Part shown: positions 1 through 64,000 of the stretch, one piece after another
How the letters are laid out: the number at the start of each line of letters is the position of its first letter
How positions within the stretch are numbered: position 1 is the first letter of the stretch
From: Psammoneis japonica
Taxonomy: Eukaryota
Assembly: GCA_008632985.1 (NCBI GenBank)
Contig: QPGO01000082.1
Location: 1 to 64,000, forward strand
DNA length: 64,000 bases
Reading direction: 5' to 3'
The notes under the pieces: model-generated
Told to the model about the DNA's origin: nothing
Databases searched by the model: none
Seen by the model: only the letters and a program-made list of their open reading frames with translations
Translations under genes and position numbers: made by a program

Positions 1-348
1 CGCTACTGCGGCAACAACAAAAAGGGAGTAGAGGGATGCATGCAGGAGAAGCACAACAAGACAAAGAAACTTAAAAGCTGCGGCCATGCGGGCTGCGCAT
101 TCTACAAGGGATGCCGTGCTTGCGACGTGACCAAGGCAATGGCGGACGACAGCGCCTTGTTCGAAGAGGACAAGAAGTTGGTCAACAAGCTGTTGACCAA
201 GGTGAAGAGCAAGCACATGAAAAAAGAATTGACACAGCTCTTGAAGAGCAAGCCCGTCTTGGAGGAAGTCTTTCCTAAAGCATCAAGCGCCCGCATGGCA
301 AAGATGCGAAAGCTAACGGTCAAACATGATGTGAGCAAAAGCAAATGA
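1..348 (+). CDS. 3' end of a Cys-rich (CxxC) hypothetical protein, truncated by the window edge
   Basis: Frame +1 is open from base 1 (RYCGNNKKGVEGCMQEKH...CGHAGCAFYKGCRAC...) to TGA at 346-348. Confidence 0.5.
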   Translation, partial: RYCGNNKKGVEGCMQEKHNKTKKLKSCGHAGCAFYKGCRACDVTKAMADDSALFEEDKKLVNKLLTKVKSKHMKKELTQLLKSKPVLEEVFPKASSARMAKMRKLTVKHDVSKSK

Positions 349-945
349 ATCATCTTCTGAGACAAGCCCACCATAACGAAAATGTGTCCTTGGCGAAGAA
401 TTGCAGGTAATCTCTTTTGTGTAAATGTTAAAAGTAGTCCAAATTGTGAAAGTTTTACTCATGTTTCGACCGGGTCGCATTGCTCTATCTTGAATGTGGT
501 AGTCTGTCAGAAAAGCGAAAAATGAGCGGGAGTTAAGGACTGCCTTTCGTACTCGCTAAGCGATTTCGAATGAAGCTTCCTTTTATTTTTCTTTCTTTGA
601 TACGATTATATTGATTTGCTCTTTCTATATCTTTGGCATACTAGTAGTACATCAGAGATCAGGGTCACGAACCAATCAGTAATTTTGTTAGAAAAAGTTA
701 GGGGTAGAGAAATATGAACGAATCACTACTTGCGTAACCATTCGTCCAAGCTACCCATGCTACATAAGCAAGAATTATAATAGCACTGCTGCAGCTCCTC
801 TTCCTTTGACAATATGCCGGCACCTCACATCTCTGTTTCTTGACTGCTTTCCAAAAGCGCCAAGCACAAGTGTGATTCCGCAGTAGACCTTCCCACGTGC
901 AGCCTGAGCGGCATAGCACCCATCCTTGATTCACCATCCTGCCAG

Positions 946-1906
946 CTAATCGATACAAATGGCGTTTTCCAGTGTGTTTCCCGTGGCGGCATGGTTGGCT
1001 GCACTCGCTGTTTCGTCGGTAACGACCCGACGCCGTTTTGACTTGGTAGGAGTAGGAACTCTAGGTGGCAAGCTAGTCATTGGCGCCGAGCGCTTCTGCT
1101 CCAGAGAAAGAAAGAAGAAGAAAACGTTTGATAAGCAGACATTCAATCCATATGCAGTGTATTATATACCACTTCGTCAATCTCACCTTTGAAGCAACAT
1201 CCAGTGTACGCTTGGATCGCGACAGGTAGGACTGGACATCGTCCGAAGAAAAGAACGAGGCTCCCTCGTCAGAAGAAGCCGACTCCTGAACCATGTTCCA
1301 AATCATATTATCGTACTGCTTGTCCTCTATCGCTCGTGTGGCGATTCTTTTTCGGCAGGTGGGGCAATCCGCAAGTCCTCCTAAACACGCTTGGCAGTAT
1401 CGATGGCCACAAGCAAGCATTCTGGTGTCAACAATAATGTCCATACAAACGGGGCACACGACTTCTTCCGACATGGATTCAATAAACGGAGATCTCTGTA
1501 CAGCATTGTTCAGAGACGCGACCGCAGCGTTCGTTGGTGTGGAGGCCACTCGTTCAGACGCAGAACCATCTGAAATACGGACCGTGTATTCGTATTCATT
1601 CTCAATCAGTGTCAGTCTGTCTTGATCCAAAAGTTCAATTCGAGAATCCTTACTTAACGCTACAGCCCGTCCAATGATTCGAAAGCCCTTGATTTCTCTC
1701 TTGACGGAAAGATAGGCCTTGTTATTATCCATCGTCACACGTGCAAGCCTCTTATGCGGGATACGTGGATCGTTGATTTTAGTTGTGCTGTTGCGACCGA
1801 GGACAAAACACGTGCCGTTCTGAGACAATTCCAACTCAGGACGCCTTGAAACTCCGTCTAGACGTTCATCTTGTCTATGAACCGGGATTAGCTTGATTCT
1901 ATTCAT
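946..1906 (-). CDS. FHA-like + RING-finger protein (CHFR/RNF8-like architecture), putative E3 ligase; 2 exons
   Basis: N-terminal FHA-like LGRNS motif and C3HC4 RING (CPVC...CGHRYCQAC...CPTC). Intron 1096-1186 (AAG|GTGAGA ... pyrimidine tract-CAG) joins in frame to an exon ending ...NAICID*. Confidence 0.8.
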
Positions 1907-2406
1907 GATTTCGACTCCTTAATGCTCACTAACTGTGAATGTATGGAACTTGTCGGGCTCTCAAAAACTTATGCAATCTGAACTGTGAATCGCTGAAGGT
2001 CTTTGCTGCGGCTCTTCTTCTGTGTCCTCCAGTGCTGATGATATAGGTCGACCCTTCTCGACTATTCTCTCACGTTAGCAACGATGCCCTTGCCACGGTA
2101 TGATAAGAAGTTGTCTTTCCAATGTGATCAACATCGACGGCGGCGTCTGCTCTTCGGTTTTTGTTGATCAACCGCAACGATGAGGCACGGATGGGGAACT
2201 TCTAAGCGCGGCGAGGCGAGCTCGCTCTGCGTAGGGCCAACGAATCATTTGTACCACAGGTGCGAACTCCGTTTGGTTTCGGCGGCAAAGCAAGATGATC
2301 CACGGAAAAAATCGAAAATCGACGAGCTCCTGCGGCCTTTCCTTCGTCCGCGCGACGAACTCGTCACCATCGAAAAAAAAGTTGACACAAAATAACTCCA
2401 TCCACC

Positions 2407-3910
2407 ATGGCGTCTCCATCCACGTCGCTGGCTGCAAAGTCGGCTTCCAATTCTCTGAAACGAGCACGTGAATTGTTTGATGACGGAACGGCACAGTCTG
2501 CGTTTGTTCCCTCGCGTAAGGACAAGGATCTTTGGGAAGCTTCCGTCAATCGTCGGATGCATGTTTACTATGGCGTGAATGCTTCGGAAAAAACGGCTAC
2601 AGCCAAGCAAGTGGGTCAATTAGTGGCGTTCAACCAAGAACAACAAGCATCGAAAATATCAAAGACTGAAACGAATATTGCAGGAGATGGAGTTTTGGCT
2701 TTGCCAAACAGTGCGGAGCAACAGACAAAGACCGACGCACCAGCTGCTGGCGGTATTCTCGTTGTGAGTAACATACCGTACTTTTCTTATTTGTGGGATT
2801 TTTTTTCAGATGATTGAAGCCAGTCGTTCAAACAACATCCTCTTCTATCGTTTTCCTTTTCAGAAATCCAATACTCGTGTCAAAATACCAACTCCTACGT
2901 GGCACGCACCCTGGAAGCTTGCGACCGTGCTTTCATCTCACTTGGGTTGGGTTCGTTCTGTAGCCTTTGATCCTACAAACGAAATGTTTGCCACGGGTGG
3001 AGCCGATCGAGTCATTAAAATTTGGGACTTTCCGAAAGCTAGTGTTGGTGCTAGTGACGCTCTGAAAATTACGCTGACTGGACACGTTTCTCCCGTTCGG
3101 GGATTGGCCTTTAGTCCCAAGCATCCCTATCTCTTTTCGGCGGGAGAAGACAAGCAAGTCAAGTGTTGGGATTTGGAAACAAACCAAGTAATTCGACATT
3201 ATCATGGACATTTGAGCGGCGTCTTTTGTTTGGCTCTACACCCGACTCTGGATATATTGGTGACGGGAGGACGTGACGCGGTTGCTCGGGTCTGGGATAT
3301 GAGATCCAAACAGCAGATTCATTGCTTGTCGGGACACGATCATACTGTGGCGTCCGTCCTGACCAAATCGACAGATCCCCAAATTATTACTGGCTCTCAT
3401 GATTGCACCATCAAACTGTGGGACGTGGTGGCTGGCAAGTGTCAGAGCACACTAACGCATCACAAGAAATCCATTCGTGCCCTGGTCCAACCGTCCTTTG
3501 AAAGTACCTTCTTGTCTGGTGCCGCCGATTGTTTGAAAAAGTGGCAATCCAGGGATGGACGCTTCCTAAAGAGCTTTACGGGACACAAGGCGGTTGTGAA
3601 TGCCCTTGCCATTAACGACGACGGTGTCGTTGTCAGTGGCGGCGATGACGGAACTATGCATTTCTGGGATTACAACACGGGATACAGCTTTCAACAAACA
3701 CAAAGCGTTGCGCAGCCCGGTAGTTTGGACGCAGAGAATGGGATCTTTGCCACCGCATTTGATGGGACGGGGACTCGGTTGGTCACGTGCGAAGCAGACA
3801 AGACTGTCAAGATTTGGAAGCAAGATGACGAGGCGTCGGAATTGACCCACCCCGTGGACATGGTTGCATGGAGAAAGAAGTGTCTGGCACAAGCCAAACA
3901 GCGATACTAA
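2407..3910 (+). CDS. PLRG1: Pleiotropic regulator 1 / Prp46, WD40 spliceosomal protein; 2 exons
   Basis: [10 protein letters not shown]...[33 protein letters not shown] and [14 protein letters not shown] motifs. Intron 2764-2863 (GTGAGT...TTTTCAG) keeps the frame. Confidence 0.95.
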
Positions 3911-4546
3911 AAGAAGGTATTGGTGTCGATTACTGTGTTGGAAATCAGTGGCTTATTTTGAGCAGCATTGAAGAAACATAATCGTTCTTCCAGCATTGAA
4001 TGCACGCATGACGTTGTGCGTGTGCGGCCCGATTCCTACTTCTAGTATCAAGTCCTGCTCAATTACATCATATAGAATGCATGCTTGGAGTAAAAAAAGT
4101 TAAAGAATACCCCGATTGATTAACAATTACATTCTGATAGCACTCCATGGTATACCCAGCCATACCTTGTTGTTACCGCTTGCTTTGATCTTCGAGTACA
4201 TGGTTTCACTGACAATGAACGATGGACTCAGCTTCCAGAAGGGATGCACAGCTACAGTACAGGCACGCAGCGTCAGGACCAGAAACTCGACAGAGTCAAT
4301 CGTAATGTCGCGGAAACAGCTGTTTTTCGGTGAATGAGTCAGCATCACACGTTACAGTACCTCGTGCAGCTCGGCGTCTGTGCTGTCTGTCGACGTCGTT
4401 ACACATGACAATTGTAGACATCACACGTCTAAGTTCTGGTTTAAAAAGAACGATTTCCTAGCTAGAGGCTACTCCTACAAAGGCACTGCATTCATAACGT
4501 GCATATCAAACATTCTAGATTAACTTTGTAATCTATCTTAAACGTG

Positions 4547-5296
4547 TTATTGTTCCTCCGTTGAAAAGATTTCCCGATTGCGTTCTTCCCCCATTGCGTG
4601 TTGTATGTGAGTGTAGTTTTCATGTAAGAATTTCCTCCATTGTGGCCAATGAGGTTGACGTGCGTATTGAAAGGGTGAATGGCCTCGTTTATCAGCAAGC
4701 AGTAGCAGCGTTGGATCCCGTTCTATGAGAAGTGTACAGATCTTGGTTTGAACTTGTGGATTCCAGCATGCATCGTGAAAGGGCGTTCGGCCGCAGTCGT
4801 CACGCACACGGACTTTCAGCTGTGGACCTGATTCATCATTGAGTAAAAACTCAACGATGTCTTCGAAACCGCGGCGACACGCCAGGTGGAGAATCGATTC
4901 ACCGAAACGATTGCAACCCGACATGGAGTCCTTGTCTTGCTCGTGAAACGTCTTGAGCTGATCCAGGTCGTTTTCTCGCGCTGCCGAAACAACGTCCATG
5001 TCATAGGCCACGAGCTGCTTTTCGGTGAAATCCGGAAAGTCATCGCCTTGCAGGCTCAGACAGGGTTTTATCACAGGGCGGTATCCATGGAGAACGTTCA
5101 CAATCTGAGCCAAGTACTCGTCAGGATGAACATCGGTAGTCACTGGATCCGGCAGCTTGGCCGAGGCGAAATTTCCGCCCCCATGACCACGTTCAATTAC
5201 GGTCGATGGCGAGTGCCTGCTGTCTGGCGCATGTTTCGTGGGTCGAGGTGTCTTCTTGTGCGCGGGCGGCATTGATGGCTTGGTTTGCGTTCTCAT
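4547..5296 (-). CDS. Ankyrin-repeat protein
   Basis: 249 aa ORF with NRFGESILHLACRRG, DDCGRTPFHDAC and DKRGHSPFQY ankyrin motifs. Confidence 0.85.
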   Translation of the reverse strand: MRTQTKPSMPPAHKKTPRPTKHAPDSRHSPSTVIERGHGGGNFASAKLPDPVTTDVHPDEYLAQIVNVLHGYRPVIKPCLSLQGDDFPDFTEKQLVAYDMDVVSAARENDLDQLKTFHEQDKDSMSGCNRFGESILHLACRRGFEDIVEFLLNDESGPQLKVRVRDDCGRTPFHDACWNPQVQTKICTLLIERDPTLLLLADKRGHSPFQYARQPHWPQWRKFLHENYTHIQHAMGEERNREIFSTEEQ

Positions 5297-6157
5297 TTAA
5301 AAGCTCCGCAGAAAAAACAGTTGGAGCAGATAACACCAGGTATGTAACCAAGAGATTCTGATCGTGACAAAAAAAGACTCCGGCGGCGGTTGCCACAAAT
5401 CGACGAATAATCTCACCCTTCCCTGCGAGGCAACGATAGTGTTGGGCGTGTAGTTTCCACACTCTTCAAACAACGGAGCGCACGGTGATCTTGCGAGCGA
5501 TGGGGTCTTCGCAATAACGTTTCACGTCCAATTTATGTCTCTAACAATGGCACGGTGTGTTGGAGTGGAGTGAAGATGAGTCAAGGGTAGTAAGAAGTGT
5601 CGTCACGTCGTCTTATGAAAGAAGAGCAAGCTGTTGCACTGCTGAGCAAGAATGTGATAAGCGTTTGATGCCTTCGCGTTCATCTGACTCACTCCATCTG
5701 GCTGGGTGCCTTCTCCAACAGAGAATCCTGGCCAGTTGGCGCCTTTATCCGCATGTCCACTCTACGTCAAATCACATATATTGACGTCATGTAAAAGAAA
5801 ACTTCAAGTTGAACTGAATCACTCAATTTAAAGTTATTCGGTCGTTAATACGCTATAAACTTTCGGGCTGTGACACCGTCAGCCCTTCTCATCAAATTTT
5901 CGATAAACAACTCTGACTCAAGTTCAATGGCTTACTAAGTCCTGCCACCCATCCAATTCTGACTGTGACGCCACGCGTGACGTCTGTGAAATAGTGACTC
6001 AATGGGGGCACTCTCGCCAAGCTTACATAGTGTCTCTTAGCAGTCGTACCCTACTCTCTAAGTACTCTCTACCACTAGAGAGTAGAGCTAGCTAGTCGTG
6101 AAAACATGAAAATCTCTCACCTCAACGCACAGACACAGACACAGTCGAGTGAGTGGA

Positions 6158-8229
6158 CGTGCAGGACCAATCAAATCATTTGGCAGGCCTCTCGGCACTT
6201 TGAGATGGACCCTCCAAATGAATGCATCGCTGGCAGTGTGGCTTTTGGGCTGACTCTTTGTGTTTGCCACAGTGACACATGCTGCCCTTGTTTTGGTGCA
6301 GTGCGGCACAGCGCCCAACAAAAACACAGTCAACGTGGCACATCGCCAACTGGAGTTGTTTGGATTGACAGCTCAGCCGCCACCAAGTGATCGCCAATGT
6401 GGCAAGATGGCTGGTGCATTGTGACACAGCTTGGGTTGGGTTGTTGTTGTGCTGTTGTCTTGTTTTCACTCTGCAACTTGCCAGCTGTGGTTGCACCACA
6501 ATGTTTTTGCGTTGTGACATGCATGACCAGCTGGCACCAACAGAGACCATGTTGTCATTTTTGCCATCTGGGTCATCTGGTGGAGTGTCAAATGAGTGGG
6601 CAAGCATGCAACACAAAGCTCCATTTTGTCACATTGGAGCATCTGTTGACACTGTGGAATCCCTCAGCTGACCCTCACTTGTTGTGATGCTGCTTTTTCA
6701 CACTTTTCAGCACAAAATCATGGTCATTTGTGTCATGGGAATTATGGCATGTGGGCAATTGCAAGCACACCTCCTGTGCTTGCCTTCAGCTCCCTTGGTG
6801 CTGCCACAGAGTGCACGCCATTTTGGAGCCCTGGGTGGCTCCTGCAGTTGCTTTTTCACCTCCTCCAGCGCCATCAGAAATTGTGGCTTTTTTGCTCATC
6901 ATGCTGATCAGATCAAAGAAAACAAGTGAGCTTTCACTGACCTCCCCAGCACCCTTTGCAGGAGACCAGCCATTTGCCAGTTGCCTGCTGAAAACTTTTT
7001 TCTCTTGCTCATTTGTGCGCACCTCATGCACACCACACAAGAACATGTTCTGCATCACAATCCTCTCAAGTGCCTTGACAAGGAGGTCACAGTGAGGAGA
7101 TGTTCAGGTGAATGGGGCTCTCAGCAAACAAAACAAAAACATTGAGCAGATGACTGCCAGCAAATGGCAAGTTGAGGGTGCTGCATCAATGCATCTAAAA
7201 CACAGCATGCTGAGTGCAACAAAGTGCAACAGCCACCAGCTTCATCAGATGGCGTGCAGTTGCCTGTTGCACACACAGCTCTCTCTCTCTCTCTCTCTCC
7301 AGCTCTGGTTCAGACAGAGCAGGGCTGGTCTCATTGAGGAAGGCAGCACTGTGTCTGTTGCCATTCCCTCCAGCTTGTGCTGAAAAAATCTGGTGAGCAA
7401 CAAATGACAGCACGACAGAGAGCACACAACTTGCTTTGATGATTGACAAAGCTTGGCTGCTGGCTGCATCTTTTTTGCCCCTTGTCCACAATCAAAGCCT
7501 CTCTCAAACACAGTGCCCATTTCCAACATTGTTTCTGAAGACAAGTGATTTGTTGGCCTCAGTGGTGTGTGTCCTCACAACTCTTCAGCACTGGGGCTGG
7601 TGGTCTGAATCAGAGCAAAAAGCAGTGCTGTGATGCAGCAACACCACAAGTGGTGCTGTCAATGAACTCCAATGCAATGAATGAATGCAAAGAGACAGAA
7701 AATGTTGGGTTGGCATGCACCAATGCCAAGGAATTGCATGAAATGCAGGGAGCAACACATGGTGGTGCAAGAGACAACAAATGCCCCACTCACACTTTGC
7801 AGGTGTTGCAACACAAGGTTGTGATTTCCCCCCCACCCCCCCACCCACCCATTGAAAACCTGGTTGATGTTTGCACCGTAAGCAGAGCATTGAGCCAACA
7901 GCTGCCCAGCTTTGTCCATGTGCTTTGAGAGGCGGTGTGGCAACAGCAACAATGCAGCAGAGCAGACAGTGGCTGCATTGACTGCTGTGATGTGACAGCA
8001 GTGGCTGGCTTTGAGTCCTGCTCTTTATGTGCCCACCACTGGCAGAGGGCCTCCACTCTAGAGCACAGCCAGCTGGTCATGCAGTGATCTCACTCTCTGG
8101 TGCTGGTGTGAATTGCCATTACCCAAATTCAACAACTGAACTGCAAGGGGGGGCTCTCACCCTTTCACGGCAGGCACAGTGGAGCTGGCATGCAGGGCCA
8201 ATCAAATCATTTGGCAAACCTCATGGCAT
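6158..8229 (+). repeat. Two ~41 bp direct repeats (6158-6198 and 8189-8229)
   Basis: cgtgcaggaccaatcaaatcatttggcaggcctctcggcac versus catgcagggccaatcaaatcatttggcaaacctcatggcat. Confidence 0.75.
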
Positions 8230-10128
8230 TGTTGTCTGGTTCCAGAAAGTCATCTTCTGGAAAAATGTGCAGCTGGTGATGTGGTTTCAGGAAGTTTTTT
8301 GGCTCTGGGTCAAACAGCTCAGTGTGCCCCCAGGTCTGGTGACCACCCCCCAGCTCTGGTTTTTTGTGGGCACTCTGGTTGAAATGTGAGATCTGCAAGG
8401 GCATTTGTGTTGGAACAGAAGCTCCTTGTGAACAAAGTGCTGCTGTGGAGACTGCAAGTCGCAGTTTGAAGGATGCCTGAATTTTTCCATTTTGTTGTGT
8501 TGACACTTGCCTGATCTTGATGGCTGCTCTTCATGCAGCTGCCAACTTGATGTGGTTGAGATTGGAGCAAGAGCTTGTCATGAGCTCACAACATGCTGCA
8601 GCTTGGGGCTGCAATGCAAAAAAAGGTTGTGGTGCATGTTGCCTCCCACTGCACACCTGATTGATGGCTGCATCATTGGAAAAAGCTCCTGGAGCCACCT
8701 CCCCTGGCTTCATTTCAGAGCAGCATTGAGGGGCAGCTTGGTGGGTGGAAGATGGCATGGCAACAGCAACAATGACAACAGAGCAGATGGCAACAATGTC
8801 AGCTGCTGGGATGAGGGCTCAGCTCTAAAGCTGCACCAGCAACAGAGTTTGAGTTTTCCTGCACAGCCACCACAGCCAAGAGGTCAACAAACTCTGTCGA
8901 TTTGACCAAGATGACACACTGACTGTGGCATCAAATTTTCCAAACACATGGTTGCTTGCCTGAAGCCTGTCATGAACTCCTCTGAGTGCACCCTTTGTTT
9001 CAACAAGATGTGCCTGATCCTAAAAATCTTCTGGGTGGCTTTGGTGCACATGAGAACCCCAGCAGGTCTCAAGTGCAGCACACTGCTGTTGCTGACATCC
9101 ATCATGAGATCATCCAGAATCTTGTCATCCCAAGAGCCAAACTTGCTGATGACACATCCCCATTGGGCCAATCATGCCAGAGCAGGCATTGTCTTTTGCA
9201 AGCAATTTCAAGTCTTCCAGCTTGTCAGGCCAATCTTTGCAACCTTGCAAAGGGCCAGCAATTTTTTTGCTTCATTGAATGCAAGAAAAGAAATCAGCCT
9301 CAGTTGGTGCCCTGCCACACACTGCTCAAAACTCCTCCACATCAATGACAGGACCTCTGTTGGCTGGAGCACAGCAAGTCTTGGTTGTGAGTTGGCTGTC
9401 AGCAGCAACAAAGCATTTTGAGGCTGCTGCAGACAGGTGGATGATGGGTTGAGATGACAACACACACTTCTTTGTTCTGATCACCCTGGCAGGCAGCTTG
9501 CAACAGTGGGTTGTGAAGTGGACAAAACATTCAATGACACAACAAGAGGTTGCAGCTCATGTTCAAACTCCATGATCTGGCCAGTTTTACCCCCTTTTTT
9601 ATTCTGTGATTAGCAGGGTGTGACACATCCAATGCAAGAAGCAAGTGCTCTGCCTGCAGCTGCAAGCCCCCTGCAAGCACCACTTTTGAAGAGCTTGTGA
9701 AAACCTGGGCCACCCATCTGCCTGGAGTCAAGCAATTTGAGGATGCCATGGCCAATGCACTGAAACTGTTCACTTTCCTCAGGCATCTCTCCTGCCACTC
9801 CTGATCACCTTGAATGTGCTCTCAACAAACTGCCACAAGTCCTTGACTTGCTGCACCTCTGGCTGCCTGTGCTATGAACACAACAGCACTGGGCATCTTG
9901 TGGTTGCAGATGGCTCTCTTTTTGTTCATCACTTGGGCCAGAGTGCCAAGGCCATTCTCTCTTGCATGACACATTGACTTGCAATGATGCTTCACCTCAA
10001 GGCATGCACACCTCATGCACTGTGGGCCACACTTGTTGCTTGGGTGGGTTTTGCCATCCTTGCAACATGTTGGGAAGGCTGAAATCTGAAAACAAATGCC
10101 ATGGATGTGGGCATTCCTTTTATTCTTT

Positions 10129-10414
10129 TGTTGGAATGGCTGGATCATGGGAAATGCAAAGAACTTGGGTGCATTAAGATGCTGTGGCTCCTGATGCAGC
10201 TCATTCAACAACTCTTGTTAAGTGGTTTTCATCATCACTGATCTCTCACTTTTGTGTTCTCATCTCCCTCTTTGGAGTGAATTGTTTGGTGGTTTACATG
10301 ATTTGTCATTCAGTGTCCTCAGTGGGTGCCTGTCATCATTCATCATGTGAGTTTGCAGTTTACATTGACACCTTTGGCAACCCATGACAATTGCAGACTG
10401 CCAAGGCAAGTGTG
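10129..10414 (+). repeat. 5' LTR
   Basis: Starts TGTTGG and aligns end to end with 16721-17010 (shared gatcatgggaaatgcaaaga, ctgtggctcctga, tgtgagtttgcagttt, cattgacacctttggcaaccca, gcagactgccaa.gcaagtgtg). Confidence 0.8.
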
Positions 10415-13400
10415 TTGAGCAGCACAGGCAGCCTGGACATGATTCACTCCAAAGAGTCACTGGCACAGCACAGACCTGGCCCACACACAGCCATTGAGTG
10501 CTGAATGCCTGCACAATGAGTGGCAGAGTGGGTGGCAGAGAAAATGACTGAGGCCAAGGATGAAGCTGCAGCAGAGGTGACAAGAGACACAGGCGCTCCA
10601 ACTGAAGAAGAAGACCAACGCCAAGAGGCACTTTCTGACTGAGATGAAAAGTTCCATCCTTCATCACACTGAACAGTGACACTTGCAATGCCACACATGA
10701 AGAAGTCAAGGAGAAGATCATCTGCCACATGCAGAAGGAGTGTGAACAAGTCACAAATTTGGAAAGATCTCTGGAACACATGAAATGCAAGGATTTCACC
10801 TCCAAGAGACCTGCTTGGATGTGTCCATGACAAAAGCACCAGCCAATGCAGACCCAACACACTGAGTCAAGCTGTCAGAGAAGCAGCAAGAAGATGAAAA
10901 AAGGGGTGCCAGCATGAAGCAGAGCCAACTGGCCACCACAAGAAAGTAAAGCAGTTCAAAGAAAGCACAAGACATCCACAATTGCCCAGATTTTAGACAA
11001 CCACTGCACCAAGCAATGAAACAGAGAGTGCAGGTCAATTCCAGTTTCTCCAGCATGAGAGACAACCCCAATGATGTCACTGAAACTGATCCAATCCCTT
11101 GCATTTGACTCAGCCAGAGGTCAACATTTGCTCCACACACTTGCTGAGGCCTGAAGAAACATCCTGGATGTGAGGCAACAAAAGAGAATGAGACACTGAA
11201 TGATCACCTGTCAAGATTCAAGAACCAGCCAGATGCTGCAAAAGAAAGACCGGGAGATGGAACGCTGGATGGAGCTGTGAGAAGAGCTTGGTGAGAGACC
11301 ACAGCCTGGGTGAAAGCCAAGACACCCATCCTGAGACTCTAGAGAAGGCCATGAATGTGCTGCTGAACCATCTGAAAGATGACAATCCTGGCACCAGCAC
11401 AAGAGGAAGAACAAAAGACAAAGAGACCACAAGAATGGTGGCAGCAATGATGGCAATGGAAACAGCTGGTCCATCAATGCAAAGGACCAGAGCCATGCCC
11501 AGAAGAGCAACCAGAGCAACACTGTGGTGTGCCACTGCAGTGGTGAGCTGTGTCACAAGTCCCAAGACTGCAAGCATTGACAAGAGGTTTGGCACAACAA
11601 TTGATTCAAGATCATTGGTGGGAAGCTGGACATGGAGGGACAAAGTCATGCACAGACACAAGTTGAGAATGATGACCACTCATTGGCGGGCAGTGGTGAC
11701 AACATCAGCACCAACACCGCCAGCTCTGACCAATCAACCTGCTCCAGCCAAAGCAGGAGTGCTGCATGGCATGGAGTGCAGCTGACTGTCAAGAGACCAG
11801 AGACCAGCACGAATCAATCCAAAAAGAGGTTGAAGCAGATGAAATCATCCTTGACAATGACTCCACCCTCAGCATGGCAGCAAGCCAAGACCAGTGCACA
11901 CAGGAGTGGATGCCCAGATGAAGACTGCACCTTGCCTGGATGGGCAGTGTGAAGCTCAGATCACAGAACGTGACAGCAAACACATCCTCAGTCTAAAGAA
12001 TGTGACAAGCAAGCAATGCATTGCATGTGATGACCAAGTCATGGCAGACAAGTTCCAGCCACTGGACAAGAAGACTGGCAAACAAGTTGCAGTGTTCAAA
12101 GTGAATGACATTGGGTTTTGCACCTTTGCACCAAGCCAGAAGCACTTTGACCATGCAAAAGATCTTCAAGAAAGCAAGTCACATGTGAGCATGCTGTTGA
12201 AAAAGAAAGAGAAGAGCGACAAGAAGAACAGGAGTGCACTTGGAACTGTGGCTCCAACAGTGGAGCAGAACTCCACAGGCTGCACTGAGAGGGAGGCAGC
12301 AAGTGCTGAGCAAGCACTCAGACTGCACTGCAAAGCTGGAACTCCCAGTGTGAGGGATTTCAAGCTGCTTTTGTGTTCAAGGTGAAGAACTTGTCCATTG
12401 TGCCTGAAAACATGGACAGGATGGTGGCCATTTGAGGTCCGCTGATGGACACATTGCAAGGCAAGACCAAACACACACATTGTTCCCATGAAGAGAGTGA
12501 CAACATGGTGGCCACCCCACCTGAGATGTGCAAGCAGCATTGATGTCATGGAAGTGTGTAGAGTCAAGACACTGCGTGCAACAGACAAGATGATCAAGTG
12601 CCAATCAAGTGCAAGACTGAGGTGCAAGAAGCATGATGATGTGTGAAATGCACTGGGCATCATCCTGCAACAGTGCAACATGGCTTTGTTCAAGATTGAC
12701 TTTGTTGAGTGTGATCCCAAGTTCAAGGACATGCCAGCAGAAGTTGTTGATGGGTTGTGAACTTAGAGCTGACACCTGTGGACACCAGTGGCCATGTTCC
12801 TGAAGTTGGAAGGAGTGTTGAGACTGTCAAAGAGCAAACTTGAGCCACTGTGCACCACCTTCCACACAAGATGACACCCAATTAAAGTTGATGTGTGTGC
12901 ATGCCGTGATCAGGGACACTGTTGTGGCAAACATGTGCCCACAGAAAGAAGGCATTTCTGACATGTGCAGTCCACACACTGTCATGAAATGAAGAAACCT
13001 TGACCATGACAGGCACTTGTTTGAGATCATCTTTGGTAAATTTGTCCTGTCTTGTGTTGAGAACAACCTGAAAAGTCCAAACACCATGGATGTGTGTGGC
13101 GTTGACAGCACACATCTGCAACCATGCTTCAGCATTCCCAAGGGCAGCCACTGCACTGTGAACTTGCACATGGGCAAGCTTCTGAATCCCTGCAAGTGTG
13201 CTGCTGCACCCCACACCAGCCCACACACATGTCAGTGGTTGAGAAGATGGCCACAGCACAGGGCATCATCAGTTTTAAATTTACAGGCAAATGCAGAGAC
13301 AATCTGCACAATGCTGATTGGACTGCAGGAGTGGACAATGGCAGAAGTGACAGCAAAGATGAAAGCAAAGATGAAATTGAAAAGAAACTTGTTGACACCA

Positions 13401-16400
13401 ACTGCTTGACAGAGTCAGAAGATGAAGACTGTGAAGACAAAGTTTGCTCAGATGACAAGCACAAAGAAGCAAATGAGATCCATGCCAATGAAAAATCTGG
13501 CCCCAATCAACAGCACAAGAGCCAAGAAGAAATTGAAGAACAAGACTGTAAAGAATGCAAAGACAACAAAGATTCAGAAGAAGATGATGAACTCCAAGAA
13601 AACACAAGAAGGGTGGGAGAAAGATTGGAGGAAGAGGAAAGAGCCACACCAGACAGAGAAGCCAGGACCGGCAAATCCTTCAACATCAAGTCATGCAAAC
13701 ACAGACAAAAGAAAGTGCAATTTGCAGGAGTGGCAGACATTGCAAAAGAGAAGCACCTGCAGAACAGACTTGAACACAGTCACCATTCATGAACAAACAC
13801 AAGCCCCAATCCAGAAGATCACATCAAGCATGATGCGGACTCCAGCATTTGTTGCATCAAAGCCCAAAAGCATTTTTTGAGAAGCAAGATGGTTGCATGA
13901 AAGGGCAAATGCTCTGCAATGGCAAACCAACCAGAGAACAGCTGGGCAAGGATGATTTCTCAATGGTGTCATTGGAGGGAATGCCAACAAGAGCCATTGT
14001 TGACACCACAGAAGGGCATGATCATGCAATGAGTGCCAGTGTGCCAAATGCATTCACACAGGCATTGATTCAGGAGCCTCAGGAAGTTGAAAACTGGATC
14101 ATGATGAAGATTGCAGGAGCGTTGGTTGACAGCATGCTGGTGAGCACTGATCCCAACCTGTGTGGACCATGGGTGATCATGGGAGAGGGAAAGAGAGTCC
14201 TCTGTGTCCAAGTCATTGGTGCCACACATGGCATGTTGGTCACAGCTCTGCTGTGGCACAAGCAATTTCGCAAGGACATGGAGAAAATTGGGCTCAAGAA
14301 CAACCCACATGGTCCATGCATTGCCAATCAAACAGTCAGTGGCAAGCAGCACACTGTGTGTTTCCATGTGGATGACCTGCTCTCAAGCCACATGAACCCA
14401 AAAGTTGATGACAAATTCCCAAGCTGGCTCAACAAAACATGTGAAAGTCATGACAAAGTTTTCACAACACAAGGGAAGAAGCATGAGTGACTGCCTTGGC
14501 CTTTGCATGACCCTGGACTTGTTCAGCCACAAAGGCAAGGTGAAGATCAAAGTGACCAACCATGTTCACAAGATGATCAACAAAAATTCCTAGAAGAGAT
14601 CAAGAGTGCAGAGACACTGCCATGATGCCAGCTGGAGAGAACCTGTTTGACACTGGTGGCACAAGATTGCTGACCAACAAAGCAAAAAAATTCCATGCGT
14701 GGGTGGCCAAGAGACCATTTGCATCCAAGAGAGGCCACATGGATGTGCACTCCACTGTTGCAGCATTGTGCACATGAGCCAGAGAGCTGACCACCAAGGG
14801 TTGGGAATGGCAGTCCATTGCATCAAGTGCCAGAACTGGACACAAAACCAAGTTGCTGCACTGAGCACAAAGGATCTCCAAGCAATCAAGTGGTGGTGGA
14901 TGTGCCATTCACAGTGCATCCTGATTTTAAGAGCCACACAGGAAGAATTGTGACCATGGGCAATGGAGCATGCAGGCCATGTCAAAATGCCAGAAGCTCA
15001 ACACCCATGGCAGCACAGAGGCTGAACTCATGGGAGTCAATGATGCAATGATGACCATGACACTGTGGATGAAGTTGTCCATGGAGCATCAAGGCCACCA
15101 ATTGACAAGAATCTCCTGCACTGGGACAACAAAAGCACCATGCCATTGGAAACAAATGGGTGGAGGATTGCCAAAAGCAGTCCAGAGCACTCAACATTTG
15201 GCACTTCTTTTGTTGCTGATCAGACAAAGAAGGGCAATTTCAGAGTGCGGCATCCAACCAACAACATGCTTGGAGACTTCATGACTGAGTTGCGCAAGGC
15301 AAGAAGTTTTGAAAGTTCAAACAAGCCATCATGGCTTTTAACTTTAAGCACAACAAGAGCATTTCCTGTTTGTGACATCAGATGAGAATTCTGATGCATG
15401 TGGGTGAAAGATCTCTGCGACCTGGAAGATGTCATGAACCACAAGGTTCAACCAGTCATGGTTTGTCCCAGCAGCATTTTGGTCTTTGAAAACCATCAAC
15501 CATGGCATGAGATCAACAAGAATGAGCATGCTGTGCTGCATGACACAACAACCTGGCAGTGGCTGTTGGGCTGTTGGTGTCTCACATGCTTGATGAAGGA
15601 GAGAAGACAAGCAGCTTCAAACAAAGATTGCAGCAGAGCACTGAAAAAGGTAATCCAGGGCAAAAAGTGCAAAGAGGAAGTCAACTGATGACCTGATCAT
15701 CACTGTGACATCACAGATCTGTCTCATGTGGGAGATGTTGTTGAAGAAATGAAAAAAGATTCATGGACACACATTCCCACAGGGGGAACAGATGATTCTC
15801 TGGTTTTGAGGAAGACCAGTGGATGAACAGGCACCAGTTGATGAGAAAAGCACACAAAGAAATGCCACAGCAAAGCCCCAAAAGGTGCAAGCACACATCC
15901 ACCACTGCGGCATTGTTCTCCATCCCCACAATGATCCAAGGGAAGCATCTAAAAAAAATGAAGAATGTGCTTGCAGAGCACACAAGACTAAAAATCAATT
16001 TTGGCAAGTTGTTGGAGGCGAGCATTGAGGCAAGGCAAACCACATGTGTCACAGACAAGATGTTGATGGCAAGGAGCACATGAGAAATGAGTGCATTGCT
16101 GGATCAGCGGGCAATGAGTTGTGATCAGCCCTGGACAAGAACAACATCTGTGGTGTGTGCAAGATGCCAAGAGTCAGTTTCTCCCTCTGTTGCATGGACA
16201 AATGTGGAGTGCATGTGGCAATCTCATGCAACTCATTGGAGTTCTGGTGTACAAGGAGTCATTGCTGACTTGTGAGTGACACAGTGGCATTGTTTGTGAC
16301 GCCAGGAAGTTGGAGTTGTTCTTCCACCACTGCACAAACCATGTGAACCCCATGTGTGGGGGTGGCTCTGCAACGGAGTGGAGTTTTTTGATTTTGCTGC

Positions 16401-16720
16401 CAAGAAAGTCAATGGCTGGATTGTGAACATGATTGATGGTCTGCACAGTGCTGTTGCAGAAAAGAGATTTTGCCAGCATGCTCGTCTGGAGCATTGCACA
16501 GAATGTGTCTGAGACACATCGCACACTTGTTCATGACATGACACATGGTTGATTGTTCTGATGATGGTGGGTGGTGCACTGGTTTGCACATTTCAAGAGT
16601 TGCAGAACATCAGCTGTGGGGCAACAGGTGAGCATGATGCCAATTTGGCCGCTGCACCAGGGGGACCCCCTTTTCCCCTCTGTGCCAGCCAGTGGAACAT
16701 CGGCGCAAGTGGCAGGAGTG

Positions 16721-17010
16721 TGCTGAAGCACCCAGATCATGGGAAATGCAAAGAGCCTGGATGTGTTGAAGGAAAGACACTGTGGCTCCTGACATGGCTC
16801 ATTTGACAACTTTTGTTGAGCAAGACTTCATTGTCACTGATTTTCTCACCTTTTTTTCATCTCACTCTTTGGAGCGAATCACACTTGGTTTGCACGTTTG
16901 TGCAATTCGTCACATTTAGCATCAGCAGCCACCTGGCATTGTGTGAGTTTGCAGTTTGCATTGACACCTTTGGCAACCCACAGCCACTGCAGACTGCCAA
17001 AGCAAGTGTG
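16721..17010 (+). repeat. 3' LTR
   Basis: Starts with TG directly after purine-rich ggcaggagtg (PPT-like) and is homologous to 10129-10414. No target-site duplication found, so the two LTRs may come from related but separate insertions. Confidence 0.78.
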
Positions 17011-17405
17011 CACAGGAAGCCCAGAGGGGCTCACTTTTGGCGACATTGGCTTGCTGGCTCAACACCCTTCTTTGAGTCATCGATGATGGATGATGACTGC
17101 TGCACAGCAGCTGGTTTTGACAGTTGCAGCACAACAACAAATTTTTCCAGACGAGTTTTTCCCATTCATTCCTTTTTTTTGGGGTTTGAAATCAAATCTG
17201 CTTGTCATAAAACTCTCATGACAGCTGACGGCTGATCTGTGAATCCCGCCCCCCCCTCGGCGCCCGTCCGTCCTTCCCATGCCTTCCTTTTCCCGCCATT
17301 TTGGCAAATTTTGGATTTCTCATCGTTCGTCCCGGAGCGACAACAACACACATCTTTTACCTTATCGATGCTACTCGTGCTGCAGGTTGTTTGTTGAAGG
17401 TCAAA

Positions 17406-18847
<1,442 letters not shown>

Positions 18848-18970
18848 CGCCACGACGTTATACGGTTACTGGTTGGGGTTTACTCTAGTAGATAGAAACA
18901 ATAGTAAGAGGAAAGGTATGGGCACTCTTGTAATTAGCTTGTGGTCAGGGTTAATTATAGTTCAAAGCCT

Positions 18971-19802
18971 TTAGAAGAAGCCGACCTTCTTCTTTTCTTC
19001 ACTCTTGCTCTCCTTGGACTTATCGGTCTCCGCCGATCCGAATCCCATGCTCTTCATTTTGCTTCCTGCACCCATGGCTTCGTTCTTGAGAAGTGCCATT
19101 TCGACTGCTGTCTTGCCCCAGTCCGCACCGTGGTTGTTATCCCCGACGACCTTGATTTGACCTGTTCTTCGTTGAGGCAAGTCAAAACACCAAAAATGAC
19201 AGGAGTGGTCGTTTGAAGTCCGACATTCATTATTCCTGAAGAGACTGCTTCAGATATGTACTCAAAGTGAAGCGTTTCGCCCTTGATGAGACCCCGGCGC
19301 AAATGATTGCATCGACTGTACCGCTAAGAGCCAACAGACGAGCTGCAAGGGGAAGCTCAAACGCTCCGGGAACCTCAGTTTCAAATATGTTTTCTTCCTT
19401 CACTTTGCATTCTTTGAGAGCGCCTTTGGTACCTTCCACTAGATTCGACACGTGTTCATTGTTCCAACGAGTGCGAATAATGCCGATGCGGATGTCAGTG
19501 CCATCCAAGTCACCAAAGGAGACCTCGCTTTCAGCACCCATCTACAAAGAGATATATATAGAAGAACAAATTAGAGCTTAGACAAAGCTAAAACGAAGAG
19601 AACTCGCGTATCGAGAGGCAGCTTCCCATGAGAATTCACGCCAGCTGTCGCGTTTCGTCGCGGCGGCTTGAGGAGAAACGAGAAACTCCATACAACGTAC
19701 CTTCAGCGATACAGGAGGTCGGAGAAATGCGCGGGAAGGCGTAAAACCTGAAATACCCGTCACGACGGATGCAAACAGAAGCAAGAAGGCTCGAGAAATC
19801 AT
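18971..19802 (-). CDS. ribH: 6,7-dimethyl-8-ribityllumazine synthase, plastid-targeted; 1 intron, two apparent 1-bp frameshifts
   Basis: Signal peptide ending ISG-FTP, intron 19542-19700, and [49 protein letters not shown] motifs. Frame breaks near 19291 and 19142. Confidence 0.92.
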
Positions 19803-20148
19803 TGTCGACACGATGAGATATTGAATATGCGACGAGGAGACAACGAACAACGACAAAAAAATGATGAGGCGGCGAATGCGAGAAAAAAGAAAGATCGCGA
19901 AAAACTCGCGCCAACCTGGCGGGGGGCAGACGCACTACGTACATGCTGGTACGTTTCTACACGACCACCTGGTGACGTCACTTTTTTGAAAAATCTCCGC
20001 TCACTTTTTTGGCAACGGCTCACAGCGAAGCGGCGAAAGACTTGACACTGAAAAGTGGATGCAACTCGCTCTGTTAGACTAATTGTGCGTTGTTGTTGGC
20101 AACACGACGCTTCATCCACTTCGAAAATAACGAGAAGTGAGCGGAAAA

Positions 20149-21489
20149 ATGGTCAGCGCAACTCTTTGTGCTCTTCGACGACCTGTGACAGTGTTCCTCA
20201 ATTGCGCACGTCTAGACTATGACAAAAAGTTGAACTTTTCTCGGTTGAAGTCCATCACGGATTTCGTTCGACACGAAATGGACTATGTTCGCGATCCTGA
20301 CGATCTGTTGGAGAAGGTAAGTCTGGCAACATAAGTTTTGGGTTTGGCTATTTTAAGCGTAGTAGAGCTAACTTCGTCGTGACTTTTGTTTCCGTTGTTT
20401 CTACACTATATAGGTTCAAGGAGCAGAAATTGTAATCACGAAAGAAATGGAGGTACCAAAGTCGGTGTTTCTCGAGTTTCCTGCGTCCGTTAAACTCCTC
20501 TGTGAGGCGGGAACAGGTTTCAATAACTTGCCCGTGAAAGAAGCTAGGGAACGAGGTGTCATGGTGAGTGCAAGCTGCTTTGTCAAATCATTTCTGTCGA
20601 CCGTTCTACTTGTAGTTGTTAGCCAATGTTGTTGCCAGTGAATTCTCAAATCGTTGCTGCGCATGCATTTTTGAATTCAGGTTTGCAACATTCCAACATA
20701 CAGTACAGATGCGGTCGCTCACATGGCAATTACACACTTGATGAACCTGAGTTGCTCCATGATTGCTCAACAACGCATGTTGTTTGCAAATGATCGCGCC
20801 AACTTCACTGGTCCTTTCACCCTGCCCTTGATGGAACTCAATGGCAAAACTTTGGGACTAGTTGGCGGCAGTGGTCTGATTGGTAGCCGAGTAGCCGCAA
20901 TAGCGTTGGAGTTAGGTATGAAGATTATCATTAGCACACGACGAGGCAGTCTCCCGGCGGGCCACCGACTCGCGGGAAACCCAAACGTTACGGCGGTTGG
21001 AGACGTGGAGGAGATGCTTCCACAGTGTGACTATGTCAGTATTCATTGCCCGCTAAACGATGAAACGCGAGGTTTCTTTGGTAGAAAGCACTTTGAACTG
21101 ATGAAACCTACAGCCTTCTTTGTCAACACGGCACGCGGTGCCATCTGCAACGAGCCAGAGTTGATCGAGTGTCTCAAGGAAGGCGTGATTGCTGGTGCCG
21201 GCTTGGTGAGTAGTGAAAGTGACTTTTAAGAGAATCTTGCTCCCCGTCTTAACTTTAAACCTTTCATTCTAACTTATATTTCCATGTTTCTCTTGTAAAG
21301 GACGTGACCGTAGGCGAGCCGCCCGAAATGGATTCAGAGCTCTGGAATTTGCCCAATGTCACATTGACTCCACACATTGGATGGAGAAGAATCGAAACGC
21401 GTCAACGCTTGGTAGACATGACAGCCGATAATGTGGAAGCCTATATCAAGGCAAAAGATGAATCCGAAATGATAAATGTTGTCAACTAA
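20149..21489 (+). CDS. D-isomer-specific 2-hydroxyacid dehydrogenase (glycerate dehydrogenase/hydroxypyruvate reductase-like); 4 exons
   Basis: In-frame introns at 20317-20413, 20564-20680 and 21206-21300. Motifs EAGTGFNN, NIPTYSTDAVA, GLVGGSGLIG, HCPLNDET, VNTARG, AGL|DV, TPHIGW. Confidence 0.92.
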
Positions 21490-21551
21490 TGATACACGCA
21501 GGTGTCTCGGGTTAGAACGCTACTCTCCGTACGTCAAATCTCTACTACAAC

Positions 21552-22482
21552 TTAACAATAAGAGAAGACTAGTTCCGCTTTCCTCTCCGTCTGGTGGTAC
21601 CGCCGCCACCAGCCGCAGGTTGAGCGGCCTGCCGGTTGCGAAGTGGGCGGAGCACCAGACGCACCCTGCTGCTGCCCTTCTGCTGGAGGCTCGGGTCCAA
21701 CACCCACTAAGTTTAGTAAGACTAGAGGGAGTAGGACATACCAATACCTCCTAAAGAAGCTCTGTTGTTGTCGCTCCTCTTCTTCGGGCGTTGGCGGAAG
21801 ACGATCGGCTCCAACAGATTCACTGCGAGGGAAGAACTTGATTCCAGCAGGCGGTTTCATTTGTGGTAACACAAGTGGAATCGTCATGCCAGGTGTAGCA
21901 GTCTCATATGATACCTTTGTGTCAAAGTCTTTCTTGCCACTTGAGATGGATAACTCCTCGCAAGGCGGTGCCAATGGCGACACAAAAGGTGTGTAAGTGA
22001 CCGACAAGAGGGATCCGCTTTGGCCCAGTGTCACGGAGATTTCGTCCCTGAAAGAAAGAATACAGAAAAGAAACAGAGAAAGCTAGGTTAAAGGGAGCGG
22101 AGGATTTTGGCTGCTAGATTCTCCCCTAAATACAGCGAAAGTCTTACCTGAAATTGGCCCGTCTGAGTTGACAGGCAGAAACACTCGTCATAACTTCTAC
22201 GTTCTTTGCCTCGTCTACAACTTTGAGCTGATACAGACCCGTGTCCATCATGTTCTTCACATCCTCTTCTCCCAATGAGACGATATTTTCGACTCGCACA
22301 GCGAGCCCGTCACTTTCGCTACTTGCATCTACAACGAAGCTTCCCCGTTTGGTGAAATCATTCCCGTTGACGGAATGATACAAAGCCAAGTTCTTCTCTG
22401 CAGCAGCGTCAGCAAATTGTGTTGCACACCCCGTCACCGCCGCGACTGCGAAGAACAGGCTACCGATGCCAGCGCGACCCAT
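21552..22482 (-). CDS. EMC10: ER membrane protein complex subunit 10-like; 2 exons
   Basis: Signal peptide, SVSACQLRRANFR|DEISVTL (intron 22048-22147), QSFFRRYWYVLLP followed by a TM segment. An alternative-frame end AAQPAAGGGGTTRRRGKRN* suggests an indel near 21628. Confidence 0.75.
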
Positions 22483-23345
22483 GCTGATGTTTTCTGCTGC
22501 CTCTGAACGCTCTGTGTCCTTACAACAATTGAATACCGGTACGGTAGAGCCTTTCTCGCTCGTCTTCGTTTTTTTTTCTTGTGATGGTTGCTGGTTGCTG
22601 GTTGCGTGCTCGATGTTGCCTTTGTGTCTTGCTGTCTGTTTTTAGTTGCGAACGTGTCCTACCGTAGGTACGGGAGTCATGGCTACTGTGAATAATCTAC
22701 ACACTGAGAGCTACTCTCTTAGATTGCCTCATCTAACTACTCCCTACTCCAGCTCTAACTAGCGAAAGGCTACCCACTTTCCATTTAGCAGACTCTCTAC
22801 TTTCTCTAGTCCTAAGCAGGATGGATCATGATTGAAATGGAGGTGGCCGCCTCGAAGGATCAAGGACCGACAGCTTCATGCTGCAGGTGTGGTGAATTTC
22901 TGGCAGCCCTCTAGCAGCGTCCGGTGAACCGAAGGTCGTGCAAGGTGGCGGCTCTCGACAGATGGACACAATTACGATCTAGTTTCTGGTTGATAGATAC
23001 AGTATGGATGCGCAAGCTTGCGACGTGGATGTCTGAGGTGTCTTTCTCTTTTTTCCCACCGCAAAATCCAAAATGCGTTCTCTCTCCAGGTCGCAAAGAG
23101 ATCCCACCTTCACGTTAGCTACTATTCCATTTATCTTTTCTATCAATTCTATTCTGTCCATTCTCATCTATGATCTTGCGTTCTTGAAACTACACATTTA
23201 TTTTGTCTATTCTTATCTATGATCTTGCGTTCTAGAAACTGCGCAGTCCACGGTGAAACACACAGCGCCAGCATGCCAGATTCCATTCTTTCGTCATCCA
23301 ACTTTGAAGAAGGTACAACATTCTTTTCCTTTTCTATTCTATTTT

Positions 23346-23657
23346 CTAGTCATATGCTCTTGAATCGACAAAGTGCCCCCAGTCATCATTCATTGGACCT
23401 TGTCGTCCGTCGTTGTTTGAGGTCGAAGGGAATTTTCCAGCTTGATGAGAGCTCCCCACCATCGACAACGTCATTCCAATTCCCGTACGTAGAAAGCACG
23501 GCTGCTCCGTCCAACCCGTAGATTTATCAGACGACGCCGATAGAGAGGACACTGATCGCCGAAAGCCATCCGACAAACTTTTCTCGGTAGAGGTGCCAGT
23601 GCTCGGTCGAAACGTGTACGTGCGATCTTGAAAACGCTTTGGAATTGACTCTGACAT
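23346..23657 (-). CDS. Small hypothetical protein
   Basis: 103 aa ATG-initiated, Ser-rich ORF ending DDWGHFVDSRAYD. No recognised domain. Confidence 0.4.
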   Translation of the reverse strand: MSESIPKRFQDRTYTFRPSTGTSTEKSLSDGFRRSVSSLSASSDKSTGWTEQPCFLRTGIGMTLSMVGSSHQAGKFPSTSNNDGRQGPMNDDWGHFVDSRAYD

Positions 23658-24255
23658 GGTGATGATTTTGACTTTTCAGCGTTGCTCAGCAAGTGATCAT
23701 AGAGTTGATTTGCATTTTACTTGTTGCTTGTTGGTCGCTAAAAAAAGTGAGACGACTGGAGGCAGGGCGTGCGTTGGATCTACCATACGTCACTCTCTGT
23801 CCCTCGGAGTATCCGTGTGGATATAATGCTACTACAAGAAATGTAGGTTGTATATTTCAGAAAGCACGACTCAATGGTACCCTACAAAATCAGACCTGCC
23901 ATCCTCATTTTTCTTCATCGATCGTCGCGCGTTTCCTCCCTCTACTGTACTCGGGTAGTCTAGCTAAGGTTTAGCTAGAAATAGCTACTCTAGAGCTATT
24001 TTATGGCTAAAGCTTGAAAGAAATAATTTCCTTGTCACATGCATGATAAGATAAGTAACAAGTTTCAATGATAATTCAGTCTGTCCCCTATTTTATTAAA
24101 CATGTATACATACAACTTTACCTTACACTTGAGACAAATGACACGAATCTCAAACAGGCCTGCAAAAAACATGTGAGCATTTGATCTATTCGATCATTGC
24201 CGTAACATGCACGTAGCTACAAAACAAAATCTTGGTCACATAGAGGTGCACAACC

Positions 24256-26118
24256 TCACATCATCAAAAACACCAACTCAATACCAAGAATTGCAAACGA
24301 TGCAAAAACCACATGGGCAGATTTCTGTCCGCTCGTAGATGTCGGTTCCAATGTGGTTATGGTATCCGCAGGTATCGGAGTCGCGGTAGGTACCAATGTT
24401 GTTGTGGGATCCGCAGGTATCGGAGACGCGGTAGTCGTGGGTGCGCTTGATGGCGTAGCGGTGTCCGAGGCGGTAGGAGACGCGCTTAAGCTCGGCGCGG
24501 CAGATGGCATAAAAGTAGGTGCATAGGACACCGTAGGTGAGACCGACGGAACCGCAGTCAGTGGAGGAGGACGTTCTGTAGGCGAAACCGACGGGACAGC
24601 AGTCAGTGGAATGTGTATGGTGGGAGAGGCCGAAGGGACCGCGGTGGGAGAAGCCGAAGGGACCGCAGTCAGTGGAATATGTACTGTGGGAGAGACCGAA
24701 GGAACCGCCGTCAGTGGAGGACGTTCCGTCGGCGAAGCGGAAGGAACGGCCGTGAGTGGAATATGTACGGTGGGAGAGAACGAGGGAACCGCTGTCAGTG
24801 GAGGACGTTCCGTCGGCGAAGCGGAAGGAGCAGCGGTGAGTGGCAATGGTGTAGGTCCAGTAGGAGGCCCAATTGGCGAGGGTGGGGTGGGTGGCGGCGG
24901 AGTGGGTGGCGGCGTCGGGGGTGGCGGAGGAGGAGTTGGTGGCGGCGTCGGAGGTGGCGGAGGAGGAGTGGGTGGCGGCGTCGGAGGAGGCGGAGGAGGA
25001 GTGGGTGGCGGTGTCGTGACAGGCTCCGGGACAGTTCCTGATCTTAACGCTGGCAACAACTGCGTCGCGTATTGATCACAGACGTTGTCAACCTCTACGA
25101 GATTCAACCTCCTATTCTGGGCCACCAACTGTCTTACCTTGCCTAAGACAAGGCGATTAACCTCTGACACCTCGATATCCAAGAGAATGTTTGTTACATT
25201 GAGACTAAAAATTGTCGGAGGCAATGGAACAGGCCGGAATGCACTAAGCATGATGGAGTCCTCAGACACTTGCCAAAGAGCTTGAAATTGCCAAGGTCTT
25301 CCGTTTGAAGGTGGCCCACCAGACGCGACCCCGTCGAGATGAGTCATCAATCGATTCACCGGGTAATCTTCGGTGCCGCTACCCCGCCAGCAGTCGTAAA
25401 GATTTACATTCTCGGGTGTCAGCGCTGTTTGTTGGCAGGTGAACGCCTGGATAAATGCTGTCACGTCCTCGCCCTCGACATCAGCACAAGCTCTCACAGC
25501 AGCAACGTTTGCTGGATCATTGTCGGGCAAGAATCCGTGGCAATTCTGGGTTTCGTCATAGTTTTGAACAAAGCAATCTCCAGCCAAGGCCAAGACTGGA
25601 CCTCTGTCCAACGCTTGTCCAACAGTGAGAGTCGTAAACTCGTTGCAGTTCGTGATGAATTCAACACCCTTGCTCTGCAGAATTGACGCAACTCTATTGT
25701 CGCAAGCACTCCCTTCCTGACACGCGGAGATCTTGAGCAAGATGAGCTCACCCTGGTTTGCTCCTGCCCAGTCCAGTGTTTCTTGTACCGCATCTTCGAA
25801 CGAGATCTCAGTTACCTCGAACGGACCGTGACGGAAGAAGATGCCACCGTTAATTTCAGCTGGCCGAAGATCAAAGGCTCGTGCTCCACAGTCAGCCTGA
25901 GCGGTCAACGATCCAACCTGGGTCTTGGCAAAGCCTACCGTAATGTCTTCCAACGGAGATTTCTCGGGCACATACCCAGTGGCAGCGTTGTGTGAGAATA
26001 CAAACGATTCTTCGTTTAGGGGCAAACTCCTCTGCAACGGCCGCTGTGCCTGCGCAGACGAAAGCCAAAAGGCCGAAGCAGCCGCCAGCCGTATGGCATG
26101 CTTCAGAAGGCTCGTCAT
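24256..26118 (-). CDS. Secreted PLC-like phosphodiesterase (PI-PLC X-box-like) with Pro/Thr-rich stalk and hydrophobic C-terminus (possible GPI anchor)
   Basis: Signal peptide, SHNAATGY and TQVGSLTAQADCGARAFDLRP X-box-like motifs, PPPTPPPT and PLTAVPSxSPT repeats, C-terminal hydrophobic tail. Confidence 0.8.
   Translation of the reverse strand: MTSLLKHAIRLAAASAFWLSSAQAQRPLQRSLPLNEESFVFSHNAATGYVPEKSPLEDITVGFAKTQVGSLTAQADCGARAFDLRPAEINGGIFFRHGPFEVTEISFEDAVQETLDWAGANQGELILLKISACQEGSACDNRVASILQSKGVEFITNCNEFTTLTVGQALDRGPVLALAGDCFVQNYDETQNCHGFLPDNDPANVAAVRACADVEGEDVTAFIQAFTCQQTALTPENVNLYDCWRGSGTEDYPVNRLMTHLDGVASGGPPSNGRPWQFQALWQVSEDSIMLSAFRPVPLPPTIFSLNVTNILLDIEVSEVNRLVLGKVRQLVAQNRRLNLVEVDNVCDQYATQLLPALRSGTVPEPVTTPPPTPPPPPPTPPPTPPPPPPTPPPTPPPPPPTPPPTPPPPTPPSPIGPPTGPTPLPLTAAPSASPTERPPLTAVPSFSPTVHIPLTAVPSASPTERPPLTAVPSVSPTVHIPLTAVPSASPTAVPSASPTIHIPLTAVPSVSPTERPPPLTAVPSVSPTVSYAPTFMPSAAPSLSASPTASDTATPSSAPTTTASPIPADPTTTLVPTATPIPADTITTLEPTSTSGQKSAHVVFASFAILGIELVFLMM
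24530..25012 (-). repeat. Coding tandem repeats: poly-Pro/Thr units and ~42 bp PLTAVPSxSPT units
   Basis: Visible in both the DNA and the translation of the 24256-26118 gene. Confidence 0.85.
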
Positions 26119-26732
26119 GGCCAGTGAATCCTTGGTTTTGTTTGCACTTTTAACACGAATGGCCATTTGGCATGTTGTGAGGTGTTGGTCGTGCAGTGCC
26201 CACGTCGTCCCCCCACAGTCTCGGAGTTTGGCGAATTTTGGAATCTATCGGCAGTTCAACGGAAACTTTACATAGGGAATTGTTAATTCTATATTATTTT
26301 TAGTATCGAATTACTGAAGGTACTTTCGAATTATATTTGTAAGCATTTGTATATATATTAACCCGTACTCACTTTTCGTAGGCAAGTACGTCATGCATCC
26401 GTTATGAATTTGAGGGACCTGGGTCACTTTTTGCACGGGGACGAAGGCGTCTTTCTCTTATCACCAAAAACTTCCTTGTCCTGGTCACACTTTACCTGAT
26501 GTACAAGATGCCACCCGGAATGACAAACCACTTGTACTCTTCGTTTCTCTTGATACTACCGGGGTACCGGTACAGCCAGTAGCCAGTGCAGCAAAACAGA
26601 GAATTTCTCGCAAGCTCCCGGCCTTGCTTGTTCCTACCTCACAGTACCTGTACGTACAGTACCGTAGTGTCAAGACTCAAGACGCAATAACATCAACGAT
26701 TACTATATTAAGAAATAGCGATTATCCCCGGT

Positions 26733-27887
26733 TTAATTATACTTTGTCCAATATCCAGTTTGGGAGTTGTACGCTTCAAAACATGATTCAAGATGGAGCC
26801 TCTCCCCGGCCTTTGGATGATGGGGTTGTGTTAAACATGTAGTGTTGTCTCTCACGGGACGAATATCAAACTTGGTTTGTGCGAATCCATTTGGTTCACC
26901 AGGAACCCATCTTTGTTTCACTTTGAATCTGTTGCACGGTTGTAGCCTTACCGTAGTTCTATTACTTGTTTCCCTCCCAGATCTTGACATCATGCATTGA
27001 TCCGTACCACTCAGCTTGATTTGGTCACCGTCAATGTTCATGTCGGGGTGAGAGACGAATTCCCAAACAGTTGTGATGTTTGCGCACTCATCAATGAAGA
27101 GATCGTCTCCACTGTAGGTTATGCAGAAGAATTCTTCATCTTCCATCCCTTGCCACAAGAATCCTTCCTCCCAGTGGAGTCTGAACTTTTTCGATTCAGC
27201 AGTAGGCGCCATAGTGCTGGTTGGCGTATCCGATGGGGCCGCCGATGGTGTCATGGATGGTTGCATTGTCGGTGAAGTAGTTGGTGGGGAGGTTGGCTTG
27301 AGCGTTGGTGCGGAGGTCTCGATGGGGATCAAAATCTTGTTGAGGTCGCCTGAGGATATACCTTCTACTTCAAATTCCCAAAGAGCATAGCCACGGCTAG
27401 TGACGCCCCTTCGAACGCCCTCCATACGAACATACCTCGCTGATGTTCGCGGAGGGAGTTTAATCTCATCGAGCCCGCCTTTACGGCTTCTAAGGTATCG
27501 CTTCGTGTCCCAATTGACCGCATCGTTCGAGATTTGAATCTTGTACGTACTCCCATATCCTCTGCCGCCACCCCAATACAAATTCACTTGCGAAATAGGA
27601 TACACAAATCCCAAGTCAACGTAGATCCACTCTTTGTTTCGTTTCTTACTTTCCCAAAACGTATTTCTGTCTCCGTCAACAGCATTAGTCTCTTGAGATC
27701 TTCTTCTATATGATGATGCATGTATTGCGTAAGGGATGATGGTCGAAGTGGCCTGTAGCAGGTTTCGTCGAAGCAGCGGCTCATCGTTTAAATCTTTCTG
27801 TACTTCCTCTCTAGATTCCGCACGACTAAACACTAAAGAGGCCGCACCCATGACGGCCAACCGTGCCAAAATGGGGACAAGTCTCAT
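26733..27887 (-). CDS. Secreted protein: F5/8 type C (discoidin/CBM32) domain, P/T/S linker and ricin-B-lectin-like domain
   Basis: Signal peptide; NAVDGDRNTFWES, EWIYVDLG, YKIQISNDAVNW, ARYVRMEG, YALWEFEV. C-terminal Cys-spaced domain with LQPC...QRW. Confidence 0.82.
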   Translation of the reverse strand: MRLVPILARLAVMGAASLVFSRAESREEVQKDLNDEPLLRRNLLQATSTIIPYAIHASSYRRRSQETNAVDGDRNTFWESKKRNKEWIYVDLGFVYPISQVNLYWGGGRGYGSTYKIQISNDAVNWDTKRYLRSRKGGLDEIKLPPRTSARYVRMEGVRRGVTSRGYALWEFEVEGISSGDLNKILIPIETSAPTLKPTSPPTTSPTMQPSMTPSAAPSDTPTSTMAPTAESKKFRLHWEEGFLWQGMEDEEFFCITYSGDDLFIDECANITTVWEFVSHPDMNIDGDQIKLSGTDQCMMSRSGRETSNRTTVRLQPCNRFKVKQRWVPGEPNGFAQTKFDIRPVRDNTTCLTQPHHPKAGERLHLESCFEAYNSQTGYWTKYN

Positions 27888-28888
27888 GGTTTCCTCTCTT
27901 GTACAAGGGATCTCGTTTGAGACCAACGGCTCTTAGAGCCACGTTGTACCTGGAACTTTTTCAACACGAAGTTAATGCGTCCAGGCATTCTTCGAGTAAG
28001 AAAACGTTTTGTTTACTTCCCTGCCAACCAATAGTACGACTCAGCATTATTGTTTTTGTTGACACTTTTGTGAGGGGAAACCCAAAATTGTTTTCTTGTC
28101 CAGTCCCGTCGACGCGGTTTGAATAATTTCGAAAATGTCGAGGGAGAAAATGAAGTTAAAAATATCAGAATATGCATGTGCCACATAATATTATATTACA
28201 GTATATTCTCACGACAAAATCGTGGATCGGACAGAATGCAAATGTCTTTGCCACCAATGTCACGAATGCGCGACTCGAGCAAAAAAACGCGAATTGGCTT
28301 TCCATGCAGAGCATCATGATCTGATTTGGATTCTTCCAGATTTATTTCAGATTTCAGTCACGCAGGAACGATTAGTAAAGTATGCCAGTCAGTGCGTACG
28401 GTAGGTGATCTGCTGTCTCTCACTTGGGTTTTAGATAACCAAGTTGGAAATAGCCTATTGGTGCGCAATGACTGGACTCACCGGGCTTATGCTCACTCCG
28501 GAACCAAGGCGTAACTAGTCTCAATGCTACAGTGTCTCTGGGTACAGAAGTCATGTTTCGTAGCATGGATTCGCTGTTAACCTAACTCATCATCGCTATT
28601 GATACAAACTCGGATCCCTCCTTGCACATGAACATGGCGAAAACAGCCATTACAGATTCTCCACGCGTTTTTAGAAAATTGACACGATGGGCCGTCCAAC
28701 TCAGCGCCAGCGCCACAGTCTACGGTACAGTACGTCTGGATACCACCAATAGTGTGACAATGCTTTTCAAGCTTTAGGTTCACGTGCTTTTTTAGAAAAA
28801 GACGTCCTGCCTGCCTGTTTCGCTTTTTCAACTTGTACACCTTCAAATCGCCACACAACGCCACACTACCATACCTTCGTCGCGTTCC

Positions 28889-29917
28889 TCAATTCTGGGG
28901 AGTCTCGAAAAGACCTGCAACGCGATAGAATCGAGTCTGATCGGCAGAGTTTTCAGAACCAATCGAGCTGACGGAGCCTGTAGTGTTGTCATTCACGTCG
29001 TCGTTTACATAACGTACGTAGTACGTTCCTTTGTCGCTGTCTGAGCTTTGGTCGGAAGGATGATTTTCAACCGACGAGTCTGCCGAGCTTCCTGATTCAA
29101 CGTCCCGACAAAGCGACTGCTTTGGTGGCACAAGAATGATTCCGCGCTTTTCAGAATAGATCGCGTGCTTTCCTACTTTGTCTCCGATTTTGAAAGTGAC
29201 GACGGCGCAAGGAAACAACATAAATGTACCCAACAAAAAGAATAGCCAACCCTTTGTCTGCTGGTTTTGTGGCAGGCGTAAAACACACAGCGCTCCAGCT
29301 AACAGAGATAATGCCACCAAAACTCCGCCAAATAGCAGTTCAAAAGATCTGCGCCGACTTTTCTCTTGGGATTGAACTCTCTCCTCTTCCTCCAACGTTT
29401 GGCAATGCTTCTTGATGATGACTGCTGATTTGTGGTCATCCGGCAAAACCAATAACAAAACATTTGCAAATCCACGTTGCAAAGGCGACTTTGTTTCAAA
29501 CTCTTTGCGAATAAAAATGCGCTTTGGGACATTGAACACGTCTGGCTCGATTATGTAATCCACCAGGGCAAGGCTGGTCATCTGGCCATTCGCATTCGCT
29601 CTGTTCGTGATTTCCAGCACGTTTCCCCAAACACGTACACCTTCGTTTTTGTATCGCCGCATTTTCGCCCTGTTGTCTTGTGTATAAACAATCCATAACA
29701 GCCACAAGAACCCAAACAGAAGGCAGAGCCACATTTCATCTAGAGAAGTGGTGTGGTCGTCAGATTCTTTCGTAGTATCTAGTTGACGATATGAACGCCA
29801 CGGTCTGAGATGATCATGCGTGGAATCTTGTGAGGAGGCGATGGCTATCAGATGCCCAAGCAGTATTGACTTCATTGTTATTATGGATCCTCGATGCACT
29901 GAACACAGAATGCTCAC
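28889..29917 (-). CDS. Hypothetical membrane protein (signal peptide plus ~3 TM segments)
   Basis: 342 aa ORF with hydrophobic segments. Probable ATG at 29875. Confidence 0.7.
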   Translation of the reverse strand: MSILCSVHRGSIITMKSILLGHLIAIASSQDSTHDHLRPWRSYRQLDTTKESDDHTTSLDEMWLCLLFGFLWLLWIVYTQDNRAKMRRYKNEGVRVWGNVLEITNRANANGQMTSLALVDYIIEPDVFNVPKRIFIRKEFETKSPLQRGFANVLLLVLPDDHKSAVIIKKHCQTLEEEERVQSQEKSRRRSFELLFGGVLVALSLLAGALCVLRLPQNQQTKGWLFFLLGTFMLFPCAVVTFKIGDKVGKHAIYSEKRGIILVPPKQSLCRDVESGSSADSSVENHPSDQSSDSDKGTYYVRYVNDDVNDNTTGSVSSIGSENSADQTRFYRVAGLFETPQN

Positions 29918-30213
29918 AAGCTAATCCGCTTCTGTACCGGTAATGGGAAAATTGGACCGTCGGTTTATTAGCTCGCCAAAAGTGTCATAATTTTCTTCGC
30001 TATCTTCTCAATCTGTCTGTTCTTCGCTCCAGCTCGAGGCGATCGCGAACAGAACTTCAACTTCGAAACAACCGGTACCACGCACGAAGACCACGGCAGA
30101 GTGATGTGAGTGCGGAGAAAATGGACGGCGAATTCGAATGCAGGCGTGATGGAAAGCATTCGCGGTGAAGAACTCTATTCGTCGGTCTCTTCTTTGACCC
30201 AAAGAAGTTTACA

Positions 30214-32425
30214 ATGACGAAGCGTTGTATGCTTCAGCTTTCATGCTGTACTGTTATTTTTCCTTTTGAGCATCGCCGCTGTCGACGCGTTTTCTCACTG
30301 CCATCTACTGTCTCGACAAAGATGGCGTTTCCTTGGCGCACAGAGGCGAGAAACGTCCGCTGGACAGCACGGCTACGCAACATCATTGTTTCTTACAAAG
30401 CTTGAGAGTCAACCAAGCCGCAATAGCTATTGGGCTGAAGAGTCTAAGACAGGATACACCGATCAGTCATACCTCAGGTATGGAAATAGACAAAGCAAAC
30501 AAGTGCCGCAGAAGTTTGAAATGGCTCCAAGATTACGAAAGATGCTCTACATCCTTACGGCAAGCCTTTTTTTGTCGGCTAGAAAAGCGGTTGCTGCGTC
30601 GACTGCTGCTCTTGCCCTGCCGCCCAGGCTTCGCGCAAAGAAATATGTGATGAAAATTGTGCATGCGGCGTTTCTCGTCGTCGTTGCAGCAAATGTGGCA
30701 CAGGCCGTAAGAGTTCATCGTAGACAAAGAAGAGATGCGACGTCGGAGTGGGGCCGATATGCTGCTCATCCTGCAGCCAGAGGAAGGGCGGTGATGAACC
30801 TGGCTGTGAAGCTGTTGCCGTTTTGGATTGCAGACAAGATGTTGTTTCTGTTTCCTGCAAAGCAGAAAGCTATCAGAGTTGCAAGCGGTGATCTATTCTC
30901 ACGGAATCTGTTACGGTTGGGTCCGCTTTATATTAAAATTGGACAAATTCTTAGCTGTCGTGATAAGCTGCTTCCCGAAGAATGGAAGGAAGGTTTAGCT
31001 GTGCTGCAAGATCGGGTACCAGCCAGATCGGGTCAGGAGGCTCTGGAGTTGGCGTACGGTGCTGTCGGCTCACGGGAGAGATTCCACGAATTGTTCACAG
31101 ATTTTGATACAACACCATTGGCAGCTGCTAGTCTAGGGCAAGTTCACAAGGCTGTGTTACGACGCGACAACACAACAGTTGCGGTGAAAGTGCAGCGAGC
31201 GTTTTTGCGTGAAATATACGATCAAGATCTTAATCTCCTTCGTGGAATTTCTAAATTTGCAGACAACGTTGGAAAGCGTTCACGAGTTGGTGGGGTAGAT
31301 CAGTCATGGAGTGATATCTTTTCCGATACAGAGGCCATTCTATATCGTGAAATAGACTATCGCGATGAGGCTTCCAACGGCATCAGGTTCGCTCAAGACT
31401 TTGGTCTCGGCTATGGCGGGGCTGAAACGGAGGTAATGGCTAGGTCTCTTGACGACACCGGCACGCTTCCTAGTGCTGCGGAATGGTTGAGAGCGCCGTA
31501 TGTCTATCAAGATCTGTCTTCTGAAAAAATTTTAATAATGGAGTTTGTCTCCTCCATTAAGATCACGGACACGGCCAAGCTGGAAGCTGCGAAAGTAACA
31601 GCGGAAGACAAGGAGCATTTGGCCGATTCCTTGGCACGTGCTTACTTGCGTCAGTTTTGCGTCCACGGCTTCTTTTCAACAGACCCACATCCAGGTACGT
31701 TTGTCCTTATAGATGATTTGGCTGCCTCTAGAGAGCAAGGAGGATTCTCACACGTTTCGCACGTCGCTGTAGGGAACTTGGGCGTCGAAGTTTTTGATCA
31801 TGACTCTTCGCTGGCGAAACGGCGGCCTAGAATTGTATTCTACGACTTTGGCCAAGTGGCTTCTCTCACCTCAGATCAATCAGAGGGGGTTCTAGACGTA
31901 ATCGAAGCCACTATTGACATGGATGCCTCGAGATGTGTGTCTGCATTTCAAAAAATGGGCGTGCTAAAAGACGACGCAGACCTAGACAAGGTCTTGGCAA
32001 AGGTCAAGGACAACTTTGAAACCGGCAAGATCAAAGTCAAGGGAAAGAAGCTAAAAAAGAAAGGAATCAAATTGAATGAGTTTAACAGCACAGGTACAAG
32101 TAAAATGACGAAAGAATCTGACTCAGAGGTAATGTCGTTCTTCACTCTTCCCGCTGAATACGCCTTTGTCGCTCGAGCTGTATCACAAATGGACGGTGTT
32201 GGTAAGAGTCTTGATCCAGATTTTGACTTCATTTCCTCTGCAGCTCCGTATCTTGTGGAAGCTAAGGGAGCAAAGTCTTACCTGAAAGATGAATTGTCCA
32301 AGAGTTGGTCAAAGTTTCTTTCCACGGTGCAGAGCAAAATTCCAACCGTGGATGTGGTCAATGAAGGATTTGAGAAGCAGGCATCGTTTCAGAACACAAC
32401 AGATGCATCGTATGTGAAAATGTAA
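30214..32425 (+). CDS. ABC1/UbiB atypical kinase, probably plastid-targeted
   Basis: LGPLYIKIGQILS, PLAAASLGQVHKA, VAVKVQR, EIDYRDEA, DPHPG|NL (78 bp in-frame intron 31695-31772), YDFG. The ATG at 30214 joins a VDA-F presequence if one T is removed from the run at ~30257-30261. Confidence 0.9.
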
Positions 32426-32934
32426 GATGTACAAAGTACCGGTACACAAGAAGGAACCCGAGAGGTACTCGAGCAGCTTTTTGAAGCTGTTGGTCAGAAG
32501 GAGATGTCTCAAGAGCAGGCAATGGGCACACACGTAGGTTGTTTTAGAATTGCCGTGGTGAGACCCTTTCACTAAGCCCTAAACACATAGGAGAATTCAT
32601 AAGTTTTACATTCAGCGGAGCCGCTCTCATTGAACTACAGTAACTAGAGAAGCTCCCTTCGTGTTCTCCGCAGCCGCCGGGATGCAAAGGGCGAAACCTT
32701 CTTGTACTGTACGACGGAACCCCCTACGCTACCGCAGGACGCATCCGGAAAATTTCGGAGTGATGGATGTGCAATCGAGCCTTGCTATCGTGGAAAACGC
32801 TGCACCAAAGGCGGTGCTACTCTACTACATTTAGTCACCAAAAGTTACGCCGATGTCGCTCTACACAAATGTACACACTACACAAATATGGTAACAATCC
32901 CACTTTCCTCCGATCCAAGTTTCGCATCGTATGC

Positions 32935-33874
32935 CTATTTTGCACCTGCCGACGCCTGAAGGAACGATTTCCCAACCTGTCGTTGTAGGTTGGCAACAGT
33001 CGCCGGATCATGCTCCAAGATGAGTGAGTTGGCCCCGACACTGCTGAGAGTGTCAAAGTACTGGCTAAGGAGGAGAATATCCATGACGTCCTTTGGACTC
33101 GCGCCTTCGACTTCCTCGGAGAACTCAGAAACAGAAGACTGCAGTCCCTGTACAATGGCCTTGCGCTGACGGGCCACACCCAAACCACTCAGATAGCGTG
33201 CTTCTGCCTCTGCTTCGGCATTTTTGACTTGCTTGACTTTGTCTGCCTCGGCCTTGTGAGACGCAGCCTCCTTGAGACGCTTGCTGGCGTTGATCTCGTT
33301 CATGCTGGCTTTGACGCGAGAGTCAGGCGCCAGGTCAGTAACGAGAGTTGTAAGGATCTATCACGTTATTGAATGTGGTAGAAAACGTTAGAATACGGAG
33401 CGCTGAAGGGTATTTTTCGCGTTGTGATTCCACAAGTGTGCTTACCTCGTATCCATAATCCTCCATAACCTCCTGAAGCTGCTGGAGCGTGGCTTGAGCA
33501 ATGTCTGCTTTCGACGCAAAGGCTTCATCGAGCTCCATCTTGGGCACTGTGGACCTTACCACGTCGAAAACATACGACTGAATCTGACCTCTGGGATCCG
33601 ACAATCGGTAGTAGGCGTTATATGCACCATCAACCAGCACGCGGTACTGAACAGCGACCGCCACTTGCACAAAAACATTATCCTTGGTCTTCGTTTCACA
33701 AATAACGTCCAGCTGTTGAATTCGCAAACTCAGCCGACCTACTATGTTTGTCAGAGGCCAACATAGGCAGTGAAAGCCCGGCTCCAACAGATCCTTGAAC
33801 TGACCCAAGTCTTCCACGACACCAAGCTCCTGTGTGCGAACGCACTGCATGCAGCAACAACCCATGTCCGCCAT
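32935..33874 (-). CDS. Band 7/SPFH-domain protein (hypersensitive-induced-response/HIR-like); 2 exons
   Basis: MGCCC start, CETKTKDNVFV, YVFDVVRSTVP, YGYE|ILTTLVTD (intron 33358-33445), AEAEAEARYLSGLGVARQRKAI, SQYFDTL. Confidence 0.92.
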
Positions 33875-34200
33875 CTTGACTAATACAGCAACGATGTTCA
33901 ATGAGAAGCACGAGCAACGAGGTGATGTCTGGTGTTGTGTGTCGTGTTGCGGGATGCGGGATGGTTCGGTCCTGAATCTATCTGCGCGGGACTCCACAGC
34001 GGGCGTAGAATGCACGTGAAATGTGTACGAAGGCATCACGCGATCTTTTTTCATGATCACCTTCGACACCGGTCCACCATGGCGGTCTCCTGTAGAAATT
34101 GGTACAACAACTGCGTACGTTGATGGTACTCATCCGCCTTCCACCCCAAGGGTTTGATGGCATACGATGAATATGCAGTTTCATTATAATATAACATAGA

Positions 34201-36685
34201 CTACAGAGAAACACAACTACTTGATGACTTCCTAGCACCAACCCTGGAGAACTGTTGTTCTAACCAGTCCTGACATTCTTGCTGGACTCGTCGAGCCTCC
34301 GGGAAACCCGCTGTGCACAAGCCCCAATAAGCGTGAGGCATGTGATTTGCTGCCCTCAAGTCTGACTCTAGACCCAGTCTCATCAATCTTGTGTTGAATG
34401 TCACAGAGTCATCCAACAGTGGTCCTTCGGAACTGGCAAAGATTAAGGTGGGTGGGAAGCACTGCAGTACATCATCCGAGGCGTAAAGCGGAGATACCAA
34501 GGGGTCTTCTTTCTTCACTCCCAAGCTGGGAGGAAGATAGGCATCTGATATTGTTGAAAGTAACCCTCTGGGTAGAACGGGGTCGCTCTCTCCCGATACT
34601 CTAGAAGGTGACAGCTCCATCGTCAGGTCCAATGCAGGACAGGAAAGCATAACGGCATCGGGAAGCCTACTGACCGGCACAAACTGATAACTATCAGAGT
34701 CTGTCTCAATCAAATTGGCCTCGCTTTCAGTCACATTTGTACCCTGTGCTTCTTGAAGTCCTGCTTGACACGTTGAATCTCCTTGGCCAACTTGGCCACA
34801 AAGCTTTACACATAGCGCTGTTGCCAAGTTTCCACCAGTGGACTCTCCTGTCAGGACTATTCCATCCACACGAAAGTCTAACAAAGATGCAGCCTTTCCG
34901 CCAACGAGCTCATTGTACACTCCCATGACTTCATTCAGTGCCACCGGATATGTATGCTCAGGAAGCAGAGAGTATTCTGGGCAGATCACAACAGCGCCCG
35001 TCCGAGCACTCCAGTCAAGAAGAAATGGTATATCACTGGCAATCGTGTGCGCAAAGAAACCTCCAGCAGTAACATGAAGAATCACATTTCTCTTTGTGTA
35101 CTTTGAAAGCTCTTCCATCCAGGGTCCTGGACTCTCTGGTCTCTCGTCAATCGTTTCAAGGTTGGAAAAGCTGCGTTTCTTTTGACGATGGAATCTCTTC
35201 AAAGCAATCGCCAACTCTGATGCACAAACAGTCACAGTAGTGAGAAAATACAACGAATTACAGGACAAGCTCCACTTATCAGATATCCTTTGATGCTTAC
35301 CTGGAAAAGGATCCCGGCACAGAATAAAGCAAGAAACCCCGCAAATGTCAATTCTACTTGCCACCGCAGCTCGCTTCGCGAAACGCGACGCCTGCAATGA
35401 AATCTGTTTGACTGATGGTAGCGACACCAATCCCCAAGCACTGCGAATCAGTTCATATGATTGAGAAGATACAGCTTCTGAAGCTCTTTTTGTTGGTCCA
35501 GCAACGGAGTAGTATGATGCAGCAGCCATTGTAGCTATCGGCATCGTCCAATTGCCACGCAGGGAACTCTTGCTTGACCCTCTTGTCACCTCGACTGCTG
35601 TACCTACCGCGGCGTAGAGCAGATCCATTGTCCGTTTGATGAGCATGAAGCGAATTTCAGAAAAGGAACCCCAACCAGACACCTGCAAGATACAATAGTT
35701 TGTGATGGAATGAGAGGGATATTCTTTTTGCGCTATGAAAGACGAAGAATGTCGTTTGACTTACCGGCTGCTGATGATTCATGGTGTACTCTATAAGACG
35801 TTGTGATGTGTTGTTGTTGTACGTTTCTGAGGCAGAATCTGATGAATCTTCGCTAGGGCGTCGTGATGACTGAACACTTTGAATAAGAATCCATTGCTGT
35901 GTCCAGTCCAAGACAGAGTCTGTGCTCTTTGCAAGCTTTGACGACATCCACAACTTGCGACATCCAGCTGTTGCCAATCCCGCCGTGAATGTCACACCGG
36001 CTGCTTTTCCTGTTGTACTGATTACTGTGACAAGTTCTTTTCTTTTTGTTGGTTCCCTTCTCGTTAGGAACCAAGTCGTGCAACCAGCCCACGCGATAAG
36101 AGCCATTGCTGTAGACGTTCTTGACCGACGCCTGCTGATGACTAGATATGCATCTTCAATTCGAACAAGACAGAGCTGTAGTATGACGTTCAATCGAAAT
36201 AGTAGCGTGTCAGTTGTGCTCCGTGACTGGAAATACTGAACTGGTCTAGAGCGGTTATAGGGGGGACTTGGCGATGTCTCAATACGAACGGCATTTCCAG
36301 AGGAAAGCGTACTGATCGGGGGTTCATCGTTTCCATTAGAGTGTTCCTGTTCCGAGGCTTGCGCCCACACCATTTCCTCTGTAGGATTCTGCGGGTTTGC
36401 AATCGATCGTATCGCATCGACGACGTCCTGAAGGGTGCCTACATAGTTCCGTTGTCTAGACGGGTGTTGAAGCTTCAACTCCAAAAGCTGAACAAGATGG
36501 TGACGAAGCAGTCGCTCTGCCTCCGCTAGCGCCGCTGCTAGCTCATAAAGTGGATTTTGATGATGTATACTTTCCAGTTCTATAGCATCTCGTAGGCGTG
36601 ATATGCACTTGTCCAGCAAGTCGGCCGCCTGTGGCATGACAAATGACGAGGAATGAGTTGAATGAGAAAATTGTGGAGGATCCAT
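34201..36685 (-). CDS. Hormone-sensitive-lipase-family alpha/beta hydrolase; probably 3 exons
   Basis: LHVTAGGFF, EYSLLPEHTYP, GESTGGNL nucleophile elbow, DPLVSP, PLLDDS, MPHAY. In-frame introns at 35683-35764 and 35217-35300. Start codon uncertain. Confidence 0.82.
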
Positions 36686-37496
36686 CCAGTTCAACGTCTC
36701 TGCAGCCGGACTGCCAAAGAAGAAACTTACATTCAGCGCGTGCTTCATTGTTTCGTAACAGCTTTCCTTCTTTTCGAATTGACAAGAGCTGCAAGTAGAC
36801 AAGTCAAGAAATTGACACGTTTCGTTGGCATCAATCCAGCATGTATGATTTGTTCTCAGAGAGATTACTTCAACACGACTTCATCCCGAAGGTGGTGTCA
36901 AAATTTCAAAAAAAGTCGCAGGGCCGGACGAAGGCCAGAAAATGTTGGGTTATGATTGCGGCTGGCTTGGCTATGACCACCTTGTCCTTGTTTAGTACAC
37001 GGTCGCTCCATTGTACAATGCTTCTAGCTAGAGAGAAGAGACTACTCTCTAGAGCCTACTACTTCTACTCTCTAGAGTAGAGAGTCTCTACTCTATCTAC
37101 TAGCTAGAGGAGTAGCCACTGCCCGGTTAGTAGGCCAAGGGTGCTGTAGGCACTGCTAACTAGAGAAGAGCCAGCTGGTAGAGTGTGAGAGCAAGCAGTA
37201 GCTACTGTAGAGGAAGGTGCTCGCTAACTAGAGAACGCTGTCTATAGAGAGTGGTGGTGTGAGACCTCTTGAAGCAGCAGTTCGGGCACACACACTTCCT
37301 GGCAGTCCAACTTACAGTGCCGATGCTTCTCTTCACTGGCAACAGGTACACCTTCACATTGAGTATGAACCGTCCGAATATGCTGTCATTTTTCGCAGAT
37401 GATTCTCTCAATTCAGATTCTCCAAGGGCAAGCAGCACACATCTGCAAGCTGACTCAATCATGCAAGAACAAATCGCTTTAACTACTTTATGTTGA

Positions 37497-39137
37497 CTAT
37501 GTTTGAACGTTAAAAAGCTTTGGCCCAAGCGGGGGCGAAGGTAGCAACGAATGCGGCTGCTCTGTCGAATGAATGCTCGACAAGGACCGCTCCACAATCT
37601 CCTCGTGACTCTTGACGAGCGGCGTCAGATCAAACTCAAACGGCCGCTCTCCAAAATTGCACGCCACGGGACAATTGGTATCAACTCCAATAGTGGGGTA
37701 CATGTCGTGGTGCTTGAGAAACTCGGGACAAATGTCGGTCCAGGCATATCCCAAGAATTCGCCGTTGAGTGTAAAAAATATGCCTCGGCAAACATAATCA
37801 ATCCCACATCCCACTGTATCACCCGGTCCATAACGAGGACCAAACCGACGGACCATTTCACCCGACGCATGGAAAATGCCACCGTCGTCTCCATGGTAAC
37901 CATAGGAAAAGGCATCCCATCCCGGCATTTTGGAATGCAAATGAAAGACGCCCGACGAGACCCCTACAGCAACACAGTCTCCATTGTAGGTGGGAGCTTG
38001 TGCCGGTCGGTGTAGAGCCGGTTCGTTCTCCTCGTCTCGTTCCAAAATGGACACTTCAAAGTAGGACACCATTCTGGGTGTCAAGTGCACCTCGAGCGGT
38101 CCATCCTTGTTGGCTCGAGTCACGTAGGGTGCCACAAAGGGCCGCCACCAGCCCGTGGAGGCAAAGTGTGAGTATCCACGAAACATGTCAAAGATGGAGT
38201 GCTTGCCATGAGGAACCATCATTCCGCCTTCCATGTACTTTGGCGGAAAGGCCCACTTGTTGGCAGGCATCTCGACAAGCTTGGGACTGGCCAAGGGTTT
38301 GTCGGAACGAATGCATCGATCGCCCGTGCCCACCGCACCGGTAAACTGAACCACGGGTACATCCTTGAGACGAAAACTCCGAAAGTGTGTCCTTGTTTCC
38401 GACGTTGCGTCCTGGTGATTCCATCGCGGGAGTCGAAAATGGCGAACCGAAGAAAAGAGTGTTTCGTCAATTCTCGTTGGTTGTGTTTCAGAAGCCATGC
38501 CCAGCAGCAGAGAGAGATTGGGTCCGAGACTACTCGAGTCATGATTCTCCAGTGCCGACGGAAGCTTAAAGTCGTCACAAAAGCGGGTATCCTTGAGGCT
38601 GTTCAACATGGGCCACTGATAATGACACCAGGAATTCCAGAGGTGTCGGCCTTCTCTAGAAAAGAGCAAACAACCTAATTCCTGACACGATAACGACAGC
38701 GCACGTGCATCGGACGGAGTCAAGAAAGACATGACTTGAAGCTTGACATCATCCATCACATCCATGAGCGAGGGAGACTTCTGAGTGGTGGCAGTATCAC
38801 CGATTTCAAAGTCATATGCCGGAACAACTTGAGGAAGAGGAGCTTGAGCAGGAGGAGTTTGCAGAGACATACCGGAGAAGGAAACATTCTTCCTGATAAA
38901 CGCAGAAGGATGCAAGTCATCGCGTACTCGCTTGCGTTTGGAAACTGGAGTGTCAAGAATATTGTGGCTGAAGCTCTCCACACTGGTACTCCGTTCCAAT
39001 GCGATCGACAGCGACGCAAAGGAAGGCGGACTTGACAGTTCATAACAAGTCTCGTAATCGCTGTCCGAGTCGTCAACGACCGCGGCTTCAAACGCGTCGT
39101 GATAGGCAAGTCTCTGACGGGATGTGACACGCTTCAT
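37497..39137 (-). CDS. F-box-like + SPRY-domain protein (RanBPM/Ssh4-type SPRY)
   Basis: YFEVSI, CVAVGV, MPGWDAFSYGYHGDDG, FGPRYGPGDTVGCGIDY, IFFTLNG, YPTIGVD, NFGERPFEFD. F-box-like DDVKLQVMSFL. Confidence 0.88.
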   Translation of the reverse strand: MKRVTSRQRLAYHDAFEAAVVDDSDSDYETCYELSSPPSFASLSIALERSTSVESFSHNILDTPVSKRKRVRDDLHPSAFIRKNVSFSGMSLQTPPAQAPLPQVVPAYDFEIGDTATTQKSPSLMDVMDDVKLQVMSFLTPSDARALSLSCQELGCLLFSREGRHLWNSWCHYQWPMLNSLKDTRFCDDFKLPSALENHDSSSLGPNLSLLLGMASETQPTRIDETLFSSVRHFRLPRWNHQDATSETRTHFRSFRLKDVPVVQFTGAVGTGDRCIRSDKPLASPKLVEMPANKWAFPPKYMEGGMMVPHGKHSIFDMFRGYSHFASTGWWRPFVAPYVTRANKDGPLEVHLTPRMVSYFEVSILERDEENEPALHRPAQAPTYNGDCVAVGVSSGVFHLHSKMPGWDAFSYGYHGDDGGIFHASGEMVRRFGPRYGPGDTVGCGIDYVCRGIFFTLNGEFLGYAWTDICPEFLKHHDMYPTIGVDTNCPVACNFGERPFEFDLTPLVKSHEEIVERSLSSIHSTEQPHSLLPSPPLGPKLFNVQT

Positions 39138-39500
39138 CGTTTCGTGGTGCTAAGAGGTGCCTTTCTGAGGTTGAATTGTGTTGTAGAATAGAAAACGCTC
39201 TTCTTTCTGGGAGACAGAAGTGATTGCGGTGACATGCTAAAGATTTTTGATGTTCTTTGCCTTCGCCGCGGCATTTTTTGGGCAAGAGTGTTCCCACAAT
39301 TTCGTAGAATTCTACATAGTTTTTAGTACCAGCAGATGGAAGCACACAAGCATCATTTTTATTCAGATCTGAATAATTAATTCATGTTCCCACCATTTTT
39401 ACTTATTCCACATTGAAGTCATGACGTATCGATATTCTCTTCTTCAGCCCGGGTGACACCGATCCAGCTGTCCGCGTAGAAGCCATACCAATTTCTACGC

Positions 39501-39618
39501 AAACACCCACCTTCTGCACCAGCTTTGCGCTCACATTTTCGCTTCGATCTTCTTGCACAAGCGGCATCAAACGCCCACCTTCTGCACCAGCTTCACGCTC
39601 ACATTTTCGCTTCTATCT
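39501..39618. repeat. Tandem duplication with ~68 bp period
   Basis: aaac(a/g)cccaccttctgcaccagctt...cgctcacattttcgcttc.atct occurs at 39501 and 39569. Confidence 0.75.
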
Positions 39619-40928
39619 CTCCTGCAAAACCGTATGGACGATGACCACCGACCATGTGCTCGAGCATTGCGTTATACTCCTCCTTGCTCCAAGTAATGCC
39701 CACATGACAATGTGGTGTTGCGCTTCGACCGCTTCCCATCGTACATACTTGTAAATCAAGCGCGGTGAAACGGCTGCGACACATTGGATTTGTCTCTTGA
39801 CGACATGCGCATCTCTGGTCCAATTCGATCAGGGGTTTTCCATAATCTCGAAGACGATGGTAGAGAATTGTTCATGGCTACTAACTAATGGAATGAGGAG
39901 GAACCAGTGACAATTATTCAACTTGTGCTGAGAGAGCGTTGTTTCTTGTCCTTCTCGTCAGATCGAAAAGGATGCTCTGGTGTAGAAGTGTGCAGGTGGA
40001 GTTGGAGTGTCTTGCTGTCGCCATTGTAGGGAACAGAAGCGGACGAAGCAATACGAAAGTTTACGAGAAAATCGCCGCAGCTGGAATATTTGAAACAAGG
40101 TTTTTTGACTGATCAACCAACCGTCGGTGTGCATGTCTTCGAAGGGATCGACAGAGATTGCAGACCAACCGTAGCCATGAGAATTGGTGCCAAGCTAAGA
40201 TAGGAGAGAACGACACCTTCGAGGACAATAAAGCATGGAGAGGAAATTTCTCTCTCCAACTTTGGCAGACTCGCGCTTCCGCTGACTTGTTGGCTCAGCA
40301 CGCGAAAAAAGGATTGTATCACTTCCGCCCAATGTCGTCGTGACGAAGAGAGTCGATCCTTTGTTTCCATTCGAGAGAAGAAGTATACTCTGCCATGTTG
40401 TATTGTCATGAAGTTAATGATGATCTAGTCGTTCCAAAAAGAACACTACAATGCGAGGATTTTGTGTTACGGGTATTGGGCACAGAAGATGATTCAAGAA
40501 GATCGNCATTCTCATTCTTGGTTGTGTGGTAAGCTGTTTTAGCTTGATACCAACAAAACTGATCCCAAACGACATTCTTCAGATTGCAGTTCTTACGTAT
40601 CGTGCAATTGCGAACCCCGCGGGATTTCCAGATTCATTGTCCTTATCTGCGGATGAGCGACGCGGGAAACTCGGTCGAAGAGGAAAGGGCGGGGCATATC
40701 AGAATAGGCTAAGGTCAACGACGAAACAGCAAGGCTTGCACAATCATAGCATAGAATAGAGTAATAGCCGGGTCAAGATAATGCATTATGCCAAATTTAA
40801 AAGTTGCAGATAATTATGGTACACGCAATCGGATCTTACAACGCACAGTCACACTTGCGTGCGCAAATTCCCCGTAGTCAGTCTATGAGCTTCGAGGGAT
40901 TGTGGAAACCATATCCAATGTTCTTTAT

Positions 40929-41213
40929 TTACTTTGAGGCCGACAAGAGGAAAAAGACGGGGAGCAACAATGCCAAGCCAACGGAGCCCAAGTAAGCAGC
41001 ATTCTTGAAAACGGCGGGGTTCAATCTCTCCTTCGGCTCTTCTGGGTCAACCTTGATCTTGAGGTTTAAGGCGGTGGAGGAAGCGAAATGAGATGCTTGC
41101 GGAAAAGAAGTGGCAGGACGAGCCCCCGCGACCTTGTTGATGGGTGCGACGCTGAATCCAGAGATGCAGGTAGCTGCGATGGCTAGAAGGAGGAAGGAGA
41201 AGAATCTGCTCAT
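40929..41213 (-). CDS. Small plastid-targeted single-TM protein
   Basis: Signal peptide ending ISG-FSV, transit-like segment ending STALNL, short mature part with a C-terminal TM. Confidence 0.75.
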   Translation of the reverse strand: MSRFFSFLLLAIAATCISGFSVAPINKVAGARPATSFPQASHFASSTALNLKIKVDPEEPKERLNPAVFKNAAYLGSVGLALLLPVFFLLSASK

Positions 41214-42259
41214 TGTCAATGTGGTGAGAGTAGTATGATGCTCAGAGGTCGTCGCTTGAAAGAAGATATGCTTTGGGAAGAAGTATGATAAGAATATTAA
41301 TAAGAAAGAGTTGGTGTTTTGACGAGGTTGAGATGGAGTGATGATGTGGTTGCAACTGACTCAGGGTGGAGGGAAGGTTTTGAAAATCAAAATCAAAAAT
41401 CAAAACGGCATGACGTGGTGTTGCGCGCTGCGTACGCGCGATCGATCGAAGGCGCCCGCGCTCTCGATCCCGTTGGCGACATGGCCATGTCCGTCAGACG
41501 TACGTCCGACTCCTATCATCATGCTTTATTATTTGTGCTTTTTCCTTTTTCACGCTTGCGGCGCGGCTACAAGTTATGATACAGTACAGCACGTTCCTCT
41601 TCTCCATGACGATTTGGACATACACGGTATCTATGATACCTCCTACTATCGGTACCGTAATCGGAGGTCTAAAAACAAAAGGCGTCAGACTAGGCGATGG
41701 TCAAAGGCACGCGTGAAAAGTGAAGAGCCAGTGGTGCTGCTCATTCCTCGGAACACAAACGAGTGGCCTTCACACAATGTTGCGCAGACTTGCCTTTCAT
41801 TCCCTCCTGGCTTGATTGTATTGATTGAATCGATGGAGCATAAACATCCAAGACAGTTTGGCCTTATTTCAACCAGACATCGAGCATGCAGAAGTTGGAA
41901 TTTGAAGACCCAAATGCTGTACAGTACTCTACTACATACCGGTAGAGTAGAGAGTAGATGATAGACCAAGTGATAGACTCTAGCTAGACTACAGTACCGT
42001 ACCTTTTAGTTTTGCTGGAGTGAGAAAGATCCGCGTTCAGTGAGTCGTGAGTGCAGTGCAGTATGTCTTTACGTGGTTTGTACGCAGACGTTCTCGCGCC
42101 GTCTCGGCTCGCTCACGAGTCTGGAATTGTGATTCGTGATTCACATTCAAGGTCGCACTTTACTTCGCACTATGACTTGCGACTGAACACTATTTTAGTA
42201 CGAGTATTTGAGATCGATGCTTATTACTTACACTACTGGTTCTCATACTATCACCAACC

Positions 42260-44815
42260 ATGGATAACACCAGACGAAACTCGATCTATTCGCCTCGATA
42301 TGAGGCAGGCAGAAGTGATTTCATATCCTCACACGACGACACCGCTGAGGAATGGGATGCTGAGGAGCTCGCGGTTCGAGATGAAAGGAGCCTGAACTAT
42401 TCTATTGAGTCAAGTGCGTTCAACTCTAACTATGACTATAGACGTCGTAGGCCTTCTAGAGACGATACCACGCTTGTCAGCGTAACTTCCGCGCAGCAAA
42501 GGTCTTTCACTCGCGACGTAGACAGCATTGGGCCATGGGATATGACTTCGATGTCGTCTGCAGTCGTCGGCGATGAATGGGGTGTCCACAAAGTGAGCAA
42601 TGCATACGAGGATATGCAAGAACATTCATTGGCTTCATTGGACTCAGTGTCCTTGTACTATGACTACAAAAACGAAAACGACGGTAGGAGAAACATGGAT
42701 GTAGTAGAGAATGAGGACGATCACAAAGGACGAGATAGAGCAACATCCGGGGAAGAATCATCGCTCAGTATTGTGAATAAGAAACAAACCTACAATGGTA
42801 CATCAAGTTCAGAGAGTAGTAGAACCTCTTTTTGGCAACGGAAAAGAGGGGCGAGCAATAGAACTTCAACAGAAGATGCAGGAAGTTTTTCACGAGGTCA
42901 GGTCATCGCCAATTCAGACTCGAGTCCAGTCTCCGGTTCGATTGATTCTAGTAGAAGACTTTCGCAGGACAATCAAGAAGAAAATATTCAAAGCTCAGTG
43001 AAGACTATCGAGGAAGATAGGCGTTTTACTGTTTTGCATGATTCCGTCGCTTCCTCTTGTCACGAGCAACACTGCGATGAGGAAGTTGGAACCCAGAATC
43101 AAAGCACAACGACATCGAAAACGGACAGCACTGGCAGCGAAGCTGGGTTGCCTCAGGAATTAGTTGAGAAAAAAAGAGAAAAGGGTGTGCCTCCAGGTCT
43201 AGGGACACGCTTACTAGATCAGTCTCGTCATCTGGTGAACAGCGTTATCTCTTTTCGATCGCAAGATAGCAATGATCGAGTTGCGGACGAAACACCACTC
43301 TTTGACTACAGCAGCTATGGGGTTCCCCAAGATCAAGATGACACAGCAATGAGCGCGGTTACATATGACTACAGCAGCTATGGTGTGCCCCGAGGTGATG
43401 ACGACATTGCTGTACCATATCATCAGAGAGATGCGTCACAGGAGATCTCTGTTGAAAGTAGCAGCATGTTTAGTGCGACTCCAGCGCTCACGCGTCAGTC
43501 GAAAAGAGGGGGCAGATGCACTGGCAGGCGATTTGTTATTGTTGTTTGTCTCTTGTGTGGAATAGTCTTTGGCATTTCTGTGGCAGTCGCAGTGATATTC
43601 TTCAGAGAGAACGAAGGTAATAACAACACAGAATTCGTTTCTCCGACGTTGACACCGAGCCCACCGACAACTCTCCAGCCAACGAATCCACAAGGTACAG
43701 GGTCTCTCCCACCTGAGCTGCTTCCCGATGTTCCGTGTGAAACGGGAGCGGTTCCTTTTGATGTTCTCATTGAGACAGACGCATTTCCCGCGGATACGAC
43801 TTGGGAGGTTATTCAAAACTCGGTATCTGTTGCTCAAGGTGGTCCCTATGACGATCCATTCACGACCGTCATTGAGCGAGTTTGCATATTACCAGCTGTA
43901 TCAGATGGAAAGGATTGCATCTCTTTTGTTATAACAGACCTCGACGGGCTTTGCTGTGAGAACGGAGAAGGCCGATATTCGTTCTTCATGCAGGGTGTAG
44001 AGCTGACAAGCGGCGGAAAGTTCCTATCATCAGAAGGTTTCAGAGAGTGCTTCGATCTCCAAGCATCGACGCCGTCACCAACGCAAGCTAGTTCACAAGG
44101 AAGTACGCCCCCAAGTCCGATCGTAACGCCCAGTCCAACCACAGCGCCAACTGCGGCGTCTACTCCTTCTCCTACTACTACATTTTCACCAACGTCAAGC
44201 CCAACTTCTGAGCCAACTCCAACACCGACATCTCCTACTTTGTCTCCAACACCCGTACCCACACAGACTCCGTCAACTCCTGAACCTACACCAAGTCCAA
44301 CCACAGTTTCAACACCATCACCAACATCTACTGCAACACCAGAACCCACCCAGACTCCGTCAACTCCCGAACCTACACCAAGTCCAACCACAGTTTCAAC
44401 ACCACCTTCGACATCTCCACCGCCAACTTTGATTCCAACTCCTGAAGCTACACCAAGTCCAACTATACCTTCGACGCCAGTACCGACATCTGCACAGAGT
44501 CCAAGGCCGACACCTCAGCCGACGCCTGATCCGACACCAAGCCCAACTCCGAGACCAACGCCATCGCCGCTTCCACAACAGACTTGTTTGAGCAGATATG
44601 GCAGCGACATTGATGTCTGTAGTGAGTTTCTGCCGTCTGGAGAGTGCACCTTTTTCGTATCCTTGGGAGGTGAGAGTTGCGATGATTATTGCAACAGCCG
44701 TGGCGGAACGTGCTTGTCGGCGCAGGATAATATCCCTGGTCTGAGTTGCGCTAGTTTTCGTGAGCATGCATGCAGTGCAAGCAGAACCGCCACGATTTGC
44801 ACTTGCAGTCTCTAG
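42260..44815 (+). CDS. Type II membrane protein: long disordered N-terminus, [12 protein letters not shown]...DGLCC domain, PT/PS-rich stalk, Cys-rich C-terminus
   Basis: Uninterrupted 851 aa ORF with [26 protein letters not shown]. Internal repeats: DYSSYGVP x2 and an 87-bp-period [19 protein letters not shown] x2. Confidence 0.85.
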
Positions 44816-44843
44816 AGAGATACGGGCAAGTCTGAAATAAAAT

Positions 44844-45110
44844 TTAGATAGTACGGTACACAAAGTATTTCATTTTAAAGCAGAAACAAGAGTCGCTCTG
44901 TTGTTGCTGCGCTTGCGATGATGCCTGGGTAGAAAGCATTCTTGCGCCCGAGGGCGCTTCTGTTTGTTCAGTACCGACTAGACTCCCCAGAGACTCCTTG
45001 ACAAGGTCTTGGTGATGCTTAACAAAGGGCTGCAAGTCAAATTGAAAAGGTCGATCACCGTAGTTGCAAGACACGGGATGATTTGTATCCACTCCAACGG
45101 TTGGATACAA
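44844..45110 (-). pseudogene. Isolated 3' fragment of a SPRY-domain gene paralogous to 37497-39137
   Basis: YPTVGVDTNHPVSCNYGDRPFQFDLQPFVKHHQDLVKESL versus YPTIGVDTNCPVACNFGERPFEFDLTPLVKSHEEIVERSL. No upstream SPRY sequence found. Confidence 0.8.
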
Positions 45111-45328
45111 TCCATCGGATACAACGCGTGCGTCCGAAGGGCTCCTTGCTCACTCGATTGTTCAAGCCCATTCAAAATAAGACTGGACTTTGCTCTTACT
45201 TCAATAGCAGTGTGAGATTAAGCCAAATCAAACCAAAAGACTGAGCACATGACGTATGTATCTTACGTATAAACGAGGAGTCAATTCAACACTACTCCTT
45301 TCTATGAGTTGCTCAAGTACGGGACCAC

Positions 45329-46090
45329 CTAGTCAAGTGACACACCTGCTAGTTCGGTAGTGTCTCTGTCACGAGTGGAGATGGCATTGTCCCTTTCGAT
45401 TGAAACAGTAATACAAAATGGTGTTCCCACCTCATCAGCTGGTCGGTACCGTCGTCCAATGGCCCCGGCACCAGCCCAGGCTACATTCCAACGAAACTTT
45501 AATTGCTCAAACAAATTTTGTGATGTCTCGATTAGCTCTGGCTTATTTTTGACAAGAGGTAGGATGGATGCCTTGATGGGAGAAACACTCTGATGAAACT
45601 TGAGAAAGTTACGTTTCTCTCCTCCAATCTCATCTTCGGCGTACACAGAGCATCTCAGCATCAAACGGTCGACACCGAGGGACGGTTCCATGCAATGTGG
45701 GATAAACTTCTCCTTGCTTTGATCGTCAAAGCATTCCAAGGCTATGAAAAGAACAAGTTATGTGAGTACAACATGAGGTCACCGCTGCGCATGACAATCA
45801 ATGACAATCACTCTTGCCGGATCCTTCCAAATGTTGTGTCAAGTCAAAGTCGCCACGAGCAGCAATCCCATACAGTACGCTCTTGGGTTCCAAACGGAAA
45901 CTTGAATGTAATAACAGTACAAGCACGGACGTAATGAGCCTAGTTGTCTCCGTGGTGAATATCCCAATTCATCAAAACCTCCCAATCTTGCTTTCATGTT
46001 TCGTGGTGCGGTTTCCACACGTCCTCATCAACGGGCGGGATGCAATACTTTGCTCGAATCCACGAGAACGGAAGATGAAATGATGACTCC
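45329..46090 (-). pseudogene. Glycyl-tRNA synthetase (class II, alpha2-type) C-terminal fragment, disrupted
   Basis: FIFRSRGFEQ (motif 2), AHYVRACT.ITFKFPFG, IAARGDFDLTQH, EPSLGVDRL (motif 3), GAIGRRYRPADEVGTPFCITV. Contains frameshifts, a stop and deletions. Confidence 0.85.
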
Positions 46091-47017
46091 AAAGACATCG
46101 TTTGGGCATGACCATACAGTTAGAGGTGGGACGATACAGAATCCAGCAACGGCAAGAGCTAAAGATCGTCGCACCATCTTCTGGTGAGAAAAAATGAGAA
46201 GCAAAGCAAGCGCAAAGATACAAAAATTTGAAATATAAAACATCCATGATCATAAATTTGGAAATGTTAAAAATCTACGTCTGATGTGCGTCCGCAAAGA
46301 TCCGACGACTAACCGTGTAGAGCAATGCGCGACCACACACCACACAAGCATCAATCAAAGAACGAGAGCGACTTGACCATGACGCTCGCGATCGATTTGC
46401 CGCTCGTATTTGGAAGATTCGTCATGCCAGTACCGGTTCCGACATTTTTGAAAATATCTGATCCCACTGGGACAAGTTGACGAAACCTACCAGGCACCAA
46501 GAGCACACGAGTCGTGGAAGACCGAAGAATTGACAGTTCCGTGGATTTTAGAAGTACGTGCTTCTGGTACACGTGCAATCCGATTCTGAACTCAGTTCTG
46601 CTCTCGATTTGCTCATAATTCTGACAATCAACTCAAACAACACGGCAGCGAAATGGAAGAGTTGGTTGTGTTTCTCTTTTGACCATGGCGCTCGTTAAAG
46701 TGGCCATGGGCGCTCTGCTTGCTGCCGGCTTTGTCGTTGCAGAGTAAGGTATGTGTGTTCTTGTCGCGATAGTGTCTCGTGTTGTTCCCTTTTCTTTTGT
46801 ATTTCATCCACTCACCTCACTCTCTCCTTCCTGTGCACAGAGACAGAATTATCATTTCACCGTGGTTGTGGGCAAGAAGCGGATACGTGTGATGGGACTT
46901 TTGGATGCTGGTTTCTAGGTTGCATAGCGGTCTGGGATTTTCAAGACGGGTCGATGTACTGATTGTGGTTTTGAGATTGGATTCACCAAGGGGACGATTC
47001 GAAAAGCACAGCAGCAA

Positions 47018-47637
47018 TACGAGGCTACCTATTAGGACTTGAGCAGACGTGGCACTCGGTCTCCCAACGACGTTGGAACAAGAGACGGCCTCTTGTCAAT
47101 TGCTCTAACCCGAAGCAGTAGCAGAACTCGTACTTGACTTGTTGTGGCTTTTGCTGCCGTGGGGTAGCGTGAACGTGGAAGCGGGGTTACTCATTAGGAC
47201 TTGAACAGACGTGGCACTCAGTCTCGTAAACCGAGACGGCCTCTTGTCAATTGTTCAGACTCGAAGCAGTAACGCGAACTCGCGCACGAATTCACAGGTA
47301 CGGAATGTTAGACTGCGGGGTCACCTACTAGGGCTTGGGTAGATGTGAAGGCTTCAGCCTCTCATCAATTACTCGTAGTCGCGAAGCAGTGACACAACAA
47401 CTCGCACGCATATCCATTGGTTGGGAGAAGAACGATTTTGCCGCACAGGCAAGGTGGACGTTAGACGGGGCTACCTAATAGGGCATCGGCGGACCGGGCA
47501 ATCAGCCTTTACCGATAGTCACGAAGCAGTAGCGCAACACTCGCCAACGCATTCACCAAGGGGGGCATTACGTCAGTTGTGGGGTTGCCTACTAGGGCTA
47601 CCTGTGAGGTAGTTTCGAAGCAGCAGCAAAAACTCAC
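47018..47637 (+). ncRNA. Array of five homologous structured-RNA units of unknown family
   Basis: Units at 47018-47132, 47181-47283, 47314-47406, ~47465-47545 and 47579-47637 share YYAHUAGG ... CGAAGCA. Their closing helices covary: GCTAC/GTAGC, GTTAC/GTAAC, GTCAC/GTGAC, GCTAC/GTAGC, GTTGC/GCAGC. Confidence 0.7.
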
Positions 47638-48199
47638 CAGATGCCCCCACCTGTTCCACCAACAAGTCCTTCCGAAGAGGTGTTTGTTACAACATCCGGG
47701 GACGATGTCAGACCATTTCAAGGCTAGTACTCAGACTTTTGATGACTCAATCAGTTCAAGAACATTGCAATCTATTGGAGAAACGCGCTTTCTCTATACT
47801 TCCACCATCTCGGTTCGCTTTTACAGCACAAGAATTCAGGCTCGCAGTAGACGAGGCCGCTTCAGACGTCTTGTTGAAACAGAGAGGCGACATTGACGAA
47901 AGAGAATTCATTGACCACGCTCTAATTCAGGCTCGCATTGCTATCATGTAAGTCGTGTCACTTCGGAAGTCAAGCTTGTTGTTCAAACATTGACGAAAGA
48001 GAATAGAATAAAGGAATAGAACAAGAGTTCCTAACATGGCTATCTTTATTTTCGTGTAGTTTATTTAGTTCCAGGACGCACGTCAATTTTCGTACAGCTC
48101 TCTTACTTACAGACGTCTTCTCTTCAGCAAGGGGTATTCGTTATGACATACCCCAAGGTTTGTTGCTTTCTCATCTCAACGAGGAACCCTGAAAAGCTT

Positions 48200-49500
48200 A
48201 CTATCAGCCGCGCCTCAGCTCCTTTTGCAGTTGAAGCGGGCATCACAAAGGCCATCGTGACAGAACCGTGTCATTGAAATGTCCTTGGCGCTGCCAAATG
48301 ACTACACCCTCGAATACAAGCCAGGCGATTTCCTATGTTTGATTGTTCACAACATGCCACAGGCAGTTGGGTTCGATCTTGAGATGTTGCGAAGAAACCA
48401 CGGTATCAAGTCAACGCAGACGGTGTCTGTTGATGTTAACCATCCAATCACCGTCGCGGAGGCGGTTGCCAATCACATCAATTTGTGTTCTCCATTGACG
48501 AACAAGCGCAGTTGCATTTGCTTTCTCAATTTGTGCGCCTTGAGACTTCTTGCTTCGAAAACTCCACAGGGGCGGCAAATTTCTGACACGTATGTTCATG
48601 GTCGGCGCATGTCAGCAGTTGACATACTTCATGACTTTCCATCGTGTCGATGTTTGTCGCTGGAAGGACTCTTGGGTATGTTATCAGGCATACCTCCTCG
48701 ATGCCATTCGGTGAGCTCTAGAGCCCGCTTGACAAGCGCAAGCCGCTCAGTCTTACGGTTTCCGTTGTAGATTATCTAACTGTTGTGCTCTGGGCCTAGA
48801 GTAGAGAGTTTGGTAAACAGAGTTGGCAAGGACATCCGTGGTCGGCGACGTATCGGCGGAATTGCGATGTTTGCCCTTTTTGTCTGCTCACTCACTCGAA
48901 AATACTGCAAAGATGCATGTCTTTCTGAAACCGACTGCAGAGTTCCGCGTGCCTGTGACCATGTTGACGCCGCTCACATTGATTGGACCTGGCACGGGCA
49001 TCACTGCTCCTTTTCTGGGATTTCTTTCAAGTTGCTGGGCAGAAATCAAATCTGTGGCATCAGCAGAATTTGCCATTGCATTGGTGGGCAGGGGCACATC
49101 ATGGCGTGGTGGCAACCATGAGCTTGAACCCAACAAGTTGCCCACCTCTGACAGTGATGCGAGGCAGTGGTTGAACCTGGGTGTCGATTGCAGGAGGCAC
49201 CAGTTTTGGATCAAATCATGTGTTCATTGGCTGTTGTCATAAAGAGTGTGATGGCTGCACAGACAAGAAATGGAGCAACTGCACAAAGAGGGCATCATTT
49301 CCAAATCACACGCGGCCTTTTCTTGAGAAAGCCAGCAAAACGAGCCTGTGCCCAGGATCTCATGAAGCAGCAAGGGTCGCAGTTGACTTGTCTTGTTTTG
49401 AGTGTGGACTCATCTGTTTGCATGTGCAGGGATGGGTGCACCTTGGCACATGATGGCATGATGGTCAATCTGTGTCAGTTGATTTTTGATTGCTCGGCAC
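48200..49500 (+). pseudogene. Diflavin reductase fragment (methionine synthase reductase / NADPH-cytochrome P450 reductase family; FAD and NADPH domains), disrupted
   Basis: LEYKPGD, IPPRCHSVSS (family RYYS), LIGPGTGI.APFLGFL, CAQDLM (family YVQD), SVCMCRDG (family YVCGDG). Multiple frameshifts. Confidence 0.8.
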
Positions 49501-50063
49501 AAGAAGAAGGGCAGTGTTGAGACATCATGTCTCTCCCAGAGCCCCGCCTCCCCCCACCATGACCGTTGCAGGACCACCACAACCACAGGATGGAGTTGCC
49601 CCTTGCTGGGGATCCAGCACTGAATCAATGCATCATTGTGTCTTTCCTGCCCAAAAAGCAAGGTCCAGCACTGGCCGTTTTGTTTCGGTCACTGGCCTTC
49701 CCACAAAAACGAAGATGAGGAGCTCAGGAGCGAGCAACGTGGTGCACTCTTTGTGACAGATTCTCGCCCCCACCTCTCCCACCCTCTGGCCCTGCTGTCC
49801 ATCATTGGGTTGGGAGAAGGTATCTGCAGTGCATGTGGAGCCATCTCCACTCCTCAGAACAAAACCTGCCCTTTGGAAGAACCGGCGCTTACTCACGCAC
49901 TTGCAAATTTGTTTCTCGCAGCGCACTCGTCTGACCCAGATAGCATTTTGAGCGTCGCACCGACTGTCGATGGACGGACCAGCCCGCCACGGAGCGTGGT
50001 GGCGTGACTGCTGGCTGCTGGCTGGCTGCGGAGTGATAAAAACTGATCATACAACAAGCAACC

Positions 50064-51688
50064 ATGGCGGACGTCCCTGACGACCAGCACCAAGCCAATG
50101 CACCTGAACAGCTCGTTATTGATGAACAGCAAGTCAATGGGTCGGAAGAGCTTGTTCCAGATAACCAGCAGCGAGGCAGCAATGCCGGAGAGGCAGAGCT
50201 TGTTGATGACGCCGTGCAAAACGCAAGTGAGGAGGAACAGCTCGTTCCCGCTGACAACCAGCACATCAGTGCTCTGGAAGAGCTAGTTCCTGAACTCTCC
50301 ATTCGGGTTCTTTGTTTCCTGAATGTCCGCGACAGAATGGTCTTATCAAGCTGCAGCAAGATTCTCCAAAAGCGTGTGTGTGATGAATGCCCTCAGGTGT
50401 GGCAAACCATTTCGTTTCACCCCGTGGAAAGCGCGTATCGCGAACGTCTTTTGGATCGTCAGCTGTCTGTACTTTTCACCAAGGTTCATGCCAAGCAAGT
50501 GACAACCACTCTCAATCTCAGTGGCTGCCGTAATATCCGTGGAAGAGGATTCAATCCGTTGAACCCTTTAAAGTATTCTCGTGTCTTGGAGCATGTCTCA
50601 CTCGTTGGAAGCGGAGCCGATCTGAACCTTTCTCCCTTTTTGCGGGTCCTTGAAACTCTCCTTCCTTACAAGTTTCAAACACTTCGTGTCAACCACAATC
50701 TCTTTGGTGCTCGTCCCAATGAAGACCTAAAGGAGTTTTTGTGTCGTCTTCGAGAAGCCAAGCTCGAACAAGTACAAGAAAAAGTGTGTAGCTGCTGCGA
50801 GCTGCCTCTTGTGGATCCTTTGCGACAGATTGTTCCGAGCCAGTTTGGGGTACCGGAAACGACTTGTGCTGGATGCAACAAGTCGTTTTGCAGGAGAGGA
50901 AGCTGCCCAATGGGTTTTCGTGAATGTATACACTGCCGTACGTCCTATTGCGATGACTGTGGCGTGATTGCTTCGGTACGTTGAATATCAAGAGTATATC
51001 TACTGTAGTTGTTCTCTCTACCTTATGGTATGTATGAACACTCACGTTTCTATTGCGACGTTTTTACACCTTGCAGTGCTTCTTTTGCGGTAAAAGTCGG
51101 TGCATGCAGACTGCGTGTGGTGGCACGTTTACAAAATGCGGAAGCTGTGAGAAACTCTGTTGCCAAGATTGTATGGAAGAGGAGAAACTGGTCACATGTG
51201 ACTACTGTGGCCGTTATGCGGAACGAATCACCTGCCATGAATGTGCGGAATACGACACTTGCCAAGCCGAATGCACCGTCTGCGCCCACTGTCAGAAAAA
51301 GGGGACGTGTTCTGTATGCAATGACAACTTTTGTATCCAGTGTATTGCGGAAGAAGTTAGGCAGTGTGAGGAGTGCCGTTTGGTCTTTTGTGACAAGGTG
51401 GCATGCTCGAGTTTGGTGCAACGATGTGCTGCGTCGTCATCCGTTTGTGGCAAACACTACTGCGTGAACTGTCGCCAATTTGAGTTCTGCATCACTTGTG
51501 AAAAGAGCTTTTGCATCCAGCATGACCGTCTCGTCGACTGTTTCAAGTGTGGATTGCGCCACTGCCGCTCTTGTGGGCAGAATAAGCACCACTGCCCGTA
51601 CTGTCATCGTCCATGCTACGAATTCGAACAATGCATTTGTGCCGAGATCCACGCGGCCGCCAAGAAGCCCAGGTCGCCTTCTGATTGA
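50064..51688 (+). CDS. F-box-like protein with LRR-like segment and long CxxC-repeat C-terminus; 2 exons
   Basis: LVPELSIRVLCFLNVRD (F-box-like), LNLSGCRNI, and numerous CxxC motifs. Intron 50976-51076 keeps the frame. Confidence 0.8.
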
Positions 51689-51932
51689 CTACATGAAGTG
51701 ATTGGCGTTGGCCACGATTACGACTCGAGACTGTCTTTCCTTTCCCCTTTCATTCCTTTGTTGGTGTGATAGGTTGTTGTTTGGATCGATCATGTCGCAG
51801 TATAGAAGTCTACATTCGCATGACTATTGAAACTTCCTTTTGCGGTTCTCGCAACGGATCTACTCTTAGAAGCTAGCATTCACCCTGCCAGAGAACTCTC
51901 TAGTTAGCCTAGTGTACCTCTAGTGAGACAGT

Positions 51933-52194
51933 AGTAGCATCGCTATTCGGGTTCGTTCGCTGAATCCAGATTCCTTGAACGAACCTGGAGAAAGGTGAGC
52001 CGTTCCCCACCCCTCAAGAACGCGCCAAGGCCCTTCCGACCCTCCCCTGGGATGACGTCGGGACGAGCCTGCACCACAGCGAGGGGACGAAGGAGAGTCT
52101 CCTTCTCCGGTCCACACCGGGGAGGATGCCAACGGCACGGTGAGAACCCGTTGTCGTTCGCCACGGTCCATGGGGACTGCCACCACCCGCTACT
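51933..52194 (+). ncRNA. Candidate GC-rich structured non-coding RNA (~260 nt), unassigned
   Basis: Terminal AGTAGC/GCTACT and several hairpins: GGTTCGTTC/GAACGAACC, TCCGAC/GTCGGG, AAGGAG/CTCCTT, CTCCGGT/ACCGGGG, CAACGG/CCGTTG. Confidence 0.35.
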
Positions 52195-52311
52195 TAAAGG
52201 AATATGAGATACTTTGTCATAGCGAGACATTCTACGACTTAGAGTGTTAAGAACTGACCTAAGCACGTTCATCAAAACCCGAGAAAGCCAAACGGGTTCA
52301 TCAATCATGGG

Positions 52312-54283
52312 CTATCCACCTAATCGAGCCGCAGCCGCAGCAGCCATTAGTTCGCGCTTGTGCTTCGATACGCAGTCAGAGCTGCAATACTCATAATCAA
52401 GTCTATGAAACATTTGCGACCTTCGACCCTTCATCTTCTTCTGACAAAAGTCGCATACATTCTTCTCGCCTTTCGCTTTGGGAAGGAGCCCATCACGAAC
52501 ACGCTTGGCATCCTCGGCTTTCTTTCTTTGCTCGTCCTGCTCCTTCTGCAGCTTTTCAGCTTTCTCCTTCTCGGCACGTTCCTTTGCCTTCCTTTCTTTC
52601 TGTCGCGCTCGCTGTCTCCTTTTCTTTTCTGCGGCTTTGTCTTGTTTGCGTGCAAGCGCCTCATCATCCAGCGGAGGACCAACTTTGGCGTCCAGATCCC
52701 ACGCCCATGCTTCTTCCCCAAGATTGGCTCGAGCGGTGCGAAACGCATTTCTGACCTTCTCATTTGACGCTAAGAAATACGGTGGGCGATTTCGACCATC
52801 AACGAGGCAAGGGTTGGCTCCAAACTGTTCCAACAATATAGAAACGCACTCTGCGGCAACTTTCTGATCTACAAGCAAACTATCGTCACTGCTAGGGTTT
52901 TCGTTGGTAGACGCAGCGGCAAAATGAAGTGGCGTCATCTCTTCGGGCCCGGCACGGTCGTGAATTGTTTCCAGTTTGCATTCATGGTGATGCTTGAGTA
53001 TTTCCTTTAAGGCGGTCAAGTCCCCTGTAGCCGCAGCGAGATGGAGCGGACTAAGCGCCTTGATTTCAACAGAGCTTTCTAGCTTCGGATTCTCCGGTGG
53101 TTGCTCTTCAGTTTTACTCGTGTCGATACTTTCCGCAGCCATCGGCATCTTGTTGCTATCAGTTTCCTCAATCTCTACTTCTCGTACAGTCATGTCCATC
53201 AATATATCGTAGACAGTGCAGACAGTTTCATAGGTTGGACGTCCGACGTCTAGAGGAATCTTCCTCAATCTCTCATCTCTGCGGTCCAAAACTCCCTCCA
53301 CAAACAAATCCTTCTTCATTGTGGACGGGCAGGAGATCAACACATGAGAAGCATTTTCAATGTACGGCTGCCATTCTCTCAATGTAGACATGACGTCCTC
53401 CCGTAGTGCAATTTCTTCCGCCCTGCGTAATTGAGCTCCCATTGAATTGGCTTTTTGCTTCGAACTATCAAGAGATGATTGTGCTCTACCCTGTTTTTTC
53501 CGAATGGTGTATCTTTGATGGGCCTGGTACGTCGATTGTAAGATAGAATAGTCGCACGACCAAAATTAGATGATGATGAGTGGAAAAGTCGGTACGAGGT
53601 AGTCTGCATTGACATCTGCCCACCTTGTGCGCAACACATTTGTCTTTTCGAAAGACCCCTCCAGCAAATCTTCCACTCTTTAGGAGCAACAAAACGATTG
53701 GTTTGTCTAACGTCACCATGTCCGTCACCACCTTGAGATAAGAACGACAAACTGCAGCATGATCAAACTGAGTCTGCTTTCGTGTCAAGACAAGAGTGGG
53801 TGCTTCCAAAGTTAAACCGTCATCATTCAAAGCAAAGGAGAGCCGTGGGATCATGGCTGACTGCTTTACTAAATATTTGTTTTCTTTCATGGTCTTTTTC
53901 TCTCGCGTCTTCCTGGTGTGCTTGGGCGTCGTTGACTCTTTCTTACTCTTACTCTCGTCGTCCGTGGGGGGTAACAACAGGTGCTGATCTTCCTTGGGGC
54001 TCCCAGAAGAGTTCTCACCGCTACCACCATCAGTACCTTGTAATTCTTCTTCTTCTTCTTCTTCCGATGATGACGAAGACGCCTCGTGCTCATCATCGGA
54101 CAGCCAAGGCTTTCCTTCGGATTCCTCCGAATCCGAGTTAAACGGCAGTACGGCCGTGCTATCAAACGTGGACGAGCCATCCGTTCGCTGATGAGAGGAC
54201 GAGGATTTCTTCTCAATGTGTTGCGACGCTTCTCGCAGCAACTCCAGCGCTTCGTCCGAATAAAGCTTGACTATCCTTGCCAT
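52312..54283 (-). CDS. ANKZF1: ANKZF1/Vms1 (VLRF1 domain, ankyrin repeats, coiled coil, C-terminal treble-clef); 2 exons
   Basis: LLKSGRFAGGVF...AHK|AHQRYTIRKKQGRAQS (intron 53524-53623), SMGAQLRRA, ankyrin SPLHLAA and TPLHFAA, CDFC...FHRLDYEYCSSDC. Confidence 0.9.
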
Positions 54284-54732
54284 GCCGCCAGTATGTACGC
54301 GACGTGTTGCTTTCTACTTCTAGGGCCCTCTCTAGCTAGCAGGCTTTAATAATGTACTTATCACCGGAACCCACCACGCACGGAGCGATAGCAGCTGATA
54401 AAACGAGCACAACGAAAAGCAAGCGCGCGAGGGAGTCGTCGTCAAAACTTTCGGGTGTCGGTGCGGTGTAACCCTAACCTTAAGATCCCTCGTCAAAATG
54501 ACCCACTTTCTCTCCCTTCACTTTTTTCTCTCTCACAGTCTTCTTGGAGACACTTTACTGACAACTGAACTCTTAGAACCGCGCCAAAGCCATTGCTCAC
54601 CATGGGATCAAAGTCTTTGGTTTGGTTTTGATTCTGCAACATGACTCCTCCTCTCTGCTGCTGTGCGCCCCAAAAAGCTGCTTCGGGCGAGTCCTCAGCC
54701 AGCAGAGTGTCAGCAGAGTCAGCTCGGAAACA

Positions 54733-57700
54733 ATGGCGCCATTTGCTCTGACTCCAGCTCAGGCACAACAGGACACTTGTGGCCCAAAATCACCCAGCAG
54801 CAGCACAGCGGCAGCAGCAGCTTGGGCCCAGGATGTTGTGGCCTTCCTGGAGGTTTCAAGAATCTCCTCTGGAAGATTGTTGACAGCAGACAGAGCTGGA
54901 AATAACCAGAGCTTTTGGGGAGATGCATGCCCACAGACAGAGTTGCACAGTGCAAGGCATGAGGGTGTCACAAAAGGTGGTCATGAGATGACACTCTGAA
55001 AGGAGGCAAAGGATGATGAGTGCGAGAGTCTGTCGGGGGCGAAGGAGCACCACATGATCTGGCAATCTCTTGTTGTTGAAGGCAGCAATTTGGGAGAGTC
55101 ATTTCAATGACAGTGCTGCCACCAGCATCATCTGCACCAAGCTCACACCAACCTCAACACATGGTGCTTCCTGTCAACAACTGGTCATGACATTGCCAAG
55201 TTCAGCCAGCGCATCTCGTTGCTCTTGGTGGCACACTCAGCTCATTGTGAGGCAAGACCACTGAGGACTTGCTTGCCAACTCATTCAAGGGACACTCCTT
55301 GGCTGAGTTTGACAAGGCAGCCATTTGTCAAATGCATCACATGCAAGCAGGAAGAGAGTGAGGAGAAGGAAGTGACAAGATGGTGCTGAAGCTCATGACC
55401 CCAGCAAAGAGAAAGTGCAAGAATTTCTTTCAGAAGGAGAAGTGGAGTGCCCTGAGAAGTCCAGCAACCCTTCTGACAAGCATGGGAGCCATCAGATTGA
55501 AAAAAAAACAGTGTCAAATGTTGCCTGCTCCAGAGCATGAGCTTGCTGCAGCTTGGTCTGACCCATTCTTGAGCCAGACATGCAGCAGCAATGGGGGCAG
55601 AACTGTGGAGTGCTGCATTGCAAAAAAATGACATTGACCACAGCAGCTTCTGACTCCCAGAAGCCAATGTCCCAACAAAGCTGCAGCTTCAAAAGGCCAA
55701 AAGACATGCCAGAGCACTGAGGAGACCAACCAGCCCCCATCCAAGGGTTGTTGTGTGGCACGTGGGGCAACTTGAGAGGCCAGTGCTGATGAAGCCACCT
55801 TGCCCCAAGTTTGCTGTGGGGTCTCATCCACAAAAAGCATGCAACTGACCCAAGAGCATCCAACAGGCACTGCTTCAGAGCATGTGTGACAGAAGGGCTT
55901 GCCTGGGAGGCAGGTTGAGTGCATTTTCATGTTTTCCAAGGTGATGAGCACTGACCTGACAGTGTGGGCAAGCAAGAAGCCCAGCTTGGACAATTCACCT
56001 GCAAGAGGATCAACAGCAGGTGGCCACAAAACACTTGGCAGAGGGACAGCAATGCTGGACTAGATGCAAAAGAGGGGGACAGGGTCAAAGAATGTGCCTG
56101 AGATGCTGGAGAGCCTGTGGTGCCTGCCACAAACAAGGAGGTGCGCTCCTTTGCTGAGCCCTGCAATTTGTCAGCTCACCACTGCCAGCAGCACCAGTCA
56201 TCATGTTGCTGGCGCCAATGTGTGTGCACCAAGGCAGTGTGCCAGGCAATGAGGTGGCTTGCAGCTTAGCATCTGTTGTCAGTGGCTGACACAGCACATC
56301 ATCTGTCAGCTTGATCATTCCTGTGGAGCACTGCTGAAGGAAAGGGTCTGTTGAGGTGCCCAGAAAATGACTCAAGGCAAAACACTTGGACACTTCTTGC
56401 AGGCATCTCTGGTGTGGTGCAGTGGTGCCACAGGTCTGTGTGTTGCTCCACCGCTGGTGGTGTGGTGATGACCAAGGTGGCAATCCACTGGGAATGTGCC
56501 ATTGAGTGCTTTTGCTTTGCAGGACAAGTGTCCCCCCTGAAGCTCCACAGGTGACTTTGCCAAGATTCAATCATGATGCAGCTGGGAGGAAAGATTGCAC
56601 TCCACAAAAGCAAGCTCAAGCAATGAGACAGCAACTGCAATTTATCATCCAATGGGCCAGCCACATCTGGGGTGTTGGTGCAAAGTCTCTCTTCAGAATC
56701 AGGTCTGCAATGAAGTCAGTTGGAAACAAATGCACACTGTGGCCAGCCACTCTCAAAGCAAGGGGACATCAGCCCATGCATCCAGCAATGGCACTGAGTC
56801 TGAGCTTGTGCTGTTGAGACAGCTGCAGAACTGCTTTTGGCTGAGAACCCAGGGTGCAATGCACTGCATGGGGGATCAGACTTCTCTGCTGACAAGGAGG
56901 TGGGAATCAACCAGCAACCTGATGTGAAGTGCTGCAGCACCTGCTGCTGAGAACCCAAGAGGATGCTGGAATCCAAACTAAGAAAAAGTGAGTCCAGGTC
57001 ACAGCCTGTGCAACACTGGATGATGCAAGCCATGATGCAAAGTGCAGCTTGTCAATGGATGATCAAGCAATGGACTCAGCCACAAAACAGTCCCAAGGAT
57101 TCAGCTTTCAAGCCCTGCATCTGGCATCTGGTGCAAATGAGATGGCAACCAGATGAAAAGGGCTGCTGGATGTGGCTGTGGGTTCCTCTGGTGCCAGCAT
57201 GACTGGAGTGCCAGTGGATTGCAAGGAGGATGGTGGAGTGACAGTGTCACCCCATGCAGAAACACCAGGGCCATTGGCTGCAGCAATGATTGGGTCTAAA
57301 AACAGGGATGGGCCACCTGCCATCATCAAAGTTGGGATGAAAAACCATGAAAGGAAACAAGGTCACACCAACATTTGTGAGAACTGCCTGCACTGCAGCA
57401 GCAGTTGTGGCAGTGGCCAGACTCTGTGTCACAGCTGCCAGACCATGCACTGTGGTGACATCATCCAATGCTGTGATTGCAATGATGCCTCTGCATTGCT
57501 GGGCCAGTGCTGCCAACCAAAACAGGGCTGGGGCTCATCTTGAGGGCCATCATGCCATTTGCCAGAAAGAGAGAGCTGGGTCTAATGTCAAAAAAGAGCT
57601 TTGGTGAAATGAAAGTGGTGGTGTGGCAACAGGCATTGCCAGAGGCACTGCAGCAGCTTGAGTTGCTGTCCATGCACTGGATGAGTGCTGGCCCCAATTG

Positions 57701-57900
57701 CAAGTCAACATGGACATCCAAGCAAAGGAAGAGACAGAGGTGCAGCTTGCAGCAGCAACCAAACTTGCTCTCCACTCATTGATGAGCAAAGCAATGTTGA
57801 TGAGAAGAAGCAGTGAGCCTGCAGTGGCTTGTTCTGGTGTCTTGCAGTGCATGGCACTTCTTCCATGTCAGTCATCTGATGAGGAAGCAGCATGTCACAA
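54733..57900 (+). mobile_element. Highly decayed Copia-type gag(-pol) remnant
   Basis: MAPFALTPAQA start, TTEDLLANSFKGH (~55257-55295, resembling diatom Copia gag DLLxNLFKGY as I recall it), LMTPAKRKCK...KW. Downstream pol motifs only faintly visible. Confidence 0.5.
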
Positions 57901-57949
57901 CTGAAACCCCCCTGTGAGAGCATGGGGGAGGAACAGCCCACTTTCTCCC

Positions 57950-60450
57950 ATTGGTCTCTAATCTTCACCACATTGCCAGTTGCACACCACAGTCTGCAGA
58001 GATGTCAGTGTGGCTTGCAGTGCAATTGTGCATTGACCCATCCTCAAGTCAATGTGTGAGTGACTTGCAAGAGAGGAAGACACACAAGGAAATTGTCTTT
58101 AGAGCCTTGTGGGAATTTGACCAGGGGACTGCTTCTTGGCAATTCATGCTCTTCAAAACCTTGGATGGCATTTCCTTGTGGTGACTCATGTGTGCTTTCC
58201 ATTCTTTGAATTTGCAAAAGCCTTGCACACACTGGGCACCTGCTTTTGAAATTGCACACAATGTGCTCCCAAGAATGGTGCTTTTCAAGTCTGTTGAACA
58301 CAGTTCAAGCTTGAAAACAAGGAGGCTCCTCCTCTCCTGTCACATTGTCATCTGCTGCTGAATGCTCTTCAATCTCTTCCTTGTTGAGCACTTGCACCTT
58401 GTGCACTTGATCCAAGTTTCTTTGCTGCTTGCAGCACTGCTTCATGTTCTTTGCCTGTGGCTTTTAAGTGCAACTCAAACATTGGGTTTTTCATGGCTGG
58501 TCAAACAACAGATCCAGTTGCAGACATGTCAATGTTGCTCTTTCTTGCACACCTCACAAGCAAGACAAATCCATGTGACACTGGCAATTCAACACATGCT
58601 TTGGCTCTGTGGTGATGCCAAATCCTCCCCAACTCTTCCTCTCTGGATTTGTGTGCTTTTGCAAACACTCCTCACAACTGCATGACTGGCACACTGGCTC
58701 TTTCCACTGCTGCATCTTGTCTCCAACCAGCAACATTTTCTCTCTGGCTTCATCTCACAATGCTCAAATTGCACTGCCAAAGATTTTAACACCATCACTT
58801 CACAATGTGGCTTGACACCAGCTTTGGGACATTCCTTGTGAATGTGACTTGACATGGCACACACTCCAAGCCTCAAGAAATGATGTTGGTTAGAAGCAAG
58901 ATCTGCGGCGGTGTTGCTCAGGTCATGGGATTGCATCCCACTGGAAGACACATCAACTTGATGCATTTTGCAAATGTTCTTCCTTGCCACTTCCTTTTTT
59001 GCCACTTTGAACCATGCTGGAACTTGTTTTGAATTGTGGGCCCCAGCAAAATGATTTGTTAAAATCAAAAGCACTTCACTGTCCTTTCAAATGCTGGCTC
59101 ATTTTGAGGAAATGGCGGTGTGTGAGCTTTTGCACTTTAGAAGTCATCCTGTGCTTGATTTTCAACACTTTTGAACTCTTGCTGCCAATCTTCATCAGAT
59201 CCTGGCAACCCCACCACCCAATCTTCAAAGCCCAGTGCACTGGTGTGGTGAGGGACTGATCTCATCTGACAATGAAGCATGGTGCCCCACTTGCTTCTTC
59301 AGGTTGCCAAAACACACAGATTGTGCGACACCTGTCAAAAATGAAAAAATGCCACTGTGCGCTGCACTGCACTCCTTGGGGATTTTTTGTTGTCACAGTC
59401 AATTGCAGCACATGTCTTGGCAAAAGAATGGCGCAACACACAACAGCCACTGTGCCACTCAAATGACCCAAGAGTTTTGCATTGGAGACGTTTGGCGCAC
59501 CAATCATCAACAAGTCATTGAGGTGCAATGAATTCTTTCCACTGTCTTTGTTCCTCCACCAATCAGGTTGCTGCTCAACCCTTTTCCAAGAGTGAAGATG
59601 ATCATTTTGCACACTGTGTCACAGTGCCACCAATGTTGGAGTGGAGCAACATGACTCTTTTGAGTTGATTGGGAATTGTGCAGAGGAGGTGTGGTTGGAC
59701 AAGTGCTGGTGAGTTGCAGCTGTGATCACTGGGGTCATTTGCATGCAGGCTGTTTTTGCTGCACTCTGAAGCTGCTGTTGCAGGTTTCAAGAAATGACGG
59801 GGATGCTTCCAAGGAGAAATGGTGCTTGGTGGCATCATTTGGGGTCTTGGACAACAAGCACACAAGCCATGAAGGGTGTTTGGCCACCTTGGAGCATGAT
59901 TTGTTCAAGTCAACTACACCCTGACAAGCCATGTTGCACATGTTGTGTGCATGTTGGCACTTCCAACATTTGAGCATGGACAACCATCACAGGACCAGAA
60001 GGGGCCAGCAACTCCCAGAGGGGGGGAGAGGACAAAGAAGGAGGAACAGGGGGGGGAGAAAGAAAGGAGAGAGGGAGGGGTTGTTGCAAAAGCAGCAAGC
60101 TTGATCTAAAATGTGGAAGAAGTGGTCTGGAGAGTGACTCTCAACTCTTTTTCCATCTTCACAGCCAGTGCATCAGATCTCTGGGTGACTTGCATGTTGA
60201 AAAGCAAGGCACCAACGCAGCACTGTGGCATTGAAAAGCAGCTTCAGTGTTGGCTTTGTGCAAAAATCTGTGTCGTGCCAGATGTTTTCCTCCAAAACAC
60301 AACATGGCAGTTGATTTTGTTGCTGTCACTTGTCCTCAGAAGCTGCAGGGTGCAGGTTTTTCACAAAAGCTGCGGGGTGCGCAGACAGCTGCGGGGCACA
60401 TGTTTCACCTAAAAGCTGCAGGGCACGGAAAGCTACGGGGCGCAGGATAG
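57950..60450 (-). mobile_element. Decayed DNA transposon, probably hAT superfamily
   Basis: Frameshifted C..DHVLQLT (hAT CxxH-like, ~59395-59425), GWWGCQDLM (hAT RWxS-like, ~59200), short subterminal repeats at 60341-60446. Terminal inverted repeats not identified. Confidence 0.45.
60341..60446 (+). repeat. Five copies of a 13-bp motif AGCTRCRGGGYRC
   Basis: Copies start at 60341, 60368, 60387, 60414 and 60431. Confidence 0.85.
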
Positions 60451-60879
60451 CATTGTGTCCGGCTCAGTCTACCGTACGCTTCAGGCTAGTTCTAAGAGGT
60501 TTTACTCTCTTTCTACTAGAGAGCTGAGGAGGGTACAGATCGTCTCCATGTCAGCCTGCAAAATGGAATTGGTGCAATTTACTGCAATATTGTTATGCTC
60601 GTCTGTAGTTTCTTCACCGTGAGAAAAGGACGGATAGAAAGCATCCCTGGCAATCGACGCGAAGCCAATGATCTTGATATCGATAGAGGCTGTGCGCCAT
60701 GTGCTTTTTTTTCTTTTTTGTAAGTGCAGTTACAATCAGGTGAAAAACTTAACCTTCAATTACCAAAAGATAGTTCATTTAGGCGAGCGCCATCGTCTCT
60801 TAAGCAGACCATGGCATTAAAGACGCAGCCCTTAGCACTCCAAAAAATTACTTCATTGCGTCAGCCATTCCTCCAACTT

Positions 60880-61140
60880 CTAGCAATCATGCCGACGACT
60901 CGGCTTGAACTCATGCTCAAGCGGTGGAAAGCCTTCGCTTGTACCCAAACCACATTCACCCACAGCTGCGACGATCTCCTTGTTTTCTTGTAACAGTCTC
61001 TTAACAGTTTCCAACTTTTTTCTCATCGGCAGTGCTTCTTCGCCCAAAAGATATTGATGGGCACCGACCGTTGTCTTGATGGGAATCATCGCGTTTGTAT
61101 GAGAGTGTCTCCAATCCGACTTGGGCCTCAACTAAAGATG
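60880..61140 (-). pseudogene. TatD-family DNase fragment
   Basis: IKTTVGAH... and EIVAAVGECGLGTSEGFPPLE resemble the TatD TVGvHP and AvGEcGLD motifs. Truncated. Confidence 0.6.
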
Positions 61141-61435
61141 GCGAGAGCATGGCCACAATGTTAGATTCTTTCATAGCGTTTTGTTGTATAATATCAAAAG
61201 CAGATTTTCCATCGTCATGAGGTCCTGAGTGACAAGAAACGGGTTGATGGCTTGATTGCTGACGTGATGGTGTGGGTAGACATAATTCCGATGTCAGCCT
61301 TGAGGAATGTATTGCTGCAGTCAATGTTGGTACAAAGGAAATTCTCATCGGCAAGAACAAAGAACAAATTTAAGACAGCAAGTTCGTTCTGTTCCCGCTT
61401 TCTAGATCAGTGAAAAGCAGATACCGTAGTGCAGG

Positions 61436-61770
61436 ATCGATTGATGTACTGATGCAATCGCGATTGAGACCATTTTCAATGCGAAAACGCTTCAGAACAA
61501 AACAGGTCGAGAAGAACGTCATGGCAGGCAACGAGCTTCAACCGTCAACGCCATCATATGCGCAACCACGATAGCTAAGATCCGTTGTCAATTCCATTTC
61601 ATCGATTGATGTACTGATGCAATCGCGCTTGAGACCATTTTCGATGCGAAAACGCTTCAGAAAACAAAACAGGTCGAGAAGAACGTCATGGCAGGCAACG
61701 AGCTTCAACCGTCAACGCCATCATATGCGCAACCACGATAGCTGAGATCCGTTGTCAATTCAATTTCATC
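61436..61770. repeat. Near-identical tandem duplication, ~165 bp period
   Basis: atcgattgatgtactgatgcaatcgcg... starts at 61436 and again at 61601. Confidence 0.9.
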
Positions 61771-61808
61771 CAGTTTTAAATAGGCTCCCGCAAAAACCTT
61801 CTTAAAAT

Positions 61809-62145
61809 GAACCGTTCACCAGCGGAACTCGTCAGAACGATCTCGATGAAGAATAGAAGACAACAGAACGTCGCGGCGGCTAATCACATCCACTCTCCAC
61901 CGTGAGTATCCATACGGGAAGGAGTCGCCGTGCCCGTGACCATGCCCGCAGCGAGACGCGTCTCCGTACAACAGCTCCTTACTGAACCATTCACCAGACG
62001 AACTCGTCGGAACGATCTCGATGAAGAATAAGGTAGAAGACAACTGAACGTCGCGCCGGCTCATCACATCCACGCTCCACAGTGGGTATCCATACCGGGA
62101 GGAGTCGCCGTGCCCGTATCCATCCCAGCAGCGAGACGCGTCCTC
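61809..62145. repeat. Diverged tandem duplication, ~176 bp period
   Basis: aactcgtc.gaacgatctcgatgaagaata...ggagtcgccgtgcccgt...gcagcgagacgcgtc occurs twice. Confidence 0.85.
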
Positions 62146-62159
62146 ATGGTCGGATGATG

Positions 62160-62944
62160 ATGGAAGTTCTTTTTCAGGATGTCCAAAGTCAATCTGGTAA
62201 TATTCATGGAACAAACGTGACAGACTTGCGACGACTCCACGTTATAGGAATTCAATGCCTTCACGTCGGTCCATCCAAGAATGTCCTTACTCCAGGGTTT
62301 GAGCGACGAAGGATACGCATGGACCCTTTGAAACCCAAGACACTCGCCATGGTACTGAACGGAATAATGCGATATCTGACGTGCTCATGTATCAATTCTC
62401 ATTGTTGAATCGCCCATCAAGGTCAATTTGCGTGCGTCTCACGCTGAACAAAGAAGACACTTGATCATAGGATCGACGTCGCAGAAACTCGTACCCGAAT
62501 TGGCTTTCCAAATAGCAATCAAGCCCCACCAACACTGGCTGGAGTGTACTCAACTCGAACGACAGTAGTGACACCATCTTCCATCACAAAGCCCATCATT
62601 TTTGCTGCAAATCGTATTTTGGCACCAGGCTGCCGTGTTTCGCCGCGCAGCAACCGAACACGATTTTCAGTACCCAAATGCGGAGAGCCGTCCACAAGTA
62701 TTCTCTCAGGCGTCCCATGCTTGCTAAGTGTCTGCAAGACATGTCGTAAATTGTGCGAGGTTGCGTCCAATGTGTGTCGTGAGCTTTCGATCACTGCACG
62801 TTCCGGCGCCACAAACAATATTTGGAATCCTTGTTCAAGAAACGTCTGCGCACGAGAGTTTCGAAATTCAATATCCTTTCCTCGTGCTTCAATTGGATGA
62901 CCACGTTCAAGCAGTATAGGCAAACAGGCGCCTAATACTGCCAA
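62160..62944 (-). pseudogene. Possible fragment of a cellular RNA-dependent RNA polymerase (RDR/QDE-1 family)
   Basis: Weak but correctly ordered motif resemblance: LLERG.., PGAK..AAKMMG, FVMEDG, YTPASVGGA, IRVRVS, LDILKKNFH. Contains stops and frameshifts. Confidence 0.3.
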
Positions 62945-63391
62945 TTATTGTAGCCCACAAATAACCTCGCAGGTCCAGCTCCAACAATCACTACACGGGG
63001 CTCGTCTGATTCTGACGTACGGTTGTTTTCAAACAACCTAGCCATCCATGTCGTAAGAGTAGAGACGGTTCCCCTGCTTATACGGTAAGTACAAAGACAA
63101 GAGTCAGATTCGGTCGCTTATGAGGTATTGTGAGAATGAAATGCATTATGATGAATTACATACCTTTGTATCAAACTGGAGGGATGTACAAGACAAGGCA
63201 AACAATAGTGGAGCCTGCTCAAGCACAAAAGTGTCACTGTCAAGCTCAAGAGTGGATAGGATACGGGTGGCTCTGAAAGAACAGATTATGGCAAAAGTTG
63301 GACAAGGTGACAGGCAAGTGCGGAATGCTCTCCTCGACCCAACTGCTTAACACTGACTCTCCCTCTCAATTCCAATAGTCCAACATGTCCC

Positions 63392-64000
63392 TCACAATTC
63401 CTCCACCACTCTCTCAATAGCGAACGGCAGCATAGTGTAATGCGTTCCGAACAACCAGCCACCTCTGGCCTCGGCCATTTTGACTACGCCGCACATGATA
63501 AGCAGCGTATCGGACGTCACTTTCTTAATCGCCAATGCAACCATTTGAGGCAAATCCGTAGCCCTCAAACACAACTTGGTCAGGCAGGAAGCTAGAATGG
63601 TTCAAAAGAAGACGTTGCCACCAATCATCATCATGCGCAAATGATAAGCATTATCCGACTCGTCCGAAAGAACGGCTTCGGAGTAGACAGTTTGGGTTGC
63701 ATAAGTAACGTCGGCCGACACAACGTTCTTTTTGGGAGCCTCTCCTTCTTCGTGCTTCTCTTCATGATTCTCTTCCTTGGCAATCAAGAATGGGGTCGGA
63801 CCTAACTGATCGAAAATAGTTTCAAAGGCCTCCATGTCGGTTTCCTCCGTATCCGAGTGTAGTCTATGTATTCACCCAAGATCCAGAGACATACGTGCAT
63901 TATGCTGCTGGAAGAAATGTCCTCGACGAAGCCCAACAACTTGGGCGAGATAGATCCTTGCAGTGCGGGGTACTGTTCCACAATGGCTCCGACAAAAAGA
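63392..64000 (-). pseudogene. Coatomer beta subunit (beta-COP) internal fragment, disrupted
   Basis: CLWILGEY, VSADVTYATQT (family ADGTYAT), LRMMMIGGNVFF*TILASCLTKLCLR. In-frame stop at 63602-63604 plus a frameshift. Confidence 0.75.

Follow-up and report, generated by a model that had tools for sequence, protein, structure and literature searches.

Three tracts depleted of TpA and CpG

The window, by which we mean the whole stretch of 64,000 nucleotides analysed here from Psammoneis japonica, contains three sharp-edged tracts where the dinucleotides TA and CG are nearly absent (each is reduced about 12-fold) and TG and CA are correspondingly enriched. In 1-kb windows covering ~7-17 kb and 55-60 kb, observed/expected ratios (o/e) are 0.00-0.10 for TA, 0.00-0.13 for CG and 1.6-2.3 for CA and TG, while the flanks show ~0.4-0.8 for TA and ~0.8-1.2 for CG. 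GC content, ~0.49, is nearly the same inside the tracts as in the flanks. A preliminary description of this DNA had reported the near-absence of both dinucleotides over two long tracts, with flanking genes that contain both. Sliding-window ratios agree, with edges slightly wider than first drawn, and there is a third, smaller tract that had been missed.

Tract A, the longest, is TA-free from 6094 to 17357, with a CG-poor core that ends at 17228. Relative to flank density, the segment 6341-17221 has 38 TA for 429 expected (binomial P 1e-134) and 51 CG for 616 expected (P 1e-198). Per 1000 dinucleotides, TA falls to 3.4 from 39.4 in the flanks and CG to 4.4 from 56.6, while CA rises from 73.1 to 123.8 and TG from 71.7 to 113.7. 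Tract B (54482-60409, its left limit being approximate) is depleted in both: 54701-60381 holds 16 TA for 224 expected and 25 CG for 321 expected. Tract C (48904-49820) is TA-free but only partly depleted in CG, with 1 TA against 36 expected (P 4e-15) and 22 CG against 52; in 300-bp windows its TA o/e is 0-0.06 and its CG o/e 0.19-0.44. On the left edges of the long tracts the CG-poor zone begins later than the TA-free zone, at ~6400-6510 and ~54740-54810. No strand is assigned to these tracts. The combined loss of TA and CG (88.2 and 89.4 per 1000 dinucleotides) equals the combined gain of TG and CA (92.8 and 88.5), hence the changes are transitions.

A Copia element and its unclassified neighbours

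The right-hand part of tract A is occupied by an element, A2, bounded by two long terminal repeats (LTRs) in direct orientation on the forward strand, at 10129-10428 (5′) and 16721-17025 (3′). The LTRs pair with ~71% identity in four letters and 89% in purine/pyrimidine (R/Y) coding, and read-derived contigs join them (joint 10433 to 17042). They are discordant at 10 sites as TG versus CA and at 3 as TA versus TG; a difference between LTRs may also come from late editing during reverse transcription. Between them lie, on the same strand, a remnant of an RVT_2-type reverse transcriptase (RT; 13864-14526), recognized by its phmmer relatives (2456 proteins at E<=0.001, best 2.8e-54) and by tblastn placement, and a remnant of the RNase H side of the polyprotein (14616-15339), recovered by tblastn with the full-length relatives P0044, P0049, P0011, P0015 and P0008. 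Weak tblastn matches at 12257-12373 and 12757-12879 lie upstream of the RT, where an integrase would be expected. Pfam RVT_2 is present in all seven relatives scanned, the RT of the window copy itself remaining below Pfam significance. With two LTRs and this type of RT, A2 is by its sequence a Ty1/Copia LTR retrotransposon. Contig depth makes it multi-copy; a target-site duplication was sought at A2 and none was resolvable. The window copy carries 73-93 stops per frame, and is therefore not under selection.

The left-hand part of tract A, A1 (6094-10128, unstranded), is an unclassified decayed sequence with the same TA/CG signature. It gave no Pfam match, nor any Copia homology by tblastn or by blast in R/Y space. 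Internal repeats appear in R/Y coding (7926-7992 with 8746-8813, and 6151-6260 with 8182-8301), contig depth is 62-198 against ~55-60 in the flanks, and RNY periodicity is marginal; A1 may be older repeat DNA that received the A2 insertion. Tract B yielded nothing from Pfam or from one homology search, and its R/Y homology to Copia loci is not above controls. Its RNY periodicity (0.16-0.19) exceeds the shuffle maximum of 0.13, with a probable former coding stretch at ~56950-57900. Tract C, to which we assign no identity, showed no Pfam match, no R/Y homology and no RNY signal. As attempts to classify A1, B and C as transposons failed, it is for Copia copies that transposon targeting is firmly established. 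When TA and CG conversions alone are simulated on ordinary Copia loci, the correlation with the 16-dinucleotide profile of A2 rises from 0.71 to 0.97; when the flanks are the starting point, the values for A1 and B climb from 0.80/0.81 to 0.96.

Direction of the change

The direction of the TA change is read from conserved codons. When the A2 RT is aligned with 18 relatives, the seven columns with at least 50% tyrosine all read His (CAY, four) or Cys (TGY, three), and the window copy retains 0 tyrosines against a mean of 8.4 in the relatives. The Copia RT motifs that had been quoted with His or Cys are indeed present, in frame 3 from 10102. Among 97 conserved columns, 29 differ, eight by a single TA>TG/CA step and eight by a CG>TG/CA step; Arg CGN>TGN/CAN changes are observed both here and in related Copia loci. 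TA conversion creates no stop codon and removes all Tyr codons as well as the other TA-containing codons. The preliminary proposal that TAY becomes CAY or TGY is thus upheld by the 18 relatives, by 80 related loci and by a polarised trio of sister copies, where it holds at the DNA level.

Those 80 related Copia loci, taken from metagenomes, also tell whether the element family is TA-poor by nature. With a median TA o/e of 0.63, and with 8-9 out of 8-9 scored Tyr columns kept in most of them, they show that the family is not inherently TA-poor; a shared deficit in intact relatives, named beforehand as a refutation, is rejected. A lack of enrichment in TpA context, named likewise, is rejected as well: TA-type steps make up 15 of 992 differences (1.5%) in the 73 loci of ordinary type, as against 25-75% in mutated copies. 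It could still be argued that modified DNA has misled the sequencing or the assembly, or that selection keeps a composition intrinsic to the element family. The runs carrying this DNA come from one sample, perhaps the one from which the assembly was made, and do not have their platform recorded, which leaves some room for the former. However, read-derived contigs at depth ~40-60 are identical to the window over 13169-13965 and 17035-17695 (0 differences), TG and CA are randomly mixed instead of forming two strand-specific versions, and the signature recurs in separately assembled metagenome contigs. The compositionally normal relatives with their tyrosines, and the stops in every frame of the window copy, speak against the latter. 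We consider both explanations very improbable.

Two separable processes

Some of the related loci display one half of the signature without the other. TA conversion with little CG loss is found in L074, L077 and L038, and CG loss alone, with normal TA, in L047 and L029. In L074, 7 of 8 Tyr codons became His or Cys and 1 of 7 Arg codons was hit, some windows having a TA o/e of 0.03 with CG at 0.84; L038 has 4 of 9 Tyr and 0 of 9 Arg hit; L047 keeps 8 of 9 Tyr and has 6 of 9 Arg hit. As each loss occurs without the other, the two processes are separable. This supports the earlier idea of a second activity, beyond CpG decay and fungal repeat-induced point mutation (RIP). What had been called a double hypermutation would more aptly be described as a pair of processes independent of each other, each saturated here.

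The neighbours of surviving sites differ too. For TA, survival is 0 in ATAT and in ATAC, 0-0.02 in RTAY generally, 0.11 in CTAG and 0.36 in TTAA; for CG it is 0.25 in GCGC and 0.028 in TCGA, a different set of preferences. The sequence contexts thus show a TA process that prefers RTA/TAY over CTA and TTA and spares TTAA, the TAY preference being based on ~59 residual sites and 23 polarised hits.

A biased mismatch repair might link the two losses. A T:G glycosylase or endonuclease guarding methylated CpG would also turn replication-error T:G at TpA into C:G, thereby fixing TA>CA/TG. This would tie TA loss to methylated regions, could account for TA loss with CG kept (L074, L077) and predicts the outcome classes that are observed. 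Yet CG is lost in the window as fully as TA, which strong repair of T:G to C:G should prevent; T>C at TpG is low in L074 (5 events on 173 TG/CA sites, whereas the 28 TA sites have 19); CG o/e is not raised there (0.48, vs 0.51 in its sister L025); and CTAG is spared relative to RTAY. We hold it to be improbable.

Copy-specific action on both strands

The polarised comparison bears on the trio of sister copies L074, L016 and L025. Changes of the TA>CA/TG type make up 19 of the 43 private changes of L074 and 0 of the 31 of L025 (Fisher p 5e-6). Among 34 TA sites, ~23 are converted in L074, 12 in L016 and 0 in L025, with different products at shared sites. On the sense strand, T>C (25) and A>G (17) are about equally frequent (p 0.28), and TG and CA outcomes form a random mix (runs tests z -1.27 and +0.25), as expected of independent sites. 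Because same-age sister copies are untouched while others are heavily hit, the TA process is episodic or state-dependent, not clock-like. A second sister cluster has only 2-8 hits on 46 TA sites. Even its 'unaffected' copies show a mild TA excess of ~2-4 fold, and a general mutational bias could therefore account for some of the effect.

Bursts of this kind recall editing before integration. An adenosine deaminase enclosed in the retrotransposon particle would change sense TA to TG on genomic RNA and to CA through minus-strand cDNA, and insertions would arrive hypermutated, as with APOBEC3. The all-or-little conversion in the trio is typical of bursts, and the proven TA-changed copies are all Copia retroelements. 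The editing of LTR elements by APOBEC enzymes provides an established parallel, in the part of PMC4866542 available to us. That same part describes a bias of more than 10-fold for APOBEC-type editing, where we find no sense-strand bias. Furthermore, the A2 LTRs differ from each other at the sites given above; A1, B and C are equally converted, though even R/Y coding, which is blind to transitions, reveals no retroelement homology in them; the TA-free zone extends ~300 bp beyond the end of the A2 3′ LTR; and the TA-poor state of L074 runs on into sequence unrelated to the element. We regard this explanation as unlikely, if the least so of the alternatives. The discordant LTR sites suggest instead that the A2 conversions postdate the separation of the two LTRs, and would fit action in situ.

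What the TA process may be

Our preferred reading, to which we give a probability of about one half, is that old transposon-derived DNA has undergone two distinct transition processes, each specific to its context and nearly complete, the TA process being probably enzymatic. The first, CpG to TpG/CpA, would be the expected decay of putatively methylated CG, CG methylation being established for diatom transposons in general. The second would be a hypermutation of TpA to TpG/CpA, in which A:T pairs of the TA step become G:C on DNA, through enzyme-driven base conversion of chromosomal transposon copies. Its most likely chemistry may be adenine deamination, which yields hypoxanthine, a base read as G; TA being a palindrome, an event on one strand or the other would give TG or CA. 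The final composition is clean because TG/CA is the end state of both processes.

A more daring extension, doubtful though worth stating, is that a diatom genome-defence or heterochromatin-linked editing activity deaminates adenine, or recodes A:T, at 5′-TA-3′ in transposons. Such an activity would mirror RIP in the A:T>G:C direction, and chromosomal DNA would have its first natural adenine base editor. We know of no natural adenine deaminase acting on double-stranded DNA. The tRNA deaminases TadA/ADAT target U33-A34-C35, and the similar TAY preference may hint that a domesticated protein of the same fold is the enzyme.

Thymine, rather than adenine, might be the modified base. A TET/JBP-type oxygenase would turn T at TpA in silenced DNA into 5-hydroxymethyl- or 5-formyluracil, and occasional pairing with G would produce T>C. 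Pure transitions, both strands and a palindromic target fit this as well as adenine deamination, and there are precedents: 5-hydroxymethyluracil is enriched at TpA and TpC in dinoflagellates, base J occupies the T of TpA in both strands of trypanosome telomeres, and 5-formyluracil mispairs with G. Against it, neither such bases nor such enzymes came up for diatoms in the analysis, T>C at TpC is not raised in the polarised trio (1 event), and oxidised thymines are normally repaired efficiently. We would not bet on it, though we rate it marginally above biased repair.

Whatever the chemistry, removal of TpA by A:T>G:C, with a flanking preference and copy specificity, implies an uncharacterised mutagenic activity on DNA. 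If it is enzymatic, diatoms, a major group among marine primary producers, would have a hitherto unseen form of genome defence, and might be a place to find adenine-editing or thymine-recoding enzymes in nature. There are practical consequences for annotation. Converted elements escape Pfam and nucleotide-similarity searches, so that the transposon content of such genomes will be underestimated; purine/pyrimidine recoding recovers them. As conversion removes TAA and TAG and makes no stops, it also leaves long spurious His/Cys-rich reading frames that gene finders may call.

Comparison with known systems

The transposon-directed hypermutation systems described so far (RIP, methyl-CpG decay and APOBEC editing) all, to our knowledge, change C:G to T:A. 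Our literature search found no published report of TpA to TpG/CpA hypermutation of transposons; the TA change, a mutation process separate from CG decay and running opposite to fungal RIP, is apparently undescribed.

The only process we know of that turns TA into CA/TG in a genome is very-short-patch repair in E. coli. It is thought to have depleted CTAG there, with an excess of CCAG/CTGG. It is bacterial, tied to Dcm sites and genome-wide, whereas here the change is confined to tracts and CTAG is among the better survivors; CTAG survival and the low T>C at TpG speak against a similar T:G repair bias.

Hyper-editing of the ADAR type likewise converts A to I, read as G, with a preferred 5′ U. 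ADAR accepts a 5′ A almost as well, and leaves clusters of edits on one strand. Here AA is not reduced (+12 and +4 per 1000), there are no strand runs, and DNA is changed on both strands, so we reject it.

APOBEC3 editing shares with our case copy-specific bursts and context-dependent transitions fixed in integrated LTR retrotransposons. As far as the available part of PMC4866542 goes, it changes C to U on the minus strand only, hence G>A on the sense strand, the source of its strong bias. Here an A:T pair is changed, in TpA context and on both strands (25:17), and APOBEC-type editing is discarded too.

Methyl-CpG decay would explain the CG half, being symmetric (CG>TG/CA), site-autonomous and confined to the tract. 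It cannot remove TA: L047 and L029 are CG-decayed with normal TA, while L074, L077 and L038 are TA-depleted with near-normal CG.

RIP is a close parallel, a sharp-edged, context-specific transition hypermutation that keeps to transposons or repeats, acts on chromosomal copies and destroys their coding capacity. It depends on a cytosine methyltransferase homologue of the RID/DNMT4 type, is triggered by sequence duplication and hits all repeat copies before meiosis. Here A2 is multi-copy, yet the sister copies of the trio were hit very unequally. DNMT4 enzymes related to fungal RID exist in many diatoms, not in P. tricornutum, and their function is given as unknown in the portion of PMC9998398 at hand. 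RIP changes C:G to T:A, mainly turning CpA into TpA, so that it makes TpA, lowers GC and makes stops. In the tracts described here no stops are made, GC stays nearly constant, TpA is destroyed and CpA/TpG is doubled, the RIP-style indices being opposite (TpA/ApT 0.06; (CpA+TpG)/(ApC+GpT) 2.05). With polarised changes of TA to CA/TG, fungal RIP is rejected: A:T to G:C at TpA is its exact reverse step.

Tracts in which TA and CG have been lost together

Measured in 1-kb windows, the observed/expected (o/e) ratio falls to 0.00-0.10 for TA and to 0.00-0.13 for CG at ~7-17 kb and at 55-60 kb, where CA and TG rise up to 1.6-2.3, while the remaining window keeps TA at ~0.4-0.8 and CG at ~0.8-1.2. GC content is ~0.49 throughout the window, tracts included. 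In a density scan, three tracts of more than 400 bp, and no others, are low in TA/CG: 6341-17221 (TA 38, CG 51, TG 1236, CA 1346), 54701-60381 (TA 16, CG 25) and 48961-49701 (TA 1, CG 15). For the first of these, flank density predicts 429 TA (P 1e-134) and 616 CG (P 1e-198). The preliminary description, according to which TA and CG had both been converted to TG/CA, is borne out by the windowed ratios and the flank-density test, and its observation stands as a whole.

The edges of the tracts are abrupt, and the TA and CG boundaries do not coincide. On the left of tract A (6094-17357) the final TA is found at 6093, the switch from TA-dense to TA-free DNA spanning <10 bp, and CGs persist up to ~6510; on the right, dense CG resumes at 17229 and dense TA at 17358. 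At tract B (54482-60409) TA ends at ~54482-54574 and CG persists up to 54809, and on the right CG is back from 60373, TA from 60410. The TA-free zone exceeds the CG-poor core by 40-400 bp. Directly outside the left edge of tract A, 6024-6093 holds 12 TA in 70 bp together with a short palindrome; nothing similar is present at the other edges, and no motif is common to the tract edges. Tract C (48904-49820; TA 1 vs 36 expected, CG 22 vs 52), absent from the preliminary description, is short and has neither coding periodicity nor homology. It may stand at an intermediate stage or else be a fragment, for instance a solo LTR.

Nature of the converted DNA and of its surroundings

Within tract A, two direct repeats ~6.6 kb apart can be extended into LTRs spanning 10129-10428 and 16721-17025. 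These LTRs share ~71% identity in four letters, and 89% in R/Y coding (purine/pyrimidine recoding, which is blind to transitions), so that their divergence is mostly made of transitions. An open segment of 218 codons at 13834-14487(+) has 2456 protein matches at E<=0.001, the best of them 2.8e-54 with 50% identity, and from full-length relatives the reverse transcriptase (RT) can be placed at 13864-14526, followed by the RNase H side at 14616-15339, both on the + strand. On the strength of the LTR pair and of this placement, 10129-17025 (A2) is a Copia-type LTR retrotransposon that has decayed, oriented along the + strand, with 73-93 stops per frame. Its target-site duplication was sought and could not be resolved. 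Pfam scans of tracts A, B and C (X-masked frames, 92 + 52 open segments) returned nothing credible for A2, its genuine RT included; RVT_2 is present in 7 of the 7 relatives of this RT that were scanned.

The rest of the converted DNA, namely A1 (6094-10128), B and C, is unclassified: Pfam families were not found in it, nor any Copia homology, and R/Y-space blast against 80 metagenome loci encoding related Copia RTs gave at best 87-100 bits, controls giving 94-171 bits. A homology search with the longest open segment of B, 55517-56059(-), had zero matches, and comparison of tract A with tract B (blastn, R/Y blast) showed no similarity exceeding the shuffle maximum. The tRNA and Rfam scans had 0 matches over the whole window. 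In tract B alone, R/Y codon periodicity (RNY) reaches 0.16-0.19 at ~56.95-57.9 kb (shuffle maximum 0.13; the method does not give the strand). This surviving periodicity suggests a former coding region, the translations of which show no recognisable motif.

By the genetic code itself, no sense codon can become a stop through TA>CA/TG, and TAA and TAG disappear, leaving TGA as the only stop in tracts A and B. In L074, a heavily converted metagenome locus, an open frame of 439 codons survives. On both strands of tracts A and B, spurious open frames 100-230 codons long are numerous; rich in His, Cys and Gln, they could mislead gene finders.

The unconverted surroundings comprise a gene with an F5/8 type C (discoidin) domain at 26733-27887(-), which also has a weak ricin-type lectin match, and its neighbours coding for an ABC1 kinase (30521-32425), an alpha/beta hydrolase (34201-35646) and a SPRY-domain protein (37497-39137). 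The named relatives of the ABC1 kinase are all diatom proteins (best identity 59%), which identifies the host as a diatom. Two long open frames have no Pfam family: 24256-26166(-), of 636 codons, with 42-nt periodic repeats at 24491-24853 (D1), and 42260-44815(+), of 851 codons, with 87-nt tandem repeats at 44229-44477 (D2) that appear Pro/Thr/Ser-rich. At 61436-62148, repeats in tandem or direct order recur every ~165-180 bp (D3, D4, D6; copies 89-98% identical, 85% R/Y identity over 554 columns). TA and CG content is normal there, and this repeated DNA is therefore unconverted. The assembly has one N, at 40506.

Direction of the change

Relative to the flanks, tracts A and B have lost 88.2 and 89.4 TA+CG per 1000 dinucleotides and have gained 92.8 and 88.5 TG+CA. 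Loss and gain being about equal, nearly all the missing dinucleotides must have become TG or CA via single transitions. The proposed direction, TAY to CAY/TGY, is upheld by alignment of the A2 RT with 18 relatives: all seven columns with a Tyr consensus read His (CAY, 4) or Cys (TGY, 3), and the A2 RT has 0 Tyr, for a mean of 8.4 in the relatives. Its 29 differences over 97 conserved columns comprise 8 single TA>TG/CA steps, 8 CG>TG/CA steps, 7 other transitions, 3 transversions and 3 codons with two or more changes. Simulating TA and CG conversions alone, at 92% of sites and with random products, raised the correlation of ordinary Copia loci with the 16-dinucleotide profile of A2 from 0.71 to 0.97, and that of the window flanks with A1 and B from 0.80/0.81 to 0.96, making a third process unnecessary.

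Three other ideas are rejected. Mutagenesis at WA by a Pol-eta-type polymerase yields about half transversions, while here all seven Tyr changes are transitions and the mass balance closes. GC-biased gene conversion does not fit an unchanged GC content and LTR copies that disagree. If live inosine had been read as an even (50:50) mixture, two strand-specific versions of the sequence would be expected, and the random TG/CA mosaic observed rules against this.

Along the tracts, TG and CA succeed one another without runs (z -1.27, n=2565; z +0.25, n=1299), and in six converted RT copies the sense-strand hits are T>C in 25 cases and A>G in 17 (p 0.28); both strands were hit, site by site. Context matters. 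Survival of TA is 0 in ATAT and in ATAC/GTAT, 0.013 in ATAG/CTAT, 0.016 in GTAC, 0.019 in CTAC/GTAG, 0.08 in ATAA/TTAT, 0.11 in CTAG, 0.14 in GTAA/TTAC, 0.35 in CTAA/TTAG and 0.36 in TTAA, which orders half-site conversion as RTA > CTA > TTA; a 5' T is found at 52% of residual TA half-sites, vs 20% in flanks (p 3e-17). Survival of CG is ordered otherwise, from 0.25 in GCGC down to 0.028 in TCGA and 0.02 in CCGA/TCGG.

Two separable processes in a family of ordinary composition

The 80 metagenome loci have median o/e of 0.63 for TA, 0.84 for CG and 1.24 for CA/TG, and the majority retain 8-9 of 8-9 scored Tyr columns: the relatives are not equally TA-poor. In the 73 ordinary loci taken together, conserved columns show 992 differences, of which TA-type steps account for 15 (1.5%) and CG-type steps for 87 (8.8%). 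Contigs assembled from X1 sequencing reads at a depth of ~40-60 have 0 differences from the window over 13169-13965 and 17035-17695. Low TA/CG is not a trait of the family, and an artefact is unlikely. As regards base-calling error, the exact match of the read contigs counts against it, with the qualification that the runs come from one sample, which may be the source of the assembly, with platform unrecorded. Runs X2 and X3, which cover flank bins only or nothing, were left out of the argument. Among the 797 X1 contigs falling on the window, many are paralogues at 85-95% likeness. Their differences, 501 transitions vs 215 transversions, include adjacent CA<->TG swaps, implying that the genome carries many independently converted copies.

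The TA process can be followed at work in three sister loci, L025, L016 and L074, whose identity is ~92% in four letters and 98-99% in R/Y coding. We polarised them by majority over 934 columns, the consensus having 28 TA and 26 CG. The 43 private changes of L074 comprise 13 TA>CA, 6 TA>TG, 7 CG-type, 12 other transitions and 5 transversions; the 31 of L016, 1, 5, 6, 13 and 6, respectively; the 31 of L025, 0, 0, 3, 24 and 4 (TA-type share, L074 vs L025: Fisher p 5e-6). Taking the TA sites of L025 as ancestral, L074 has converted ~23 of 34 (15 to CA, 8 to TG) and L016 12 of 34, and since their products differ at sites 286, 310, 334 and 415 the two were hit independently. Per base, T>C in L074 amounts to ~34% at TpA and ~1-3% elsewhere, an excess of ~20-fold or more. 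A second sister cluster (L053, L057, L062, L068; 46 TA sites) has 2-8 TA hits per copy, which makes strong conversion copy-specific rather than clock-like. There may be, in addition, a mild general TpA bias of about 2-4 fold.

Decay at CG does not have to accompany this conversion. Tyr has become His or Cys at 7/8 positions in L074, 5/8 in L077, 4/9 in L038 and 8/9 in L080, for Arg hits at 1/7, 1/4, 0/9 and 4/9; CG o/e is 0.94 in L038, and some windows of L074 combine TA at 0.03 with CG at 0.84. Conversely, L047 keeps 8/9 Tyr with 6/9 Arg hit (CG o/e 0.12, TA 0.76), and L029, CG-poor overall (0.23, TA 0.60), keeps 9/9 Tyr with 0/8 Arg hit. A codon-level split of differences at conserved columns gives TA-type and CG-type counts of 7 and 8 in the window copy (total 28), 7 and 2 in L074 (20), 12 and 9 in L080 (31), 6 and 1 in L077 (8), 7 and 1 in L038 (15), and 0 and 11 in L047 (21). 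TA conversion without CG decay therefore exists, and vice versa; in the window both are saturated. In other hosts or copies, as L047 and L029 show, methyl-CpG decay of the ordinary kind proceeds without the TA process. The second activity put forward in the preliminary description, A:T>G:C at TpA on transposon copies and distinct from the repeat-induced point mutation (RIP) of fungi, is supported, and the data support its extension to other environmental copies of this Copia family.

Place and possible chemistry of the conversion

The A2 LTRs agree at 40 TG/CA sites and disagree at 10 TG-vs-CA, 3 TA-vs-TG and 2 TG-vs-CG sites, a count that matches the expectation for independent conversion of ~25 ancestral CG/TA sites. 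An alternative would be that RNA and minus-strand cDNA are edited before the element integrates, and editing late in reverse transcription can also make LTRs differ. Four observations, none of them conclusive, favour action on chromosomal DNA instead: this disagreement; the conversion of A1, B and C, where retroelement features are not detectable; the TA-free zone, which extends ~300 bp beyond the 3' LTR of A2; and the TA-poor tail of L074. In nt 935-2055 of this locus Copia homology stops near nt 1000, giving way to unrelated sequence (TA o/e 0.03-0.24, CG 0.6-0.84) that may belong to the host flank or to a different element.

As to the chemistry, the trigger and a role in defence, if any, we can only infer. 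Pure transitions at a palindrome that hit both strands, favour certain flanking bases and vary in intensity by copy would point to an enzyme acting on DNA. The simplest chemistry would be for adenine at 5'-TA-3' to be deaminated to hypoxanthine, leading to TG when the top strand is hit and to CA when it is the bottom strand. Competing with deamination are miscoding by an oxidised thymine and T:G-biased repair of the very-short-patch kind.

Comparison with known systems

In the openly accessible main texts covered, we found no description of TpA-directed hypermutation of transposons. By term look-up, the main paper on diatom retrotransposons (PMC2806351) mentions neither hypermutation nor dinucleotides nor deamination, and TpA-directed hypermutation does not appear in a 2025 preprint on diatom transposons (10.1101/2025.10.24.684338), in PMC9258296 or in PMC4504042, where an apparent match to TpA is 'Tpase'. 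PMC9998398 reports that diatom transposons are methylated, that methylation is gone in P. tricornutum on loss of DNMT5a, and that DNMT4, kin of the fungal RIP enzyme, is present in many diatoms, its function being unknown. RIP itself is rejected: the change at TpA runs in reverse in the diatom tracts, with TpA/ApT at 0.06 and (CpA+TpG)/(ApC+GpT) at 2.05. APOBEC-type editing concerns the wrong base pair and, as described in PMC4866542, is strongly strand-biased. ADAR-type editing is discarded as well, AA being undepleted and strand clusters absent. Finally, the tRNA deaminases TadA/ADAT target A34, which is invariably preceded by U33, and trypanosome ADAT2/3 reportedly deaminates DNA in vitro. 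Bacterial TadA and the early base editors derived from it favour UAC/YAC, a preference that resembles the preference for TAY seen in this diatom.

Follow-up and report, generated by a model that had tools for sequence, protein, structure and literature searches.

Five tandem long hairpins with a shared, putatively loop-E-type internal loop in Psammoneis japonica: a candidate structured-RNA family

Analysis of a 64-kb stretch of Psammoneis japonica DNA (the window, here always taken at its full length) revealed five hairpin units in tandem on the + strand, all built on one plan around an internal loop that hardly varies, and enclosed by stems whose two sides change together. The array matches no family in Rfam, and it lies downstream of an intron that is missing from one of the contig sets covering the locus. 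We consider it a candidate for a new family of structured RNAs that appears to draw on a known three-dimensional module: it is less than was hoped, since its loop appears to be of a known kind and nothing supports catalysis or ligand binding, yet it is more than a repeat. The explanation that we tentatively prefer, and to which we give slightly less than an even chance, is that the array acts as a multivalent docking platform for one putative RNA-binding protein. The features of the locus are collected in Table 1.

Table 1. Features of the array, its transcript and the reading frames next to it (positions in the window)
Feature	Position	Strand	Components or remarks	Basis
Exon 1	46665-46748	+	5' limit is a contig end only	X2 contig from about 46665
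20-codon ORF in exon 1	46685-46744, stop TAA 46745-46747	+	Stop one base before the exon junction	Sequence
Intron, GT..AG, 92 nt	46749-46840	+		Absent from X2 contigs, kept in X1 contigs
Exon 2 with array	46841-48007	+		X2 contigs 46940-47430, 47401-47712, 47705-47834, 47873-48007
Unit 1	Long hairpin 47002-47152, core 47018-47132	+	Outer stem UACGAG/CUCGUA, helix GCUAC/GUAGC, loop CUAUUA/GAAGCA, bulge AGAA, insert 77 nt	95.7 bits (covariance model); single-sequence fold
Unit 1 basal stem	47002-47017 with 47133-47152	+		Fold with flanks
Unit 2	Long hairpin 47169-47295, core 47180-47284	+	Outer stem GCGGG/CUCGC, helix GUUAC/GUAAC, loop UCAUUA/GAAGCA, bulge GCGAA	100.3 bits (covariance model); single-sequence fold
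Unit 2 basal stem		+	GUGAACGUG with CACG..UUCAC	Fold with flanks
Unit 3	Long hairpin 47302-47415, core 47314-47406	+	Outer stem UGCGGG/CUCGCA, helix GUCAC/GUGAC, loop CUACUA/GAAGCA, bulge ACAACAA	93.3 bits (covariance model); single-sequence fold
Unit 3 basal stem	47302-47308 with 47408-47415	+		Fold with flanks
Unit 4	Long hairpin 47453-47557, core 47464-47545	+	Outer stem CGGG/CUCG, helix GCUAC/GUAGC, loop CUAAUA/GAAGCA, bulge GCAACA	75.2 bits (covariance model); single-sequence fold
Unit 4 basal stem		+	GGUGGACGUU with AACG..UUCACC	Fold with flanks
Unit 5, minimal unit	Long hairpin 47561-47648, core 47578-47638	+	Outer stem GUGGG/CUCAC, helix GUUGC/GCAGC, loop CUACUA/GAAGCA, bulge AAAAA, insert 22 nt	52.9 bits (covariance model); repeat finder; fold
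Unit 5 basal stem		+	GGGGGCAU with AUGCCCCC	Fold with flanks
ORFs after the array	47643-47726 (28 codons), 47708-47896 (63 codons), 47742-47948 (69 codons)	+	Candidates for an mRNA-leader role of the array

Architecture of the units and covariation of their stems

A covariance model was made from an alignment of the five units with 14 hand-placed pairs. Its search of the window returned precisely these five (52.9-100.3 bits) and nothing more at E<=10, in agreement with a preliminary description of this DNA that had placed five tandem + strand units here. Self-BLAST of 46000-48300 against the window uncovered no further copy of the locus. Inspection of 46500-48200, together with a repeat finder, showed five diverged direct repeats on the + strand with start-to-start spacings of 162, 134, 150 and 114 nt; the array is not called by Tandem Repeats Finder in the window, which indicates that the copies are old and diverged.

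From the base inward, each unit comprises an outer stem of 5-6 bp (4 bp, CGGG/CUCG, in unit 4), an A-rich bulge of 4-7 nt confined to the 3' strand, a helix of 5 bp, a 6x6 internal loop and a variable hairpin, closed by a G-C pair, with an insert of 22-77 nt. The internal loop is exactly 5 bp away from the A-rich bulge, and the outer stem, with a kept G-U pair, adjoins. This common plan, already asserted in the preliminary description, was found in all five units by single-sequence MFE folding, the outer stem of unit 4 being lost unless flanks are included, and RNAalifold gives the same layout de novo, with an unbranched consensus structure. The linker pieces auucac(ca)agg and gRaYguuagac had also been noticed before (the piece ATTCACCAAGGGG stands at 46981 and 47551, and ..GTTAGAC precedes units 3 and 4), but their role had gone unremarked: when flanks are folded together with the units, these pieces pair across each of them and add a basal stem, which turns the units into long hairpins, 88-151 nt in length. 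Two small additional hairpins are predicted in the linkers, at 47153-47168 and 47438-47452.

Inspection of the alignment columns showed that the pairs quoted earlier for the 5-bp helix and the outer stem are correct. Pair 8-106 reads CG, UA, UA, CG and UG in units 1-5; pair 9-105 is UA in four units and CG in one, pair 10-104 AU in four and GC in one, and pair 3-118 CG in four and UA in one. Of 66 cells in the model alignment, 98.5% hold standard pairs, and five of its 14 pairs are doubly changed; the corresponding values for the RNAalifold structure are 92% of 100 cells and 10 of 22 pairs, the last compared with 3.1 +/- 1.4 in shuffles. None of 500 column shuffles matched the percentage of paired cells, the number of double changes or the covariation score, in either structure, a significance that is overstated because the control ignores the kinship of five paralogues from one locus, which are also too few for a formal covariation test. 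If the 3' partners are displaced by 1-3 columns, pairing falls to 29-58%. The count of further standard pair types was not above that of the shuffles, 442 of 500 (model alignment) and 85 of 500 (RNAalifold structure) being as high. Mean pairwise identity is 86.7% in the loop, 78% in the outer stem, 72% in the 5-bp helix, 62.9% in the insert and 55.3% in the bulge, and this order by region is the one expected of a functional RNA.

The strand can be told from the same cells. As had been pointed out, stem positions that depart from Watson-Crick pairing are mostly G-U: the 100 cells of the RNAalifold structure include 14 G-U pairs and eight non-pairs. On the - strand those 14 would be A-C mismatches, which fixes the + strand, and the GT..AG intron that lies upstream on the + strand lends it support. 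MFE folding of the - strand retains the architecture in unit 1 only. Folding energies are barely better than those of shuffled sequences (z on the + strand, units 1-5: -2.02, -1.23, -2.09, -0.41 and -0.46). The pattern TAGG..CGAAGCAG has three matches in the window with gaps of 19-49 (0.13 expected) and three with gaps of 50-80 (0.12 expected), two of the latter in the array and one, a stray, at 26017; this stray (26017-26081) was not recovered by the covariance model.

One could argue that the array is a functionless, decaying tandem DNA repeat, in which the hairpins are inherited palindromes and the compensation is due to chance or gene conversion. It would agree with this that only five related sequences are at hand and that their z-scores are weak, that CUANUAG is nearly palindromic and that the failure of Tandem Repeats Finder to call the array points to old, diverged copies. 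But conservation decreases from loop to stem to linker, the doubly changed pairs exceed those of the shuffles by the margin given above, and G-U pairs confined to one strand mean that DNA palindromes are not what is kept; moreover, gene conversion homogenises units and does not create compensated differences. We therefore give this explanation little credit. The invariant loop, the compensated stems and the strand-specific G-U pairs argue instead for selected RNA structure rather than a decaying satellite, as had been proposed at the outset, and we hold it to be very probable that RNA structure is under selection here.

A spliced transcript and its variant copies

Four public sequencing runs, recorded as 'DNA?' and available as contigs, were compared with the locus; the findings that follow come from X1, X2 and X3. 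The contigs of X2 break at 46748 and continue with 46841 onward, and the converse is seen at 46839: the loose ends beyond 46748 correspond to window positions 46841-46856, and those before 46839 to 46735-46746. X1 keeps the segment that X2 joins across. X2 may be cDNA-like or may contain a processed DNA copy; in either case splicing of a + strand transcript must have taken place. The preliminary description had seen an intron-like GT...CAG segment upstream of the array with a start at either 46744 or 46749; the joins bear out the intron and its second start, and the first falls away. X2 comprises 30 million letters, with a longest record of 16 kb; its cover drops below 1 in 48046-48179 and to zero from position 48180, and there is hardly any over 46304-46571. 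In these respects it behaves like a transcript assembly. AATAAA is present at about 48007-48012, and the multi-copy relatives of the locus stop resembling the window at 48007.

The transcript is apparently non-coding and made by Pol II. No protein family was recognized in the ORFs of 46351-47951, and a protein search returned no homologue of a 112-aa ORF inside the locus. A cis-acting mRNA leader that controls one of the short ORFs downstream would take advantage of the ATG located 5 nt after unit 5, which is covered by the basal stem of that unit; these ORFs, however, are short and lack a family or homologue, and the 20-codon ORF upstream together with five stable hairpins would block scanning, so that we find a leader function hardly credible.

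The window is otherwise gene-dense eukaryotic DNA with housekeeping genes. A glycyl-tRNA synthetase exon occupies 45329-45757 on the - strand; its named relatives among those listed are all diatoms, with at most 67% identity, which supports a diatom origin and shows no close sequenced relative among them. Downstream of the array there is a partial FAD_binding_1 match (48261-48770, E 3.4e-8), whose reading frame shifts near 48270, so that the fragment looks decayed. The suggestion, made earlier, that cobalamin or SAM might be a ligand had this neighbouring decayed gene fragment as its sole basis.

Over the locus X1 has exact-match contigs with a word depth of about 60 and, over about 46371-48007, variant contigs with a word depth of about 450-630 and roughly 94% identity. 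That segment thus appears to belong to a multi-copy family, a status drawn from depth per contig and not from a measured copy number. On a 4-kb stretch there are 76 X1 contigs at 80-100% identity (identity bands 19/14/20/23), and one contig (depth 61.7) skips 46871-47080 and 47255-47412, so that the number of units seems to differ between copies. The window's copy is not identical to the abundant variant contigs, and it is possible that this copy is the diverged one. Comparison with the abundant variant covers the listed differences, 127 more being unlisted. Within this scope, eight of the differences in unit 1 are at unpaired positions and 47019 A>G keeps pairing (A-U to G-U). In unit 2, the two sides of a predicted A-U pair both differ (47204 A>G and 47255 T>C); two other differences there, 47253 G>A and 47257 A>T, would disrupt pairs of the predicted fold if their unlisted partners have stayed the same. 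From X3, a marine sediment metagenome, comes a contig of 235 nt that spans 47414-47648 and shows 11 differences; because it shares 47607 A>T with the abundant X1/X2 variant, it does not count as an independent lineage.

The apparent multi-copy status raises the question of an amplified or mobile DNA family, of which the array would be an RNA element; its hairpins would serve the element's own RNA, for instance by letting it leave the nucleus, be packaged or be recognized by a reverse transcriptase. Repeated internal-loop hairpins are known from the retroviral constitutive transport element. The 76 contigs, several at about 10-fold the depth of the exact ones, and the variable number of units would fit. 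On the other hand, no reverse transcriptase, integrase or transposase was detected in the window ORFs of at least 110 aa (n=139: 133 + 6 scanned), terminal direct or inverted repeats are lacking and there is no second copy in the window; furthermore, the family takes in upstream DNA and a spliceosomal intron, for which gene duplication is the better fit. An origin of this kind is, in our opinion, improbable.

The internal loop and possible roles of the array

Nine of the 12 loop positions, 5'-YYANUA / 5'-GAAGCA, are invariant across the alignment of the five units: A14, U16 and A17 on the 5' strand, and G97, A98, A99, G100, C101 and A102 on the 3' strand. Position 15 varies freely (U, U, C, A and C in units 1-5), and at 12/13 four units have C-U and the remaining one U-C, pyrimidines (Y/Y) throughout. 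According to PMC2879506, the core of loop E, or S-turn, is made of stacked sheared A-G, trans-Hoogsteen U-A and parallel A-A pairs, in some cases with a bulged base between the last two. Occurrences named there are rRNAs, the hairpin ribozyme's loop B, RNase P, the HCV IRES, PSTVd and the nucleolin element, and in most of the rRNA cases and in the nucleolin element loop E nucleotides touch proteins directly. The signature that follows from this definition, A-N-U-A opposite G-A-A, is present in all five units, and N15, the sole freely variable position, is the base that would bulge in the module as PMC2879506 depicts it. Judged by its letters, the array loop fits a loop-E/S-turn module, and would then not be a new kind of loop; the pairs that we propose are sheared A17-G97, trans-Hoogsteen U16-A98 and parallel A14-A99 with N15 bulged, a three-dimensional form predicted from sequence. 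Hence the candidate new motif of the preliminary description keeps its lack of an Rfam match and loses part of its novelty to a recurrent module (PMC2879506). The common signature also explains the likeness to the hairpin ribozyme's loop B that had been noted.

If our preferred explanation, docking of a protein, is correct, the spliced Pol II transcript, apparently non-coding, would carry in its exon 2 a row of five paralogous long hairpins, each of which would offer one RNA-binding protein an identical surface with a distorted groove, an RNA partner being less likely. The transcript would thus offer five putative docking sites, in each of which a constant half-turn would separate a surface of loop-E type from an A-rich hinge and the kept G-U pair. 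The usual contact of loop E with proteins, as reported in PMC2879506, was counted in favour of this explanation.

Another possibility is a polycistronic precursor, whose hairpins would be cut (for instance by an RNase III-type enzyme at the basal stem) and trimmed to stable RNAs of about 60-150 nt belonging to an undescribed small RNP. Each unit is indeed an independent hairpin, closed by a basal stem that linker pieces form, and its core is kept while the insert changes in length from unit to unit; loop and bulge would make up a protein-binding core, as the k-turn does in box C/D snoRNAs. In plants and protists, small RNAs are often clustered and transcribed together, and this too was counted in its favour. 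Yet X2 contigs of 489 and 313 nt span unit boundaries, so that unprocessed RNA, or DNA, exists. Box C (RUGAUGA) is absent from the array on both strands and box D (CUGA) on the + strand, and no snoRNA or other family of Rfam was matched, which led us to reject a box C/D snoRNA in particular. A precursor of this kind seems unlikely to us, though it should be kept in mind.

Whichever partner is involved, the minimal unit of 59 nt is a tractable object, with an invariant loop that can be tested, a fixed spacing of 5 bp to the A-rich bulge and a kept G-U pair, and it occurs five-fold in a transcript that is apparently made from many gene copies. Were a protein to bind it specifically, diatoms, one of the major groups of primary producers in the sea, would have yielded a new pair of RNA and recognizing protein and a natural multi-site tag for diatom RNA work, and release of the units as small RNAs would define a new small-RNP class. 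It is possible, though we have more doubt than confidence in it, that the array represents a new eukaryotic structured-RNA class with its own partner and many copies per diatom genome, as the core of an as yet undescribed small RNP cut from a polycistronic precursor or, on a bolder view, as a module on a loop-E scaffold that senses a ligand or processes itself.

Comparison with known RNAs

The earlier suspicion that no known family is involved was borne out: Rfam 15 (4227 families) gave no match at gathering score in the whole window, and none even at E<=10 for either strand of 46800-47800; ARAGORN found no tRNA or tmRNA gene in the window. To our knowledge, hardly any structured ncRNAs beyond the universal ones have been described for diatoms, and no diatom precedent for such an RNA came up in the literature, as judged from titles and the first parts of abstracts. 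A strict pattern scan of metagenome contigs had no match, looser scans, one for each collection, gave nine metagenome, five prokaryote and one viral locus, and two further viral pattern scans gave none. These 15 loci are ascribed to chance: they are single matches of at most 20.8 bits, compared with 52.9-100.3 for real units, and among 14 of them, those from metagenomes and prokaryotes, the helix is fully paired in only one. Pattern scans and model together thus yielded no homologue outside the source organism in the metagenome, prokaryote and viral contig collections.

An invariant internal loop between covarying stems is what both self-cleaving ribozymes and small-molecule aptamers (riboswitches) look like, and the preliminary description had named both among its candidates, next to a protein-binding element. 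Among ribozymes the hairpin type comes closest: GAAGC in the array recalls G21-A22-A23-A24-C25, the A.UA strand is like the U41-U42 region, and helices lie on both sides, so that the two strands resemble loop B (numbering of PMC8216279). According to PMC8216279, 941 natural permuted hairpin ribozymes show no variation at G+1, G8, C25, A38 and A22-A24 and hardly any at U41/U42. In our own alignment of positions to these invariants, the A24-equivalent is G in all five units, the U41-equivalent varies (U, U, C, A, C), and there is no purine equivalent to A38, position 12 being a pyrimidine. The ribozyme needs loops A and B; the array has one conserved internal loop, with none further in unit 5, and this minimal unit is devoid of a loop A carrying G+1/G8. 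No hairpin-ribozyme match was obtained with the covariance model at E<=10, nor was any other ribozyme or riboswitch model matched at that level, and contigs run uncut across the units. The hammerhead can be set aside as well, CUGANGA being absent from 46990-47660 on both strands and the unbranched consensus leaving no three-way junction. As for aptamers, we know of no five-fold tandem arrangement in eukaryotes. The ribozyme or aptamer proposal accordingly found no support, and we accord it a very slight probability; likewise, the relation to the hairpin ribozyme ends at the shared loop-E signature and does not extend to membership.

Two other likenesses can be dealt with briefly. The preliminary description had compared the core with helix 8 of SRP RNA (CAGG/AGCA) and with the hammerhead and judged that it matched neither, which we confirm. 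The array does have AGCA on its 3' strand and AGG on its 5' strand, but G18 pairs with C96, so that UAGG is not opposite AGCA; a GNRA-capped helix of 3 bp is lacking, and the window gave no match to an SRP model. A cluster of miRNA-type hairpins would be expected to have a conserved duplex arm of ~21 nt with no more than small mismatches, and a loop and base free to vary. In the array the conserved part is the unpaired 6x6 loop, and the neighbouring pairs change on both arms; a miRNA-type cluster was rejected on these grounds.

The closest structural parallel is the loop-E module, known from loop E of eukaryotic 5S rRNA, the hairpin ribozyme's loop B and the central domain of PSTVd, in which A-N-U-A/G-A-A sits between two helices, as it does here. 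It is a module and not an RNA family. By comparison, the array loop would be extended, by the invariant G-C-A and by Y-Y, to a symmetric 6x6 loop, and it differs from the bulged-G or sarcin-ricin type in that the base predicted to bulge is not G. In its organization the array brings to mind repeat-modular ncRNAs that act through many copies of a protein-binding unit, such as the Xist A-repeat, the NORAD repeat units and bacterial CsrB/RsmZ. There is no likeness to them in sequence or structure, the units here being long hairpins with an internal loop instead of short hairpin loops, and the partner here is putative. What the array has in common with these RNAs is diverged tandem copies of a short structured unit in a long, apparently non-coding transcript.

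Probable multi-copy status of the array locus

Among the contigs of the public sequencing run X1, the region 46371-48007 is represented not only by exact matches but also by variant contigs of about 94% identity, with a depth about ten-fold that of the exact-match contigs, and by numerous further contigs that are more diverged. The array locus thus seems to be one of several copies of a family, in which the number of units appears to vary from copy to copy.

Loop strand and other elements of the transcript

The 5′ strand of the internal loop, CUANUAG (47029-47035, 47475-47481 and the other loops), is a near-palindrome; its versions in units 1 and 4, CUAUUAG and CUAAUAG respectively, are exact reverse complements of each other. 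Judged from these sequences, loop-loop pairing, either between units or between transcripts, would be a formally possible alternative to the reading of the internal loop as a loop-E/S-turn module.

Further elements of the spliced transcript are listed in the table, together with two open frames found elsewhere in the window. The peptide of the 20-codon ORF is hydrophobic and signal-peptide-like, and the exon 1/exon 2 junction lies one base past its stop codon. In the 3′ part, the second copy of the direct repeat is closely followed by an AATAAA.

Features of the transcript and of the rest of the window
Feature	Coordinates	Strand	Remarks
Small hairpin	47153-47168		Linker U1-U2 (between units 1 and 2); outside the repeated unit
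Small hairpin	47438-47452		Linker U3-U4; outside the repeated unit
Exact 18-nt direct repeat	47890-47907 and 47987-48004		3′ part of transcript
20-codon ORF	46685-46747 (including stop)		Encodes MALVKVAMGALLAAGFVVAE
Open frame, 867 aa	42212-44815		Long Pro/Thr/Ser-rich repeat region (..PTPSPT..) and Cys-rich end
ORF	52315-53565	-	Domains bVLRF1, ankyrin, VATC

Neighbouring and distant coding sequences

Downstream of the array, the FAD_binding_1 match (48100-48770 region) spans only profile positions 36-191 of 222, and the frame shifts near 48270, with ..TKAIVTEPCH* read in one frame and then RVIEMSLALPNDYTLEYKPGD in another. Neither a NAD-binding nor a flavodoxin part was found near 48100-48770; the region looks like a decayed gene fragment. 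Farther upstream, the 867-aa frame matched no Pfam family, and the sole N of the window is at 40506. On the minus strand, the domain architecture of the ORF at 52315-53565 is that of a Vms1/ANKZF1-type peptidyl-tRNA hydrolase.
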